Of a stretch of 46,343 nt of DNA, positions 1 to 46,343 are shown one piece after another. The stretch's first letter is position 1. Each line of letters starts with the position of its first letter. The position numbers and the translations under genes were made by a program. The notes below the pieces were generated by a model. That model did no database searches and was not told where the DNA came from. It was given only the letters and a program-made list of their open reading frames with translations. The DNA lies in contig MEZX01000002.1 of assembly GCA_001774395.1 (NCBI GenBank), positions 226,753 through 273,095 of the forward strand. The letters are read 5' to 3'. This DNA is from Candidatus Berkelbacteria bacterium RIFCSPLOWO2_01_FULL_50_28 (GTDB lineage Bacteria; Patescibacteriota; UBA1384; 2-12-FULL-50-11).

Positions 1-111
1 TGCTAAGACGAATTGTATAGTTTTGGTAACCAAGAATCAATAACACAAGACCGCTTGAAGTTTTCGGAGGTCGAAATCCGGTTGAGACCGCGATTCGCTA
101 TACTGTAGCTA

Positions 112-972
112 ATGGACTCGATTGTTTTTTGGCTCATACCGGTGATACTGCTAATCGTCTTAACGATCCTGACACTCGCCATGACCAGCGTTAAACCGAA
201 ACGCGAGACTTTTTTAGAGCCGCTTGGGACGCTAGTCAAAAACTGGAATCTCGCTCGTTTTGAGGGTAGGAAAAGCGAGGTAGAGCGCTATTTGGAGACC
301 ATCTCGACGCTGGATATCGGCCAAGAGTGGTTGAAAACGTTTCTACATCTGCGCGAAGGGCGAGGTCGAGTCAAAACAGAACTCATTTACTTTCGACCGA
401 TCGGCTTGCTCGGCTGTCAGGTTGTTTTCCGGCTTGGCAGTAGGTTGACCTCGGCTGTATTAGGGCTGGAAAGTGCCGTAGGGGAGCAGGTTGAAGGGAT
501 ACGAAAGATAGCCAAAACCGCCAACACCGCTGAAAAGAGCGGATATCTAACTTTTGTTCTGGGAGTCAGCTCGCTTGCAAAACTACCGCGCGAAAACGAT
601 CTACCAAATATCTCTCATCGGTTAGTTGGCGAGCTAGTGCTCGAGCCGGAACTCGATAAAAACTTTGTTGCCAAAATTAAAGGGCTAAAGACAGCGCCGC
701 GCTTCCTCACCGGCGCGCCAGTGGTCTGGGCGGAAAATATTTACAAAGAAGTCTTTGGCGTCCCGGTTGTTGTTTCGGCGTCAGGCCCACGCTTAAACGA
801 GCTAAGCCCCAAGTTTGCCGAAGAAGAGCTGCGAAAAGCCCAGGTGATCGCGATGGCCGATACCAAGCTAAAACACTGGGCGATTCGCCTGATCGCGCCG
901 GACTCGTCAGTGATGATTTCTTCCCAAGAAGATGACCGCGAGTTGCCCGCTACCTTCATTAATCACTTCTAG
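112..972 (+). CDS. hypothetical protein with an N-terminal transmembrane helix
   Basis: 286-aa ORF with a hydrophobic N-terminus (IVFWLIPVILLIVLTILTLAMT). No family motif recognised and no clear SD. Confidence 0.5.
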   Translation: MDSIVFWLIPVILLIVLTILTLAMTSVKPKRETFLEPLGTLVKNWNLARFEGRKSEVERYLETISTLDIGQEWLKTFLHLREGRGRVKTELIYFRPIGLLGCQVVFRLGSRLTSAVLGLESAVGEQVEGIRKIAKTANTAEKSGYLTFVLGVSSLAKLPRENDLPNISHRLVGELVLEPELDKNFVAKIKGLKTAPRFLTGAPVVWAENIYKEVFGVPVVVSASGPRLNELSPKFAEEELRKAQVIAMADTKLKHWAIRLIAPDSSVMISSQEDDRELPATFINHF

Positions 973-1011
973 TTTGGCTACCCCCTCTTCATCAGGTAAG
1001 ATGGAGGCGAA

Positions 1012-2256
1012 ATGGAAAAAGAAACTTTGCAGCCACTTTCTGGGTTTCGCGATCTATTAGATCCGCGCAAAGCGCGACTTTTGGGCGTGCTTGCCAAAAC
1101 ATTTCAGCGCTTCGGCTATCGGCCGTTGGAGACGCCGATAATAGAAAAACAGGATATCCTGCTTGGCAAAATGGGTGACGAGGCGCAAAAACTTCTTTAT
1201 TTGTTTGAAGATAGCGGCAAAAGAAAAGTTGGCTTGCGCTACGATCTGACAGTGCCCTTAAGCCGTTTTGTGGCCGCCAATTATCGCGAGCTACCGCTCC
1301 CGTTCAAGCGTTACGAGATCGGCCCCGTGTTTCGCGCCGAAAAACCGCAGAAAGGCCGTTACCGCCAGTTTACCCAAGCAGATATCGATGTCGTCGGCGA
1401 CGGCGGCTCACTCGGCTCGGAAACAGAAATTCTAGAAGTGGTGGCCGCAACTTCAGATGAGCTTGGGTTGAAGATTACTTTTGAGATTAACGACCGACAG
1501 CTTTTAATAAGGGGTCTAGACGAGCTAAAGATAGCCGAATCTAGCAGGGGAAAACTCTTGCGCCTGCTCGACAAGAAAGACAAAGTCAGCGAGATCCAGC
1601 TGCAAAAAGAACTCTCAAGTTTGGAGCTAACTGACGTCCAGAAGCGAAACGTGACGCACCTATTTTTAAGCGGCCAGAACGAAGAGCTGGAAACTTGGGA
1701 AAAGTTGGTCGGCAAAGAGGCAGTTGGACCTGTCGAAAAGCTTCTGGCACAGGCCAAAAGGATCGGCCTGATGGCCAAATTTTCTCCGGCGATGGTTCGG
1801 GGCTTGGATTACTACACGGGCCTAATATTTGAAGGCAAATTAATCGACGGTGAGTCTTCCTCGGTGGTTGGTGGCGGTCGTTACGACGGCCTAGTGGAAG
1901 ATTTGGTAGGCCAAAAATTACCGGCGGTCGGCATATCATTTGGCGTGGATCGTCTGTTAGAAGCGCTAAAAGAGGATGAGCCCTCAGCGATCTTTGTGGC
2001 CAACATCGACTCAACACTTGAAGACGATCTGCGGCTGTGGGTGAAAAAACTGCGCCAGTCAGGAACATCCGTGGAGCTGTATGCCGCGCCAACCGATATC
2101 GGCACGCAACTTAAGTACGCTTCCAGGCGAGGCTATAAGAAGGTAATTCTGCCGCTAGAAGACAGTTGGGGTATGGGAACAGTAGAAGTGAAGGATCTCA
2201 TAAGCGGAGCGCAGAGAGCAATTAAAAGAGCTGATATTGAAGATGAACGAACCTAA
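1012..2256 (+). CDS. hisS: histidyl-tRNA synthetase
   Basis: Class II aaRS motifs: GFRD near the N-terminus, motif 2 'GPVFRAEKPQKGRYRQFTQADIDVVG' and motif 3 'GGGRYDGLV'. GGAGG lies 4 nt upstream of the ATG. Confidence 0.9.
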   Translation: MEKETLQPLSGFRDLLDPRKARLLGVLAKTFQRFGYRPLETPIIEKQDILLGKMGDEAQKLLYLFEDSGKRKVGLRYDLTVPLSRFVAANYRELPLPFKRYEIGPVFRAEKPQKGRYRQFTQADIDVVGDGGSLGSETEILEVVAATSDELGLKITFEINDRQLLIRGLDELKIAESSRGKLLRLLDKKDKVSEIQLQKELSSLELTDVQKRNVTHLFLSGQNEELETWEKLVGKEAVGPVEKLLAQAKRIGLMAKFSPAMVRGLDYYTGLIFEGKLIDGESSSVVGGGRYDGLVEDLVGQKLPAVGISFGVDRLLEALKEDEPSAIFVANIDSTLEDDLRLWVKKLRQSGTSVELYAAPTDIGTQLKYASRRGYKKVILPLEDSWGMGTVEVKDLISGAQRAIKRADIEDERT

Positions 2257-5221
2257 GCGCGAATCTGCCTTCGAGCGCGAAGAGCAAGTTTTGAAGCTCT
2301 GGCAGGATCGCCAAATTTTTACCAAATCTCTTGAGCAAACTGCCAAGGGCGATGTCTTCTCGTTTTACGACGGGCCACCGTTTATTACCGGCACACCGCA
2401 CTACGGCACGTTACTGCCCACAATCGCCAAAGACGTTATCCCACGCTATCAAACTATGAAAGGCAAATACGTGCGGCGAATTTGGGGTTGGGACACGCAC
2501 GGCCTGCCGGCCGAAAATCAAGTAGAAAAACAGCTTGGGCTAAAAGTAAAAACCGATATCGAAAAATTAGGAATCGATAAGTTTATCGCCGAGTGTCGCA
2601 AGTACGTCCAGACTAGCTCAGAGGCCTGGAAGTGGTACGTCGACCACATCGGCCGTTGGGTAGATATGGAAAACGCCTACCGCACCGACAGTTTGGAATA
2701 TATGGAGTCGGTGATGTGGGTTTTCAAACAATTATATGAAAAAGACCTGATTTATCGGGGTAGACGCACGTCGCTCTACTGCCCGCGTTGCGCAACGCCG
2801 CTTTCGAAATTTGAGGTGACGATGGATGAAGATTCGTACCGCGACGTCGAGGACCCGGCGGTCACGGTGGCGTTTCGTATGTTGGGTGATGAGATCTATT
2901 TGTTGGCCTGGACGACCACGCCTTGGACTCTGCCGGCCAACCTTGCTCTGGCAGTTGATAAGGATGCCGAATACGTGAAGGTTACCGATGGCAAGAAGCA
3001 ATATATCCTCGCCCACGAGGCCTTGCCACGGTACTCGGATTGCGATTTTGAGATACTCGAAACTTTCAAGGGTAGGAAGCTAATCGGTGAGCAATACGAA
3101 CCGCTCTACAGTTTTCTGCCGGTTAATGAGGAGCTGGACTATAAAATCTACGACGCCGATTTTGTGACCATGACGGAGGGCACGGGAATAGTTCACGTCG
3201 CGCCCGGCTTTGGTGAGGACGATTCAAAACTGGGCGAGAAAATCGGGCTATCGGTGCACGAAACAATCAACGACGAGGGGCATTTCATCGACGCGGTTAA
3301 GCCGTGGGCGGGGCAGTATTACAAAAAAGCCAACCCTTCCATAAGCGCCGATCTAACGACTCGTGGCCTGATGTTCAAAGAGGCAACGGCAGTTCACAGC
3401 TACCCGCACTGCTGGCGCTGCGCCACGCCGCTAATTTATAAAGCCCAAGTGTCTTGGTACATGAAGCTTGATCCGATTCGCGAGCAGCTTCTGAAACAAA
3501 ATAAGAATATCAATTGGACGCCGAAGCATTTTGGCGACAAGCGCTTTGCTTACAACATTGCCAACGCCCCCGACTGGTCGCTGTCGCGAACGCGCTACTG
3601 GGGTTCACCGATACCGGTTTGGGAAACCGAAGACGGTGAGATTTTTGTGCCTGGGTCTATCGCCGAGCTGGAAAAAATGTCGGGTCAAAAAATTACCGAC
3701 TTACATCGTCCAGCCATCGACGAAGTTGTGCTAACTCTGCCCGGTGGCAAGAAGGCCCATCGCGTCAAAGAGGTCCTGGACGTTTGGTTCGAATCGGGCT
3801 CGATGCCGTACGCCCAAGATCATTACCCGTTCGCGAGTAAAGAAGTGTTTGAAAGGCACTTTCCAACGGACTTCATCATCGAGTACACCGGTCAGCTGCG
3901 CGGCTGGTTCTACTATCTACACGTTCTGGCCAATGCCCTAAAGGGCGAGAATGCGTTTAAGAATGTGGTTGTCACTGGAGTGCTCATGGGCAACGACGGC
4001 CGCAAAATGAGCAAATCTTACGGCAACTATCCGGATCCCCGTCAGACGATCGAAAAATACGGTGCCGAAAGTCTGCGGCTGTACTTTATGGGCTCGAAAA
4101 TAATGAGCGGTGAAGATCCGGCAATTAGCGAGGATGACATTCGGGACTACTCGCGACTGCTCGGGGTGCTTCACAATAGTTTGCAGTACTACCTTACTTA
4201 CGCCTCGGCGCACAAATTTTCCCCAGCTGTGAGTAATACCGTTTTCGGGGCGTCGCGGACGACGAGCGGGCACGGTGCCGAGGTTGTCGAGGCGAGCGAG
4301 GAGGAGCGCGAGAGCCGAGCTCACGCTGGAGAGCGAGGACTCGTACCCGGGGGCGGTATTACTCACGGCGTCCTTCTCGATCGCTGGATACTTCTGCGTC
4401 TGGCCGAGCTGAAGCGCGATTACTCATTGGCGTTAGACAGGTTCGATCTTGCGGCCTCAACCCAAACTATCCGACCGTTTATTGAAGATCTCTCCACCTG
4501 GTACATTCGACGTTCACGCGAACGGTTCGTGGCGGGAGACAAAAATGCCCTTTCAACCCTGCGCTACGTGCTATTTGAGTTTGCCAAAACTGTTGCCCCA
4601 ACACTACCGTTTAGTGCCGAGACGATTTATCAAGCACTTGGCGGTGAGAAAGAGTCAGTTCATTTGGAAAGCTATCCCATTGTTGAAGCCGACATCGCCG
4701 ACGAAGGCAATATTCTTGACGGAATGATTGCTGTACGCGAGATCGCCTCGACCGTTCATATGATACGCTCGGACGCTAAAATCCCGTTGCGCCAACCGCT
4801 GTCGCGCCTGACGATTTCCAGCCTAGAGACAATCGCGGCGGACGACGAACTCGTGGAAATCCTGCAACAGGAAGCGAACGTTGAGGAAGTTGTCTTTGAC
4901 TCTGTTGGCGATAAGTCTGTGGCGGTCGGTAACGGAAAGATTGAGCTCGACACAGCTCTGACGCCCGAGCTCAAAGCTGAGGGCCATTTCCGGGAGATTC
5001 TGCGACAGCTGCAAAGTGCTCGCAAACAGGCCGGTCTAATAGTTGGCCAGAAAGCCGCCTTAAAATATTTCACTCGTGACGATGAGATCGAGGAGCTCTT
5101 TACTGGACGAGTGGAGGAGATAAAGCAATATATTTCACTACGTTCGCTAGAAAAAGTTGCCGACTCGGCCGAACTCAAGGCGATTGACGGTGAACAGCTA
5201 AGCGTTCGGTTTGTAGCGTAA
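2243..5221 (+). CDS. ileS: isoleucyl-tRNA synthetase (type 2-like)
   Basis: Class I motifs 'PPFITGTPHYGTLL' (HIGH-type) and 'KMSKS', editing-domain length, and 'LDRWIL' before the anticodon-binding domain. The ORF opens at TTG 2237, but ATG 2243 is more likely. It overlaps the hisS 3' end. Confidence 0.92.
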   Translation: MNEPKRESAFEREEQVLKLWQDRQIFTKSLEQTAKGDVFSFYDGPPFITGTPHYGTLLPTIAKDVIPRYQTMKGKYVRRIWGWDTHGLPAENQVEKQLGLKVKTDIEKLGIDKFIAECRKYVQTSSEAWKWYVDHIGRWVDMENAYRTDSLEYMESVMWVFKQLYEKDLIYRGRRTSLYCPRCATPLSKFEVTMDEDSYRDVEDPAVTVAFRMLGDEIYLLAWTTTPWTLPANLALAVDKDAEYVKVTDGKKQYILAHEALPRYSDCDFEILETFKGRKLIGEQYEPLYSFLPVNEELDYKIYDADFVTMTEGTGIVHVAPGFGEDDSKLGEKIGLSVHETINDEGHFIDAVKPWAGQYYKKANPSISADLTTRGLMFKEATAVHSYPHCWRCATPLIYKAQVSWYMKLDPIREQLLKQNKNINWTPKHFGDKRFAYNIANAPDWSLSRTRYWGSPIPVWETEDGEIFVPGSIAELEKMSGQKITDLHRPAIDEVVLTLPGGKKAHRVKEVLDVWFESGSMPYAQDHYPFASKEVFERHFPTDFIIEYTGQLRGWFYYLHVLANALKGENAFKNVVVTGVLMGNDGRKMSKSYGNYPDPRQTIEKYGAESLRLYFMGSKIMSGEDPAISEDDIRDYSRLLGVLHNSLQYYLTYASAHKFSPAVSNTVFGASRTTSGHGAEVVEASEEERESRAHAGERGLVPGGGITHGVLLDRWILLRLAELKRDYSLALDRFDLAASTQTIRPFIEDLSTWYIRRSRERFVAGDKNALSTLRYVLFEFAKTVAPTLPFSAETIYQALGGEKESVHLESYPIVEADIADEGNILDGMIAVREIASTVHMIRSDAKIPLRQPLSRLTISSLETIAADDELVEILQQEANVEEVVFDSVGDKSVAVGNGKIELDTALTPELKAEGHFREILRQLQSARKQAGLIVGQKAALKYFTRDDEIEELFTGRVEEIKQYISLRSLEKVADSAELKAIDGEQLSVRFVA
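4229..4366. repeat. 138-bp in-frame palindromic insertion-like element inside ileS
   Basis: GTGAGTAATACCG (4229-4241) is the exact reverse complement of CGGTATTACTCAC (4354-4366). The stem can extend by UUUU:GGGG wobbles plus CGGG:CCCG. The interior is very GC-rich. Length is 46 codons, starting on a codon boundary. Confidence 0.6.
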
Positions 5222-5228
5222 AGAAGTA

Positions 5229-5264
5229 GGCGCCGGTCGTTTTACTGACCCGCGCCCTTTTGGT
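5229..5264. terminator. hairpin between the convergent ileS and pentein genes
   Basis: GGCGCCGGTC / GACCCGCGCC pairs at 9 of 10 positions, with an 8-nt loop, followed by CTTTTGG. Confidence 0.45.
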
Positions 5265-5277
5265 TGCCCGTTGGCGG

Positions 5278-6252
5278 CTAGCCGACGAAGTGATCGCCGT
5301 TAACCCAAGGCAGGAAGACCTCGCAGAGCATGCAGCGGACCCCACCGCCGCCGATTGTCTCGATGGTTGGGATATCGGCCGAGACGATCCGGCCGCCCCA
5401 CTTCTCGAGCTTGTCGAGCTGGTCTGGGCGGAAAGCCCGCTTGGCGGTTTCCGACATCACCACGATGCGGTCGCCACCTTCAGTCGAAAGCTCGAGGACG
5501 TTGCCGCAGAAGCTCTTCACCTGATCCCAGGTGATCTCGATCACTTCTTGGCGACCAGAGCCCTGCTGGTGTTGCATCAACCGCTCGAAGATCTCATCTC
5601 GCTCACCTTCGTCCGGAACTGCGTCCGGGCAGAAGAGTGCAAAATCCGTCCCCAGTGCCAGAATGACGTTGGTGTGGTACACCGGTTGTCCGTCGGCGTC
5701 AGCCGTGCCGAAAACCTTAGGGTAGTAGCTGAAGGTCGTGGCGAACTCTTTGATCGCTTCGATCGTCGTGCGCTCGGAGAGCGCGGCGTAGGCGATGTTG
5801 TTGATGTGGTCAAGCACCAAACTGCCGGTTCCTTCCAGGAAGTGGCCGTTGCGTTCAAGGTAGCTCAGGTCGACGATCTTGTCGGGGTCGACTTGAAATC
5901 CCGCGCGTCGCAGTCGCTCGCGAATCGCCGGCCAGGCGACTCGCTCGATCCGCCGATTTGTCGCCATCATCGGGTAGAGGATCATATGGTCCTCCTCGTC
6001 AGTCGAGAGCCAGTTGTTTGGAAAGACGCCGTCGGGGCAGCCGGGGGTGCCGGGGAAGCGGATAACGTTGACGCCGGCGTCCATCAAAACGCTGTCCAAC
6101 GCCTTCGACTCTGCCATCGCTCTTGATCTGATCTGGGCCTTGCTCAAGTTCTCGAGGTTCAGGTGGGCGAACCGGTTGTCGATCGCTGTTTTCGGGTTCG
6201 GCTCAAAATACTCCGCCCCGATCATGATCACCGTATGGGTTGATTGTTTCAC
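5278..6252 (-). CDS. pentein (guanidino-group-modifying) superfamily hydrolase; amidinotransferase / arginine dihydrolase / citrulline hydrolase-like
   Basis: 324 aa. The C-terminal 'GGGGVRCMLCEVF' is the catalytic-Cys motif of the ADI/DDAH/amidinotransferase fold. The + strand ORF 5260..6126 is its shadow. Confidence 0.75.
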   Translation of the reverse strand: MKQSTHTVIMIGAEYFEPNPKTAIDNRFAHLNLENLSKAQIRSRAMAESKALDSVLMDAGVNVIRFPGTPGCPDGVFPNNWLSTDEEDHMILYPMMATNRRIERVAWPAIRERLRRAGFQVDPDKIVDLSYLERNGHFLEGTGSLVLDHINNIAYAALSERTTIEAIKEFATTFSYYPKVFGTADADGQPVYHTNVILALGTDFALFCPDAVPDEGERDEIFERLMQHQQGSGRQEVIEITWDQVKSFCGNVLELSTEGGDRIVVMSETAKRAFRPDQLDKLEKWGGRIVSADIPTIETIGGGGVRCMLCEVFLPWVNGDHFVG

Positions 6253-6359
6253 TTTGTCACCATCCTTGTACTAAGACTGCGTCCAAGAAACGCTTGGAAT
6301 CGTTGGCGCAATAATATCCAATCCCGGTTGTTGAGTCAAGTGCCTCAAGACATCTCGGC

Positions 6360-6388
6360 TTGACTTCAGACGTGGTTTTGCTGATAAT
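6360..6388 (+). promoter_or_regulatory. sigma70-like promoter for the M20 gene
   Basis: TTGACT (6360-6365), 17-nt spacer, GATAAT (6383-6388), about 50 nt upstream of GTG 6440. Confidence 0.4.
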
Positions 6389-6439
6389 GCACATCACGTC
6401 CGTACCTTAAGAAACTATGCGGACTAAAAGAGGTGTTAA

Positions 6440-7582
6440 GTGAAATCGTTGATGCGTGTTTTGTCGACCCTTGTTGGCATTCCTACCAATGAGGGAGTTG
6501 CTAACCACCCCTACGTCCACGCTTTGTCGGTGCTGCTCGGCGACCTAGAGCCGGAGCTTGTGGTTAACTATGAGTCACGCGAAGCTCGACTAAGCGCCGC
6601 CGCGTGGAAGATTCCAGCGCCAAACCCGACCAAGGTGCCACTGGTTTTCGTTATCCACTCCGACACAGTCAACCCACAGCTCGATCCGACCAAGGCTTCG
6701 GGATATTCGTGGGATTTTCCACCGTTTGCTGTTACCAAAAAAGACGACAAACTTCACGGCCTTGGCTCCACCGATATGAAAGGTGGAACAGCTGCCCTGA
6801 TCTGCGCCCTCGATCAGGTCGATCGAAATGATCTGAACCGCGACATTTGGGTGGTGATGGATGGCGACGAGGAAACCGATGTTCGTGGAGGCTGTGAGCT
6901 GAAAAAGCTGTTGCCACTCAAAGAGGCAGAAGTTGTTATCATCGAGCCTACCGCCTACGGCTTACGCTGTCGCCAGAAGGCCTCGATCACACTTTTGGCT
7001 ACTGTCTCTGGCTCGGCGCAGCACGCCAGCCAGGCGACCAAGGAGCTCAACCGTACCGACAACGCAATCGAGCAGGCACGACGTGTACTCAATGCGTTGC
7101 ACGCGTACGAACTATCACTGCCGGACGTTGGCGGCGACATCTTTGACCAGCCGACTGTGGCTGTGACAAAAATCCAGGGCGGCACCTCCATCAATACCAT
7201 CGCTGAAGAAGTGGTTATCACTATCGACCGGCGAGCGCGTTTGGACGAGGACTTGGACGAAGTGATCAAGGCAATGGGAGCAACCGTGAAAGCTGCTGTG
7301 CCGGATGCCAAGCCTTACCTTGATTTCAAGGGCGAAGGCTATCAGACGCCAAGCTCTGACCCGTTCGTGCTGCGATCACTTGCACTGGCGCGCGAGGTCG
7401 TGCCGGATTTTGCTCTGATGGACACCCCAGGCTGGTCGGAAGCATCCAACTTCTGCCACCTCGGGCCAACCATCATCGCCGGGCCCGGCGTGCTCGACCA
7501 GCTTCACAAGGTGGACGAGTACACCTCGCTCAAGTCACTCGAGGCTTACGTCGAGATCTTCAAGCGCTGGATTACGGCCTAG
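6440..7582 (+). CDS. M20-family metallohydrolase (ArgE/DapE/dipeptidase-like)
   Basis: Motifs 'HSDTV', 'GLGSTDMKGG' and 'DGDEE' are typical of M20 zinc peptidases or deacylases. GTG start. Confidence 0.8.
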   Translation: MKSLMRVLSTLVGIPTNEGVANHPYVHALSVLLGDLEPELVVNYESREARLSAAAWKIPAPNPTKVPLVFVIHSDTVNPQLDPTKASGYSWDFPPFAVTKKDDKLHGLGSTDMKGGTAALICALDQVDRNDLNRDIWVVMDGDEETDVRGGCELKKLLPLKEAEVVIIEPTAYGLRCRQKASITLLATVSGSAQHASQATKELNRTDNAIEQARRVLNALHAYELSLPDVGGDIFDQPTVAVTKIQGGTSINTIAEEVVITIDRRARLDEDLDEVIKAMGATVKAAVPDAKPYLDFKGEGYQTPSSDPFVLRSLALAREVVPDFALMDTPGWSEASNFCHLGPTIIAGPGVLDQLHKVDEYTSLKSLEAYVEIFKRWITA

Positions 7583-7602
7583 CCGCCGTAGCGCTCCAAA
7601 AT

Positions 7603-7638
7603 GCCCGTTTCGGATTTTCCGGACGGGCTAAGCTTTTA
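7603..7638 (+). terminator. rho-independent terminator-like hairpin
   Basis: GCCCGTTTCGG / CCGGACGGGC stem with one bulge and an ATTTT loop, then a short CTTTT run. Confidence 0.4.
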
Positions 7639-7658
7639 CCCGAACTGGTGCTGAACTG

Positions 7659-7687
7659 ATGACGGGCTTCCTGCAATCGGCTAGAAT
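7659..7687 (+). promoter_or_regulatory. candidate promoter, possibly giving a near-leaderless mRNA
   Basis: ATGACG, 17-nt spacer, TAGAAT (7682-7687). ATG 7697 is only 10 nt downstream and has no SD. Confidence 0.3.
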
Positions 7688-7696
7688 TACACTTAA

Positions 7697-8515
7697 ATGA
7701 CAGGAGAATTGATTACAAAAGTTATTAGTGCCAAGCCCGGGAAAACCGTGGCGGTTTTTGCTGGCATTCACGGCAACGAAAAAGCTGGGGTGATGGCTCT
7801 GGAAAAAGTGCTGAAAACCTTCCAGCTCGATGCCGGCACTGCCTATTTTGTTATTGCCAACCCCGAAGCGGTCAAACTAAATGTCCGTTTCATCGAGAAA
7901 AACCTCAACCGATTATTTTTCACCAGCAACGACGGCCAAACGACCGAAGACGAACGAGCACGAGAATTGATGAAGGTTCTTGATGAGTGTGACGCGCTGC
8001 TGGACCTGCACGGCTACAACGGCGAGGAAGACAGTCCGTTCATTATTACTGACGGCGAAGGACTGGAGTTGGCCAGCAAGCTTGATTTTGGCTATATCAT
8101 TACTGGTATCAATAAGGCCGGCGACGGCGCGACCGATTGCTACATGACTGAACAAAAGAAACCGGGGTTGTGTCTAGAGTGCGGTTCGAATTTTCACCCG
8201 GAGAAATACGCTGCACTGGCCGAGAAGTCTATCTACCAATTTTTGAAGTTTTACGGTTTGGTTGAGAGCGCTCCTGGATTTGATTCCCGGGAGCAGAAGT
8301 TGTTCAAGACAGGCGAGATTGCCATCCGCCAGAGTGAGACGTTCGCCTTTGACCGCGAGTACCAAAACTTTGACGAACTTAAATCGGGGGCAGTCTTTGC
8401 GACCGACGGCGAGAATAAATACACCGCCAAAGAGAACGAGTACATCATCTTCCCGCGACCGAATCAAAAGATCGGCCAGGAGTCGTTTATGCTCGTGAGT
8501 CGCATCAACTCTTGA
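7697..8515 (+). CDS. AstE/AspA-type zinc hydrolase (M14 clan; succinylglutamate desuccinylase/aspartoacylase-like)
   Basis: 272 aa with an N-terminal 'VAVFAGIHGNEKAG' zinc-ligand motif, and 'LDLHG' further on. Confidence 0.7.
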   Translation: MTGELITKVISAKPGKTVAVFAGIHGNEKAGVMALEKVLKTFQLDAGTAYFVIANPEAVKLNVRFIEKNLNRLFFTSNDGQTTEDERARELMKVLDECDALLDLHGYNGEEDSPFIITDGEGLELASKLDFGYIITGINKAGDGATDCYMTEQKKPGLCLECGSNFHPEKYAALAEKSIYQFLKFYGLVESAPGFDSREQKLFKTGEIAIRQSETFAFDREYQNFDELKSGAVFATDGENKYTAKENEYIIFPRPNQKIGQESFMLVSRINS

Positions 8516-8585
8516 TTTACTCTTGTGTTGAGGGTACAATCTAGCAATCCAAAGTGAAGCGACAAGCTTCAAGGTAGGTGACCTT

Positions 8586-9293
8586 TTGAACAAACCGAAA
8601 ACGATCGGAATTCTCGGCGGGATGGGGCCGGCGGTTAGCGCTGACTTCCAAAAAACGCTGATCGAAATCGCACAGGAAAAGTACGGTGCTGTCCAGGACA
8701 CCGACTTCCCACGCATTTGGCATTTCAGCATGGGGATGGAGGGCTTCGACGAGACCGGCATCAGTGATGAAGCCAAGGTTCTCGACCAGCTCATCCACGG
8801 CGTTCGCGATCTGGAACGAGTCGGGGCCGACTTCATCGTAATCCCGTGCAACACGGTTCATCATTTCTACCGAGAAATGAGCGCAGCGGTCGAAGTGCCG
8901 ATTCTCAACATCCTTGAGCTGACGGCTGCTCGGGTGACGCACAGCAATTACCAGACCGTCGGGGTTTTGAGCTCCGAAACGACCAATCGTCTCGGACTCT
9001 ACGACAAGGCGCTTGATGCCAAGGGCCTCAAAGTGAGCAAGCTGGGAGTCGTTAGACAGCAAGTGCTGAACGGGCTGGTGGCCAAGGTCATGGCCGGCAC
9101 ACAGGATGTCGACGACAAGCATCTTGCCGAAGAGTTCGCCAACACTCTCATCAGGTCGTGCGGCGCCGAGGCCCTGATCATCGGTTGCACCGAGATCCCG
9201 TTCTTGCTCGACTGTGCTCGTTTCAGCGTCCCAGTCTATGATTCGCTGGCGATCCTGGCCGAAGAGACGATCAAATTCGCCTACGGCGAGTAG
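8586..9293 (+). CDS. aspartate/glutamate racemase family protein
   Basis: 'IGILGGMGPAVSADF', 'IPCNTVHHF' and 'IIGCTEIP' are the two catalytic-Cys motifs of Asp/Glu racemases. TTG start. Confidence 0.85.
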   Translation: MNKPKTIGILGGMGPAVSADFQKTLIEIAQEKYGAVQDTDFPRIWHFSMGMEGFDETGISDEAKVLDQLIHGVRDLERVGADFIVIPCNTVHHFYREMSAAVEVPILNILELTAARVTHSNYQTVGVLSSETTNRLGLYDKALDAKGLKVSKLGVVRQQVLNGLVAKVMAGTQDVDDKHLAEEFANTLIRSCGAEALIIGCTEIPFLLDCARFSVPVYDSLAILAEETIKFAYGE

Positions 9294-9315
9294 ATCGATT
9301 CCCGCTCCCCAAACG

Positions 9316-9352
9316 CGCCAAGTGGCTCCTAGCTGCTTGGCGTTATTTTTTT
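9316..9352. terminator. hairpin between convergent genes
   Basis: CGCCAAG (9316-9322) pairs with CTTGGCG (9336-9342), followed by TTATTTTTTT. Confidence 0.5.
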
Positions 9353-10413
9353 ACTTCAATGCCGAGGCCCGGGCCTGTTGGCGGCAGAAACGAGTTGGTT
9401 TCTTTGTTATAGCTAACGCCGCTCGTTGGGTCGTCGGCCACGCGCTCCGGGTCGTTCTGATCGTGAATCATTGGGCTAGATAGTGCACCAGCGTAAATAT
9501 TGGTCACAGCGCCAAGCTGGCTGTGGATCATGTCGCCAATCATATATTTGACCTTGTGCTCGTCGCACCATGCGGCAATTTTTACCGCTTCCAAAATTCC
9601 GCCGCATTTAGCCAATTTGATATTTATCATATTGCCGACGCCAGCTTCCATATTCAGCACGACATCGCGGTAGTCGCAGATCGACTCATCCAGCATTATT
9701 GAAATGGGCGATTCTTTAGTTAGCTTTTTCAGGCTTGCCAAATCGTCCGCCAAGCACGGTTGCTCAATCCACTCAATCTTGTACGGCTCAACCAGGTGTA
9801 GTTTTGCCATAGCAGACTCGTAATCGCCCCAGCCCTGATTGGCGTCCAAGGTTATTTTTAAGTTGGGGAACTTCTGGCGAATGTACTCTAAGACAGGAAT
9901 GAGCGCGTCGACATTGGAGTTGCTTTTCACTTTTACAAAAATTGCGCCTTTCAGTTTTGGATCGAGTTCGCCTTGCAAAGCCGCGGCGTAATCGGCCATA
10001 GAGATTATGCGTTGCGAGTAGATCTCCTTTGGCTTGCCGCCGAGCAGCTCGAGGACGTTTTTGCCTGTTACTTTGCCGAGAAGATCAAGTAATGCGGCCT
10101 CAATGCCGGATTTGAGGGCAAAGTTGAATGCTACCTCGCGACTAATAGCGTCGAGGCAGTTGCGCACGTCGTCGACGGTTGCAAGCTTCTGACCAGTTAG
10201 CAGCCGACTGATTATGTCGTTCAAAGCCACGGCGCCGGCCGGCGTTTCGCCGTTGACGTCCCACGAGGCCGCCGCTTCACCGTAGCCGATATTGCCGGAT
10301 TCATCAGTAATTTGAACCATAGCGTACGGCAGCTCGTGCATGGTGAGCGTTGCGTAAGTGAACGGCTTGGTTAGTCGTAAGTGAAATTCGGAAATTGAAA
10401 TTTGTTTAATCAT
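9343..10413 (-). CDS. enolase-superfamily dipeptide epimerase (L-Ala-D/L-Glu epimerase-like)
   Basis: 356 aa with the metal-ligand and catalytic pattern 'LDANQGW', 'IEQP', 'LDESI' and 'INIKLAKCGG', plus a late 'GDM'. Confidence 0.8.
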   Translation of the reverse strand: MIKQISISEFHLRLTKPFTYATLTMHELPYAMVQITDESGNIGYGEAAASWDVNGETPAGAVALNDIISRLLTGQKLATVDDVRNCLDAISREVAFNFALKSGIEAALLDLLGKVTGKNVLELLGGKPKEIYSQRIISMADYAAALQGELDPKLKGAIFVKVKSNSNVDALIPVLEYIRQKFPNLKITLDANQGWGDYESAMAKLHLVEPYKIEWIEQPCLADDLASLKKLTKESPISIMLDESICDYRDVVLNMEAGVGNMINIKLAKCGGILEAVKIAAWCDEHKVKYMIGDMIHSQLGAVTNIYAGALSSPMIHDQNDPERVADDPTSGVSYNKETNSFLPPTGPGLGIEVKK

Positions 10414-10450
10414 TTGTCGTTGTAATATTAACAGATTTGGGCCGCTGTTG

Positions 10451-11116
10451 TCAGCGGCCCGTGGACTCTCGTCCGAATAGGATACCGGCCCGGGTGATCG
10501 AAAACCCTTTGTGGCCGTCAGAGAGCAATCTCTGAACCTGAGCGTGGGCCGTAAGGTCGACCGCGCCTTTGGCGTTGGAGAAGTTCACCGGCACTTCGGT
10601 GATGTTATCCCAGTGGATGATCGGTTCCTCCAGGAGCTGCTTGGTCATCAGCACCCTGGCGCCGTCTTCTTCAACCGGGCCGTAGAAGTCGCTTTGGTAC
10701 TCGACGATCAAGAACCCCTTGTCGAACCGTAGCTTCATCGAGGCGTAGTTCTCTACCCGAAGGGTGAGCTTCGCCACCTTCTTGCCCTGACTGACAGCGA
10801 ACTCATCCTGCTTATCCGCCAACAACCCGCCGTAGCCGTTGCCTTGGTGAGTTGGGTGGATGCCGGTGCCGTAGTAGTAAGCCTCATCCGCTGCAAGCTC
10901 GTGAGGGATCTCGGGAATCGTCGCTAAGAGCACTTGGCTCTCGCCGATTAGCGTGTTGTCTCGAGAAAAGAGCATGAAGATCGCTCCGTGTTCGAGCAGC
11001 TGCTCAAGTTCGCGCCTGGTAATGCCCTGGTGCTCGGCAAACGCCAGATCGTCCACGCGCTTCACGCGAGCCAGGTCGTCATGATTTGCCATTCGAATAT
11101 AATGTTCGTCGTTCAT
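10451..11116 (-). CDS. GNAT-family N-acetyltransferase
   Basis: 'IHPTHQGNGYGGLL' is the acetyl-CoA-binding Q/RxxGxG motif. GGAGG precedes the ATG. Confidence 0.7.
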   Translation of the reverse strand: MNDEHYIRMANHDDLARVKRVDDLAFAEHQGITRRELEQLLEHGAIFMLFSRDNTLIGESQVLLATIPEIPHELAADEAYYYGTGIHPTHQGNGYGGLLADKQDEFAVSQGKKVAKLTLRVENYASMKLRFDKGFLIVEYQSDFYGPVEEDGARVLMTKQLLEEPIIHWDNITEVPVNFSNAKGAVDLTAHAQVQRLLSDGHKGFSITRAGILFGRESTGR

Positions 11117-11151
11117 CCGTGACCTCCATCGATCCGAAAAAGTAAGGAACT

Positions 11152-11172
11152 AAAAAAGACCCTGATGGGTCC
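11152..11172 (-). terminator. minus-strand terminator-like hairpin inside the leader of the GNAT gene
   Basis: The minus strand reads GGACCC-AUCA-GGGUCU followed by a U run of 6, about 40 nt upstream of the GNAT start. No minus-strand gene lies upstream. Confidence 0.4.
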
Positions 11173-11388
11173 GTTTCCGCTTACGAGAAAGTAAGGGGGA
11201 ATCAACCCACCAAGGAAATCCTTTCTCGACGACGGGAAACTACCGTGCTCATAGAGAACAGTTTAATTGCAAATTGGCAAAATCGCAAGGTACCCCCTTG
11301 CAGTTATTAGCTACGAGTGCTAAATTATTGCCCGTGTGGCTGTGTTCTTTCACATAACACACAAATCCACCTTTCGGAGGTTTTAGCT

Positions 11389-12582
11389 ATGATGAAACCG
11401 AATGTGTATAGCGACGTAAGTCGTATGACGGACGTGATTGTGTCTCGTCCAGATAAGGCGATGTTTCACGTCACGTCCGAGAACTTCAAGGAATACCTGT
11501 TCGACGACCTTGTCGACGAACAACGAGCGGGAGGCGAACACGATGTGTTCACGGACCTGATGCGGCATTGTGGAATCAATGTCCACGATGTCCATCAACT
11601 GCTCATCAGCGTGCTAAGCGGCAGAAATCGCACAAAAGCAGCCAAGATGATCCTCGAGGGGAGCGGCCTTACCTACTGTAAACGGCTTAAGAAAGTGAGC
11701 GCCGAGACTTTGGCGGAGGTGCTCATTACGGGCTGCCTTCCCGACGAGGACGTGCCGCAGATCGTGCCGCTTTGTAACCTCACCTTCACTCGCGATAGCC
11801 ACTTTGTCATCGGTAATCGCGTTTTCATTGCCAACCCCAAGCACAACGTGCGAAAGCGGGAGGCATTGATTTACAGAGCGATCTACACCTTCCATGACCA
11901 GTTTAGACAGCCCAATCTCACTTCAATGCTTGGAGACGACTGGTCGATCGAAGGCGGCGACGTCATGATCTTAAGCAGAGAAGTCGCCGTTATCGGTGGG
12001 GTACACCGAACACATTCGCGCGCCGCCGAGAAGTTGAGCGAAATCCTGTTCCACGAGATGGGGTTCAAGGCTGTCTTTCGGGTCTCGTTCGAGGTGGACG
12101 GTCGCGACAAGATGCACCTCGACACAACGTTTACCATGATCGATCACGGACTCTGCCTGGTTCACGCTCCGGTGATGCTTGGTCGTTCAGCGGGAGTGGA
12201 AACCTCTGTTCTGCGCTGTAACACTCATAACGAAGCGCTGATGTGGGACCGAGTACCTACTTTGCTCGATGGACTCAAAAGTGTCGGGTTGGAACTTGAG
12301 CCTGTCATCTGTGGGGGCGAACACCCGACACGCCAGAACCGCGAGCAGTGGTGGGACGGGTGCAACACTCTTGCTCTAGCCCCAGGTGTGATCACCATTT
12401 ACGACCGTTGCGAGGCAACTATCCGTGAGCTGGAGAAAGCCGGTTTTAGGGTCGTCAACGCAGCGGACGTCAAATCGCCAGAGGATCTCGATGGGAAGAT
12501 GGTCATCTTGATGCCGTCAAACGAGCTTCCCAAGGCTCGTGGTGGTTGGCACTGTATGGCAATGTCGTGGTGGCGGGACTAG
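11389..12582 (+). CDS. arcA: arginine deiminase-like pentein
   Basis: 'NLTFTRDSHF', 'IEGGDVMIL', 'MHLDTTFTMIDH', 'NTLALAPGVI' and C-terminal 'GGWHCMAM'. GGAGG lies 8 nt upstream of ATG 11389. The ORF opens earlier, at 11317. Confidence 0.8.
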   Translation: MMKPNVYSDVSRMTDVIVSRPDKAMFHVTSENFKEYLFDDLVDEQRAGGEHDVFTDLMRHCGINVHDVHQLLISVLSGRNRTKAAKMILEGSGLTYCKRLKKVSAETLAEVLITGCLPDEDVPQIVPLCNLTFTRDSHFVIGNRVFIANPKHNVRKREALIYRAIYTFHDQFRQPNLTSMLGDDWSIEGGDVMILSREVAVIGGVHRTHSRAAEKLSEILFHEMGFKAVFRVSFEVDGRDKMHLDTTFTMIDHGLCLVHAPVMLGRSAGVETSVLRCNTHNEALMWDRVPTLLDGLKSVGLELEPVICGGEHPTRQNREQWWDGCNTLALAPGVITIYDRCEATIRELEKAGFRVVNAADVKSPEDLDGKMVILMPSNELPKARGGWHCMAMSWWRD

Positions 12583-12620
12583 CGGAAGTGGCAGAGGTGT
12601 CAGGTGAGAGGACTCCCAAA

Positions 12621-12649
12621 GGGGGCGCGAATAGCGCCCCTGATTTTTA
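12621..12649 (+). terminator. rho-independent terminator
   Basis: GGGGCGC / GCGCCCC stem with a GAATA loop, then TGATTTTTAT. Confidence 0.7.
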
Positions 12650-12665
12650 TATTTGTCCATAACCA

Positions 12666-12694
12666 TTGAATATTGGCGAATTTTCTGGTTAAAT
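12666..12694 (+). promoter_or_regulatory. candidate promoter for argS
   Basis: TTGAAT, 17-nt spacer, TTAAAT. Confidence 0.3.
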
Positions 12695-12750
12695 AACCGC
12701 ATGAATTGCCGCACCTTAACACAACGGCGGCAGTAGAGGAGAATAGAATT

Positions 12751-14607
12751 ATGAAGATGCACACAATCGACAGAACCATTTCGGAGCTTGCGTCGGTTGT
12801 GGCGCAAGAGACAGGGTTGGAAACGGCTCAAGTGACGATCCTGGCGCCCAAAGCGGGCGTCGACGCCGATCTTTGCTTTCCGTGTTTCGCATTGGCCGGA
12901 ACTTTGAAGAAGAGCCCGGGCGAGATCGCGACTGACTTGGCGAGCAAGCTTCAAGGCAAACTGCCTGACACGATCGCTAAGGCTGAAGCAGCCGGACCGT
13001 ATCTGAATTTCAAGTACAATTGGCCGGTCTTCGCCAACTTCGTTTTCGGCGAAGTGGCAGACGACGCCACGTACGGCTACAGCGATACGGGCAAAGGGAA
13101 GACGGTCGTCGTCGATCTCTCTGCACCAAATATTGCCAAGCCGTTCTCTGTCGGGCATTTGCGCTCAACCGTCATCGGCGACGCGCTGGTGCGACACTTC
13201 CGGGCCCAGGGTTGCACCGTCATCGGTGACAACCATCTGGGCGACTGGGGGACAACCTTTGGCAAAATGATCGTCGCTCTTCGCCATTGGGGTGATCGAG
13301 CGGCAATCGAGAAGAGTTCCGATCCGGTCAGCGAGCTTACGAAACTCTATGTCCGGTTTCAGTCGGAGGTTGGCTCCAAAGACAACAAGAAGAATCGGCA
13401 TAAGGGTCTTCCGGCTCAGGGTGAAGTTCCAGCTGAGTTGGAGGCTACTGAAGAGCAGCTTGATGTCACCAGCCCTCTGATGATCGAAGCGCGAGATGCT
13501 GCGCTGGCTCTCGAGCAGGACTCGCCGGAAGAGATTGCGCTGTGGAAATGGTTTATAGAGCTGTCTCTCAAGATGTTCGAGAAGATTTACCACCAACTCG
13601 GTGTGAAGTTTGACGAACAGCTGGGTGAGTCGGCGTACAGAACCTTGATCCCTGAGACCATCGAATGGCTCAAGGACAGCGGTATTCTCAAAACCGAACC
13701 TGATGGCTCCATCGTTGTGCCACTTCCCGACATGGACGTCAGGGATCGGCACGATAACGCTTTCGAGACACCGCTGATGGTTCTCAAGACCAACAGCGGG
13801 ACAGTCTACGAAACGCGCGATTTGGCCTGTGCGCTGTATCGCGAGAAGCGTTGGCAGCCAGCCAAAATCATCTACGTAGTCGGCAGCGAACAGAGCTCGT
13901 ACTTCGATAAGCTGTTCGTTGGGCTGAAGCTGGCAGGTCTGAAGGCTGATCTCGTTCATACCGAGTTCGGCATGGTCCTCATGATGAACCCGGCAAGTGA
14001 AAAGTGGGAGAAGATGTCAACTCGCCAAGGACGCGTGGTGCTTCTAGAGGATTTGCTCAGCCAGGCTGTTGCGAAAGCTCGCGAGGTTCTCGACGATCCT
14101 GAGCGGCATTTGCATATTGACGAGGGATCGAAGGATGAAATCGCACGGATCATTGGTATCGGCGCGATCAAGTTCAACGACCTCGGACAAGCTAGACAAC
14201 GCGATGTCCGCTTCGATTGGGACGCGATGCTTAGCTTGAATGGCTATTCCGGACCGTACCTGCAGTATATGGCGGTGCGGGCCAAGTCGGTGTTGAGCAA
14301 GGCTCCAGCTACGGGGAAGCCCGACGTTTCGACGCTGGGTGATAAGGAGTGGCCGCTCATTGAGCTGGTCGCTCGTTTCCCGCAGGTGATTGCCAGGGTC
14401 TGCGACCGCTACGAGCCGCATCACATGGCGCAGTATCTGTACGAACTCGCCTCGGCCTTTGGAAGCTACTACGACGGCACTCGGATCATCGATCCGGAGA
14501 CGTCGCCAGAGCTGCAGAACACGCGGCTGCACCTGGTGCAGGCCGTCGGGACGGTGCTTGAGGAAGGCTTACAGCTTCTCGGCATTGAAACTCCCGAGAA
14601 AATGTAG
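12751..14607 (+). CDS. argS: arginyl-tRNA synthetase
   Basis: 'SAPNIAKPFSVGHLRSTVIGDAL' is the HIGH-type region, 'MSTRQG' is in the KMSK position, and a DALR-like C-terminus ends in M. AGGAG precedes ATG 12751. Confidence 0.92.
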   Translation: MKMHTIDRTISELASVVAQETGLETAQVTILAPKAGVDADLCFPCFALAGTLKKSPGEIATDLASKLQGKLPDTIAKAEAAGPYLNFKYNWPVFANFVFGEVADDATYGYSDTGKGKTVVVDLSAPNIAKPFSVGHLRSTVIGDALVRHFRAQGCTVIGDNHLGDWGTTFGKMIVALRHWGDRAAIEKSSDPVSELTKLYVRFQSEVGSKDNKKNRHKGLPAQGEVPAELEATEEQLDVTSPLMIEARDAALALEQDSPEEIALWKWFIELSLKMFEKIYHQLGVKFDEQLGESAYRTLIPETIEWLKDSGILKTEPDGSIVVPLPDMDVRDRHDNAFETPLMVLKTNSGTVYETRDLACALYREKRWQPAKIIYVVGSEQSSYFDKLFVGLKLAGLKADLVHTEFGMVLMMNPASEKWEKMSTRQGRVVLLEDLLSQAVAKAREVLDDPERHLHIDEGSKDEIARIIGIGAIKFNDLGQARQRDVRFDWDAMLSLNGYSGPYLQYMAVRAKSVLSKAPATGKPDVSTLGDKEWPLIELVARFPQVIARVCDRYEPHHMAQYLYELASAFGSYYDGTRIIDPETSPELQNTRLHLVQAVGTVLEEGLQLLGIETPEKM

Positions 14608-14636
14608 CCAGAACCGAAAAACCATCAAAACCAATA

Positions 14637-14672
14637 GGGGCTCCGCGCGATCGTGCGGAGCCCTGTTTTTTT
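14637..14672 (+). terminator. rho-independent terminator (copy 1 of a twin hairpin)
   Basis: GGGCTCCGC / GCGGAGCCC stem, then TGTTTTTTT. Confidence 0.8.
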
Positions 14673-14745
14673 ACGCTAATTGATTTACAATACATCCACA
14701 ACTTGGTAGCCCCAAGATGATCTTCTTATCGGTGTGAGGTTAGAA

Positions 14746-15822
14746 ATGGTTCATATCAAAAGTGTTCCGATCCCATCATTTGTGGGCTCACCCTGGAGTC
14801 AATTTCCTCCGGCAACGTTCGAGGCTGCTCCGGCCCCCGGCGTTTTGCCCGAAGGATTCTTTTCGACGGTCAACGCGCCCACTTTCTTCAAGCTTGGGAA
14901 TTACCATTGGGTACTTCCTGAAGCCCCTCGGATGGACGCTGTGGCGATTCTGGACAGAGGGCAAGTCGTTATAAAGGAGCGTCGCTTCGTTCGCGGGGGT
15001 GAACTCGTGGCGATGCATCAAGTTGAGGACGGCTCGCAAGGCATTAAGGTGTTTGGCAATGAGCTCTTTGATGCCGAGCGGAGTGCTTCGGAAACCGCGG
15101 CGATGCCGTTCATGACTGCTGGCGTCTCTCGAGAGAGGCCGGTGGACTACAGCATACTGGCCGAGCTATTGATGGAGAACAAGCTCTACGGCGGCAAGGC
15201 GATGTGGGTCGTCGGCCCGGCTGTTGTTCATGCCGGAGCGCACCGCGACTTTTGCACCATTATCGATCGAGGGCTAGTGGATATCCTTTCAATCGGCAAT
15301 GCCACGGCGGTGCACGACATCGAATCCGCGCTCTACGGCACGGCGCTGGGCGCTGGCGAAGCGGAGGGCGATCACTCCAGCCATATGCGGGCGATCAACG
15401 AGGTGCACAAAGCCGGGAGTGTCAGTGCTTTGGTTGATTCGGGGCGGCTGACGGGCGGCATCATGCACGCCTGCATCACCCGTACGATCCCGACAATCAT
15501 CGCCGGCTCGATCCGCGACGACGGACCGTTGCCAGAAACGATCACCTCTGTTCTGGAATCGCAGGAAGCAATCAGGACGGCGGCGCAAAGGACGACGCTT
15601 GTTGTCATCCTCGCAACCGTTCTGCACGGCATCGCCACTGGCAACATCTTCCCGACCTACTACGTCAGGGACGACAGGATCTTCAGCTTGCCGTTCATTA
15701 CGGTCGATATGGACGAGTTTGCCGTCACCAAACTCAAGGATCGCGGCACCGGCCAAGCAATCGGCGTTGTTGGCAACGCCCGCGACTTCCTGGCTATTCT
15801 CGCCGGCAAGTTCGAGAAGTAG
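14746..15822 (+). CDS. LOR/SDH-like (TIGR00300-type) protein; possible archaeal-type ornithine cyclodeaminase
   Basis: 358 aa. Motifs recalled from this family are 'VVGPAVVHAGA', 'IGNATAVHDIESALYGTALG' and 'AGSIRDDGPLPE'. GAGG lies 6 nt upstream of ATG 14746. The CDS call is solid; the function is recalled from memory only. Confidence 0.55.
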   Translation: MVHIKSVPIPSFVGSPWSQFPPATFEAAPAPGVLPEGFFSTVNAPTFFKLGNYHWVLPEAPRMDAVAILDRGQVVIKERRFVRGGELVAMHQVEDGSQGIKVFGNELFDAERSASETAAMPFMTAGVSRERPVDYSILAELLMENKLYGGKAMWVVGPAVVHAGAHRDFCTIIDRGLVDILSIGNATAVHDIESALYGTALGAGEAEGDHSSHMRAINEVHKAGSVSALVDSGRLTGGIMHACITRTIPTIIAGSIRDDGPLPETITSVLESQEAIRTAAQRTTLVVILATVLHGIATGNIFPTYYVRDDRIFSLPFITVDMDEFAVTKLKDRGTGQAIGVVGNARDFLAILAGKFEK

Positions 15823-15837
15823 GCCACTTCACAAGAA

Positions 15838-15870
15838 GGGGCTCCGCGCAAGCGCGGAGCCCTGTTTTTT
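15838..15870. terminator. rho-independent terminator (copy 2 of the twin hairpin), between convergent genes
   Basis: GGGCTCCGC / GCGGAGCCC stem, then TGTTTTTT. Confidence 0.8.
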
Positions 15871-15875
15871 ACTTC

Positions 15876-17501
15876 TTAGCGAAGTGTTAGTACGACGCTG
15901 GTAACCTCGCAGTCGTCGTAGGTGTCGGTTAGCTCAGGGATGACGGTTTCGATGTCGATTAGGTTCTTGCCGGCCTTCAATTTGGACGGCGAAAACTCGA
16001 AACGAAACTGCTCCCATGTGTCGCTGGTCGCCACGGCCCGGCCGACTTCGTGTCGGTTGAACGAGACGATCGGGTCTTTGCGCGGCACGGCCCTCACCTT
16101 AAGAGTGATAACGGCCGTTTTTTTCTCGGCGAGCTGCTCGGCGGTTAGCTTGAACTCGGCTGCCCAAACGGTTTTGATGCCGGCTTCGTCGTCGCCGAGT
16201 CGCACTGTTTTCTCCAGCAGCTTGATCGTTACTGGGCCGGTCGGTCCCTCCACGTAACCCGGGTAGCCTTTTGGGGCAACCGTGGCGCCGTTTGGCCAGT
16301 AGACGTAACCAGTAACATGATCGGTCTTGGCGATATCGATCTCACGTTCGCGGATCAGTCCATCCAGATTCAAACTCCAGTTGCAGTCCCACAGTTTCCA
16401 AACTGTGCCCGTTACGTGCTCTGTTAGAAGGGCGACGTGACCGTAGCCGGAGACTTCTTTCCCCCAAACCATAATAGCGCCAACTTTTGGTGTGCTACCG
16501 ACACCGTAACCGGCGTTTTTACAGTTTGCATACCAGTGGTGGGCGTTCGAGTCGCTCGTTGCAGTGATCGGCACTAACGGAATCGATTCGGGTCGCACAG
16601 CCTGGACAAACCAAGTGCAGTTGCGCTCTGGAAAGACGTTCTTCAGATTGAACACGTCCCAGCCGGTGGCTTTCTTGTACGCGGCCTGCCAAGCGGCCTT
16701 CTCTTTATCCGGATCGAACTTCTGCAGTTCGCCGAGTGTGACGCCGCTAACGAGCACATCACGGTAGCTACTGCCGTACAGCTTCTCAAACATCTTGTCT
16801 TTGAGCAGTAGCGACCTGGCGACGGTCGGCTGATGGGTGGCGAAGAGCTGGTGCAGGAGACCGGGATTGTCGTTGGCCGTTGTTTCCAGCCGTCGCATCA
16901 GTGCCAAGCCGCCGCTAGGGTCAAACCCGGCTTTGACGGCCAGCTCGAATCCTTCACGATCGGCTTGCTCTTCGTCGCGACGCGAGTGACCGGAGGAAAA
17001 AAGTTGAGAGGCGATCTCGGCTACAAAGCGTGCCTTGCGATCGCTTATTGAACTCAACACTACCGAACCGATCAAGCTATCGCGTAACTGTTTGAAGCCG
17101 TGCGAGCGGTTGGTGTGCGTCAGCTCATGCGCGAGAACGAAGCCGATCTCGTCGTCGCTGATGCCGCGCAAATCTGCCAACCCGTCGTTGATCAGGACCT
17201 GACCGCCCGGCAGAGCGTAAGCGTTGATCTCGTAGTTCTGGAGCAGAGTCAGCTGGTAGCTGAAGTCCTTTCTCTTCTCACCGGTGTCGACCAGTTTGTC
17301 GAAAACCTTCCTGATGCGCAGGTACAGATTGGAACCGTCTTCCTTGCTGAACCGTTGGGTCAGGTCGTCTTGGCCAAGTTCGCCTACCAAGCGTTCGGCT
17401 TTAGTTCCACCCCCAATGATAGTGGCAAGGTTGAAGAGCTTCTCCCACGGATCGTCCTGCGGTGCGGCTAGCACCAAACTTGCAATCACGAGTGACAGCA
17501 T
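15876..17501 (-). CDS. secreted M48 metallopeptidase + CHAP amidase/peptidase fusion protein
   Basis: The N-terminus is signal-like (LSLVIASLVLAAP). 'HELTHTNRSHG ... EEQADREG' marks the M48 domain. 'NCTWFVQAV ... GYGHVALL' gives the CHAP Cys/His pair. A beta-rich C-terminal domain follows. GGAGGAGG precedes ATG 17501, and GTG 17510 is also possible. Confidence 0.8.
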   Translation of the reverse strand: MLSLVIASLVLAAPQDDPWEKLFNLATIIGGGTKAERLVGELGQDDLTQRFSKEDGSNLYLRIRKVFDKLVDTGEKRKDFSYQLTLLQNYEINAYALPGGQVLINDGLADLRGISDDEIGFVLAHELTHTNRSHGFKQLRDSLIGSVVLSSISDRKARFVAEIASQLFSSGHSRRDEEQADREGFELAVKAGFDPSGGLALMRRLETTANDNPGLLHQLFATHQPTVARSLLLKDKMFEKLYGSSYRDVLVSGVTLGELQKFDPDKEKAAWQAAYKKATGWDVFNLKNVFPERNCTWFVQAVRPESIPLVPITATSDSNAHHWYANCKNAGYGVGSTPKVGAIMVWGKEVSGYGHVALLTEHVTGTVWKLWDCNWSLNLDGLIREREIDIAKTDHVTGYVYWPNGATVAPKGYPGYVEGPTGPVTIKLLEKTVRLGDDEAGIKTVWAAEFKLTAEQLAEKKTAVITLKVRAVPRKDPIVSFNRHEVGRAVATSDTWEQFRFEFSPSKLKAGKNLIDIETVIPELTDTYDDCEVTSVVLTLR

Positions 17502-17562
17502 TACTGCCACCTCCTCCCCTGATTTTCAGGGACAAAATATAAGGAAAGTATAGCACCGGCGA

Positions 17563-17591
17563 TTGATCACGGACACGTTTTGCACTAGAAT
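17563..17591 (+). promoter_or_regulatory. sigma70-like promoter
   Basis: TTGATC, 17-nt spacer, TAGAAT, 27 nt upstream of GTG 17618. Confidence 0.45.
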
Positions 17592-17617
17592 AACGCTGTT
17601 CCATACGGAGGTGTTTT

Positions 17618-17872
17618 GTGGATCGCGTAACGAGAAGTATCGTTTCTTGGGCTCTCATCGGTGCTGTGGTTGGATTGGTCTACGGTTATTACACCGAAAA
17701 GCCGTACGATCGGCCGGGCAGCAACAGCCCGAGCTACTGGGCGTCCGACGAGGGCAGGGCAGTACAGTCGCAGCTGACCAAGAAGATCGGTGGTCAAGGC
17801 CTGTCCGGCTTGGCGATCGGAGCACTTGTCGGCGCGCTGGCCGCCGCCGTTGCCGGCAACAAGAAAGAGTGA
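17618..17872 (+). CDS. small glycine-zipper membrane protein
   Basis: 84 aa. GGAGG lies 6 nt upstream of the GTG. There are two hydrophobic segments, the second being 'GLSGLAIGALVGALAAAVAG'. Confidence 0.55.
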   Translation: MDRVTRSIVSWALIGAVVGLVYGYYTEKPYDRPGSNSPSYWASDEGRAVQSQLTKKIGGQGLSGLAIGALVGALAAAVAGNKKE

Positions 17873-17892
17873 GCGTTTGGTTTCAACTACCA

Positions 17893-17920
17893 GCGGTCGC
17901 GGGGGTTCCCCCGCGGCCGC
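17893..17920. terminator. strong GC hairpin between convergent genes
   Basis: GCGGTCGCGGGGG / CCCCCGCGGCCGC forms a 13-bp stem with one G:U pair. There is no good T run. Confidence 0.45.
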
Positions 17921-17924
17921 TCTC

Positions 17925-18608
17925 TTACTTGGTCTCTTGTCTCAGTCGCTCTTTTGCTCCTTCAATTGTCGTACCAAATATCTTCTCGATTTGTACGGTG
18001 CAGTCAGCGTCGCCTGGCAGGGAAATCATTCTCGCAATCACGCTTTCGCCGTATTGCTTTACCAGGTGACTAACAAGAAGGAATGAAATACGATAGCCGG
18101 AATGAGCAATGAAATCGTTGTAGCCCGTATTTGCTACGAAATGGTGATCGAGGAAATACTCAAGTTTTTCCGCGTCAATCGGCCGCCCGCTGTCTTGTCC
18201 GGCGACGTACTGCGCCAATCCCTCGTTCACCCAGTCAAGAGTAGGTTTGTTGATAGCTTGGGTGAAAATGTGGGTTAACTCATGGACGACAATTGCTGGA
18301 AACTCTTGCCTAGAGTGTGACGAATATTTCTCCAGAGCGTCGGGGTCTAGAATTATTGTCACACCGTCTTCAACCCGAGCGCTCATCCAGTCTTCAGTTT
18401 CACGCCCAAGCCGATTGTTGTACTCCTGCCGTGAATACATCAGTTCTAATTGAATCGTTTCTGGCAAAGTTGGCGAAAAACTGAAAAACTCGCCAACTTT
18501 TTTTACACTGCTACGAATCACCGCCTCAACCTCTGCAAGTGGATGACTGGTCTCATAATTCATCTCAATCCCAATATTACCGACGACAAACTGTTTTTTG
18601 TTTCTCAT
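17925..18608 (-). CDS. MA-clan zinc peptidase-like protein
   Basis: 'VVHELTHIF' (HExxH) followed by 'WVNEGLAQYVAG', a gluzincin-type third ligand. Confidence 0.6.
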   Translation of the reverse strand: MRNKKQFVVGNIGIEMNYETSHPLAEVEAVIRSSVKKVGEFFSFSPTLPETIQLELMYSRQEYNNRLGRETEDWMSARVEDGVTIILDPDALEKYSSHSRQEFPAIVVHELTHIFTQAINKPTLDWVNEGLAQYVAGQDSGRPIDAEKLEYFLDHHFVANTGYNDFIAHSGYRISFLLVSHLVKQYGESVIARMISLPGDADCTVQIEKIFGTTIEGAKERLRQETK

Positions 18609-18615
18609 GGTTTTT

Positions 18616-19068
18616 CTACAAAACTTTTACAAATATCTGACAAGGGTTATCGCCCCAACCAGGATACGGCGAAATCGTTTCAAGTGGGATAAACCCTAAA
18701 TGCCTATAAAACGCTCTGGTCTTTTTGTACGGTTCGTAACTGTCAGAGTCGGCAAGGGTTTTCACCTCACAGACTTTATATTTTTGTGAAAGTTCCGCCA
18801 AACTTTTTTCAACTAAAGTTTTGCCATATTTCTTTCCTTGAAGTTCCGGTAGTACTCCAAGCCATGTCATCTCTACAGTCTCGCCATTGATTTCATTGTA
18901 AGTGGCAAAACCAATCATCTCATTTTCAAAATAAGCACCGAAAAGAATGTGATTCTTGGTGTCTTGTTCGATAGATTTCAACCCACCCTCATCAAAATAT
19001 TCCGGCAATGTTTTTGCTATCTCGTACGCTTTTTGGGCTTCGTCTGTTTTTCTAATTTCGATATCCAT
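18616..19068 (-). CDS. GNAT-family N-acetyltransferase
   Basis: 150 aa. 'LGVLPELQGKKYGKTLV' is the QxxGxG motif. Confidence 0.8.
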   Translation of the reverse strand: MDIEIRKTDEAQKAYEIAKTLPEYFDEGGLKSIEQDTKNHILFGAYFENEMIGFATYNEINGETVEMTWLGVLPELQGKKYGKTLVEKSLAELSQKYKVCEVKTLADSDSYEPYKKTRAFYRHLGFIPLETISPYPGWGDNPCQIFVKVL

Positions 19069-19096
19069 ATCTTACTTTCTTTATTTAAAACCGGCC

Positions 19097-20089
19097 TCAA
19101 TGCTTAATAATCTTTATCTCCGCCTTGTTCTCTCGGGCGATAATTCGTACTGAACCGCCGATGGGAAAAGTAATCATCGGGCTGGTGTGACCGAAATCAG
19201 CATTGGCGATGATGGGAATATCGGCCAGTTGCGGCCGGATTCGTATAAGCGTCTCCAGATTTGGTCGGGTGATAGTACTCTTCTTCTGAAACCTGCCAAA
19301 AACAATCCCGCGAATATTTTTAATTGGTATTGATTGAAGAAGCGACTCAAATTGACGGTCAAAGTGGAAGTATTGCGACTCGTCGTCGTCTTCCAGAAAG
19401 AGGATTATGTTATCGGTTGGTGGAAAATGCGACGTCCCCTGGAGAAGCTGGACCGTGCTTAAATTACCACCCACAATTACTCCTTCTGCTTCACCCTGGT
19501 TAATCGTCCAATAACCAGTATTCGATACTGGATGACGATCATCCTGATTGATATACCAAGTGTCATCGGTCCATTCTTTCGACGGCAGCAAGTAAAATGA
19601 ATCGACCTCAAAAAGACATTTCTTAAAGTGATCAAGAGTGTAATCAAAATGGAGTTTCTGTCCGAAAGTGGAGTAAGCGGGACCGGAATAAGTGGCTAAG
19701 TTTGCTCGAGCCAACATAGCGTTTTGTAAGGCGGTGGTATCGGAGTAACCAATGAAAATCTTGGGGTTATTTTTTATTAGCTCCCAGTCAAGGTGGGGAA
19801 GGAGTTGGTTGCAATTAAAGCCACCGATAACAGTGAAGATAGCTTTTACTTTCGGATCGGCGAAGGCTTCGTGCAGATCGGCAACACGTGAAGCGATTGA
19901 TGACGAAATGAACTCATCTTCTTCTTCGACATGCTTGCCAAAAGTAACCACGAGCCCGAGTGACTCAAGGCGCTTCGTTGCGATCTGCCTCACATCTTCT
20001 GAAATGAGCGCCAGCGAGTGGGATGGTGCAACGACGCGCACCGTATCGCCTGGCTGTAATTTAGCTGGAATGGTAGTCTTATCTCTCAT
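19097..20089 (-). CDS. ldcA: LD-carboxypeptidase (S66; muramoyltetrapeptide carboxypeptidase-like)
   Basis: 'GDTVRVVAPS', the 'GYSDTTAL' catalytic Ser, and a C-terminal 'FGH' His. Confidence 0.85.
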   Translation of the reverse strand: MRDKTTIPAKLQPGDTVRVVAPSHSLALISEDVRQIATKRLESLGLVVTFGKHVEEEDEFISSSIASRVADLHEAFADPKVKAIFTVIGGFNCNQLLPHLDWELIKNNPKIFIGYSDTTALQNAMLARANLATYSGPAYSTFGQKLHFDYTLDHFKKCLFEVDSFYLLPSKEWTDDTWYINQDDRHPVSNTGYWTINQGEAEGVIVGGNLSTVQLLQGTSHFPPTDNIILFLEDDDESQYFHFDRQFESLLQSIPIKNIRGIVFGRFQKKSTITRPNLETLIRIRPQLADIPIIANADFGHTSPMITFPIGGSVRIIARENKAEIKIIKH

Positions 20090-20204
20090 TTTGAATATAT
20101 GTATTATTACCTATGTTACCGAGATAATTCTACTGGTTATGATACGGGAGGAAAAGAGAATCGCATCTGAAAGTAGTAAAATACAATCAGGAGTGAATGG
20201 CAAA

Positions 20205-20702
20205 ATGATTATATTTATTAACGGATCGATCAACTCTGGAAAGACGACAGTCGCCAAAGAACTGCAAACGCAGATTCCTAAATGCGCCGTTGTTGAGATT
20301 GATGCTTTTCACGATTTTGTACCATGGATGGAGCTCAACGAAGTATTGCCTCTAAATTACAAAAACGCCATCGATGTTATCCGTAACTTCGCCCAGGCTG
20401 GCTTAACAGTAATCGTGCCGTACCCGCTCTCAAAAGCTCGGTTCGAAGAATTGTCGGCAACGCTCAAAGAATTCGGGCCAATTCATGCTTTTACTCTAAA
20501 CCCAAACTTAGAAGAGACACTTAAGAACCGCGGTACCAGAGTATTAACAAACGAGGAGAAGGAGCGGATACGATATCACTATCAAATTGGAATCAACAAT
20601 CCCGGATACGGCAAAGTGATCAACAACACCAACCAAACCGTAAAGCAAACAGCCGGTGAGATACTGGAAGCGATCAACATGGTAGATACTAACTCGCGAT
20701 GA
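20205..20702 (+). CDS. P-loop kinase-like protein
   Basis: Walker A 'INGSINSGKTT'. AGGAG is upstream of ATG 20205. The 5' part of ORF 19752..20702 is antisense to ldcA and is discounted. Confidence 0.7.
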   Translation: MIIFINGSINSGKTTVAKELQTQIPKCAVVEIDAFHDFVPWMELNEVLPLNYKNAIDVIRNFAQAGLTVIVPYPLSKARFEELSATLKEFGPIHAFTLNPNLEETLKNRGTRVLTNEEKERIRYHYQIGINNPGYGKVINNTNQTVKQTAGEILEAINMVDTNSR

Positions 20703-21334
20703 TTTATTTAATTGGCGGTCCGCCAAAATGCGGAAAAACTACGCTCGCAAAAAGGTTGGCAGATAAATACCGAATTTCCTGGATCTCGGCCGACACACTC
20801 GAGAATATTGTTTGGGCGTACACATCAGAAGAAAAGCGTCCCTCTCTCTTTCCGCACAGCTCTTCGCGAGGAGACAGCAACGATCAGTTCTACTCGGATC
20901 ACTCCGCAGAAGAAATAGTCAGAAACTATATCATCCAGGGTGAAACTACTTATGACGCCATCAGTATGATGGCAGAAACTTACCTCACAGATAAAGACGA
21001 CTATATCGTTGAGGGGTTTCAGGTCGCACCGGAGATTGTGGATCGCATTTTCAAAAAATTCGGCCAAGATCACGTCAGAGCAGTCTTTCTTGTACGACAA
21101 GACGAACAGAAGTTCATTCAAGACATTCACAAGTCAACCACACCAAACGACTGGGTGATCCAAAAGACGAAAGATGAGGCCACGTACGGAAAGATTTCAG
21201 CGATGATCGCCGAATACTCCCGCTATTTTGAGATGGAAGCGGAAAAGTACGGCTTGAGAGTTTTCAGCATGGACGAGGATTTTGACCAACAGCTCGACGC
21301 AATAGAAAATCATCTGAAGTCCTCGCGAAGTTGA
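20699..21334 (+). CDS. P-loop kinase-like protein
   Basis: Walker A 'GGPPKCGKTTLA'. An ATGA overlap joins it to the previous gene. Confidence 0.7.
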   Translation: MIYLIGGPPKCGKTTLAKRLADKYRISWISADTLENIVWAYTSEEKRPSLFPHSSSRGDSNDQFYSDHSAEEIVRNYIIQGETTYDAISMMAETYLTDKDDYIVEGFQVAPEIVDRIFKKFGQDHVRAVFLVRQDEQKFIQDIHKSTTPNDWVIQKTKDEATYGKISAMIAEYSRYFEMEAEKYGLRVFSMDEDFDQQLDAIENHLKSSRS

Positions 21335-21361
21335 GGATTAGAAAATGGTACCGATAGGGTG

Positions 21362-21390
21362 TTGACTGGCAATCCAGCAAAGACTAGATT
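21362..21390 (+). promoter_or_regulatory. sigma70-like promoter at the left edge of the AT-rich island
   Basis: TTGACT, 17-nt spacer, TAGATT, 48 nt upstream of ATG 21439. Confidence 0.4.
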
Positions 21391-21438
21391 GGCGACAGAA
21401 TGTTTAATGGTTCAGGTAATCGAATTTGTGAGTAATCT

Positions 21439-21924
21439 ATGAAAAGAGTGCCAACCGGCATTGGTTCGTCGTATCAAACTTTGAATGATAATCTGTCAAG
21501 TGAAGCGAGTAACTCAGAAATATGTAACAAATCTATAGGTCAAAAGTTCAAAACAGTCACTATTATCGGAAGCTATAGAAAGCATCTTGATGGAATTATC
21601 AAAATTAAAGCAGAGCTAGAGTTGCAAGGGGTTAGAGTCCTCAGTCCGAGATTTACTCAACCTATTAATCGCGATGATGAATTTATCACTTTTGTTGGCG
21701 AGGAAAAGATGACTCATTCTGAAATTGAAAAAGTTCATTTAGATTCAATTACAAAATCAGATGCAGTTATAGTTTGTGATAAGGGTGGTTATGTCGGGAA
21801 TGCGACATTATTTGAGATAGGCTATGCTTACGCCCTGGGTAAAAGAATTATTTTTACGTCAAAACCAGAGGAATATTTACTTAATATTCTGTTCTGTGGA
21901 ATAGAAATCAATTCAACCTTATGA
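21439..21924 (+). CDS. nucleoside 2-deoxyribosyltransferase-like (NDT/Rcl-fold) protein
   Basis: The flavodoxin-like pattern is 'VTIIGSY..', 'GVRVLSP', 'SDAVIVCDKGGYVGNATLFEIGYAYALGKRIIF'. The last segment resembles the NDT-family 'S.G...E.G.A.A.GK' motif. Confidence 0.5.
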   Translation: MKRVPTGIGSSYQTLNDNLSSEASNSEICNKSIGQKFKTVTIIGSYRKHLDGIIKIKAELELQGVRVLSPRFTQPINRDDEFITFVGEEKMTHSEIEKVHLDSITKSDAVIVCDKGGYVGNATLFEIGYAYALGKRIIFTSKPEEYLLNILFCGIEINSTL

Positions 21925-21940
21925 TGTTTGGAGGTAAAAA

Positions 21941-23593
21941 ATGAAAATAAAATATGAAGATTATTTTATTGTGCCAACAGGAAAACAAAAAAAACTATTA
22001 GCGAAAACAATTGATTTGGCAATGAAATTTTACGACGGATCGTTAAGGGATAATAAGTTCCTTGTCTACAGAACGCCAAGATATTTTTTTGATAAACTTA
22101 ATCGGACAATTCCCTGCAACCCTTCAGACGTGGAAAAAAGTTTTGATTTACTGGAGGAGGTAGGGAAATACTCGATTAGTCAATTCGACAAAACGTATTT
22201 AAGTTTTCCAGATTCTGGCAATAGTTTGCCTGGAATGATGGGAGCGATATTTGCTAAGCTGATCAACCAAAATTTATGCGCATTTGATCGGTCGGCTCCA
22301 ATAGCTACTGTTATGGAAATACAAATCATTGAATGGCTCAGAGAGCTTATAGGGTATAAGAGTAAAGAGTTGAAAGATATAAAATCTTTGTCAGAAGTGG
22401 GCGGCATGTGTGTTTCCGGGGGACATATGGCCAATCACATTGGCGTTATGGCGGCCTTGAATAATAAGTTCCCCGAGATAAGAGAAAAGGGGTTGGCCAA
22501 GTTAGGTTTTACGCCAGTAATATTACTATCGAATAAGATATCGCATTATTCTTTTCTTGAAGCAGCTCACCATCTTGGTATCGGAAGAGATAGTGTTGTT
22601 GATATACCAACAACACAAAACTTTACAACGAATTATGAGAAATTAGAGCAGGTGTTAAAAGATCTTCCAAGAGACAAGGTGCCCTTTATGGTAGTTGGGG
22701 TTGCTGGAAATACCAAGACAAGCAATCTCGATAATCTTGGTAAATTAGCAGATTTTACAAAAAAACATAACCTGTGGTTACATGTGGATGCCTGCCACGG
22801 TGGTAGTTTATTGTTCTCAAAAAAGATGAAAAAACAATTTTTGAGCAGAATCGAACAAGCAGACTCCGTCACAATTGATCCGCATAAAGGTTTGTTTGTT
22901 CCATATCCATCAAGTTATATCCTCTTTAAACGGAGGGATGTCCTATCGTTCTTTTCAAAGCACCCCGAAGAAACGAAAGATAAAAATATATGGGAGCTGG
23001 GGCTCATAACCCCTTTTTATGGATCGCGAGGTTTTGAATCATTGAGTTTATGGATGTTGATATCGGTAATGGGAACAGATGGAATAGCCCAGGTAGTTGA
23101 GTATCGCAGTAAGATTGCAAAATACACAGAAGAATTGATTGAAAGTGCAGATCTTTTTATAGGAATGAATAAAATGGATTTTTACCGCATGGCTTTTGTG
23201 TACTGCCCAAAGAGAATCCGTGAGTATCTGGTCAAATTTGGTGATAAACTTTCCCAACCACAAAAAGTTGATATCTGTAATTTGATAAATAGGTATGATC
23301 GCGAAATAAATCAGAAGCTTTATACGGGCGGAGAAGTTTGCCTCGATAAATACAGTCTTTACGATGTTGGTAACAAGGTTCGTCTTGGAGATGATAAGAA
23401 GTTTTTAGTGATGGCGATAACAATAGGTAACCCATTATTTACAGAAGAAACCATGAAAAAGGCCCTGAACAAACTCTTTAATGATGCGAAAAAGCTCGTA
23501 CCTTTATTTGAGAAAGATTTTCTAGATATTATTAACAGTAAAACCCGTCGTGAGAAACACTGTCGCGATTTTGGCGGTCCAGCGGGATGGTGA
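21941..23593 (+). CDS. group II PLP-dependent amino-acid decarboxylase
   Basis: 'HVDACHGGSLLF' and 'DSVTIDPHKGLFVPYPSSYILFK' (PLP lysine). GGAGG precedes the ATG. Confidence 0.85.
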   Translation: MKIKYEDYFIVPTGKQKKLLAKTIDLAMKFYDGSLRDNKFLVYRTPRYFFDKLNRTIPCNPSDVEKSFDLLEEVGKYSISQFDKTYLSFPDSGNSLPGMMGAIFAKLINQNLCAFDRSAPIATVMEIQIIEWLRELIGYKSKELKDIKSLSEVGGMCVSGGHMANHIGVMAALNNKFPEIREKGLAKLGFTPVILLSNKISHYSFLEAAHHLGIGRDSVVDIPTTQNFTTNYEKLEQVLKDLPRDKVPFMVVGVAGNTKTSNLDNLGKLADFTKKHNLWLHVDACHGGSLLFSKKMKKQFLSRIEQADSVTIDPHKGLFVPYPSSYILFKRRDVLSFFSKHPEETKDKNIWELGLITPFYGSRGFESLSLWMLISVMGTDGIAQVVEYRSKIAKYTEELIESADLFIGMNKMDFYRMAFVYCPKRIREYLVKFGDKLSQPQKVDICNLINRYDREINQKLYTGGEVCLDKYSLYDVGNKVRLGDDKKFLVMAITIGNPLFTEETMKKALNKLFNDAKKLVPLFEKDFLDIINSKTRREKHCRDFGGPAGW

Positions 23594-24750
23594 AGCTTTG
23601 TATACAACCAGAAGAAAAGGAACTCAATAAATATCTCCAACTTGCCGATCATAACAACTTTCAGGTTGAGATAGATGTTGACATGCTGAAATCGAACCCT
23701 AAATTATTTGAACATAGGTTTGTTGGAGTTCATGGGAGTAACTATTTAAGTTCGAGCGAATTAGTTGAAGAATTGGAGATGCTGAGCAGGTTCAACATAC
23801 TTTATGTGGTATATCACGATTCTGTAGTTGAGAAGTTGTTGGATTCATTTTACCTTTCAAACCACCATAAGCTCGTTATTCTAATGGAAAATTGTAGCTG
23901 TCAGAGCGCAAGAGATTTTGATGAGTTATATAGTAAATCTAAACAAAAGATTAACCATTTTAATAAGTGTATTGATACTGGTCATGTGAATTTATCTAAC
24001 GATAAAGACTTGGATAAATGGGCGGATAACGAAGTTAGTCTTTTCCATCTTAATAATAATTACGGCAAGGATACTCATAATTCGTTGTACGATGGTGAGA
24101 TTAATTTTCTAAATATGAACCAGTTGTTAAAAAGTAAATATGTTTCGTTAGAAGTAACTCGGGGGTTTAGAACATATCTGAAAAATATCCAATATATGAT
24201 TAGGCATGGCGTTGTTCCTTTCGATAATATAGCAATGCCACTGAACCATCCAATAATTCAGGAGGAATTCATAGCGAGAGTACGCAGGCTGCTAAGAAAC
24301 CACTTCAAAGGTTCACTTTGTTTCGCCTTCTTTTATGGTTCATTCGTGAGAAAAGAACTGAACACTAGAAGCGATGTAGATATGGTAGTGATTTTAAAAT
24401 CGAAAGAATTAAAAACTGATACATTCTACGGCTCTTATAAAATAGTATGCTCCGAATATAACATCCATTTGGATCCAGAATATCCGTTTGAAATCTTTTC
24501 TGAAAACGACTACCTGAGTTACGTAGATTTGAATACTAGAACTGTCTCTAAGGAAGATATTGCCGATCGGGAGGAGTTATTGTTTTCCTTCCTTGACCAC
24601 CACCTCTGCTTTGTTGGGAGTATGAAACAATTTCAATGCCATCGCAGGGTAGTTGAGAAGGCGGTATTGGGCACAGCCAGAACAGGTAAGGATTGTTATA
24701 CCAAGAGTGATCTGAAATCTATTGTAAGAGCTTATGTTAATGATTCGTAA
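23587..24750 (+). CDS. fusion of a xylose-isomerase-like TIM barrel and a Pol-beta-type nucleotidyltransferase domain
   Basis: The N-terminal half has 'VHGS', 'VVYHD', 'MENC', 'CIDTGHVNL', 'FHLNNNYGKDTHNSLYDGEINF' and 'SLEV'. The C-terminal half has 'FFYGSFVRKELNTRSDVDMVVIL' (GS...DxD). The start overlaps the previous stop (ATGGTGA). Confidence 0.6.
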   Translation: MVKLCIQPEEKELNKYLQLADHNNFQVEIDVDMLKSNPKLFEHRFVGVHGSNYLSSSELVEELEMLSRFNILYVVYHDSVVEKLLDSFYLSNHHKLVILMENCSCQSARDFDELYSKSKQKINHFNKCIDTGHVNLSNDKDLDKWADNEVSLFHLNNNYGKDTHNSLYDGEINFLNMNQLLKSKYVSLEVTRGFRTYLKNIQYMIRHGVVPFDNIAMPLNHPIIQEEFIARVRRLLRNHFKGSLCFAFFYGSFVRKELNTRSDVDMVVILKSKELKTDTFYGSYKIVCSEYNIHLDPEYPFEIFSENDYLSYVDLNTRTVSKEDIADREELLFSFLDHHLCFVGSMKQFQCHRRVVEKAVLGTARTGKDCYTKSDLKSIVRAYVNDS

Positions 24751-26830
24751 CGTCATTTCCACAACTTACCGTCGGTATTACAGTGACCTTCTGGTAGATT
24801 TAGGCATCGGTCAAGACATCAATATGCATCCGCATTACTTGATAAAAGCTAAATTAGAAACTGCCAGTGAGAAACCATCGAGCAAACCAAAATGTGAGGT
24901 ATCAGAGTCAATTTATTATAATTCGAAGAACATTGAGACGAAATTATCATTTCTCAGTAAAGTAAAGTTAGTTGAATTTCTTGGAGAATTGCCACCCCTG
25001 ACCTCCACAAATCTTTTTCTAGACCCCACGAAAAAATTTAAGATTCTGTTAAAGGGTGAGGAAGCTTTCGTAGTGCTAAAAATTCATAATTCTAAAAAAT
25101 ATTTGGCTAACCTAAGGCGAATGAAGAGGTTGATTGAACCTTTGAAAAACATTTTTGCCGTCGATTCAGATTTTGCGATTCTTCACATGGGGAGTGAGTG
25201 TTACTTGGTAAGCAAGTTTCGCGATATGAGTTTAGAAGATTGCACCAAAGAAGAAAAGATAACTCTAAAACAGAGAAAAGATACTATCAAGCATCTGGCC
25301 AACCTGAATGAATTATTTGTAAAGAAGGGCGTATTTTTTTGCGGTTTTGCCCCACGAAATTTTTTAGTTTCAAACAGTAGGATTTATATTATTGATTTTG
25401 AAGATTTGTATTATTCGAAGTCTTTAAGCTCTGAGAACATTAGGTATCTTCAGGACCTTAGGACAGCTCTTTTCTCCGATACTTTTTCTCAGCAAGAGAT
25501 TTCGGAAATATTCGCTTCTGATAAATTAATTCATGTGCCAGAGGACCGTCTAGTAACCGCCGATCCTATTGAGAAAGCGTATTTTCGTAAATCAAGAATC
25601 AAACAAGAAGAGCGAAATACATTATGGGAATATACCAAAAATTTAGAGCAAGTAATCTTTTATAAAAACAGGCCGATATACGGGCATAATATAGGTCAGT
25701 TTTTTTCAGACAACCTTGACCCTAAGCTAGAGGCTTTGTTGATAGAGCGGTTTTATATAATTAACCAGCAAGATCGAACATCGTTTGAAGAGTTAACTAA
25801 TTTATTTGATTTATTGACTGATTATTACAGCGAGAACAAATTCAGGGAATTGTATAATCAACAGATAAGATTCGATTTTGTCCCTCTAATAAAGCAGTGC
25901 TTGAAAGTATTAGAATCTGATTTCGAGAATACTATGGCCTTTGTTAGATATTTCAATCAATCGAACTGTTTGGACAAGTCGCTAAGTTTTAGTGAGAAAA
26001 AGAAGGTTATTGAGTTTGTTAACGATGTGATACATACAAAGATTATTCATAAAACTGACTTTTCCAATATCTCTTTATTCTCAAACATTGTCGCAAAAAC
26101 AGTTTATGGCCCATGGAAAAGCGAAGCTGAAAATATTGGAATTATCAACACAATTTACCCATATTCCCCCAAAAAAATAAAAATATACTCACACCCTGAA
26201 TATGCCACCATTCTGTATGAATATTACGGTAAATCGAATCTATCTTTTGGCGATAGTAAAGAAGCGGCCAGATTGTTAGCGAAGCTTCATAACACAGAGA
26301 TCAATGATCGAATCACCGGAAAATTAAAGTCTAAATACTTAAAACTTGATGACGGTACAATCAAAATGATAACCGAATTCCTTTCAAACCACGGTTACAT
26401 CAAAGATGACTTAGAAATGATTTACGAGAGAGCTGAAGCTTTGAAGAGGGCTTTCCATCCAAAGTCCGTGATACACAACGATTTATATTACGATCAATTT
26501 CATAAGAATAAACAGATGACCTTACTGGATTGGACATATGCTACGGTGGGGTCACCATTTATAGATTTGTCGAGTATTTTAAGAAATGATTACGATAATC
26601 GAAATGCTAAACTTGATAAGAGATCATTTTTAGACGAATACCTAAAATATTCAAAATATAGTAAAGAATTTTCAGATCAAAAATTAATAGAAGGTTTTTA
26701 TATGAACTGTTTCAGGGAAATTGTCTGGTTTATAGAAAGAATCAATTTGGATGAAACTCATGGCGGTGAAGTCGACACTTGGTTAAAAGACGCCGTTAAC
26801 GACTTAAAGCGCAATGAGTTCGTATGGTAG
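24734..26830 (+). CDS. 698-aa protein with two protein-kinase-like-fold domains (N-terminal degenerate, C-terminal APH/choline-kinase-like)
   Basis: The N-terminal domain has 'VVLKI', 'CGFAPRNFLV' and 'IIDFED'. The C-terminal domain has 'VIHNDLYYDQF' and 'LLDWTYATVGSPFIDL'. The gene overlaps the previous one by 11-17 nt. Confidence 0.6.
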   Translation: MLMIRNVISTTYRRYYSDLLVDLGIGQDINMHPHYLIKAKLETASEKPSSKPKCEVSESIYYNSKNIETKLSFLSKVKLVEFLGELPPLTSTNLFLDPTKKFKILLKGEEAFVVLKIHNSKKYLANLRRMKRLIEPLKNIFAVDSDFAILHMGSECYLVSKFRDMSLEDCTKEEKITLKQRKDTIKHLANLNELFVKKGVFFCGFAPRNFLVSNSRIYIIDFEDLYYSKSLSSENIRYLQDLRTALFSDTFSQQEISEIFASDKLIHVPEDRLVTADPIEKAYFRKSRIKQEERNTLWEYTKNLEQVIFYKNRPIYGHNIGQFFSDNLDPKLEALLIERFYIINQQDRTSFEELTNLFDLLTDYYSENKFRELYNQQIRFDFVPLIKQCLKVLESDFENTMAFVRYFNQSNCLDKSLSFSEKKKVIEFVNDVIHTKIIHKTDFSNISLFSNIVAKTVYGPWKSEAENIGIINTIYPYSPKKIKIYSHPEYATILYEYYGKSNLSFGDSKEAARLLAKLHNTEINDRITGKLKSKYLKLDDGTIKMITEFLSNHGYIKDDLEMIYERAEALKRAFHPKSVIHNDLYYDQFHKNKQMTLLDWTYATVGSPFIDLSSILRNDYDNRNAKLDKRSFLDEYLKYSKYSKEFSDQKLIEGFYMNCFREIVWFIERINLDETHGGEVDTWLKDAVNDLKRNEFVW

Positions 26831-27005
26831 GTCTTGGAGATATTATGGAACAATTCCTGAGAACATGTACCGCTTGTTAAGCGGGGCTTAGGGGACGGTT
26901 CTGAATCCGACTTCCAAAAGATACGCCAAGAGTCATGGAGGTAGAGCAGTAAGGCTTTGGGAGCGAATTGCTTGAAGACGGTAGTTATGGTTCAATTGTC
27001 TCGTT

Positions 27006-28043
27006 ATGTACTACTTCTCAACATTTATTTCGGGCTTCCAGGACATTGTTACATCGCTAATCGGGCAGATGCTCAAAGATGTAGAGATAGTCAGCGTTTT
27101 TGACGGCGTTATTCTCTACAAGACTAGCGCTGCCCCTGAGAAGATAAGGGCCACCAAGATCTTTAGTAACTCTTTTATGCTGTTGGGCAGGTATCAAGTC
27201 TCTGCAGACAAAACGCCAGACTACTTGGTTAAACAGTTTCTGGGGTCAAGCAAAGATATGGGGGCAGAGACTCGATCCGAGATAGGAAGAAGCAGGTATG
27301 AAACTTTTCGTGTCATATCTTCGCAACGTAACCAGCTGTACTCAACCGACCGGGTTCTTTTGAAGAGAGTCGAGGACAAGATCTTGAAAAATACTAATCT
27401 GTCGGTGGATAGATTGAACCCGGATGTGGAATTTTGGTTTTTAACCAGAAGCGAAGGCATTGGTTTATTCGGCATGAGGATAACCAAGCATAAGTCCTAC
27501 GATAAAGTTTTGCAGAGAGGTGAGCTCAGGCCCGAGTTGGCGAATCTTATGTGCTGGCTTTCTGAACCAGGCAGTGACGATGTGTTTCTGGATCCTTTCT
27601 GTGGCTACGGCTCGATTCCTTTCGAGAGAAGCGGCATAGCTGAGTATGAAAGAATATTGGCCTCAGATACCGACAAAGATAAACTTAAAGCAGTCGCAGC
27701 TAAGTTCCAATCGACCACCAACAGAAGCAAGATTCTTGTCTCGGCCGACGATTTTTTCAAGATAGCCGCACCAAAGGACTTGGTAGTCAATAAGATAGTT
27801 ACTGACCCACCCTGGGGAGAGTACGAGAAGATGTCGGTGGAGACGGTCAAATTCTACGAGGAGTTTCTGCAAAAATGCTCCGAGCTACTAGCGCCTGGTG
27901 GTATATTGGTGTTCATCAGCTCCTGTAAGTTAGAAATCGACGAAGTACTAAAGAAGCTAGCTCCTAAACTAGCCTTGGAGCAAAGTTATGACATCCTGGT
28001 CTCGGGGAAAAAGGCGAGAATTTATAAGTTTATAAATAATTAG
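27006..28043 (+). CDS. THUMP-domain SAM-dependent methyltransferase (RNA m2G/m6A-type)
   Basis: 'LDPFCGYGSIPFE' is motif I and 'VTDPPWGE' is motif IV. The N-terminal region of about 150 aa has THUMP-like length. Confidence 0.75.
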   Translation: MYYFSTFISGFQDIVTSLIGQMLKDVEIVSVFDGVILYKTSAAPEKIRATKIFSNSFMLLGRYQVSADKTPDYLVKQFLGSSKDMGAETRSEIGRSRYETFRVISSQRNQLYSTDRVLLKRVEDKILKNTNLSVDRLNPDVEFWFLTRSEGIGLFGMRITKHKSYDKVLQRGELRPELANLMCWLSEPGSDDVFLDPFCGYGSIPFERSGIAEYERILASDTDKDKLKAVAAKFQSTTNRSKILVSADDFFKIAAPKDLVVNKIVTDPPWGEYEKMSVETVKFYEEFLQKCSELLAPGGILVFISSCKLEIDEVLKKLAPKLALEQSYDILVSGKKARIYKFINN

Positions 28044-28107
28044 CTAGTTTTTTGCTGTCGCTATCAGATTGTCTCTGTTGAACTGCTCTTCGGTGCGCTG
28101 GAACTGT

Positions 28108-28527
28108 TTAGGCGTACTTCTTTTCTTCTCGCCCAAGAGCGATGGCGGTTAGCTTGTCGACCATCCGTTCCAAGTGTTCTAAATACCAGCCGTGGACTTT
28201 GTCACCCTCTTTATGGTTTTTCAAGATAGCATTTTCGGCGTACGAGTCTAAACTCCAAACTACAACGTGCATCATCTCGTGAACGAGGATGTACTCCTCG
28301 TCGCGGAATGGATTGCAGGACAGCTGGATTACCCCGGTCTTTTTGTCTAAATCAGCTACAAAGTTGCCGCTTTGGCGAAAATCTTTTCTTAAGAAGTCGA
28401 CGATCTGAATTTTCAGATCCCATTCGGTAAGAAAAAGCTTTTTCTGCCACCTCTCCAAGAGTTTCTGTAGTTCCCCTTTGGACAGTCCGCTCTTCTTTTC
28501 AACATCTTTCTTAATTTCGTGTTCCAT
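28108..28527 (-). CDS. small zincin-like (HExxH) protein
   Basis: 139 aa. 'LVHEMMHVVVW' is the only motif seen. The layout resembles small phage or accessory metallopeptidase-domain proteins. Confidence 0.45.
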   Translation of the reverse strand: MEHEIKKDVEKKSGLSKGELQKLLERWQKKLFLTEWDLKIQIVDFLRKDFRQSGNFVADLDKKTGVIQLSCNPFRDEEYILVHEMMHVVVWSLDSYAENAILKNHKEGDKVHGWYLEHLERMVDKLTAIALGREEKKYA

Positions 28528-28571
28528 GAGCGCATCATATCGCTATATTGGTTCGGTTAGGATAGGCGACG

Positions 28572-29309
28572 CTAGTACGACCCAACAAGAGATCGATATA
28601 TCTTGTACGCTCTATCGCCGTGCCAGTCGGCGGGAAGGAGCTCCGTGGGTAAGTGCGGGTCGTCGTGATAGATGCTGGCAAACTGAGCTTCAAGCTCTTT
28701 GGCTGTCAGCGGCCAGTGGGGTGACGAGCGCTTTTTGGCTTTTCGAACATCGGTACTAAATTGCTTATAGCAGTCGTTTATCTCATCAAGCTGCCAAATT
28801 CGTTCGGCTTTGTGTTTCTCTTGGTCGATGTCATCGGTTTCAAGAAGCGTCGTAAATTGCTGAATGCCTAGGTCGGACGTTAATCTGCGAATTGGTGCAA
28901 AAAGCGAGTGCGGGGAGATGTAGACACCGTCTCGCAGCTTCTCAAAACCCAGTTCTTTTAGGGCGGAAAGTAGCTGGATGCGATATTTTTTCTCTTTTTC
29001 AGGCACATCAGTGATAACCAGGCGCCATTTACCGTCCCACGGGCCGTAGGCTTTGTACGCTAGCCGGGGAGCAATTCTTAGACGCCCTTTTTGGGTGACG
29101 ACTGGGTGCTGCTTTCGGTAACGGGTAGAGATGCCAACGAACCCGTCGTGTTTCAGTTTCGAAAACTCCTTGCGCAGAGTTCGGATGGAATGTTGCTTAC
29201 CAACTGTCTCGCTCAGGGCGTTTGACAGGCTTTGATAGCTAAACTTAAAGCGATCTTCTTTCAAGCAGAAGGCTATGTAGGTTAAAATAAGATCCGAATT
29301 TGTTCTCAT
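28572..29309 (-). CDS. PaaX-family-like transcriptional regulator
   Basis: The N-terminus is wHTH-like. The central 'WDGKWRLVITDVPEKEKKYRIQLLSALKELGFEKLRDGVYISPH' is typical of the PaaX (Cas2-like fold) domain. Confidence 0.6.
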   Translation of the reverse strand: MRTNSDLILTYIAFCLKEDRFKFSYQSLSNALSETVGKQHSIRTLRKEFSKLKHDGFVGISTRYRKQHPVVTQKGRLRIAPRLAYKAYGPWDGKWRLVITDVPEKEKKYRIQLLSALKELGFEKLRDGVYISPHSLFAPIRRLTSDLGIQQFTTLLETDDIDQEKHKAERIWQLDEINDCYKQFSTDVRKAKKRSSPHWPLTAKELEAQFASIYHDDPHLPTELLPADWHGDRAYKIYRSLVGSY

Positions 29310-29366
29310 GTACTGATACTTATACAGCTAATATACATCTATATCAAGGTATAACCACTCGGGGAG

Positions 29367-29382
29367 TGTGAATTGCTTCACA
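29367..29382. promoter_or_regulatory. TGTGA-N6-TCACA palindrome (CRP/FNR-type box) in a divergent intergenic region
   Basis: TGTGA (29367-29371), ATTGCT, TCACA (29378-29382), lying between the PaaX-like gene and the alpha-oxoamine synthase gene. Confidence 0.3.
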
Positions 29383-29488
29383 TATAAATGATTTGAGGCT
29401 CTATGGGGTATCCCAATAAAATTACATCAGTAAAGGATTCGTCCTTTCACATCTTGCACGAAACCCCAATCTTTGGGTGGAGGGAACC

Positions 29489-30760
29489 ATGTTTCCAGAT
29501 AACGTTAGAATCGCGATTGATGGATTCCTCGGAGCACTCAAGGAAAGGGGGCTATTCCCCGACCCTGTGTGTGTCGATGGACAAACGACCGAGCCAGAAA
29601 TACTGATCAATGGTAAGAGGGTCATCCAATTTAGTGCCTGTAACTACCTTGGTTTGGCCACTCACCCAGCAGTCAAGGGTATTGCTAAGGACGGGATTGA
29701 CCGATACGGCTTAGCAACCTGCGCATCAAGACTGATCTGCGGAACCACGGATTCGCATCGCCTGCTAGAGTCTGAGCTTACGAAGTTCATGAATTCAGAC
29801 GATGCGGCAGTGTTCTTCATGGTTACGCAGGCCAACGCTGCGGCAATCACGTCAGTCATGGGCGGCCCGAGCAGTATATTGAGTCCGTCGCCTCTGCTCG
29901 ACAAGCTCGGTATTGAGCCGATAAGAGGATCCAAGGAGATCTTCTTCGACTGGTACAGTCACCCTAGTCTGGTTTGGGCTTCCATCGAAGCTGTCTCTAA
30001 AGAGGGTCTGCGACCGTACAGGCATCTTGATATGGCTGATCTGGAGGCAAAGCTCAAGAGGAGTGAGGCGGGGCTGAAACTCATCGTCACTGATGGGTTG
30101 TTTAGCTCCGTTGGCACAATGGCCCCACTACCGAATTTGGTCGCCCTAAGTGAGAAATATGAGGCGATCTTACTGGTGGACGACGCACACGCGACGGGTG
30201 TTCTAGGAGAGAACGGCAGGGGTACATGTGAGCTCTTGGGCGTGGAAGGGCGAGTTGACATCCAGATTGGCTCACTCTCCAAAGCTTTCGCCGGTGGACT
30301 TGGTGGTTTCGTTTCGGGGGATCAGAATCTTATTGATATAATCAGGTTGTCAGGCAGATACATCAATACTGGTTCGCCGACCCCAGCTAACGTACAAGCC
30401 CTGGTGGAGTGTGTTCGAATTGCTCGAGACGAACCTTGGAGAAAGGAGAGTGTCCTCGAGAACGCGAACTACCTACGAGGGAAACTTCACGGGCTAGGGT
30501 TCTCGACGCTCGACAGCCAGGCTCACATCGTTCCCGTTCATATCGGTGACGAAGAAAGGGCAATTGCTGTGTCCAAAGCTCTTTTCGAGAAGGGCTTTCT
30601 GGTGACCGTGTTCAGGTACCCAGCGATCCCGCTTGGAAAAGCGATCCTTCGGATGTGTACAATGGCGACACACACGAAGGAGCACATGGACCAATTCCTT
30701 TGTGCGTTTAGCGAGGTAGCAGAAGACTACAAGGTGCCTCGCTTGGAGGCAGCGAGCTAG
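29489..30760 (+). CDS. alpha-oxoamine synthase family PLP enzyme (AONS/KBL/serine palmitoyltransferase-like)
   Basis: 'NYLGLATHP', 'DDAHATGVLGENGRG' and 'GSLSKAFAG' (PLP lysine). GGAGGG is upstream of ATG 29489, and GTG 29477 is also possible. Confidence 0.85.
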   Translation: MFPDNVRIAIDGFLGALKERGLFPDPVCVDGQTTEPEILINGKRVIQFSACNYLGLATHPAVKGIAKDGIDRYGLATCASRLICGTTDSHRLLESELTKFMNSDDAAVFFMVTQANAAAITSVMGGPSSILSPSPLLDKLGIEPIRGSKEIFFDWYSHPSLVWASIEAVSKEGLRPYRHLDMADLEAKLKRSEAGLKLIVTDGLFSSVGTMAPLPNLVALSEKYEAILLVDDAHATGVLGENGRGTCELLGVEGRVDIQIGSLSKAFAGGLGGFVSGDQNLIDIIRLSGRYINTGSPTPANVQALVECVRIARDEPWRKESVLENANYLRGKLHGLGFSTLDSQAHIVPVHIGDEERAIAVSKALFEKGFLVTVFRYPAIPLGKAILRMCTMATHTKEHMDQFLCAFSEVAEDYKVPRLEAAS

Positions 30761-30779
30761 CGATCGAATGTAACAGACC

Positions 30780-30812
30780 GGGCGCCCCATAACTGTGGGC
30801 GCCCCTTTTTAT
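30780..30812 (+). terminator. rho-independent terminator
   Basis: The self-complementary GGGCGCCC occurs twice (30780-30787 and 30797-30804), then CTTTTTATT. Confidence 0.7.
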
Positions 30813-30865
30813 TACCACGATACATTTAGGTTAGAATGCGAGTAGCGCTATGATGAATATCTAAT

Positions 30866-33139
30866 ATGGATAAGTTAATTAACTTACTAAATGTTGTTTC
30901 GATATTGATAATTCTTGCTTTGGGACTATTGGTGATCTTAAGGAGTAATAAGGACCCGAATAGCAAGAAGTTTTTCCTGTTTGTAGTGAGTTTGGCATTG
31001 TGGCTCTCCACTGGATTTCTTCTTAGATTTACTTGGAATTACGACTTATCCCTTTTTGTCTTACGTTTGAATTACGCACTTACTGGAATTGTGGTTTATA
31101 GTCTTTTTGTTTTTAGCCTAGGCTTTCCTCAGAAGCTTTGGCAAAAGAATACAGCCTATTCGTTAACAATGCTGGTCCCCACTTTGTTAGTAGTAGGCAT
31201 ATCACTTTCAAACGCAGTAGTTGCTGGCTTTACGAGAGATGGCTCCATCATAAACGTTGTTCCAAGTTGGGGTTTTGTCGTGTTCATGGTTAGCATAATC
31301 CTTCAGTTACTTTTGGTGTTTAACATCTTATTGAGACAATATAGAAACTCAGAGGGCATTCTTCGGGCCCAAGCGCTCTTTCTCTTTCTGGGGATAACCC
31401 TAGCTGCTGTATTCGCACTTGTTGCAGACTTGTTGATCCCGCTGATTTTTAAAACATTCATAACAGCCAACTTCGATGCTATCTGGATGTTCTTTCTGGT
31501 CGGCTTTTGTACGTACGCCATACTCAAACACCATCTTCTGTCTGTAAAGGTTATCACGACAGAGTCAATGGTTGTTATCATCGTCATGGTGCTTGTCGTA
31601 CAAGCATTCCTTTCGCAAGGTTGGACCGAGGGGGTATTACGTGGTGGCTTTGCGATGGTGGTTGCGTATTTTGGTTTTTTGCTTATCAGGTCTGTGCTCG
31701 AAGAAATCGATCGGCGGCAGCAGATTGAGAAGCTTGCCAAGGAACGGCAAGAAGCGCTGGTGGAGCTTGAGCAACGCAACAAAAACCTAGCGACGTTGCA
31801 AAGGATTTCTGAAGTTGTACTAAACGAATCTGATATGAAAGTAATGGCTCAGAAGATTCTCGATGAGCTGCCGAAGCAGTTGGAAGCATGTGCGGGCGGG
31901 TTTCTATCGATCGTCAAAGACGGCAATTTGGTTGCTTACGCGATTTCCAGTAATGAATTTTCCGAAAAAATCGTCTCGATGGTCGGCGGGGATTTAGAGA
32001 AATACAGTTTTCCTATCAAGAAGGAATACAACCTTTTGCATCAAGTGGTGGTTGAAAAGAAGCCGATAAGCTCGGAGAATCTTTCGGACTTTATCTCGCC
32101 GCCGATCGACAAGCCTCTAGCAATGACGATGCAAAAAATTATTGGAGCGCGTGAGATGGAGGCCTTTCCGCTTTACGCTGGTGGCGAGCCGTTCGGGACG
32201 ATGCTTTTCATCTATCGACATCCAGTGCGGCAAAGAAACGAGAATATCGCTCGGGCTATTGCCGATGATATGTCGCTGGCGATTCAGCGGGCCTCGGCCT
32301 TCCAGAAATTGAAAGACGCTAACGAGTATCTGGCCCAGCTCGACAAAATGAAAGACGAATTTATTTCGATGGCTTCCCACGAGCTAAACACGCCGCTAGC
32401 GGCCATTGAGGGCTATCTGTCGATGGTGCTGGACGAAGGAATGGGCAAGGTTGACCCGAAGGCTAAGGAGTACTTAGGCCGAGCATACGAGTCGAGCAAA
32501 CGTTTAGCTGAATTGATTTTGGATTTGCTTAATGTCTCCCGAATCGAGCAAGGTCGCTTGAAGGTTAAGTTCGCCGAGACCAATTTGGTGGACTTGGCCC
32601 AATCGGTTATTCACGAGCTGCAGATTAAGGCTGACAGCAAAAAGATTTATATGAAGTTGGAGGCCAACAAGAAGGACGTCCCAAATACTTGGTGCGACAC
32701 CGATCGAATTCGCGAAGTTTTCGTCAACTTTGTTGGCAACGCTTTGAAATTCACCGAAAAAGGCGGGGTGACAGTACGGGTTGAAAAAGTGGACGGTAAG
32801 GCGGTTCGCGGGACGGTAACCGACACCGGACGCGGCATTGCGAAAGTTGATCAGAAGAAGCTGTTCCAGAAGTTCTCTCAGATTAAGCGGGAAACTGACG
32901 AACACCAAGGCACCGGTTTGGGGTTGTACATCAGTAAGAACTTTGTGGATCTACATAAGGGGCGAGTGTGGGTTGACTCCGATGAAGGCAAGGGCGCGAC
33001 ATTCGGCTTTGAAATTCCCGTTCTGAAAGCCGCGCCGAAAGAAGTTGAGGGAGCGATGTTAGAAGACGGCGCGCCAAAAGCTTCTGGCTCTCCAGCAGCG
33101 ACAGACGGCGGCCACCAAGTTCCCAAGGCTGCCGGATAA
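30866..33139 (+). CDS. multi-pass membrane sensor histidine kinase (GAF-like linker, HisKA, HATPase_c)
   Basis: About 7 N-terminal hydrophobic helices, H-box 'SMASHELNTPL', N-box 'NFVGNALKFT', and 'DTGRGI' plus 'GTGLGLYIS' G-boxes. Confidence 0.9.
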   Translation: MDKLINLLNVVSILIILALGLLVILRSNKDPNSKKFFLFVVSLALWLSTGFLLRFTWNYDLSLFVLRLNYALTGIVVYSLFVFSLGFPQKLWQKNTAYSLTMLVPTLLVVGISLSNAVVAGFTRDGSIINVVPSWGFVVFMVSIILQLLLVFNILLRQYRNSEGILRAQALFLFLGITLAAVFALVADLLIPLIFKTFITANFDAIWMFFLVGFCTYAILKHHLLSVKVITTESMVVIIVMVLVVQAFLSQGWTEGVLRGGFAMVVAYFGFLLIRSVLEEIDRRQQIEKLAKERQEALVELEQRNKNLATLQRISEVVLNESDMKVMAQKILDELPKQLEACAGGFLSIVKDGNLVAYAISSNEFSEKIVSMVGGDLEKYSFPIKKEYNLLHQVVVEKKPISSENLSDFISPPIDKPLAMTMQKIIGAREMEAFPLYAGGEPFGTMLFIYRHPVRQRNENIARAIADDMSLAIQRASAFQKLKDANEYLAQLDKMKDEFISMASHELNTPLAAIEGYLSMVLDEGMGKVDPKAKEYLGRAYESSKRLAELILDLLNVSRIEQGRLKVKFAETNLVDLAQSVIHELQIKADSKKIYMKLEANKKDVPNTWCDTDRIREVFVNFVGNALKFTEKGGVTVRVEKVDGKAVRGTVTDTGRGIAKVDQKKLFQKFSQIKRETDEHQGTGLGLYISKNFVDLHKGRVWVDSDEGKGATFGFEIPVLKAAPKEVEGAMLEDGAPKASGSPAATDGGHQVPKAAG

Positions 33140-33177
33140 CTTTACAAATAGCGACGATATGGTAATTATTAGTTGAT

Positions 33178-33597
33178 ATGACAGATTCATTTAAGACAGT
33201 TCTACTTGTTGATGACGACCTGACCTTGCGGGAGATGTATGCGGAACGGTTTAAAGCGGAAGGATTTACGGTTGACACTGCCCACGACGGGGAAGATGCG
33301 CTTGTTAAAGCAGGTCAAGATAATCCGAATATAATTTTGCTCGATATCATGATGCCCAAAATTAACGGGCTCGATGTGTTGAAGAAGTTGAAAGAGCAGC
33401 CCGAGACCAAAGATATTCCGGTGATCGTGCTAACGGCTTTGATTCAAGATCGCGAACGCGAGGAGGCAACCAAACTCGGCGCCGTTGATTACGTCGTGAA
33501 ATCGGAAACCATGCCGGGTGAAGTAATCGAAAAAATTCACCACGCACTTGACGACACGGCGGCAAAACCAGAAACCCCGGCAGCTCCGGCTAACTAG
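33178..33597 (+). CDS. receiver-only (CheY-like) response regulator
   Basis: 'VLLVDDD', 'ILLDIMMPKINGLDVL', 'VIVLTA' and 'DYVVK'. There is no output domain. Confidence 0.9.
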   Translation: MTDSFKTVLLVDDDLTLREMYAERFKAEGFTVDTAHDGEDALVKAGQDNPNIILLDIMMPKINGLDVLKKLKEQPETKDIPVIVLTALIQDREREEATKLGAVDYVVKSETMPGEVIEKIHHALDDTAAKPETPAAPAN

Positions 33598-33600
33598 TCA

Positions 33601-34917
33601 ATGAGCAATTACATCCGTTTGCGTGGCGGTAAGCCTCTGGTCGGTGAGATAGTCTTGCGCGGCGGTAAAAACGTTGTGCCAAAACTGATGGTTGCGGCAT
33701 TACTTACAGACGAACCGGTAATTATTCGCGACGTGCCAAAAATTGAGGACGTGGAAATTATGACTCGCCTGTTCAAACGAAGCGACGTGATCGTTGACGA
33801 GATTAGGCCTGGAACGTTGCAAATTATTGCCAAAGGAATGAAGCTGCTCTCTCGACCGGATTTGGAAGACGTGACCGGCCGTAGCCGCATCCCTATTCTG
33901 ATGTGTGGCCCAATGCTTCATCGCTTCAACCGAGCTCTTGTGCCCAAACTTGGCGGTTGCAACATCGGCCCGCGGCCGGTAGATTTTCATGTGAAAGCCC
34001 TACGTGAGTTGGGGGCGAATTACGACGAGAGTGAGAGCGGCGGGGTTTTTAAGACCAAGGGTTTACGCGGTGCGATAATAACTCTCGAATACCCAAGCGT
34101 TGGGGCGACGGAGCAGGTGATTCTGTCGACGGTGTTAGCCGACGGCGTCACGGAACTGCATAACGCCGCCGTGGAGCCGGAAATAATGGATTTGATTATG
34201 CTTTTGCAACAAATGGGGGCAATCATTTCAGTGGATATGGATCGCAACATCATCATCGAGGGCGTAGAGAAACTTGGTGGCGCCGTGCACACCGGCATGC
34301 CGGATCGTAACGAAACCGCTTCATGGGCTTGTGCGGCGCTCGGTACTAACGGCCGTATTTTTGTTCGCGGCGCCCGGCAGCTCGATATGATGACGTTTTT
34401 GAATAAGTTTCGCCAAGTTGGCGGCGGATTTGATGTGAATCGCGATGGCATCACTTTTTACCGAGAACAGGAGATATTGGAGCCGATCACCGTTGAAACC
34501 GATGTTCACCCCGGGTTTATGACCGACTGGCAGCAGCCGTTGGTGGTGGCGTTAACCCAAGCTCACGGCAAATCAGTTATTCACGAAACGGTTTACGAGT
34601 CGCGTTTCGGTTATATCGATGCCTTAAACCAGATGGGGGCAAAAATTAAAGTTTTCGAGGAGAGTGTGAAGAATATTCGTTCAAAATTTGGCAAGCGAAA
34701 TTATCGTCAGAGTGTAATGATTCAAGGTCCAACCGAGTTGCACGGTGCTGATATTACTGTTCCCGACTTGCGCGCGGGGTTCTCATATATTGTGGCGGCG
34801 CTCATTGCCAAGGGCGACAGCACGATACACGATTTCTCGATTCTCCAGCGCGGTTACGAGCATCTAGTGGCGAAACTTCAGAGCCTCGAGGCAGAAATTC
34901 TTGAAGTAAAAACTTAG
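33601..34917 (+). CDS. murA: UDP-N-acetylglucosamine 1-carboxyvinyltransferase
   Basis: 'GGKNVVPKLMVAALL', 'KLGGCNIGPRPVDFHV' (catalytic Cys) and 'VPDLRAGFSYIVAAL'. It starts 3 nt after the response-regulator stop. Confidence 0.92.
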   Translation: MSNYIRLRGGKPLVGEIVLRGGKNVVPKLMVAALLTDEPVIIRDVPKIEDVEIMTRLFKRSDVIVDEIRPGTLQIIAKGMKLLSRPDLEDVTGRSRIPILMCGPMLHRFNRALVPKLGGCNIGPRPVDFHVKALRELGANYDESESGGVFKTKGLRGAIITLEYPSVGATEQVILSTVLADGVTELHNAAVEPEIMDLIMLLQQMGAIISVDMDRNIIIEGVEKLGGAVHTGMPDRNETASWACAALGTNGRIFVRGARQLDMMTFLNKFRQVGGGFDVNRDGITFYREQEILEPITVETDVHPGFMTDWQQPLVVALTQAHGKSVIHETVYESRFGYIDALNQMGAKIKVFEESVKNIRSKFGKRNYRQSVMIQGPTELHGADITVPDLRAGFSYIVAALIAKGDSTIHDFSILQRGYEHLVAKLQSLEAEILEVKT

Positions 34918-34980
34918 ATAAAATCACCGAATAATCAAATAACCGAACAATAATCAAATTACCCAATTACCAAATACGGC
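34918..34980. repeat. left arm of the imperfect inverted repeat flanking the four-helix-bundle gene
   Basis: AAATCACCGAATAATCAAATAACCGAACAATAATCAAATTACCCAATTACCAAAT aligns in three blocks with the reverse complement of 35341-35429. The blocks include an exact 14-mer CCGAATAATCAAAT, a 12/16 match around ATCAAATT, and a 14/17 match around ATTACC.AATTA. Confidence 0.6.
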
Positions 34981-35331
34981 TTAAGCATTTTTGCGGCAGA
35001 TAGCTGTGAAAATACGTGTTAATTCTATAGCTTCATTCAGCACTAAGCTATGAGCACTTGCGACAGTTACTTCCGGTCCGAGTAATACTAGCTTTAGCCA
35101 GTAAACCGTTTCCTTGGCTTCTTTGCGGCAGATCTTTAGGCGCATTAGAAAGTCCTTCTTACCCAACGATTCGTTGGCTTCAATATAGTTAGCGCCAATT
35201 GATGACGATGAACGTATGAGCTGCTTAGAGTACTCGTGATTGATTGTATGTTTGGGTAACTGCTGAACGAAATCTCTTGTTTCTTTAGCAAATCTAAATG
35301 TCCTTTCCTCCAAGTCGAACACTCGTTCCAT
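34981..35331 (-). CDS. four-helix-bundle protein ('23S rRNA intervening-sequence protein' family)
   Basis: 116 aa. 'FRFAKETRDFVQQLPK', 'SIGANYIEANES', 'DFLMRLKICRKEAKETVYWLKL' match the remembered TIGR02436/PF05635 pattern. Confidence 0.85.
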   Translation of the reverse strand: MERVFDLEERTFRFAKETRDFVQQLPKHTINHEYSKQLIRSSSSIGANYIEANESLGKKDFLMRLKICRKEAKETVYWLKLVLLGPEVTVASAHSLVLNEAIELTRIFTAICRKNA

Positions 35332-35429
35332 TATGTGTTAGTTTTAATAATTAGGTAATTATTCGAAAATTTGATCATTCGATGTTTCAATCTTTGGTGA
35401 TTTGATTATTCGGTTATTGGATGATTATT
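35332..35429. repeat. right arm of the imperfect inverted repeat flanking the four-helix-bundle gene
   Basis: See the left arm. It contains the words TTTGGTGATT, ATTTGATTATTCGG and GGTAATT, which recur at 36858-36928 and 42719-42800. Confidence 0.6.
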
Positions 35430-36857
35430 CTAGAGGATTGGTTCTTCTTTCCAACTCAAAATCGCGAACGAGCCGGTGGTTGGGAACTGCGGCGGGGGAG
35501 ATAGGGCAAGGTAAGAATCGTAAGTTTGAATGGTATTAACATATCCGGAAACCACTGTGCCACTCCCGTTGACCCAGCTCCATGTCCACCAAGAGTTAGA
35601 GGCAACGCCGCCGTAGATGCTGATCTTCGTTTTAATATTGTTGTAATAATACGGTCGAAAAACTTTACCTTTCTGGCTTAACAGGTAGGCATCAATCTCT
35701 AAATCGCTCTCGGAGCTGGAGTTAACAACTAAGTCACTTTGACTAATTAGCCCTAAAGCTACCGAACCGTCTTTGACGGTGTAGAGGATATCGTTCTGCA
35801 GATAGATATTAGTATTGGTGCTTGGGGTGTCGGGCAATCGTCCGGAGGCCAGAGTTATTCTACCCCCGATTGTTCCCCAAACCCAGGCGTTGTCAGCGAC
35901 GTAAATAATGCCGTTTGTTGGGTAACTGCGGTTCGAATTTTCCCACAGCACGCTCTGCATTAATGAATTGTGACGACTGTGGGCGGCACAGCCACCAGCG
36001 CTGCCGTTATCTTGAGCGGAAGTGACGCGTCCGACAGTTATAGTATTGCCGGCGTTGAAGCGGATAGCGTAGCCGCTGTAAGTTTTTCGTCCCCTATTAT
36101 CCACGAGCGTTGGCAGATGAAGCCCATCGGTTTGGGCGAGGGTTTGGAGGTTGCTTAGGTCGCTGGTGAGCTGGTTGAAGTCTACCTGGGGGACGGGAAA
36201 TGTCCAGTAACTCGTAGGGCCGCCGGTGCCCCAAATGCCATTTTTGGTCTGTCCGTTACCACCAAAGCAGCTGGCCGGAACGTAAGTATTAACGGCCGAG
36301 GAGACGACGCCGTTGGCAACGCCGTCGTAGTGAATACCGCGGTTAGAATGAACCAAGCCGTTGGTTGCCTCGGTGTCACCAAACCAAGCCTCGGAGTTGG
36401 TAACGAATGAGTATTGAGCGAACGATGGAATCCCGAGCGAAGCGACAACGGTTCGTTTCTCGCCGGTTGTGGCAACGCCTTCGGCTCGAACGGTCACTGT
36501 GGCGCCGTTAGAAACCGGTGGGGTTATGGTGAGAGTGTAACTACCGATCACATTGCCGAGCGTATCTTTAAGCTCGTGGGTGTACGGTCCGAAAGGCCCG
36601 TTGCCGCTGCAGGCGTTTCCGTCGCAGTAGTCTTTATTATTGTGCGAAAGGTGCCACAGATAGTAGTTGATGCCGCCCTCGGCGACCGAGAGTGCACTAT
36701 TCGAGTTAGACTGACGTTTCACCACGGACATATTGCTGTAAGTGAAGCTGATGATGGACATGCCGATAATCATCACAATAGCGGCGAATCCTAAAATTAG
36801 CGGTAGATAGAAACCCGGGGAAAGCTTACGAATAATGATTTTGTATTTACGAGTCAT
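35430..36857 (-). CDS. PilX-N-like pilus-associated protein (large minor pilin or tip-associated)
   Basis: 475 aa. It has an N-terminal TM segment followed by 'SNSALSVAEGGINYYLWHL' (PilX N-terminal-like). The rest is beta-rich and Gly/Asn/Thr-rich. It sits at the end of the pilus operon. Confidence 0.55.
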   Translation of the reverse strand: MTRKYKIIIRKLSPGFYLPLILGFAAIVMIIGMSIISFTYSNMSVVKRQSNSNSALSVAEGGINYYLWHLSHNNKDYCDGNACSGNGPFGPYTHELKDTLGNVIGSYTLTITPPVSNGATVTVRAEGVATTGEKRTVVASLGIPSFAQYSFVTNSEAWFGDTEATNGLVHSNRGIHYDGVANGVVSSAVNTYVPASCFGGNGQTKNGIWGTGGPTSYWTFPVPQVDFNQLTSDLSNLQTLAQTDGLHLPTLVDNRGRKTYSGYAIRFNAGNTITVGRVTSAQDNGSAGGCAAHSRHNSLMQSVLWENSNRSYPTNGIIYVADNAWVWGTIGGRITLASGRLPDTPSTNTNIYLQNDILYTVKDGSVALGLISQSDLVVNSSSESDLEIDAYLLSQKGKVFRPYYYNNIKTKISIYGGVASNSWWTWSWVNGSGTVVSGYVNTIQTYDSYLALSPPPQFPTTGSFAILSWKEEPIL

Positions 36858-36928
36858 TTGGTGATTTTTTGATGATTTGGTTATTAGATTATTTTTTGAT
36901 TCTTGATTATTGTGTATTGATTATTATT
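36858..36928. repeat. AT-rich repeat-word intergenic region
   Basis: Contains TTTGGTGATT and the 16-mer TGATGATTTGGTTATT (36880-36895), which is identical to 42771-42786. Confidence 0.55.
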
Positions 36929-37510
36929 TTAGAGGTTAGTTTTAAAGTTACGCAAAGTTAGCTTCGTTGTCACGGAAATTGGGGTAGTCAGGACGCTGCC
37001 GCTGTCGAGTGCGCTGGGGCGAAATTCAACTACCTTCACGTCAGCAACAGTGACCGGAAATGCTAACAAGTTGCCGTCGCCGTCGTAATAGTTAAACAGC
37101 GGGTTTGAAGTGGAGTTGGTGATCTTTTTAAGTGGGGTGTGGTAAACAGCGTCACCCTGGTTGTATGTATAGTTAGGTGCTTGGCCAGTGGGCGGCACAA
37201 CAGAGTACTTTAACGCACCCGCAGAGATATAGAAGTTTATTTCGCTCGGTGCTACAGCCCCGGAGGACGGATAACCGCGAATCTTGAGGTTGGTCTGTGT
37301 TGTTTCGACAACCAACACTGTACTGCGCAATACTCTCGAGACGCGATCGGTGGCAAGAATCAGGTCGCTCTGAACGATCGATTTCGCCGTCAGCTCGTTA
37401 TTCTGTCTGAAGGAACGCACGATCTCTGTTGTCACGATAGTGCCGATTATGCTAAGAATGGCCATCGATATCACGAGTTCCATGAGCGTGAAACTGCCAA
37501 GTCGTCTCAT
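36929..37510 (-). CDS. type IV pilin-like protein (prepilin-type N-terminal domain)
   Basis: 'MRRLGSFTLMELVISMAILSIIG' is a G/FTLxE cleavage/methylation motif plus hydrophobic helix. Confidence 0.75.
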   Translation of the reverse strand: MRRLGSFTLMELVISMAILSIIGTIVTTEIVRSFRQNNELTAKSIVQSDLILATDRVSRVLRSTVLVVETTQTNLKIRGYPSSGAVAPSEINFYISAGALKYSVVPPTGQAPNYTYNQGDAVYHTPLKKITNSTSNPLFNYYDGDGNLLAFPVTVADVKVVEFRPSALDSGSVLTTPISVTTKLTLRNFKTNL

Positions 37511-38955
37511 GACACTACAAACCCGTCTTTTTGGGTGACGGTTTTCGAGTCGGAGGTAACAACAATATTCCAGTTACCTGTTGTTACGCCAGTTAGGTCA
37601 AAGGTCACGGTGATAGATTTCTTATTGGGGTTGACGTCGGTAGCGATCGGCACGACATTGGTTTCCCCAGTTTTTGTCAAAGCAACAGTGGAGTCACTCT
37701 CAAAATTATCTCCAGAAATAACCACCTCGACGGCAGCGCCAATCGTACCAGAGGCTGGGTCGACGCTAATAATACGCGGCCAGTCGGCAATGGTTGTAAT
37801 TGTTAGCGCTACTAGTAGCACGGAGTTAGGGTCGACTGAGACTTGCTGGTAAGGGCTTGTACTAACGATGTAGTAATTGCTGGGCACGGTTAGAGCATAG
37901 GAATCCCACTCGATATCGTTAAAGGCTGCGATCCCGCTAGCGTTGCTATTCTCGTTGTAGATATTTTTGGGAGTATCGGGGTTGGTTTGGGTAATTTTGG
38001 CACTAGTTGCCGTGACGGCAATTCCAGAGAGCGTGTCGCCCGTTTCGTCCTTGACGGTAACGTCCATTTGGGCCAATAAATCGATCGCCAGCGTCTGGAT
38101 AGTTATCTGTTGGACGTTTATATCAACATCAGGTTGGAACTGGTTGGGATTCTGAGCAGTGCGTGGTGTGGTGTAGTCTTGAGAATAGCCGTCTTTCGTG
38201 GCGACGATATGATAGCCGTTTTGGGTATCTGGTAGCATATTGGCAATGAACATATAGCCTTGAGCGTTGGTCTGGCCGACGATGTTGACCTGAACTTCGG
38301 CGTTACTAACCGTGACTGTCGCTCCAGAAACCGGAAGTCCGTTAGCGTCAAATACTTTGACCAGCAGCATCCCAGTATTACTGGGCGTTTCGGCCGCTTT
38401 AGCGGCAATATTGCTGGAGAGCCTGGAAAGAATGATGGTCGTGCCGTTTTGTGACACCTCTATGTAAGCTCGTTTATAATCGACTGGGACTAGATCCTGC
38501 GTGGTGGAAATTGCGCCGTCCGTACACTCGTACGAGCCCCCTCCAGCTGGAATGGCACAGCCATCAAACAGGTCGTCGACAAAGATAATTCTCGTTGTCA
38601 GCACGAAGGTGCGGCTGCTACGTGCAATGGTTTGAGTGTCGGGAATATTCCCTTGCGGTAAGATAGTACCGTCCTGGGTGGACAGCGAGTCGTAGGGTAG
38701 GCTTCGCAGGTACTCCATCTGCTCGTTGGCCAGCGCGGCAGCCGATGTCCGAACCCGGCCAGAGTCGACTGTCTTCAGGGCGATGATAAAGCTTGTTGCC
38801 AGGGTGGCCAAAACAGCCGTTACGATTACGGCGTCAACTATTACCTCGATCAGGGTAAATCCACGTCGGTGTTGTTTGGAGCCGAATCGACGATGCTGGG
38901 GGTTAGTCTGCAGTGGCAAACGGATTGGTGCGCCCAAAATTACCCTCCTTTTCAA
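37507..38955 (-). CDS. large pilin-like protein with CarboxypepD_reg-like and IPT/TIG-like Ig domains
   Basis: 'RRGFTLIEVIVDAVIV' is a prepilin motif that follows an unusually long leader. 'VFDANGLPVSGATVTVSN...TNAQGYMF' is CarboxypepD_reg-like. 'PRIISVDPASGTIGAAVEVVISGDNF' is IPT/TIG-like. The start is uncertain and the gene overlaps the pilO-like gene by 53 nt. Confidence 0.65.
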   Translation of the reverse strand: MKRRVILGAPIRLPLQTNPQHRRFGSKQHRRGFTLIEVIVDAVIVTAVLATLATSFIIALKTVDSGRVRTSAAALANEQMEYLRSLPYDSLSTQDGTILPQGNIPDTQTIARSSRTFVLTTRIIFVDDLFDGCAIPAGGGSYECTDGAISTTQDLVPVDYKRAYIEVSQNGTTIILSRLSSNIAAKAAETPSNTGMLLVKVFDANGLPVSGATVTVSNAEVQVNIVGQTNAQGYMFIANMLPDTQNGYHIVATKDGYSQDYTTPRTAQNPNQFQPDVDINVQQITIQTLAIDLLAQMDVTVKDETGDTLSGIAVTATSAKITQTNPDTPKNIYNENSNASGIAAFNDIEWDSYALTVPSNYYIVSTSPYQQVSVDPNSVLLVALTITTIADWPRIISVDPASGTIGAAVEVVISGDNFESDSTVALTKTGETNVVPIATDVNPNKKSITVTFDLTGVTTGNWNIVVTSDSKTVTQKDGFVVS

Positions 38956-39670
38956 TATCGGGAACGGTCGAGTACTGTTTTAGGCTACCGAAAAGCTGAC
39001 GGGCTTTGCTTAATAACTCGGAATCGGTCCCAGCAAAACTACTCTCCGTGACTCCGGGGCGAGAGAAAACCTGGGAAGACACTGTAACGCTCATCTTGTC
39101 GGAGGCGTTGGCGATATCAATTGAGCTTATCTTGTTCCAGCGAGAGAAGCTCCAGAGGCGACGGATTAGGCTATTTACTTGGGAGAATGAGATCTCCCCG
39201 GTGATACTGAATTCGGCACCCTTACTACCTGTTGCCGGTTCAGAGACCACGATAGGCTGTGACGAACTGACCGGTCCAGGGGAAACATCATCGCCCGAAG
39301 TGGCGGGAGGAGTGCTCTGGGTGCCGACGGTGCTACTTTTGTCGAACGGAACGATGATAGTGGCGTCTAAGCCCAAGTCTTTCGTTAGGGCGTAAAGCTG
39401 AATGAGGAGGTTTTCTGGGTCGGTGGTTATTGGTAGAGCGGCCGTGGCGGCGGCGAAAGTTGTCTCCAGTGAAGTCTGATCGTTAGAGAGTTGCTGGACG
39501 GTGGCCAGAAATTGTTTCTTGCTCTCCAACTGCTCGGTTGTCGAAGCGATCTCGTCGGTAGTAGCTCGGTAACTGGTCATCATCGGTAGTAGGACAAACC
39601 AAATCAGTCCGACTGAAACTAGGAGAAATACAACTGTAGAAATCCAGAAACCCTTACTTCTAGCCAACAT
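38903..39670 (-). CDS. pilO: PilO-like pilus assembly protein
   Basis: Single N-terminal TM, then a coiled-coil ('TDEIASTTEQLESKKQFLATVQQL'). The call rests on its position after pilN. A low-complexity Ser/Pro insert is present. Confidence 0.55.
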   Translation of the reverse strand: MLARSKGFWISTVVFLLVSVGLIWFVLLPMMTSYRATTDEIASTTEQLESKKQFLATVQQLSNDQTSLETTFAAATAALPITTDPENLLIQLYALTKDLGLDATIIVPFDKSSTVGTQSTPPATSGDDVSPGPVSSSQPIVVSEPATGSKGAEFSITGEISFSQVNSLIRRLWSFSRWNKISSIDIANASDKMSVTVSSQVFSRPGVTESSFAGTDSELLSKARQLFGSLKQYSTVPDIEKEGNFGRTNPFATAD

Positions 39671-40227
39671 TATTTCGTTCCCTCGTCTTTGGGTGTGAAA
39701 GTCGTTTCAATTGTGAATGAGAAACTACTGCCGTCTTCGGTCTTGGTCTCGTTTATTGAGGTGATAACAGGTAGGGCAAGGCCAGCGATGGTGGCGAGTT
39801 TGTCACGGAAGAGCACTACTTCTCGCGAGGTGGCGGTTTTACCACCGATCGAAACAGTCGCTTTATTGCCGGTAGTGACTTTTAGCGAGGTTATTTGGGT
39901 GTTGGCAGGAGTAGACTTGGCGATTTTTCCCAACAGTTCGTCCCAGTGATAACTCTCACGATAGCTGGCAGCGGATTGTAACCGATTCTCGATAAAGGCG
40001 GCCTTGAGTAATAAACTTTGGTTTTGCTTTGACTGAGTGATGGTATTGGCCAGCTCGGTTTTCACGCCCTGGAGCTCGTTCTCTTTCATTAATTTAGACG
40101 TAGTTAGCCAAGCCACCCCAGCGCCTAGAGCTAGAAGCAGGAACACGTAAACTAAGATCAGCTTATAGACTGCCTGTTTGGCGACAAGGCGATCTTTTGT
40201 TTCTTGCGGCACGAGGTTGATACTCAT
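39670..40227 (-). CDS. pilN: PilN-like pilus assembly protein
   Basis: 'MSINLVPQE' (INLLP-type motif), one TM and a coiled-coil. Overlapping starts and stops link it to pilM and pilO. Confidence 0.65.
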   Translation of the reverse strand: MSINLVPQETKDRLVAKQAVYKLILVYVFLLLALGAGVAWLTTSKLMKENELQGVKTELANTITQSKQNQSLLLKAAFIENRLQSAASYRESYHWDELLGKIAKSTPANTQITSLKVTTGNKATVSIGGKTATSREVVLFRDKLATIAGLALPVITSINETKTEDGSSFSFTIETTFTPKDEGTK

Positions 40228-41378
40228 GCGACCCTCATTGCTAGCCCAATGGCATCAGCGAAAGTGTGAGCCATCTCGGGGGGTACTTTGTACCGTCCGG
40301 TATCAACACTCGTGAAGGGCGTTGAAAGCGCTACCGGCAGGCCGGTTTCTTGGTGAAAAACATCAACGACGTTGGGGATGGTAGCGCCGGAACCGCTAAT
40401 TATCAGCTCCTCAATCTTATGACCCGGGCAGATTCTGTTTTCAAAAAATTTACTGATATGGACCAGCTCGTCGAACACTGGGGCGGCTTTGTCGCGCAGG
40501 TTCTCGACAGGTTCGGTTATTACATTGGTGATGGCGTGAATGCCCCAAGGAATCGTCGCGGTTACCCGAAGGCTTTTACCTTCGAGGATTGAGGCGCTCG
40601 TTCCTCCCATACCCATATCAACCAGCAGTCGAATCTTGCCGTCTTCGTTTTTCACGGCGGCTCGGGCGATCGCTCCTGGTTTAACATCAATTGCTGCTAA
40701 CTCAAGACCAGCTTTCTCGCAGAGCTCCAACAGCGAATCGATCAAGCTTTTTTTAGCGGCGACAGCGAAGATTGTTAGCCTCTTAGCTGGATCGCCCGTT
40801 TCTGCGGTCGGGGCGGCGCTGTCTTCTGGTTTAGTGGTCGTTCCGTCGGATTTACCCTGTTTACCCCGAGCGTTGTCGAGGGGAGCGGACTCGGAGGATT
40901 TGCCCTGAGCGGAATCGAGTGGTTGAACGGGTTTTGTAGCCGGTGTTTTTTCACCTGGTTTTGTTGGGGCTGGGGCGCTGTTTTCTATGGGTCGGCATTT
41001 TGAAGTAACCTCCTCGTAATCGAAGCAGTATTCTTCAAGGTTAATTGAAAGCTTTTCGGCAATTTCAAACGGCAAGGCTTCTTTTAGCTCGTGCGGCGGC
41101 AGGTCCTGAAAGGGGAAAGTGGCAGAAAAAATGACCGACTCAGGCAGGGCAACCATCGCTCGTTTGGTGGTAATTGGGTGCGGGTGCGCTTCTGCTAAGG
41201 CTTGACGAATAATCGCGGCAATTTTGTCTACATCCACTAAGCCGTCGGTTTTCCAGGGGTTTACCGGTATCTTGGCCAGCGCCATGCCACCTAATTTCCA
41301 ACCCGCACCAGCTCGAGCCAGACTGGCCAGCTTTGCTGTTTCGTATCCTATGTCTACACCTACCACGCTTTGAGCCAA
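40224..41378 (-). CDS. pilM: PilM (actin-like ATPase-fold pilus assembly protein) with a low-complexity insertion
   Basis: 'VVGVDIGYETAKL' is the phosphate-1 motif, with 'LLVDMGMGGTS' and 'ISGSGATIPN' later. TTG start with GGAGGG 6 nt upstream. Confidence 0.8.
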   Translation of the reverse strand: MAQSVVGVDIGYETAKLASLARAGAGWKLGGMALAKIPVNPWKTDGLVDVDKIAAIIRQALAEAHPHPITTKRAMVALPESVIFSATFPFQDLPPHELKEALPFEIAEKLSINLEEYCFDYEEVTSKCRPIENSAPAPTKPGEKTPATKPVQPLDSAQGKSSESAPLDNARGKQGKSDGTTTKPEDSAAPTAETGDPAKRLTIFAVAAKKSLIDSLLELCEKAGLELAAIDVKPGAIARAAVKNEDGKIRLLVDMGMGGTSASILEGKSLRVTATIPWGIHAITNVITEPVENLRDKAAPVFDELVHISKFFENRICPGHKIEELIISGSGATIPNVVDVFHQETGLPVALSTPFTSVDTGRYKVPPEMAHTFADAIGLAMRVA

Positions 41379-41428
41379 AGTTATCCCTCCTTAAATCATC
41401 TTAGTTATTAACCGCATAGTTGCCAAGG

Positions 41429-42634
41429 CTAGAAGTTCTGCACTAGACCGTAAATTGGACCCAGAACCGAAGCGACGACAAAGCCCACTCCCAATCCCAT
41501 CACAATCATCAGAACCGGCTCAAGCAAGGCGGTAAGGTTGGTGGACATGGTGTCGACTTCTTTGTCGTAGAATTTGGCGACCTCCAGCAGCACCGTTTCG
41601 AGGTTGCCCGATTCTTCACCGAGGCTTGTGAGCTGGCTTACCATCGGGGGGAAAAGGGGCTCTCGTTCGATGGCAACGGATAGCGGGTGACCGGACTCGA
41701 CCGCGCGTTCGATTCGGGTAAAAGCTTCGTCGTAGTGAACGTTATCAACGGTTTTACGGATGATTTTGATCGCCTCGAGGATAGGCAGGCTAGCCTTGGT
41801 AAGCATCGCCAAAGTTCGGGCGAACCGAGCGATGTAAAGCTTTTTTGTCAGAGATCCAAAAATCGGTAAGCGAATTTTGAGTTTATCGTAAATTCGTCCG
41901 CCCGATTTAGTACCGAACCATATGTGCAGAGCGTAAATGATGGCGATCATCCCCGGGAAGACGATATACCAATACTTTCGGGTGATGTCGCTGGTGCCAA
42001 CGAGAATCCTGGTGGTGATTGGCAGCGAGCCTCCAACGTCAGCAAAAATCGTTTTCAAACTGGGAATAACAAACACCACAATCAGTATTACCACCCCGAA
42101 AAGCGCGACCATAATGACGGCCGGGTAGATCATTGCACCTTTGATACGACTGATAAGATCGGCTTCCTTTTCCTGCTGATCGGCCAAAGTGAGCAGAACT
42201 TCCGAGAGCTGTCCGGTTGACTCGCCGGCTTTGATAACGGCCAAGTACACTTCGGCGAATACTTTGGGGTATTTGAGCATCGCCTGAGAGAGCGTCTTGC
42301 CGCCTTTTACTTGAGTGCCGATATCTTCTAGCACCCGCCGAAAATACTCACTATCGCTCTGTTTTTTGAGGGCCTGTAGAGCGTTCAGCAACGGCAACCC
42401 AGCCTTAATCATTACTGACAGCTGACGGGTGAAGATAATTTTTTCTTTCAGGCTGACCTTGTTACGGTGGATACTGAGTTTCCATCGCACTCCTGATGCA
42501 GTGATCTTAGTCGGCACTAAACTGGATTGGCGTAGCTTAACGTTGGCTTCACCGACGTTCTCGGCCTCAATTAGGCCGGTGCGTTTTGTTCGGGTGGCCT
42601 GTTCGTAAGCGGTGTAACGAAAACTTGTCATCAC
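41429..42634 (-). CDS. pilC: type IV pilus platform protein (GspF/PilC family)
   Basis: Two T2SSF repeats ('FTRQLSVMIKAGLPLLNAL' and 'FARTLAMLTKASLPILEAI') and 3 TM segments. Confidence 0.9.
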   Translation of the reverse strand: MMTSFRYTAYEQATRTKRTGLIEAENVGEANVKLRQSSLVPTKITASGVRWKLSIHRNKVSLKEKIIFTRQLSVMIKAGLPLLNALQALKKQSDSEYFRRVLEDIGTQVKGGKTLSQAMLKYPKVFAEVYLAVIKAGESTGQLSEVLLTLADQQEKEADLISRIKGAMIYPAVIMVALFGVVILIVVFVIPSLKTIFADVGGSLPITTRILVGTSDITRKYWYIVFPGMIAIIYALHIWFGTKSGGRIYDKLKIRLPIFGSLTKKLYIARFARTLAMLTKASLPILEAIKIIRKTVDNVHYDEAFTRIERAVESGHPLSVAIEREPLFPPMVSQLTSLGEESGNLETVLLEVAKFYDKEVDTMSTNLTALLEPVLMIVMGLGVGFVVASVLGPIYGLVQNF

Positions 42635-42800
42635 TTTAAATAATCATCAAAGATTCAAATCACCGAATAACCAAAAAAGATTCAAATTATTTAATGACCG
42701 AATACCCAAACTCTCAACTTTGGTAATTTGGTGATTATGTAATTCTTTGGTCATTTGAAGATTCGATATTTGATGATTTGGTTATTTGGTTCTTATTCTG
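42635..42800. repeat. roughly 160-bp imperfect palindrome between pilB and pilC, built from the same repeat words as the four-helix-bundle flanks
   Basis: The dyad is centred near 42711-42718 (CTCTCAAC). CCAAA/TTTGG pairs at the centre, then runs of 7, 4 and 6 pairs separated by single mismatches. The left arm carries AATCACCGAATAACCAAA-type words and the right arm carries TTTGGTGATT / TGATGATTTGGTTATT. Confidence 0.55.
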
Positions 42801-44693
42801 TTAGTCTCTTGTCACTCGCCAGATTTCTTCCATAGTGGTCAGTCCGGCAATGGCTTTGAGGATGCCGTCTTGTTTCATCGTAATTAGTCCCTCTTTCTGG
42901 GCTTGGGCCAAGATATCAGAGGATGAAGATCGTTTGATGGTTAGTTGCTTGACCAGCTCGCTCATGCCTAAAATTTCATAGATCGCCAGCCGGCCCTTGT
43001 AGCCCGAGTTACCACAAGCTTCGCAGCCAGTTCCTTTGTAGAACTTTAGTTTCCCCTTGGTGTCCGATCTCTCTGGATCGGGCATGGTCTCAACCTCTTT
43101 TTCAATTGTCGATAAAACCTCGGCGTCAAACTTGGTTTCTTGACGGCACTTATCGCAAATCTTTCGACACAAGCGTTGAGCGACGATGGCGTTAACTGAG
43201 GAAGTTATCAAGAACGGTTCAACTCCCATATCGAGAAGGCGAGGAATGGCGCCCGATGCGTCGTTGGTGTGAAGCGTCGATAGAACGATATGGCCCGTTA
43301 AGGCGGCGTTAATGGCGATATCGGCCGTTTCGCGGTCGCGAATCTCACCAACCATCACCACGTCAGGATCTTGACGAAGAATTGAGCGTAACCCCGAGGC
43401 AAAGGTGAAATCGATTTTGGAATTAACCTGGCTCTGGTTAACGCCGGGCATTCGGTATTCAACCGGATCTTCCATCGTGATGATGTTAATGGCGACGTCC
43501 TTTATTTTGGTGATGATGGCGTAGAGCGTTGTCGACTTTCCCGAACCAGTCGGCCCAGTTACGAGGATCATCCCGTGGGCTTTCTTAATGTTATCTTCAA
43601 GCACTTTGAGCGATCGGCCGACGACGTTAATCTCCTCGAGCTTCATAACGCCCTTCGAGTGATCAAGCACCCGGGCAACGACCTTTTCACCGTTGACAGT
43701 TGGCAGCGTCGAGATCCGAAAATCGACTTTATTGCTGTCTAGCAGGATCTGGATGCGGCCGTCTTGCGGTAGGCGAGTTTCGTCAATCTTCAAGTTTGCC
43801 AAAATCTTTACTCTTGAAATCAAGGCCGGCTGAATCTGTTTGGGTAAACTCAATACTTTGCGCAGGACGCCGTCGACGCGGAAGCGGACCATAACTTCTT
43901 CCTCTGATGGTTCGATGTGAATGTCGGAAGCTTTTTCGCGCACCGCTCGTTTGAGAAGCGTGGCAACAATTTTTGCGGCTGGCGAAGCTTCCGTAATCTC
44001 TTCGCTGTCGGCTTTTTCGTCCTCGTCATCCACCGTTTCCAGCTCCTCGTCCGCCGACGAGTCGACTAGCTGTTTTAGTTCAGCTTGTAGCGTCGAGTAC
44101 TGCTCAAATATATGGTTCAGATCGTCTTGGGTGGTGAGATAGGCTTTAATAATTTTGTTGCCGCCAGATTTGCGGATGGCGTTAAAAGCCTCCTCGTTTT
44201 CCGGGTCGGTCATCGCGACGTATAAAGTTTTGTCTTTTAGGGCAAACGGTACGGCCAGGTATTTTCGGGCAATTTTCTCTGGTATAAGCGCGAGGATGTT
44301 TTTAGGTATGACCTTGTCTTTCAAATCGATAAAGTCGATGTCGGACTTCCCAGAGGTAAGGCGACTGGTGCGAAACTCTACCTCAACGGTGTCGGGTCCT
44401 TTGTCGGTACTCGGCCGGGATTTCTCTTGCAGCTTAGTGTCAATGACAAAATCGGGAATGGTGGAAGCGCCCAACGTTACCGTTTGGTGTTTGCCGCCAA
44501 AGTTGGTCTGTAATTTGCGCTCGGGCAGACGTAGTAGCTTGAATTCGCCGAAATGGTCGATCTTGACGTGATCGCCCTCCGCTAGCGATGAGCCGATAAT
44601 ATCGGTTAGTCCTTTCAAGTAAGCCCGTGACTTGAAGCCTGGAAAACCAGTATGTTCGCCTATTGCCTTAAGTATGTCGTTAGTAACGGCCAA
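42801..44693 (-). CDS. pilB: type IV pilus extension ATPase (GspE/PilB family) with an N-terminal HU/IHF-like domain
   Basis: Walker A 'GPTGSGKST'. Tetracysteine 'CRKICDKC ... CEACGNSG'. T2SSE_N-like 'IARKYLAVPFALKDKTLYVAMTDP'. The first ~90 aa align by eye to HU. TTG start with AGGAGG upstream. Confidence 0.9.
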   Translation of the reverse strand: MAVTNDILKAIGEHTGFPGFKSRAYLKGLTDIIGSSLAEGDHVKIDHFGEFKLLRLPERKLQTNFGGKHQTVTLGASTIPDFVIDTKLQEKSRPSTDKGPDTVEVEFRTSRLTSGKSDIDFIDLKDKVIPKNILALIPEKIARKYLAVPFALKDKTLYVAMTDPENEEAFNAIRKSGGNKIIKAYLTTQDDLNHIFEQYSTLQAELKQLVDSSADEELETVDDEDEKADSEEITEASPAAKIVATLLKRAVREKASDIHIEPSEEEVMVRFRVDGVLRKVLSLPKQIQPALISRVKILANLKIDETRLPQDGRIQILLDSNKVDFRISTLPTVNGEKVVARVLDHSKGVMKLEEINVVGRSLKVLEDNIKKAHGMILVTGPTGSGKSTTLYAIITKIKDVAINIITMEDPVEYRMPGVNQSQVNSKIDFTFASGLRSILRQDPDVVMVGEIRDRETADIAINAALTGHIVLSTLHTNDASGAIPRLLDMGVEPFLITSSVNAIVAQRLCRKICDKCRQETKFDAEVLSTIEKEVETMPDPERSDTKGKLKFYKGTGCEACGNSGYKGRLAIYEILGMSELVKQLTIKRSSSSDILAQAQKEGLITMKQDGILKAIAGLTTMEEIWRVTRD

Positions 44694-44834
44694 AACCCCT
44701 CCTTGTAACTATCTTAGCAGATGAACGAACATATTTGCGAAGGGATGGTGTCTTTAATTTTGGCCCAAATTTTGACAGTATCTAGAAGCCATGTCTTCCT
44801 TATATACGTTGCCCGCAAAGGTAGCACCAGTAGA

Positions 44835-46274
44835 ATGAGCTCACTCTATCGTCGCTACCGACCGAGTAGTTTTGGAGAGGTTTTAGGGCAGTCACATGTC
44901 ACGGTGGCTTTAGAGGCGGCTTTGAAAACCGATCGATTGAGCCACGCCTATTTATTTTCAGGTCCGAGAGGAACGGGCAAGACAACCACGGCGCGTCTGT
45001 TGGCAAAAGCGGCAAACTGTTTAGCAAAAAAAAGTCGGCCCTGTAATAGTTGTGCTAACTGTAAGCTAATTAACGCCTCTTCCTCGGTGGACATTATCGA
45101 AATAGACGCCGCCTCAAACCGCGGTATCGACGAGATTCGCGATTTGCGCGAAAAGATTCTTTTTGCCCCAACAGCGCTGCCGTATAAGGTTTACATTATC
45201 GACGAGGTTCACATGCTCACCAAGGAGGCGTTCAATGCTCTGCTTAAAACCCTCGAGGAGCCGCCCGCTCACGCGATTTTTATCCTTGCTACAACTGAAC
45301 TGCATCGCGTGCCCGAAACTGTGATCTCGCGTTGCCAGCGTTACCAATTTCACCGCGCCACAGATTCGGCAATCGGGCAGGTCTTACGGACAGTCGGCCA
45401 GGCAGAGAAGATTGCTCTGTCAGATGACGTGGTAAGTCTGTTGGCTCGTCACGCGGACGGCTCTTTTCGTGACGCCTTAACCGTCTTGGGCAACATCGCA
45501 ACGCTCGGCGGTAGCTTGGATGAAGCGGCAGTTCGTCAGGCTATCGGCTTACCTTCGCAAGGGCTTTCGGCGGATCTGTTGGGGCTGCTACTTGGCGGAC
45601 AGAGCCAGGCGTTATTGGAGAAACTGCGTACTCATCTTGGTGAGGGAGGAAATTTAGCGGTGGTGCTGCGCGATGTAACTGACGAGTGCGAGACAAGGCT
45701 ATTTACCGCGGGAGCGGCGAGTGACCCAAGCCTGCTGAGAGTGTTTGAAGCACTACTAGAGACTGCCGCCCGGCTTCGCCACGCTCCCAATCCAGATGCT
45801 CTAATTTTGGCCAAGTTTCTTTCCTTGAGTGCCAGCTTCACTCTTTCGCGAGTAACCAAGCAACCGGTGGTGGATCATATTCAAAAAGTCGAAGTGACTA
45901 AAGACGAAACGGCCGCCGTAGACGCCCTCAGTGAGCCAACAAGCAGCCAGAGCCCGCCCAGCGGAGACTTTTGGGGCTCATTTCTAGAAGCGGTGAAGCA
46001 ACGCAACCACGCGCTTTACGCCATCTGTCGCTCGGCTCTTTTTGAGCAGGTAACAGAGGATAAATTCACAATCGCCGTTAAATTTCGGTTTTATTTAGAG
46101 CGTCTATTTGAGAAGAAAAATCGTCAGACTCTCGAACAGATTGCTACCGCACTTGTTGGGCGTCCGATGAGGTTGGAGTGTGAGGTGAAAGCAGACTTAA
46201 AACTGCCGACGAATAAAGGAGAAGATATTTTAGGCGCCGTTGTTGACGTATTTGAGCTAGAGGAGGTAGGGTGA
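44835..46274 (+). CDS. dnaX: DNA polymerase III subunit gamma/tau
   Basis: 'LYRRYRPSSFGEVLGQSHV', Walker A 'GPRGTGKTT', zinc module 'CNSCANC', 'IIDEVHMLT' and 'SRCQRYQF'. The ORF opens at 44721, but ATG 44835 matches the conserved N-terminus. Confidence 0.9.
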   Translation: MSSLYRRYRPSSFGEVLGQSHVTVALEAALKTDRLSHAYLFSGPRGTGKTTTARLLAKAANCLAKKSRPCNSCANCKLINASSSVDIIEIDAASNRGIDEIRDLREKILFAPTALPYKVYIIDEVHMLTKEAFNALLKTLEEPPAHAIFILATTELHRVPETVISRCQRYQFHRATDSAIGQVLRTVGQAEKIALSDDVVSLLARHADGSFRDALTVLGNIATLGGSLDEAAVRQAIGLPSQGLSADLLGLLLGGQSQALLEKLRTHLGEGGNLAVVLRDVTDECETRLFTAGAASDPSLLRVFEALLETAARLRHAPNPDALILAKFLSLSASFTLSRVTKQPVVDHIQKVEVTKDETAAVDALSEPTSSQSPPSGDFWGSFLEAVKQRNHALYAICRSALFEQVTEDKFTIAVKFRFYLERLFEKKNRQTLEQIATALVGRPMRLECEVKADLKLPTNKGEDILGAVVDVFELEEVG

Positions 46275-46343
46275 TGGTCGGGCGGCGATCATTATTTTCC
46301 GATACGCGGTCACGATCTTCCAGCGAGATCGCGCCGCTCGCGT
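46274..46343 (+). CDS. 5' fragment of an unidentified ORF running off the window
   Basis: The ATG overlaps the dnaX TGA (ATGA), and AGGAGG lies 8 nt upstream. Only 23 codons are visible and no motif is seen. Confidence 0.25.
   Translation, partial: MVGRRSLFSDTRSRSSSEIAPLA

Follow-up and report, generated by a model that had tools for sequence, protein, structure and literature searches.

Several described systems resemble the locus considered here. Microcin C-type compounds are aminoacyl-adenylate mimics whose formation involves the adenylyltransferase MccB and MccD/MccE, with a PLP decarboxylase making the aminopropyl group. SidJ, a glutamylase, and SelO, an AMPylase, are pseudokinases that carry out non-kinase ATP chemistry, and LicD and fukutin belong to the nucleotidyltransferase (NTase) fold. 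Biosynthetic gene clusters (BGCs) bearing an aminoacyl-tRNA synthetase (aaRS) gene use the synthetase for self-resistance, as in the cases of mupirocin (IleRS), indolmycin (TrpRS) and the tiarins (including ArgRS-targeting trifolitoxin relatives), or for aminoacyl-tRNA supply, as with VlmL in valanimycin formation. Tiarin BGCs encode aaRS that match the specificity of the target, and the in-cluster aaRS is viewed as an immunity determinant or as a supplier of aminoacyl-tRNA (preprint 10.64898/2025.12.02.691738). The four-gene operon g1-g4 that we analyzed within a window of 46,343 nucleotides (the whole stretch of DNA studied) is the CPR version of a widespread, previously undescribed enzyme cassette. 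The relevant features are:

11317-12582, forward strand: arginine deiminase (ADI), by Pfam
12706-14607, forward strand: arginyl-tRNA synthetase (ArgRS), by Pfam
14734-15822, forward strand: ArgZ-like protein, by Pfam
20205-20702, forward strand: CPT-like P-loop kinase-like ORF, by Pfam
20699-21334, forward strand: AAA_33/cytidylate-kinase-like P-loop ORF, by Pfam, overlapping the preceding one
21362-21390, forward strand: promoter-like TTGACT-N17-TAGATT, by scan (9/12 matches), in the 105-nt gap before g1
21439-21924, forward strand: g1, ORF of 161 aa
21930-21934, forward strand: GGAGG ribosome-binding site of g2, read from the sequence, 6 nt 5' of the ATG
21941-23593, forward strand: g2, ORF of 550 aa
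23587-24750, forward strand: g3, ORF with an N-half (23587-24231) and a C-half (24232-24750)
24734-26830, forward strand: g4, ORF with an N-part (24734-26053, ~440 aa) and a C-part (26054-26830, ~258 aa)

The first-pass annotation had described these genes as an AT-rich, translationally coupled island, and this description holds. Both proposed overlaps are present in the sequence, ATGGTGA at 23587-23593 joining g2 to g3 and a stretch given as 11-17 nt joining g3 to g4, which is 17 nt at 24734-24750 or 11 nt with the g4 start at 24740 that database protein P0001 has; the strong GGAGG of the second gene is likewise there. The -35/-10 pair at the left edge can be read as reported, but its designation as a promoter, while not refuted, gained no support: because the region, with 18 promoter-like sites against 21.8 +/- 4.9 expected from shuffles, is no richer in such sites than shuffled sequence, we treat 21362-21390 as a candidate promoter only. 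The two P-loop kinase-like ORFs lie directly 5' of the island on the same strand, with a GC3 of 0.49-0.53 that falls between island and core; homologues were sought in related loci without success, and these ORFs may or may not be part of the operon.

By composition count, the island (21340-26830) has a GC of 0.360, compared with 0.539 in the left core (1-18000) and 0.495 in the right core (29401-46343), and the flanking shoulders are intermediate (0.443 at 18001-21339 and 0.460 at 26831-29400). Its borders are sharp in 200-nt windows (~21300-21400 and ~26700-26800), GC3 is 0.28-0.38 in the four genes versus 0.52-0.74 in flanking core genes, and in tetranucleotide composition the island lies at a distance of 0.52 from the remainder of the window (0.12-0.21 elsewhere). 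The abrupt drop originally noticed in six hand-counted 60-nt lines is borne out, and a recount returned identical values for them (18, 19 and 16 for the island lines, and 24, 28 and 36 for those beyond it). As had also been stated, no integrase or transposase was detected by ORF and homology checks in and beside the island, and a repeat search for flanking direct repeats gave only short chance matches; tRNA genes and Rfam matches were looked for and not found. The AT-rich operon of four genes is confirmed, and it is not native to its host. Horizontal origin, suggested earlier, is supported by the fact that the closest identifiable homologues reside in genomes of ~30% GC, including a MAG named Parcubacteria, and the operon was acquired by a CPR-like genome of ~50-55% GC, probably from a low-GC CPR donor.

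The domain assignments proposed for all four products were sustained by homology searches. For g1, the match to PF05014 (NDT, E 9.5e-8; 32.6 bits against a gathering cut-off of 28.8) places the protein in the nucleoside 2-deoxyribosyltransferase/Rcl/CMP N-glycosidase superfamily; homologues lack its N-terminal extension of 38 aa. A profile built from five homologues best matched the CMP N-glycosidase BcmB (4jen) and NDT 6evs, the alignment spanning the GxxxxEIGxAxxxGK motif with its invariant nucleophile Glu126. Loci L007, L008, L009 and L011 each encode a g1 homologue (116-144 aa) ahead of the decarboxylase, and g1 is confined to CPR versions of the cassette. The second product, g2, is a group II PLP decarboxylase (PF00282, E 8e-48) from a highly conserved clade of its own, in which a C-terminal GPAGW is invariant, with the PLP lysine in a DPHK motif and a DACHGG motif unchanged in 23 sequences. 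It falls below all NCBIfam equivalog cut-offs (best PanP, 171 bits vs 606), and the named models closest to it are those of acidic-amino-acid decarboxylases (PanP, GAD, CSAD), not of arginine decarboxylases. Identity to g2 amounts to 73% for Parcubacteria versions, 62% for an archaeal MAG and 40-45% for Streptomyces and Bacillus.

In g3, a TIM barrel is indeed fused to a Pol-beta nucleotidyltransferase. The N-half matches PF01261 (AP_endonuc_2, E 2.4e-4), a metal-dependent xylose-isomerase-like barrel, and its AF2 model has pLDDT values of 87-96 for residues 1-150 and 56-92 for residues 151-220; a Foldseek search, run as a structural check, returned ketose 3-epimerases (3vnl, 5b7y), TTHB071, UVDE and C-/O-glycoside lyases as best matches. 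The barrel motifs GVHGS, YHD, LEN, DTGH, HLNNN..DTHN and SLEV are kept in nine homologues. The C-half is a minimal Pol-beta-type NTase (PF18765, E 3e-6) with an invariant hG[GS]-x9-13-DxD motif (YGS...SDVDM), and in Streptomyces this type of NTase is a separate gene of 179 aa.

The double kinase-fold nature of g4 was likewise confirmed, although the AF2 model of the whole protein (pLDDT 43.5) is too poor for use. The C-domain is an APH/choline-kinase-type small-molecule kinase (PF01636, E 6e-9, residues 510-623) with a conserved IHNDLYYDQ catalytic loop and LLDWTxAxxGSPFxDLS, and an APH domain occurs only in versions of the CPR type, those of the window, L007-L010 and L096 (L011 stops before the C-part of g4). 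A PDB profile search matched the N-domain to protein kinases of eukaryotic type (E 4e-6), the alignment covering the catalytic loop. Its family is rare, with 67 representatives at E<=1e-3 among 1.84 billion proteins, and has no Pfam model; a search for Pfam domains in stand-alone members found none. In this domain, the catalytic Asp is replaced by Gly (GGFAPRN ... IIDFE), while the Mg-binding Asn and the DFG-type Asp are retained. The loop reads G-G/Q-G in all decarboxylase-linked members versus RD or RN in stand-alone relatives, a peculiarity overlooked in the earlier sequence reading. The domain is always paired with an ATP-using partner. Its C-lobe contains the invariant acidic residues D249, E280, E305, D326 and E333, which might, on a weak inference, fit a substrate that is cationic and of guanidinium type.

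The arrangement of the four genes is repeated in low-GC Parcubacteria and further uncultured lineages, namely in the Parcubacteria MAG GCA_007376575.1 (L009), in GCA_002581605.1 (L007), in a soda-lake sediment contig (L008) and in L010 and L011, at identities of 73% for g2, 47% for g3, 50% for g4 and 33-43% for g1. None of the four genes has a close, characterized housekeeping orthologue. Beyond these blocks, a triad consisting of g2, the N-half of g4 and the NTase of g3 is conserved in CPR bacteria, a DPANN-like archaeon, Streptomyces, Kitasatospora, Bacillus velezensis and a Roseibium plasmid, and its members are mutually fused in several combinations: the g4 N-domain with the decarboxylase (Streptomyces L015, 1032 aa; P0082, P0125, P0148, P0176), the NTase with the g4 N-domain (archaeal MAG L013, 611 aa; P0152) and g3 with full-length g4 (L096, 1075 aa; P0133, 1101 aa). 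A 600-aa family from Kitasatospora, Streptomyces, Roseibium and B. velezensis combines a g4N-like domain with an NTase (hhalign probability 98.1%, E 1e-13). This co-inheritance and fusion across phyla had escaped the first reading. The g2-clade decarboxylase, the Asp-less g4 N-domain and the minimal Pol-beta NTase form the invariant core of the cassette, and their repeated fusion in different orders indicates that they act together, probably as a complex.

Judged from gene neighbourhoods, the cassette is also genomically coupled to arginyl-tRNA synthetase, whose gene almost always adjoins it in distant microbes. In the DNA retrieved for each locus, ArgRS was found 0.2-7.3 kb from the cassette in 17 of the 22 loci whose decarboxylase shares 37% or more identity with g2 (four of the five loci devoid of it are contigs ending at the cluster) and in none of the 78 control loci, whose group II decarboxylases are more distant. 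The archaeal MAG has an ArgRS-ADI-decarboxylase-fusion cassette flanked by a GatD-type gene on one side and, on the other, by a gene fragment that encodes a GatB_N domain. In Actinobacteria, the synthetase travels with the cluster and does not follow the species: the ArgRS of Streptomyces L016 shares 91% identity with the Kitasatospora L095 enzyme and only 50% with the one from Streptomyces L015. The ArgRS proteins beside CPR/DPANN cassettes share only 25-29% identity, compared with 53-73% for the decarboxylases, and may therefore be each host's only, housekeeping copy. In the close relative L098, ArgRS is kept and most of the block is lost, and no ArgRS was found within 12 kb of the Roseibium plasmid cluster. 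In our window, the ADI-ArgRS-ArgZ-like cluster (11317-15822) has native composition (GC 0.54-0.58) and lies 5.6-10 kb upstream of the island; its ArgRS is 7.3 kb from g2 (0.2-6.5 kb in related cassettes), with eight ORFs on mixed strands between ArgRS and island, and the link may here be due to chance (roughly 1-2% for a ~1 Mb genome). The earlier reading had not remarked on the ArgRS linkage of the triad.

Since the cassette almost always adjoins an ArgRS gene in distant microbes, its product is probably an arginine-related small molecule, and we give about even chances to the island being an acquired cassette for the biosynthesis of a metabolite related to arginine or to ArgRS, built on a decarboxylase-kinase-like-NTase core. 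Arginine or an arginine-derived intermediate would be the substrate, g2 would yield an agmatine-type amine, and the kinase-like/NTase pair would spend ATP on the activation or nucleotidylylation of a partner group. The resulting phospho- or nucleotidyl-linked small molecule would be tailored by lineage-specific accessories, in CPR the metal TIM barrel (as phosphodiesterase or sugar isomerase), the APH-type kinase and the NDT-like N-glycosidase, in Actinobacteria a PHP phosphoesterase, sulfotransferase, glycosyltransferases and radical-SAM enzymes instead. ArgRS could represent the producer's resistant target, the product being an ArgRS-directed antimetabolite, or supply Arg-tRNA for one step.

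An alternative that we consider doubtful takes g2 for a new arginine/ornithine decarboxylase serving energy, pH homeostasis or polyamine/agmatine needs in arginine-dependent ultra-small symbionts, with the remaining genes salvaging nucleotides or cofactors. CPR-like organisms rely on arginine deiminase, the gene content of the host is CPR-like (type IV pilus, peptidoglycan-peptide recycling genes), ADI and ArgRS adjoin the cassette in the archaeal MAG and, together with an ArgZ-like gene, occur nearby in the window, and g1 and the upstream P-loop kinases resemble nucleotide-salvage enzymes. Plain decarboxylation, however, does not call for a decarboxylase tightly fused to kinase-like and NTase domains, the block is dispensable because it decays in close relatives, and the triads of Streptomyces and Kitasatospora reside in secondary-metabolite-like clusters with sulfotransferase, radical-SAM and glycosyltransferase genes and their own ArgRS.

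Also unlikely is surface decoration along the Kennedy-like route put forward by the first-pass annotation, in which an amine or amino-alcohol made by g2 would be phosphorylated by the APH-type kinase and activated or transferred by an NTase-fold enzyme onto a glycan, teichoic acid or lipid. An APH/choline-kinase-type domain (the C-domain of g4), an NTase fold and an amine-producing step in one operon are shared with the Lic/Kennedy system (LicA choline kinase, LicC cytidylyltransferase, LicD transferase), and the glycosyltransferases, GDP-mannose 4,6-dehydratase, epimerase, sulfotransferases and carrier proteins encoded in related clusters of Actinobacteria, Roseibium and Bacillus would fit glycoconjugate tailoring. 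On the other hand, no LicC- or LicD-type model matched in Pfam or NCBIfam, the APH domain is a CPR accessory outside the conserved core, the neighbours of CPR loci (ArgRS, S66 peptidase, CYTH, ATPase) are not envelope genes, and the ArgRS linkage and the Asp-less kinase-like domain would be left unexplained.

Phosphotransferases and nucleotidyltransferases are classic resistance enzymes, and inactivation of an exogenous antibiotic or nucleoside, in which ANT-like and APH-like enzymes and an N-glycosidase would detoxify a host- or competitor-derived compound, finds weak NTase matches to ANT(9), ANT(3'') and Lnu and of the g4 C-domain to APH; these all lie far below family cut-offs (ANT(9), 23 bits vs 340), known resistance mechanisms have no role for a PLP decarboxylase, and biosynthetic-type genes with ArgRS in other phyla argue for synthesis, rendering this earlier suggestion very improbable. 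Least credible is a nucleotide-centred conflict or anti-phage defence module, likewise raised before: NDT/SLOG-type folds, minimal NTases and kinases are common in defence systems, the g3 NTase matches PADLOC candidate PDC-S09 (E 9.5e-8) and the block is both dispensable and mobile (with an IS beside it in L007, recombinase remnants in L098, resolvase and toxin-antitoxin genes near P0011), but the PADLOC match concerns a generic NTase domain only, g1, g2 and g4 gave none and no system was recognized, PHROGs yielded no matches, the block is absent from IMG/VR viral contigs, its neighbours are not defence genes, and no known defence system has a PLP decarboxylase core or ArgRS linkage.

The operon is not a recognizable defence system, Kennedy pathway or antibiotic-resistance operon, and PADLOC, NCBIfam, PHROGs and literature searches gave no described system that fits, in agreement with the initial impression. 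Among the systems that can be likened to its parts, the CMP/dNMP N-glycosidases BcmB (bacimethrin), MilB and BlsM, which act in the formation of antimetabolites, and NDT/Rcl share the nucleophile Glu with g1, BcmB being the best PDB match, but outside the catalytic motif the sequence match is very weak (E 0.01-0.1). The g4 N-domain, with its kinase fold devoid of the catalytic Asp, can be likened to the pseudokinases SidJ and SelO but has no sequence relationship to them, and it might just as well be a scaffold without catalytic activity or a subunit that binds substrate. The microcin C system would offer an analogy in its combination of a nucleotidyl-transfer enzyme with a PLP decarboxylase and in a product aimed at an aaRS; however, MccB is of the ThiF/E1 kind and no Pol-beta enzyme, MccE has a decarboxylase of fold-type III rather than group II, McC-type compounds target AspRS, and the cassette has no precursor peptide gene. 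The tiarin enzymes (TfxB/TfxC FMN dehydrogenases, YcaO, precursor peptide) are absent here, in the core, a PLP decarboxylase is joined instead by a kinase-like domain lacking the Asp and by a Pol-beta NTase, and the ArgRS of this window is native in composition and 7 kb away; what the cassette has in common with aaRS-bearing BGCs is that here, too, a full-length aaRS of one specificity, ArgRS, is encoded in or beside the cluster.

The four genes form an operon within an AT-rich island, which is set out here together with its surroundings in the window:

11317-15822: arginine cluster of native composition, with arginine deiminase (ADI), ArgRS and an ArgZ-like gene
19097-20089, minus strand: S66 LD-carboxypeptidase, in the left shoulder of the island
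20205-21334, plus strand: two P-loop kinase-like ORFs, one CPT-like and one AAA_33/cytidylate-kinase-like, with coupled translation (ATGA overlap, 20699-20702) and intermediate GC3 (0.49-0.53); they immediately precede the island in the same orientation, and none of the related loci has a homologue
21340-26830, plus strand: island with g1 (NDT-like), g2 (PLP decarboxylase), g3 (TIM barrel plus Pol-beta nucleotidyltransferase, NTase) and g4 (double kinase-fold protein)
26831-27005: 175-nt spacer after g4 with a short perfect hairpin (CCGCTT-GTT-AAGCGG), in which a consensus scan revealed no terminator and no T-tract; a UPF0020 methyltransferase gene begins at 27006
30866-33139: HisKA_7TM-GAF histidine kinase and response regulator, 4 kb downstream of the island
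42801-44693, minus strand: type IV pilus PilB/T2SSE ATPase (630 aa) of unusual architecture, in which an N-terminal match to HU/IHF-type Bac_DNA_binding (PF00216, residues 5-91, E 1.3e-5) is followed by MshEN and T2SSE domains

The first-pass annotation had described an abrupt drop in composition on the basis of 60-nt lines counted by hand. These lines were recounted identically (18, 19 and 16 G+C inside the island; 24, 28 and 36 outside), and the drop is borne out by a GC content of 0.360 for the island versus 0.539 for the left and 0.495 for the right core. Shoulders of intermediate GC content flank the island (0.443 for 18000-21339 and 0.460 for 26831-29400), and in 200-nt windows GC falls between 21300 and 21400 and climbs back between 26700 and 26800. 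GC3 amounts to 0.28-0.38 in g1-g4 versus 0.52-0.74 in core genes, and the island has a tetranucleotide distance of 0.52 from the remainder of the window, compared with 0.12-0.21 for other parts. All four ORFs match their earlier description, as do the GGAGG site and the two overlaps (ATGGTGA; 11/17 nt). The -35/-10 pair noted at the left edge is present as well, but such pairs are not more common in the sequence than in shuffles (18 versus 21.8 +/- 4.9). Of the hallmarks of a genomic island, deviant composition and sharp borders are thus seen and the others are not: as already observed at first pass, an ORF check found no integrase or transposase in or beside the island, and direct repeats flanking it occur at chance level only. 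A tRNA search of the window yielded no target, and an Rfam search gave no match.

Assignment of the four products was upheld by profile and structure comparisons. The g1 protein belongs to the NDT/Rcl/CMP N-glycosidase superfamily (PF05014, 32.6 bits versus a gathering cut-off of 28.8, E 9.5e-8); its nucleophile Glu126 is invariant in five homologues within the motif GxxxxE(I/L)Gxxxx(L)GK, and aligns with the motif of BcmB (4jen) and NDT (6evs). Among PDB entries the protein comes closest to BcmB, the CMP N-glycosidase of bacimethrin. That g2 encodes a group II PLP decarboxylase is clear from PF00282 (163 bits versus a cut-off of 27) and from the PLP lysine K316 (DPHK) and the pyridine-N-binding Asp D283 (DACHGG), both invariant across 23 sequences. 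The protein stays far below all NCBIfam equivalog cut-offs, the best being aspartate 1-decarboxylase PanP (170.8 versus 606.1 bits). Its nearest PDB entries are 8zpi, GAD65/67, CSAD and a tryptophan decarboxylase; a literature search on entry 8ZPI returned nothing relevant. Acidic amino acids are the substrates of its nearest named relatives. In g3, a metal-dependent xylose-isomerase-like TIM barrel is fused to a minimal Pol-beta/MNT-type NTase with an intact GS...DxD motif. The AF2 model of g3 is usable for the TIM barrel only (pLDDT 87-96 for residues 1-150, 56-92 for residues 151-220, and below 60 for the NTase part), and Foldseek matched the barrel to ketose 3-epimerases, TTHB071, UVDE and glycoside lyases. 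Since a PHP phosphoesterase fills the slot after the NTase in Streptomyces, the barrel of the CPR proteins may be a phosphoesterase and not a sugar epimerase.

Two kinase-fold domains were confirmed in g4, an APH-type C-terminal domain and a protein-kinase-like N-terminal part of about 440 residues, termed g4N in the following. The database version of the protein starts two codons downstream of the 698-aa form, and its AF2 model, calculated from a seven-sequence alignment, reached a pLDDT of 43.5, too low for use. The C-terminal domain matches the generic APH model only (36 bits), carrying HNDLYYDQ, with Gln for the usual Asn, and DWT motifs; neither a choline-kinase-specific model nor any APH subfamily model of NCBIfam matched it. 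g4N matches protein kinases across the catalytic loop in a profile comparison with the PDB (E 4e-6). It has lost the catalytic Asp (GGFAPRN, then IIDFE) while the Mg-binding Asn (PRN) and the DFG-type Asp (IDFE) are kept, and so does not have the full residue set of active eukaryotic-type protein kinases. The position of the catalytic Asp is occupied by Gly in all decarboxylase-linked members, and stand-alone relatives have RD or RN. The family is rare: a search of 1.84 billion proteins gave 67 representatives at E<=1e-3, and Pfam has no model for it.

The operon in the window is foreign and conserved. Co-occurrence of the four genes had been named at first pass as one of the matters to be checked, and the order NDT-like gene, decarboxylase, TIM/NTase, double kinase is indeed repeated on other contigs: L007 (GCA_002581605.1), L008 (a soda-lake sediment contig), L009 (a MAG named Parcubacteria group bacterium), and the Logan contigs L010 and L011. 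In L007-L009 and L011, identity to the window proteins is 73% for g2, 45-49% for g3, 50% for g4 and 32-43% for g1; in L010 it is 80% for a g2 fragment, 69% for g3 and 71% for g4. The Parcubacteria-like loci L007-L009 and L011 have a GC content of about 30% throughout, which fits a low-GC CPR donor of the island. The window itself, with its aaRS genes, arginine deiminase, peptidoglycan-peptide recycling enzymes, type IV pilus cluster and S66 peptidase, has a gene content that looks CPR and Saccharibacteria-like. Clusters at 90% identity besides the window's own numbered two for g4 (5.8 billion proteins searched) and eight for g3, and a single-protein scan of genome contigs with g3 gave no match. 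The g2 clade, at 236 clusters (E<=1e-30), is spread far more widely than g3 or g4; members from an archaeal MAG, Bacilli, TM6, Amesbacteria, Saccharibacteria, B. velezensis and Kitasatospora show 40-63% identity.

The block is dispensable. In L010, g1 and the 5' half of g2 are missing, and L098, a close relative of L009 (ArgRS 95.6% identical), keeps a 3' part of g4 only. In L098 (6118-8178), the 3' approximately 390 codons of g4 come after genes for trehalose-6-phosphate synthase and phosphatase and overlap a recombinase Zn-ribbon fragment on the opposite strand; this remnant resembles a block that has decayed. The S66 peptidase of the window is 55.6% identical to the one encoded two genes past the block in L009, compared with 27% for the ArgRS pair, and the shoulders may be older co-acquired DNA or conserved synteny. 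On the contig of database protein P0011 (ERZ1426827), the same histidine kinase/response regulator pair lies directly upstream of the block, and a resolvase and a Gp49/HTH toxin-antitoxin pair are also present.

The constant core is a triad of g2-type decarboxylase, g4N-like domain and Pol-beta NTase. A g4N-like domain is encoded in all 22 fetched loci that contain a decarboxylase at least 37% identical to g2. Fusions occur in several combinations: g4N with the decarboxylase in Streptomyces (L015, 1032 aa) and in the database proteins P0082, P0125, P0148 and P0176; NTase with g4N in the archaeal MAG L013 (611 aa) and in P0152; and g3 with g4 as a single protein in L096 (1075 aa) and P0133 (1101 aa). 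A 600-aa family from Kitasatospora, Streptomyces, Roseibium and B. velezensis combines an N-terminal half homologous to g4N (hhalign 98.1%, E 1e-13) with an NTase motif in the C-terminal half. These gene arrangements show the triad to be fused and co-inherited. In B. velezensis CP178718 (1430406-1448067), an apparently strain-specific island upstream of ampS-ykpC-mreBH-abh-kinC starts with a gene of the 600-aa kinase-like plus NTase type (partial sequence) and also encodes an AMP-binding enzyme, a hydrolase, two carrier proteins, a GT2, a HAD-like protein, the decarboxylase and a 577-aa ArgRS. In the archaeal MAG JBDRHF010000098 (L013, 1-9833) and in L014, genes for ArgRS, arginine deiminase, decarboxylase and the NTase-kinase-like fusion sit between a GatD-type gene and a GatB_N-domain (GatE-like) gene fragment; since gatD and gatE are usually neighbours in archaea, this four-gene set may be an insertion.

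The cassette is also genomically linked to ArgRS, whose gene was found at 17 of the 22 loci (16 besides the window). Among the five loci without it, four are on contigs that stop at the cluster, so that the Roseibium plasmid alone genuinely lacks it. Beside more distant group II decarboxylases, ArgRS was found at none of 78 loci with the same flank size. A contig scan with the g2-family alignment, the patterns of which are generic for group II decarboxylases, retrieved mostly distant paralogues; only L015 and L016 are clade members, L017 and L018 are borderline, and the remaining 76 loci provided the negative control for the ArgRS linkage. The ArgRS genes are placed as follows:

Parcubacteria-like L007-L009: directly after the block
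B. velezensis island: 181 nt past the decarboxylase
Archaeal MAG: two genes ahead of the decarboxylase, with the ADI gene in between
L096: one gene past the fusion protein
Six actinobacterial type-A clusters: 1.3-2.9 kb off, opposite strand
Streptomyces L016 and Kitasatospora L095: 6.5 kb off
Window: 7.3 kb upstream, native composition, tied by proximity only

The actinobacterial ArgRS tracks the cluster and not the genus (L016 versus L095, 91% identity; two Streptomyces loci, 50%). In CPR and DPANN genomes, the adjacent ArgRS is retained when the block decays, and it may be the sole copy there.

In the interpretation that we favour, with moderate confidence, the cassette would work on arginine, on an intermediate derived from it, or on a compound that interferes with ArgRS or requires it. 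An agmatine-type amine would be supplied by the decarboxylase, the NTase and the Asp-less kinase-like domain could bring about ATP-dependent activation or nucleotidylylation, and lineage-specific accessory enzymes would tailor the product: TIM barrel, APH kinase and NDT-like glycosidase in CPR bacteria, and PHP phosphoesterase, sulfotransferase, APS kinase, GTs, radical-SAM/SPASM enzymes and a methyltransferase in Actinobacteria. ArgRS could act as an immunity copy, as a supplier of Arg-tRNA, or be merely co-regulated; precedents for the first two roles are summarized in the tiarin preprint (10.64898/2025.12.02.691738). In a bolder reading, to which we assign a low probability, the triad and ArgRS would define a new family of biosynthetic clusters with a very wide phylogenetic range, spanning CPR bacteria, DPANN archaea, Actinobacteria, Bacilli and one proteobacterial plasmid. 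Its product would be an antimetabolite derived from arginine and linked to a nucleotide or phosphate, which either is directed at ArgRS or needs Arg-tRNA for its synthesis.

Among the alternatives, a Kennedy-like decoration of the cell surface, the first option of the first-pass annotation, has a low probability: glycan-type genes in relatives would fit it, but it leaves ArgRS unexplained and its defining enzymes are missing, as Pfam and NCBIfam yielded neither a LicC/ECT-type cytidylyltransferase nor a LicD-family transferase. Simple arginine catabolism would account for neither the fusions nor the actinobacterial clusters. The defence and small-molecule modification (resistance-enzyme) options gained no positive support beyond resemblance of folds: PADLOC-DB 2.0 returned generic NTase-domain matches for g3 only, nothing for g1 and g4 and SspA at E 0.064 for g2, and the NTase of g3 fell well short of the NCBIfam cut-offs for ANT(9) (23.2 versus 340) and Lnu(G) (18.5 versus 525), with no APH subfamily model matched. 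A phage origin was rejected, as no PHROG family fits the four proteins and a search of viral contigs was negative. Cobamide-loop remodelling (CbiR match, 16.7 bits versus 105) and CoA salvage, agmatidine (TiaS-like) tRNA modification and thymidine hypermodification (no supporting model match) were likewise discarded, and none of these ideas accounts for the contents of the actinobacterial clusters.

If the antimetabolite reading is right, an enzyme cassette crossing domain borders has been overlooked, and its near-obligate genomic coupling with a single essential enzyme of translation would offer a possible link to a drug target; g4N would be a new family of catalytic pseudokinases. CPR and DPANN genomes contain very few recognizable biosynthetic pathways. 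The cassette would bear on the interaction of symbiont and host, ultra-small symbionts of these groups carrying a chemical weapon or effector pathway. Cultivable strains of Bacillus velezensis, Streptomyces and Kitasatospora also possess the cassette, which makes the question directly accessible. With a cassette that crosses domains, is linked to ArgRS and can be tested in such strains, the finding is stronger than was realized at first pass.

Clusters linked to aaRS genes are a productive source of new antibiotics and, to our knowledge, natural ArgRS inhibitors are very rare. Trifolitoxin is one example (2025 tiarin preprint, 10.64898/2025.12.02.691738). Membership of the operon in the tiarin/trifolitoxin group was rejected, as the defining enzymes TfxB/TfxC and a precursor peptide are absent. 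No match to the gene set was found in curated model libraries or among 8.3 million full-text papers, in agreement with the earlier view that it has no described counterpart, and we file the operon, by its probable function, as a small-molecule cluster of accessory type that is associated with an aaRS gene, with apparently new enzymology and a new kinase-fold family.
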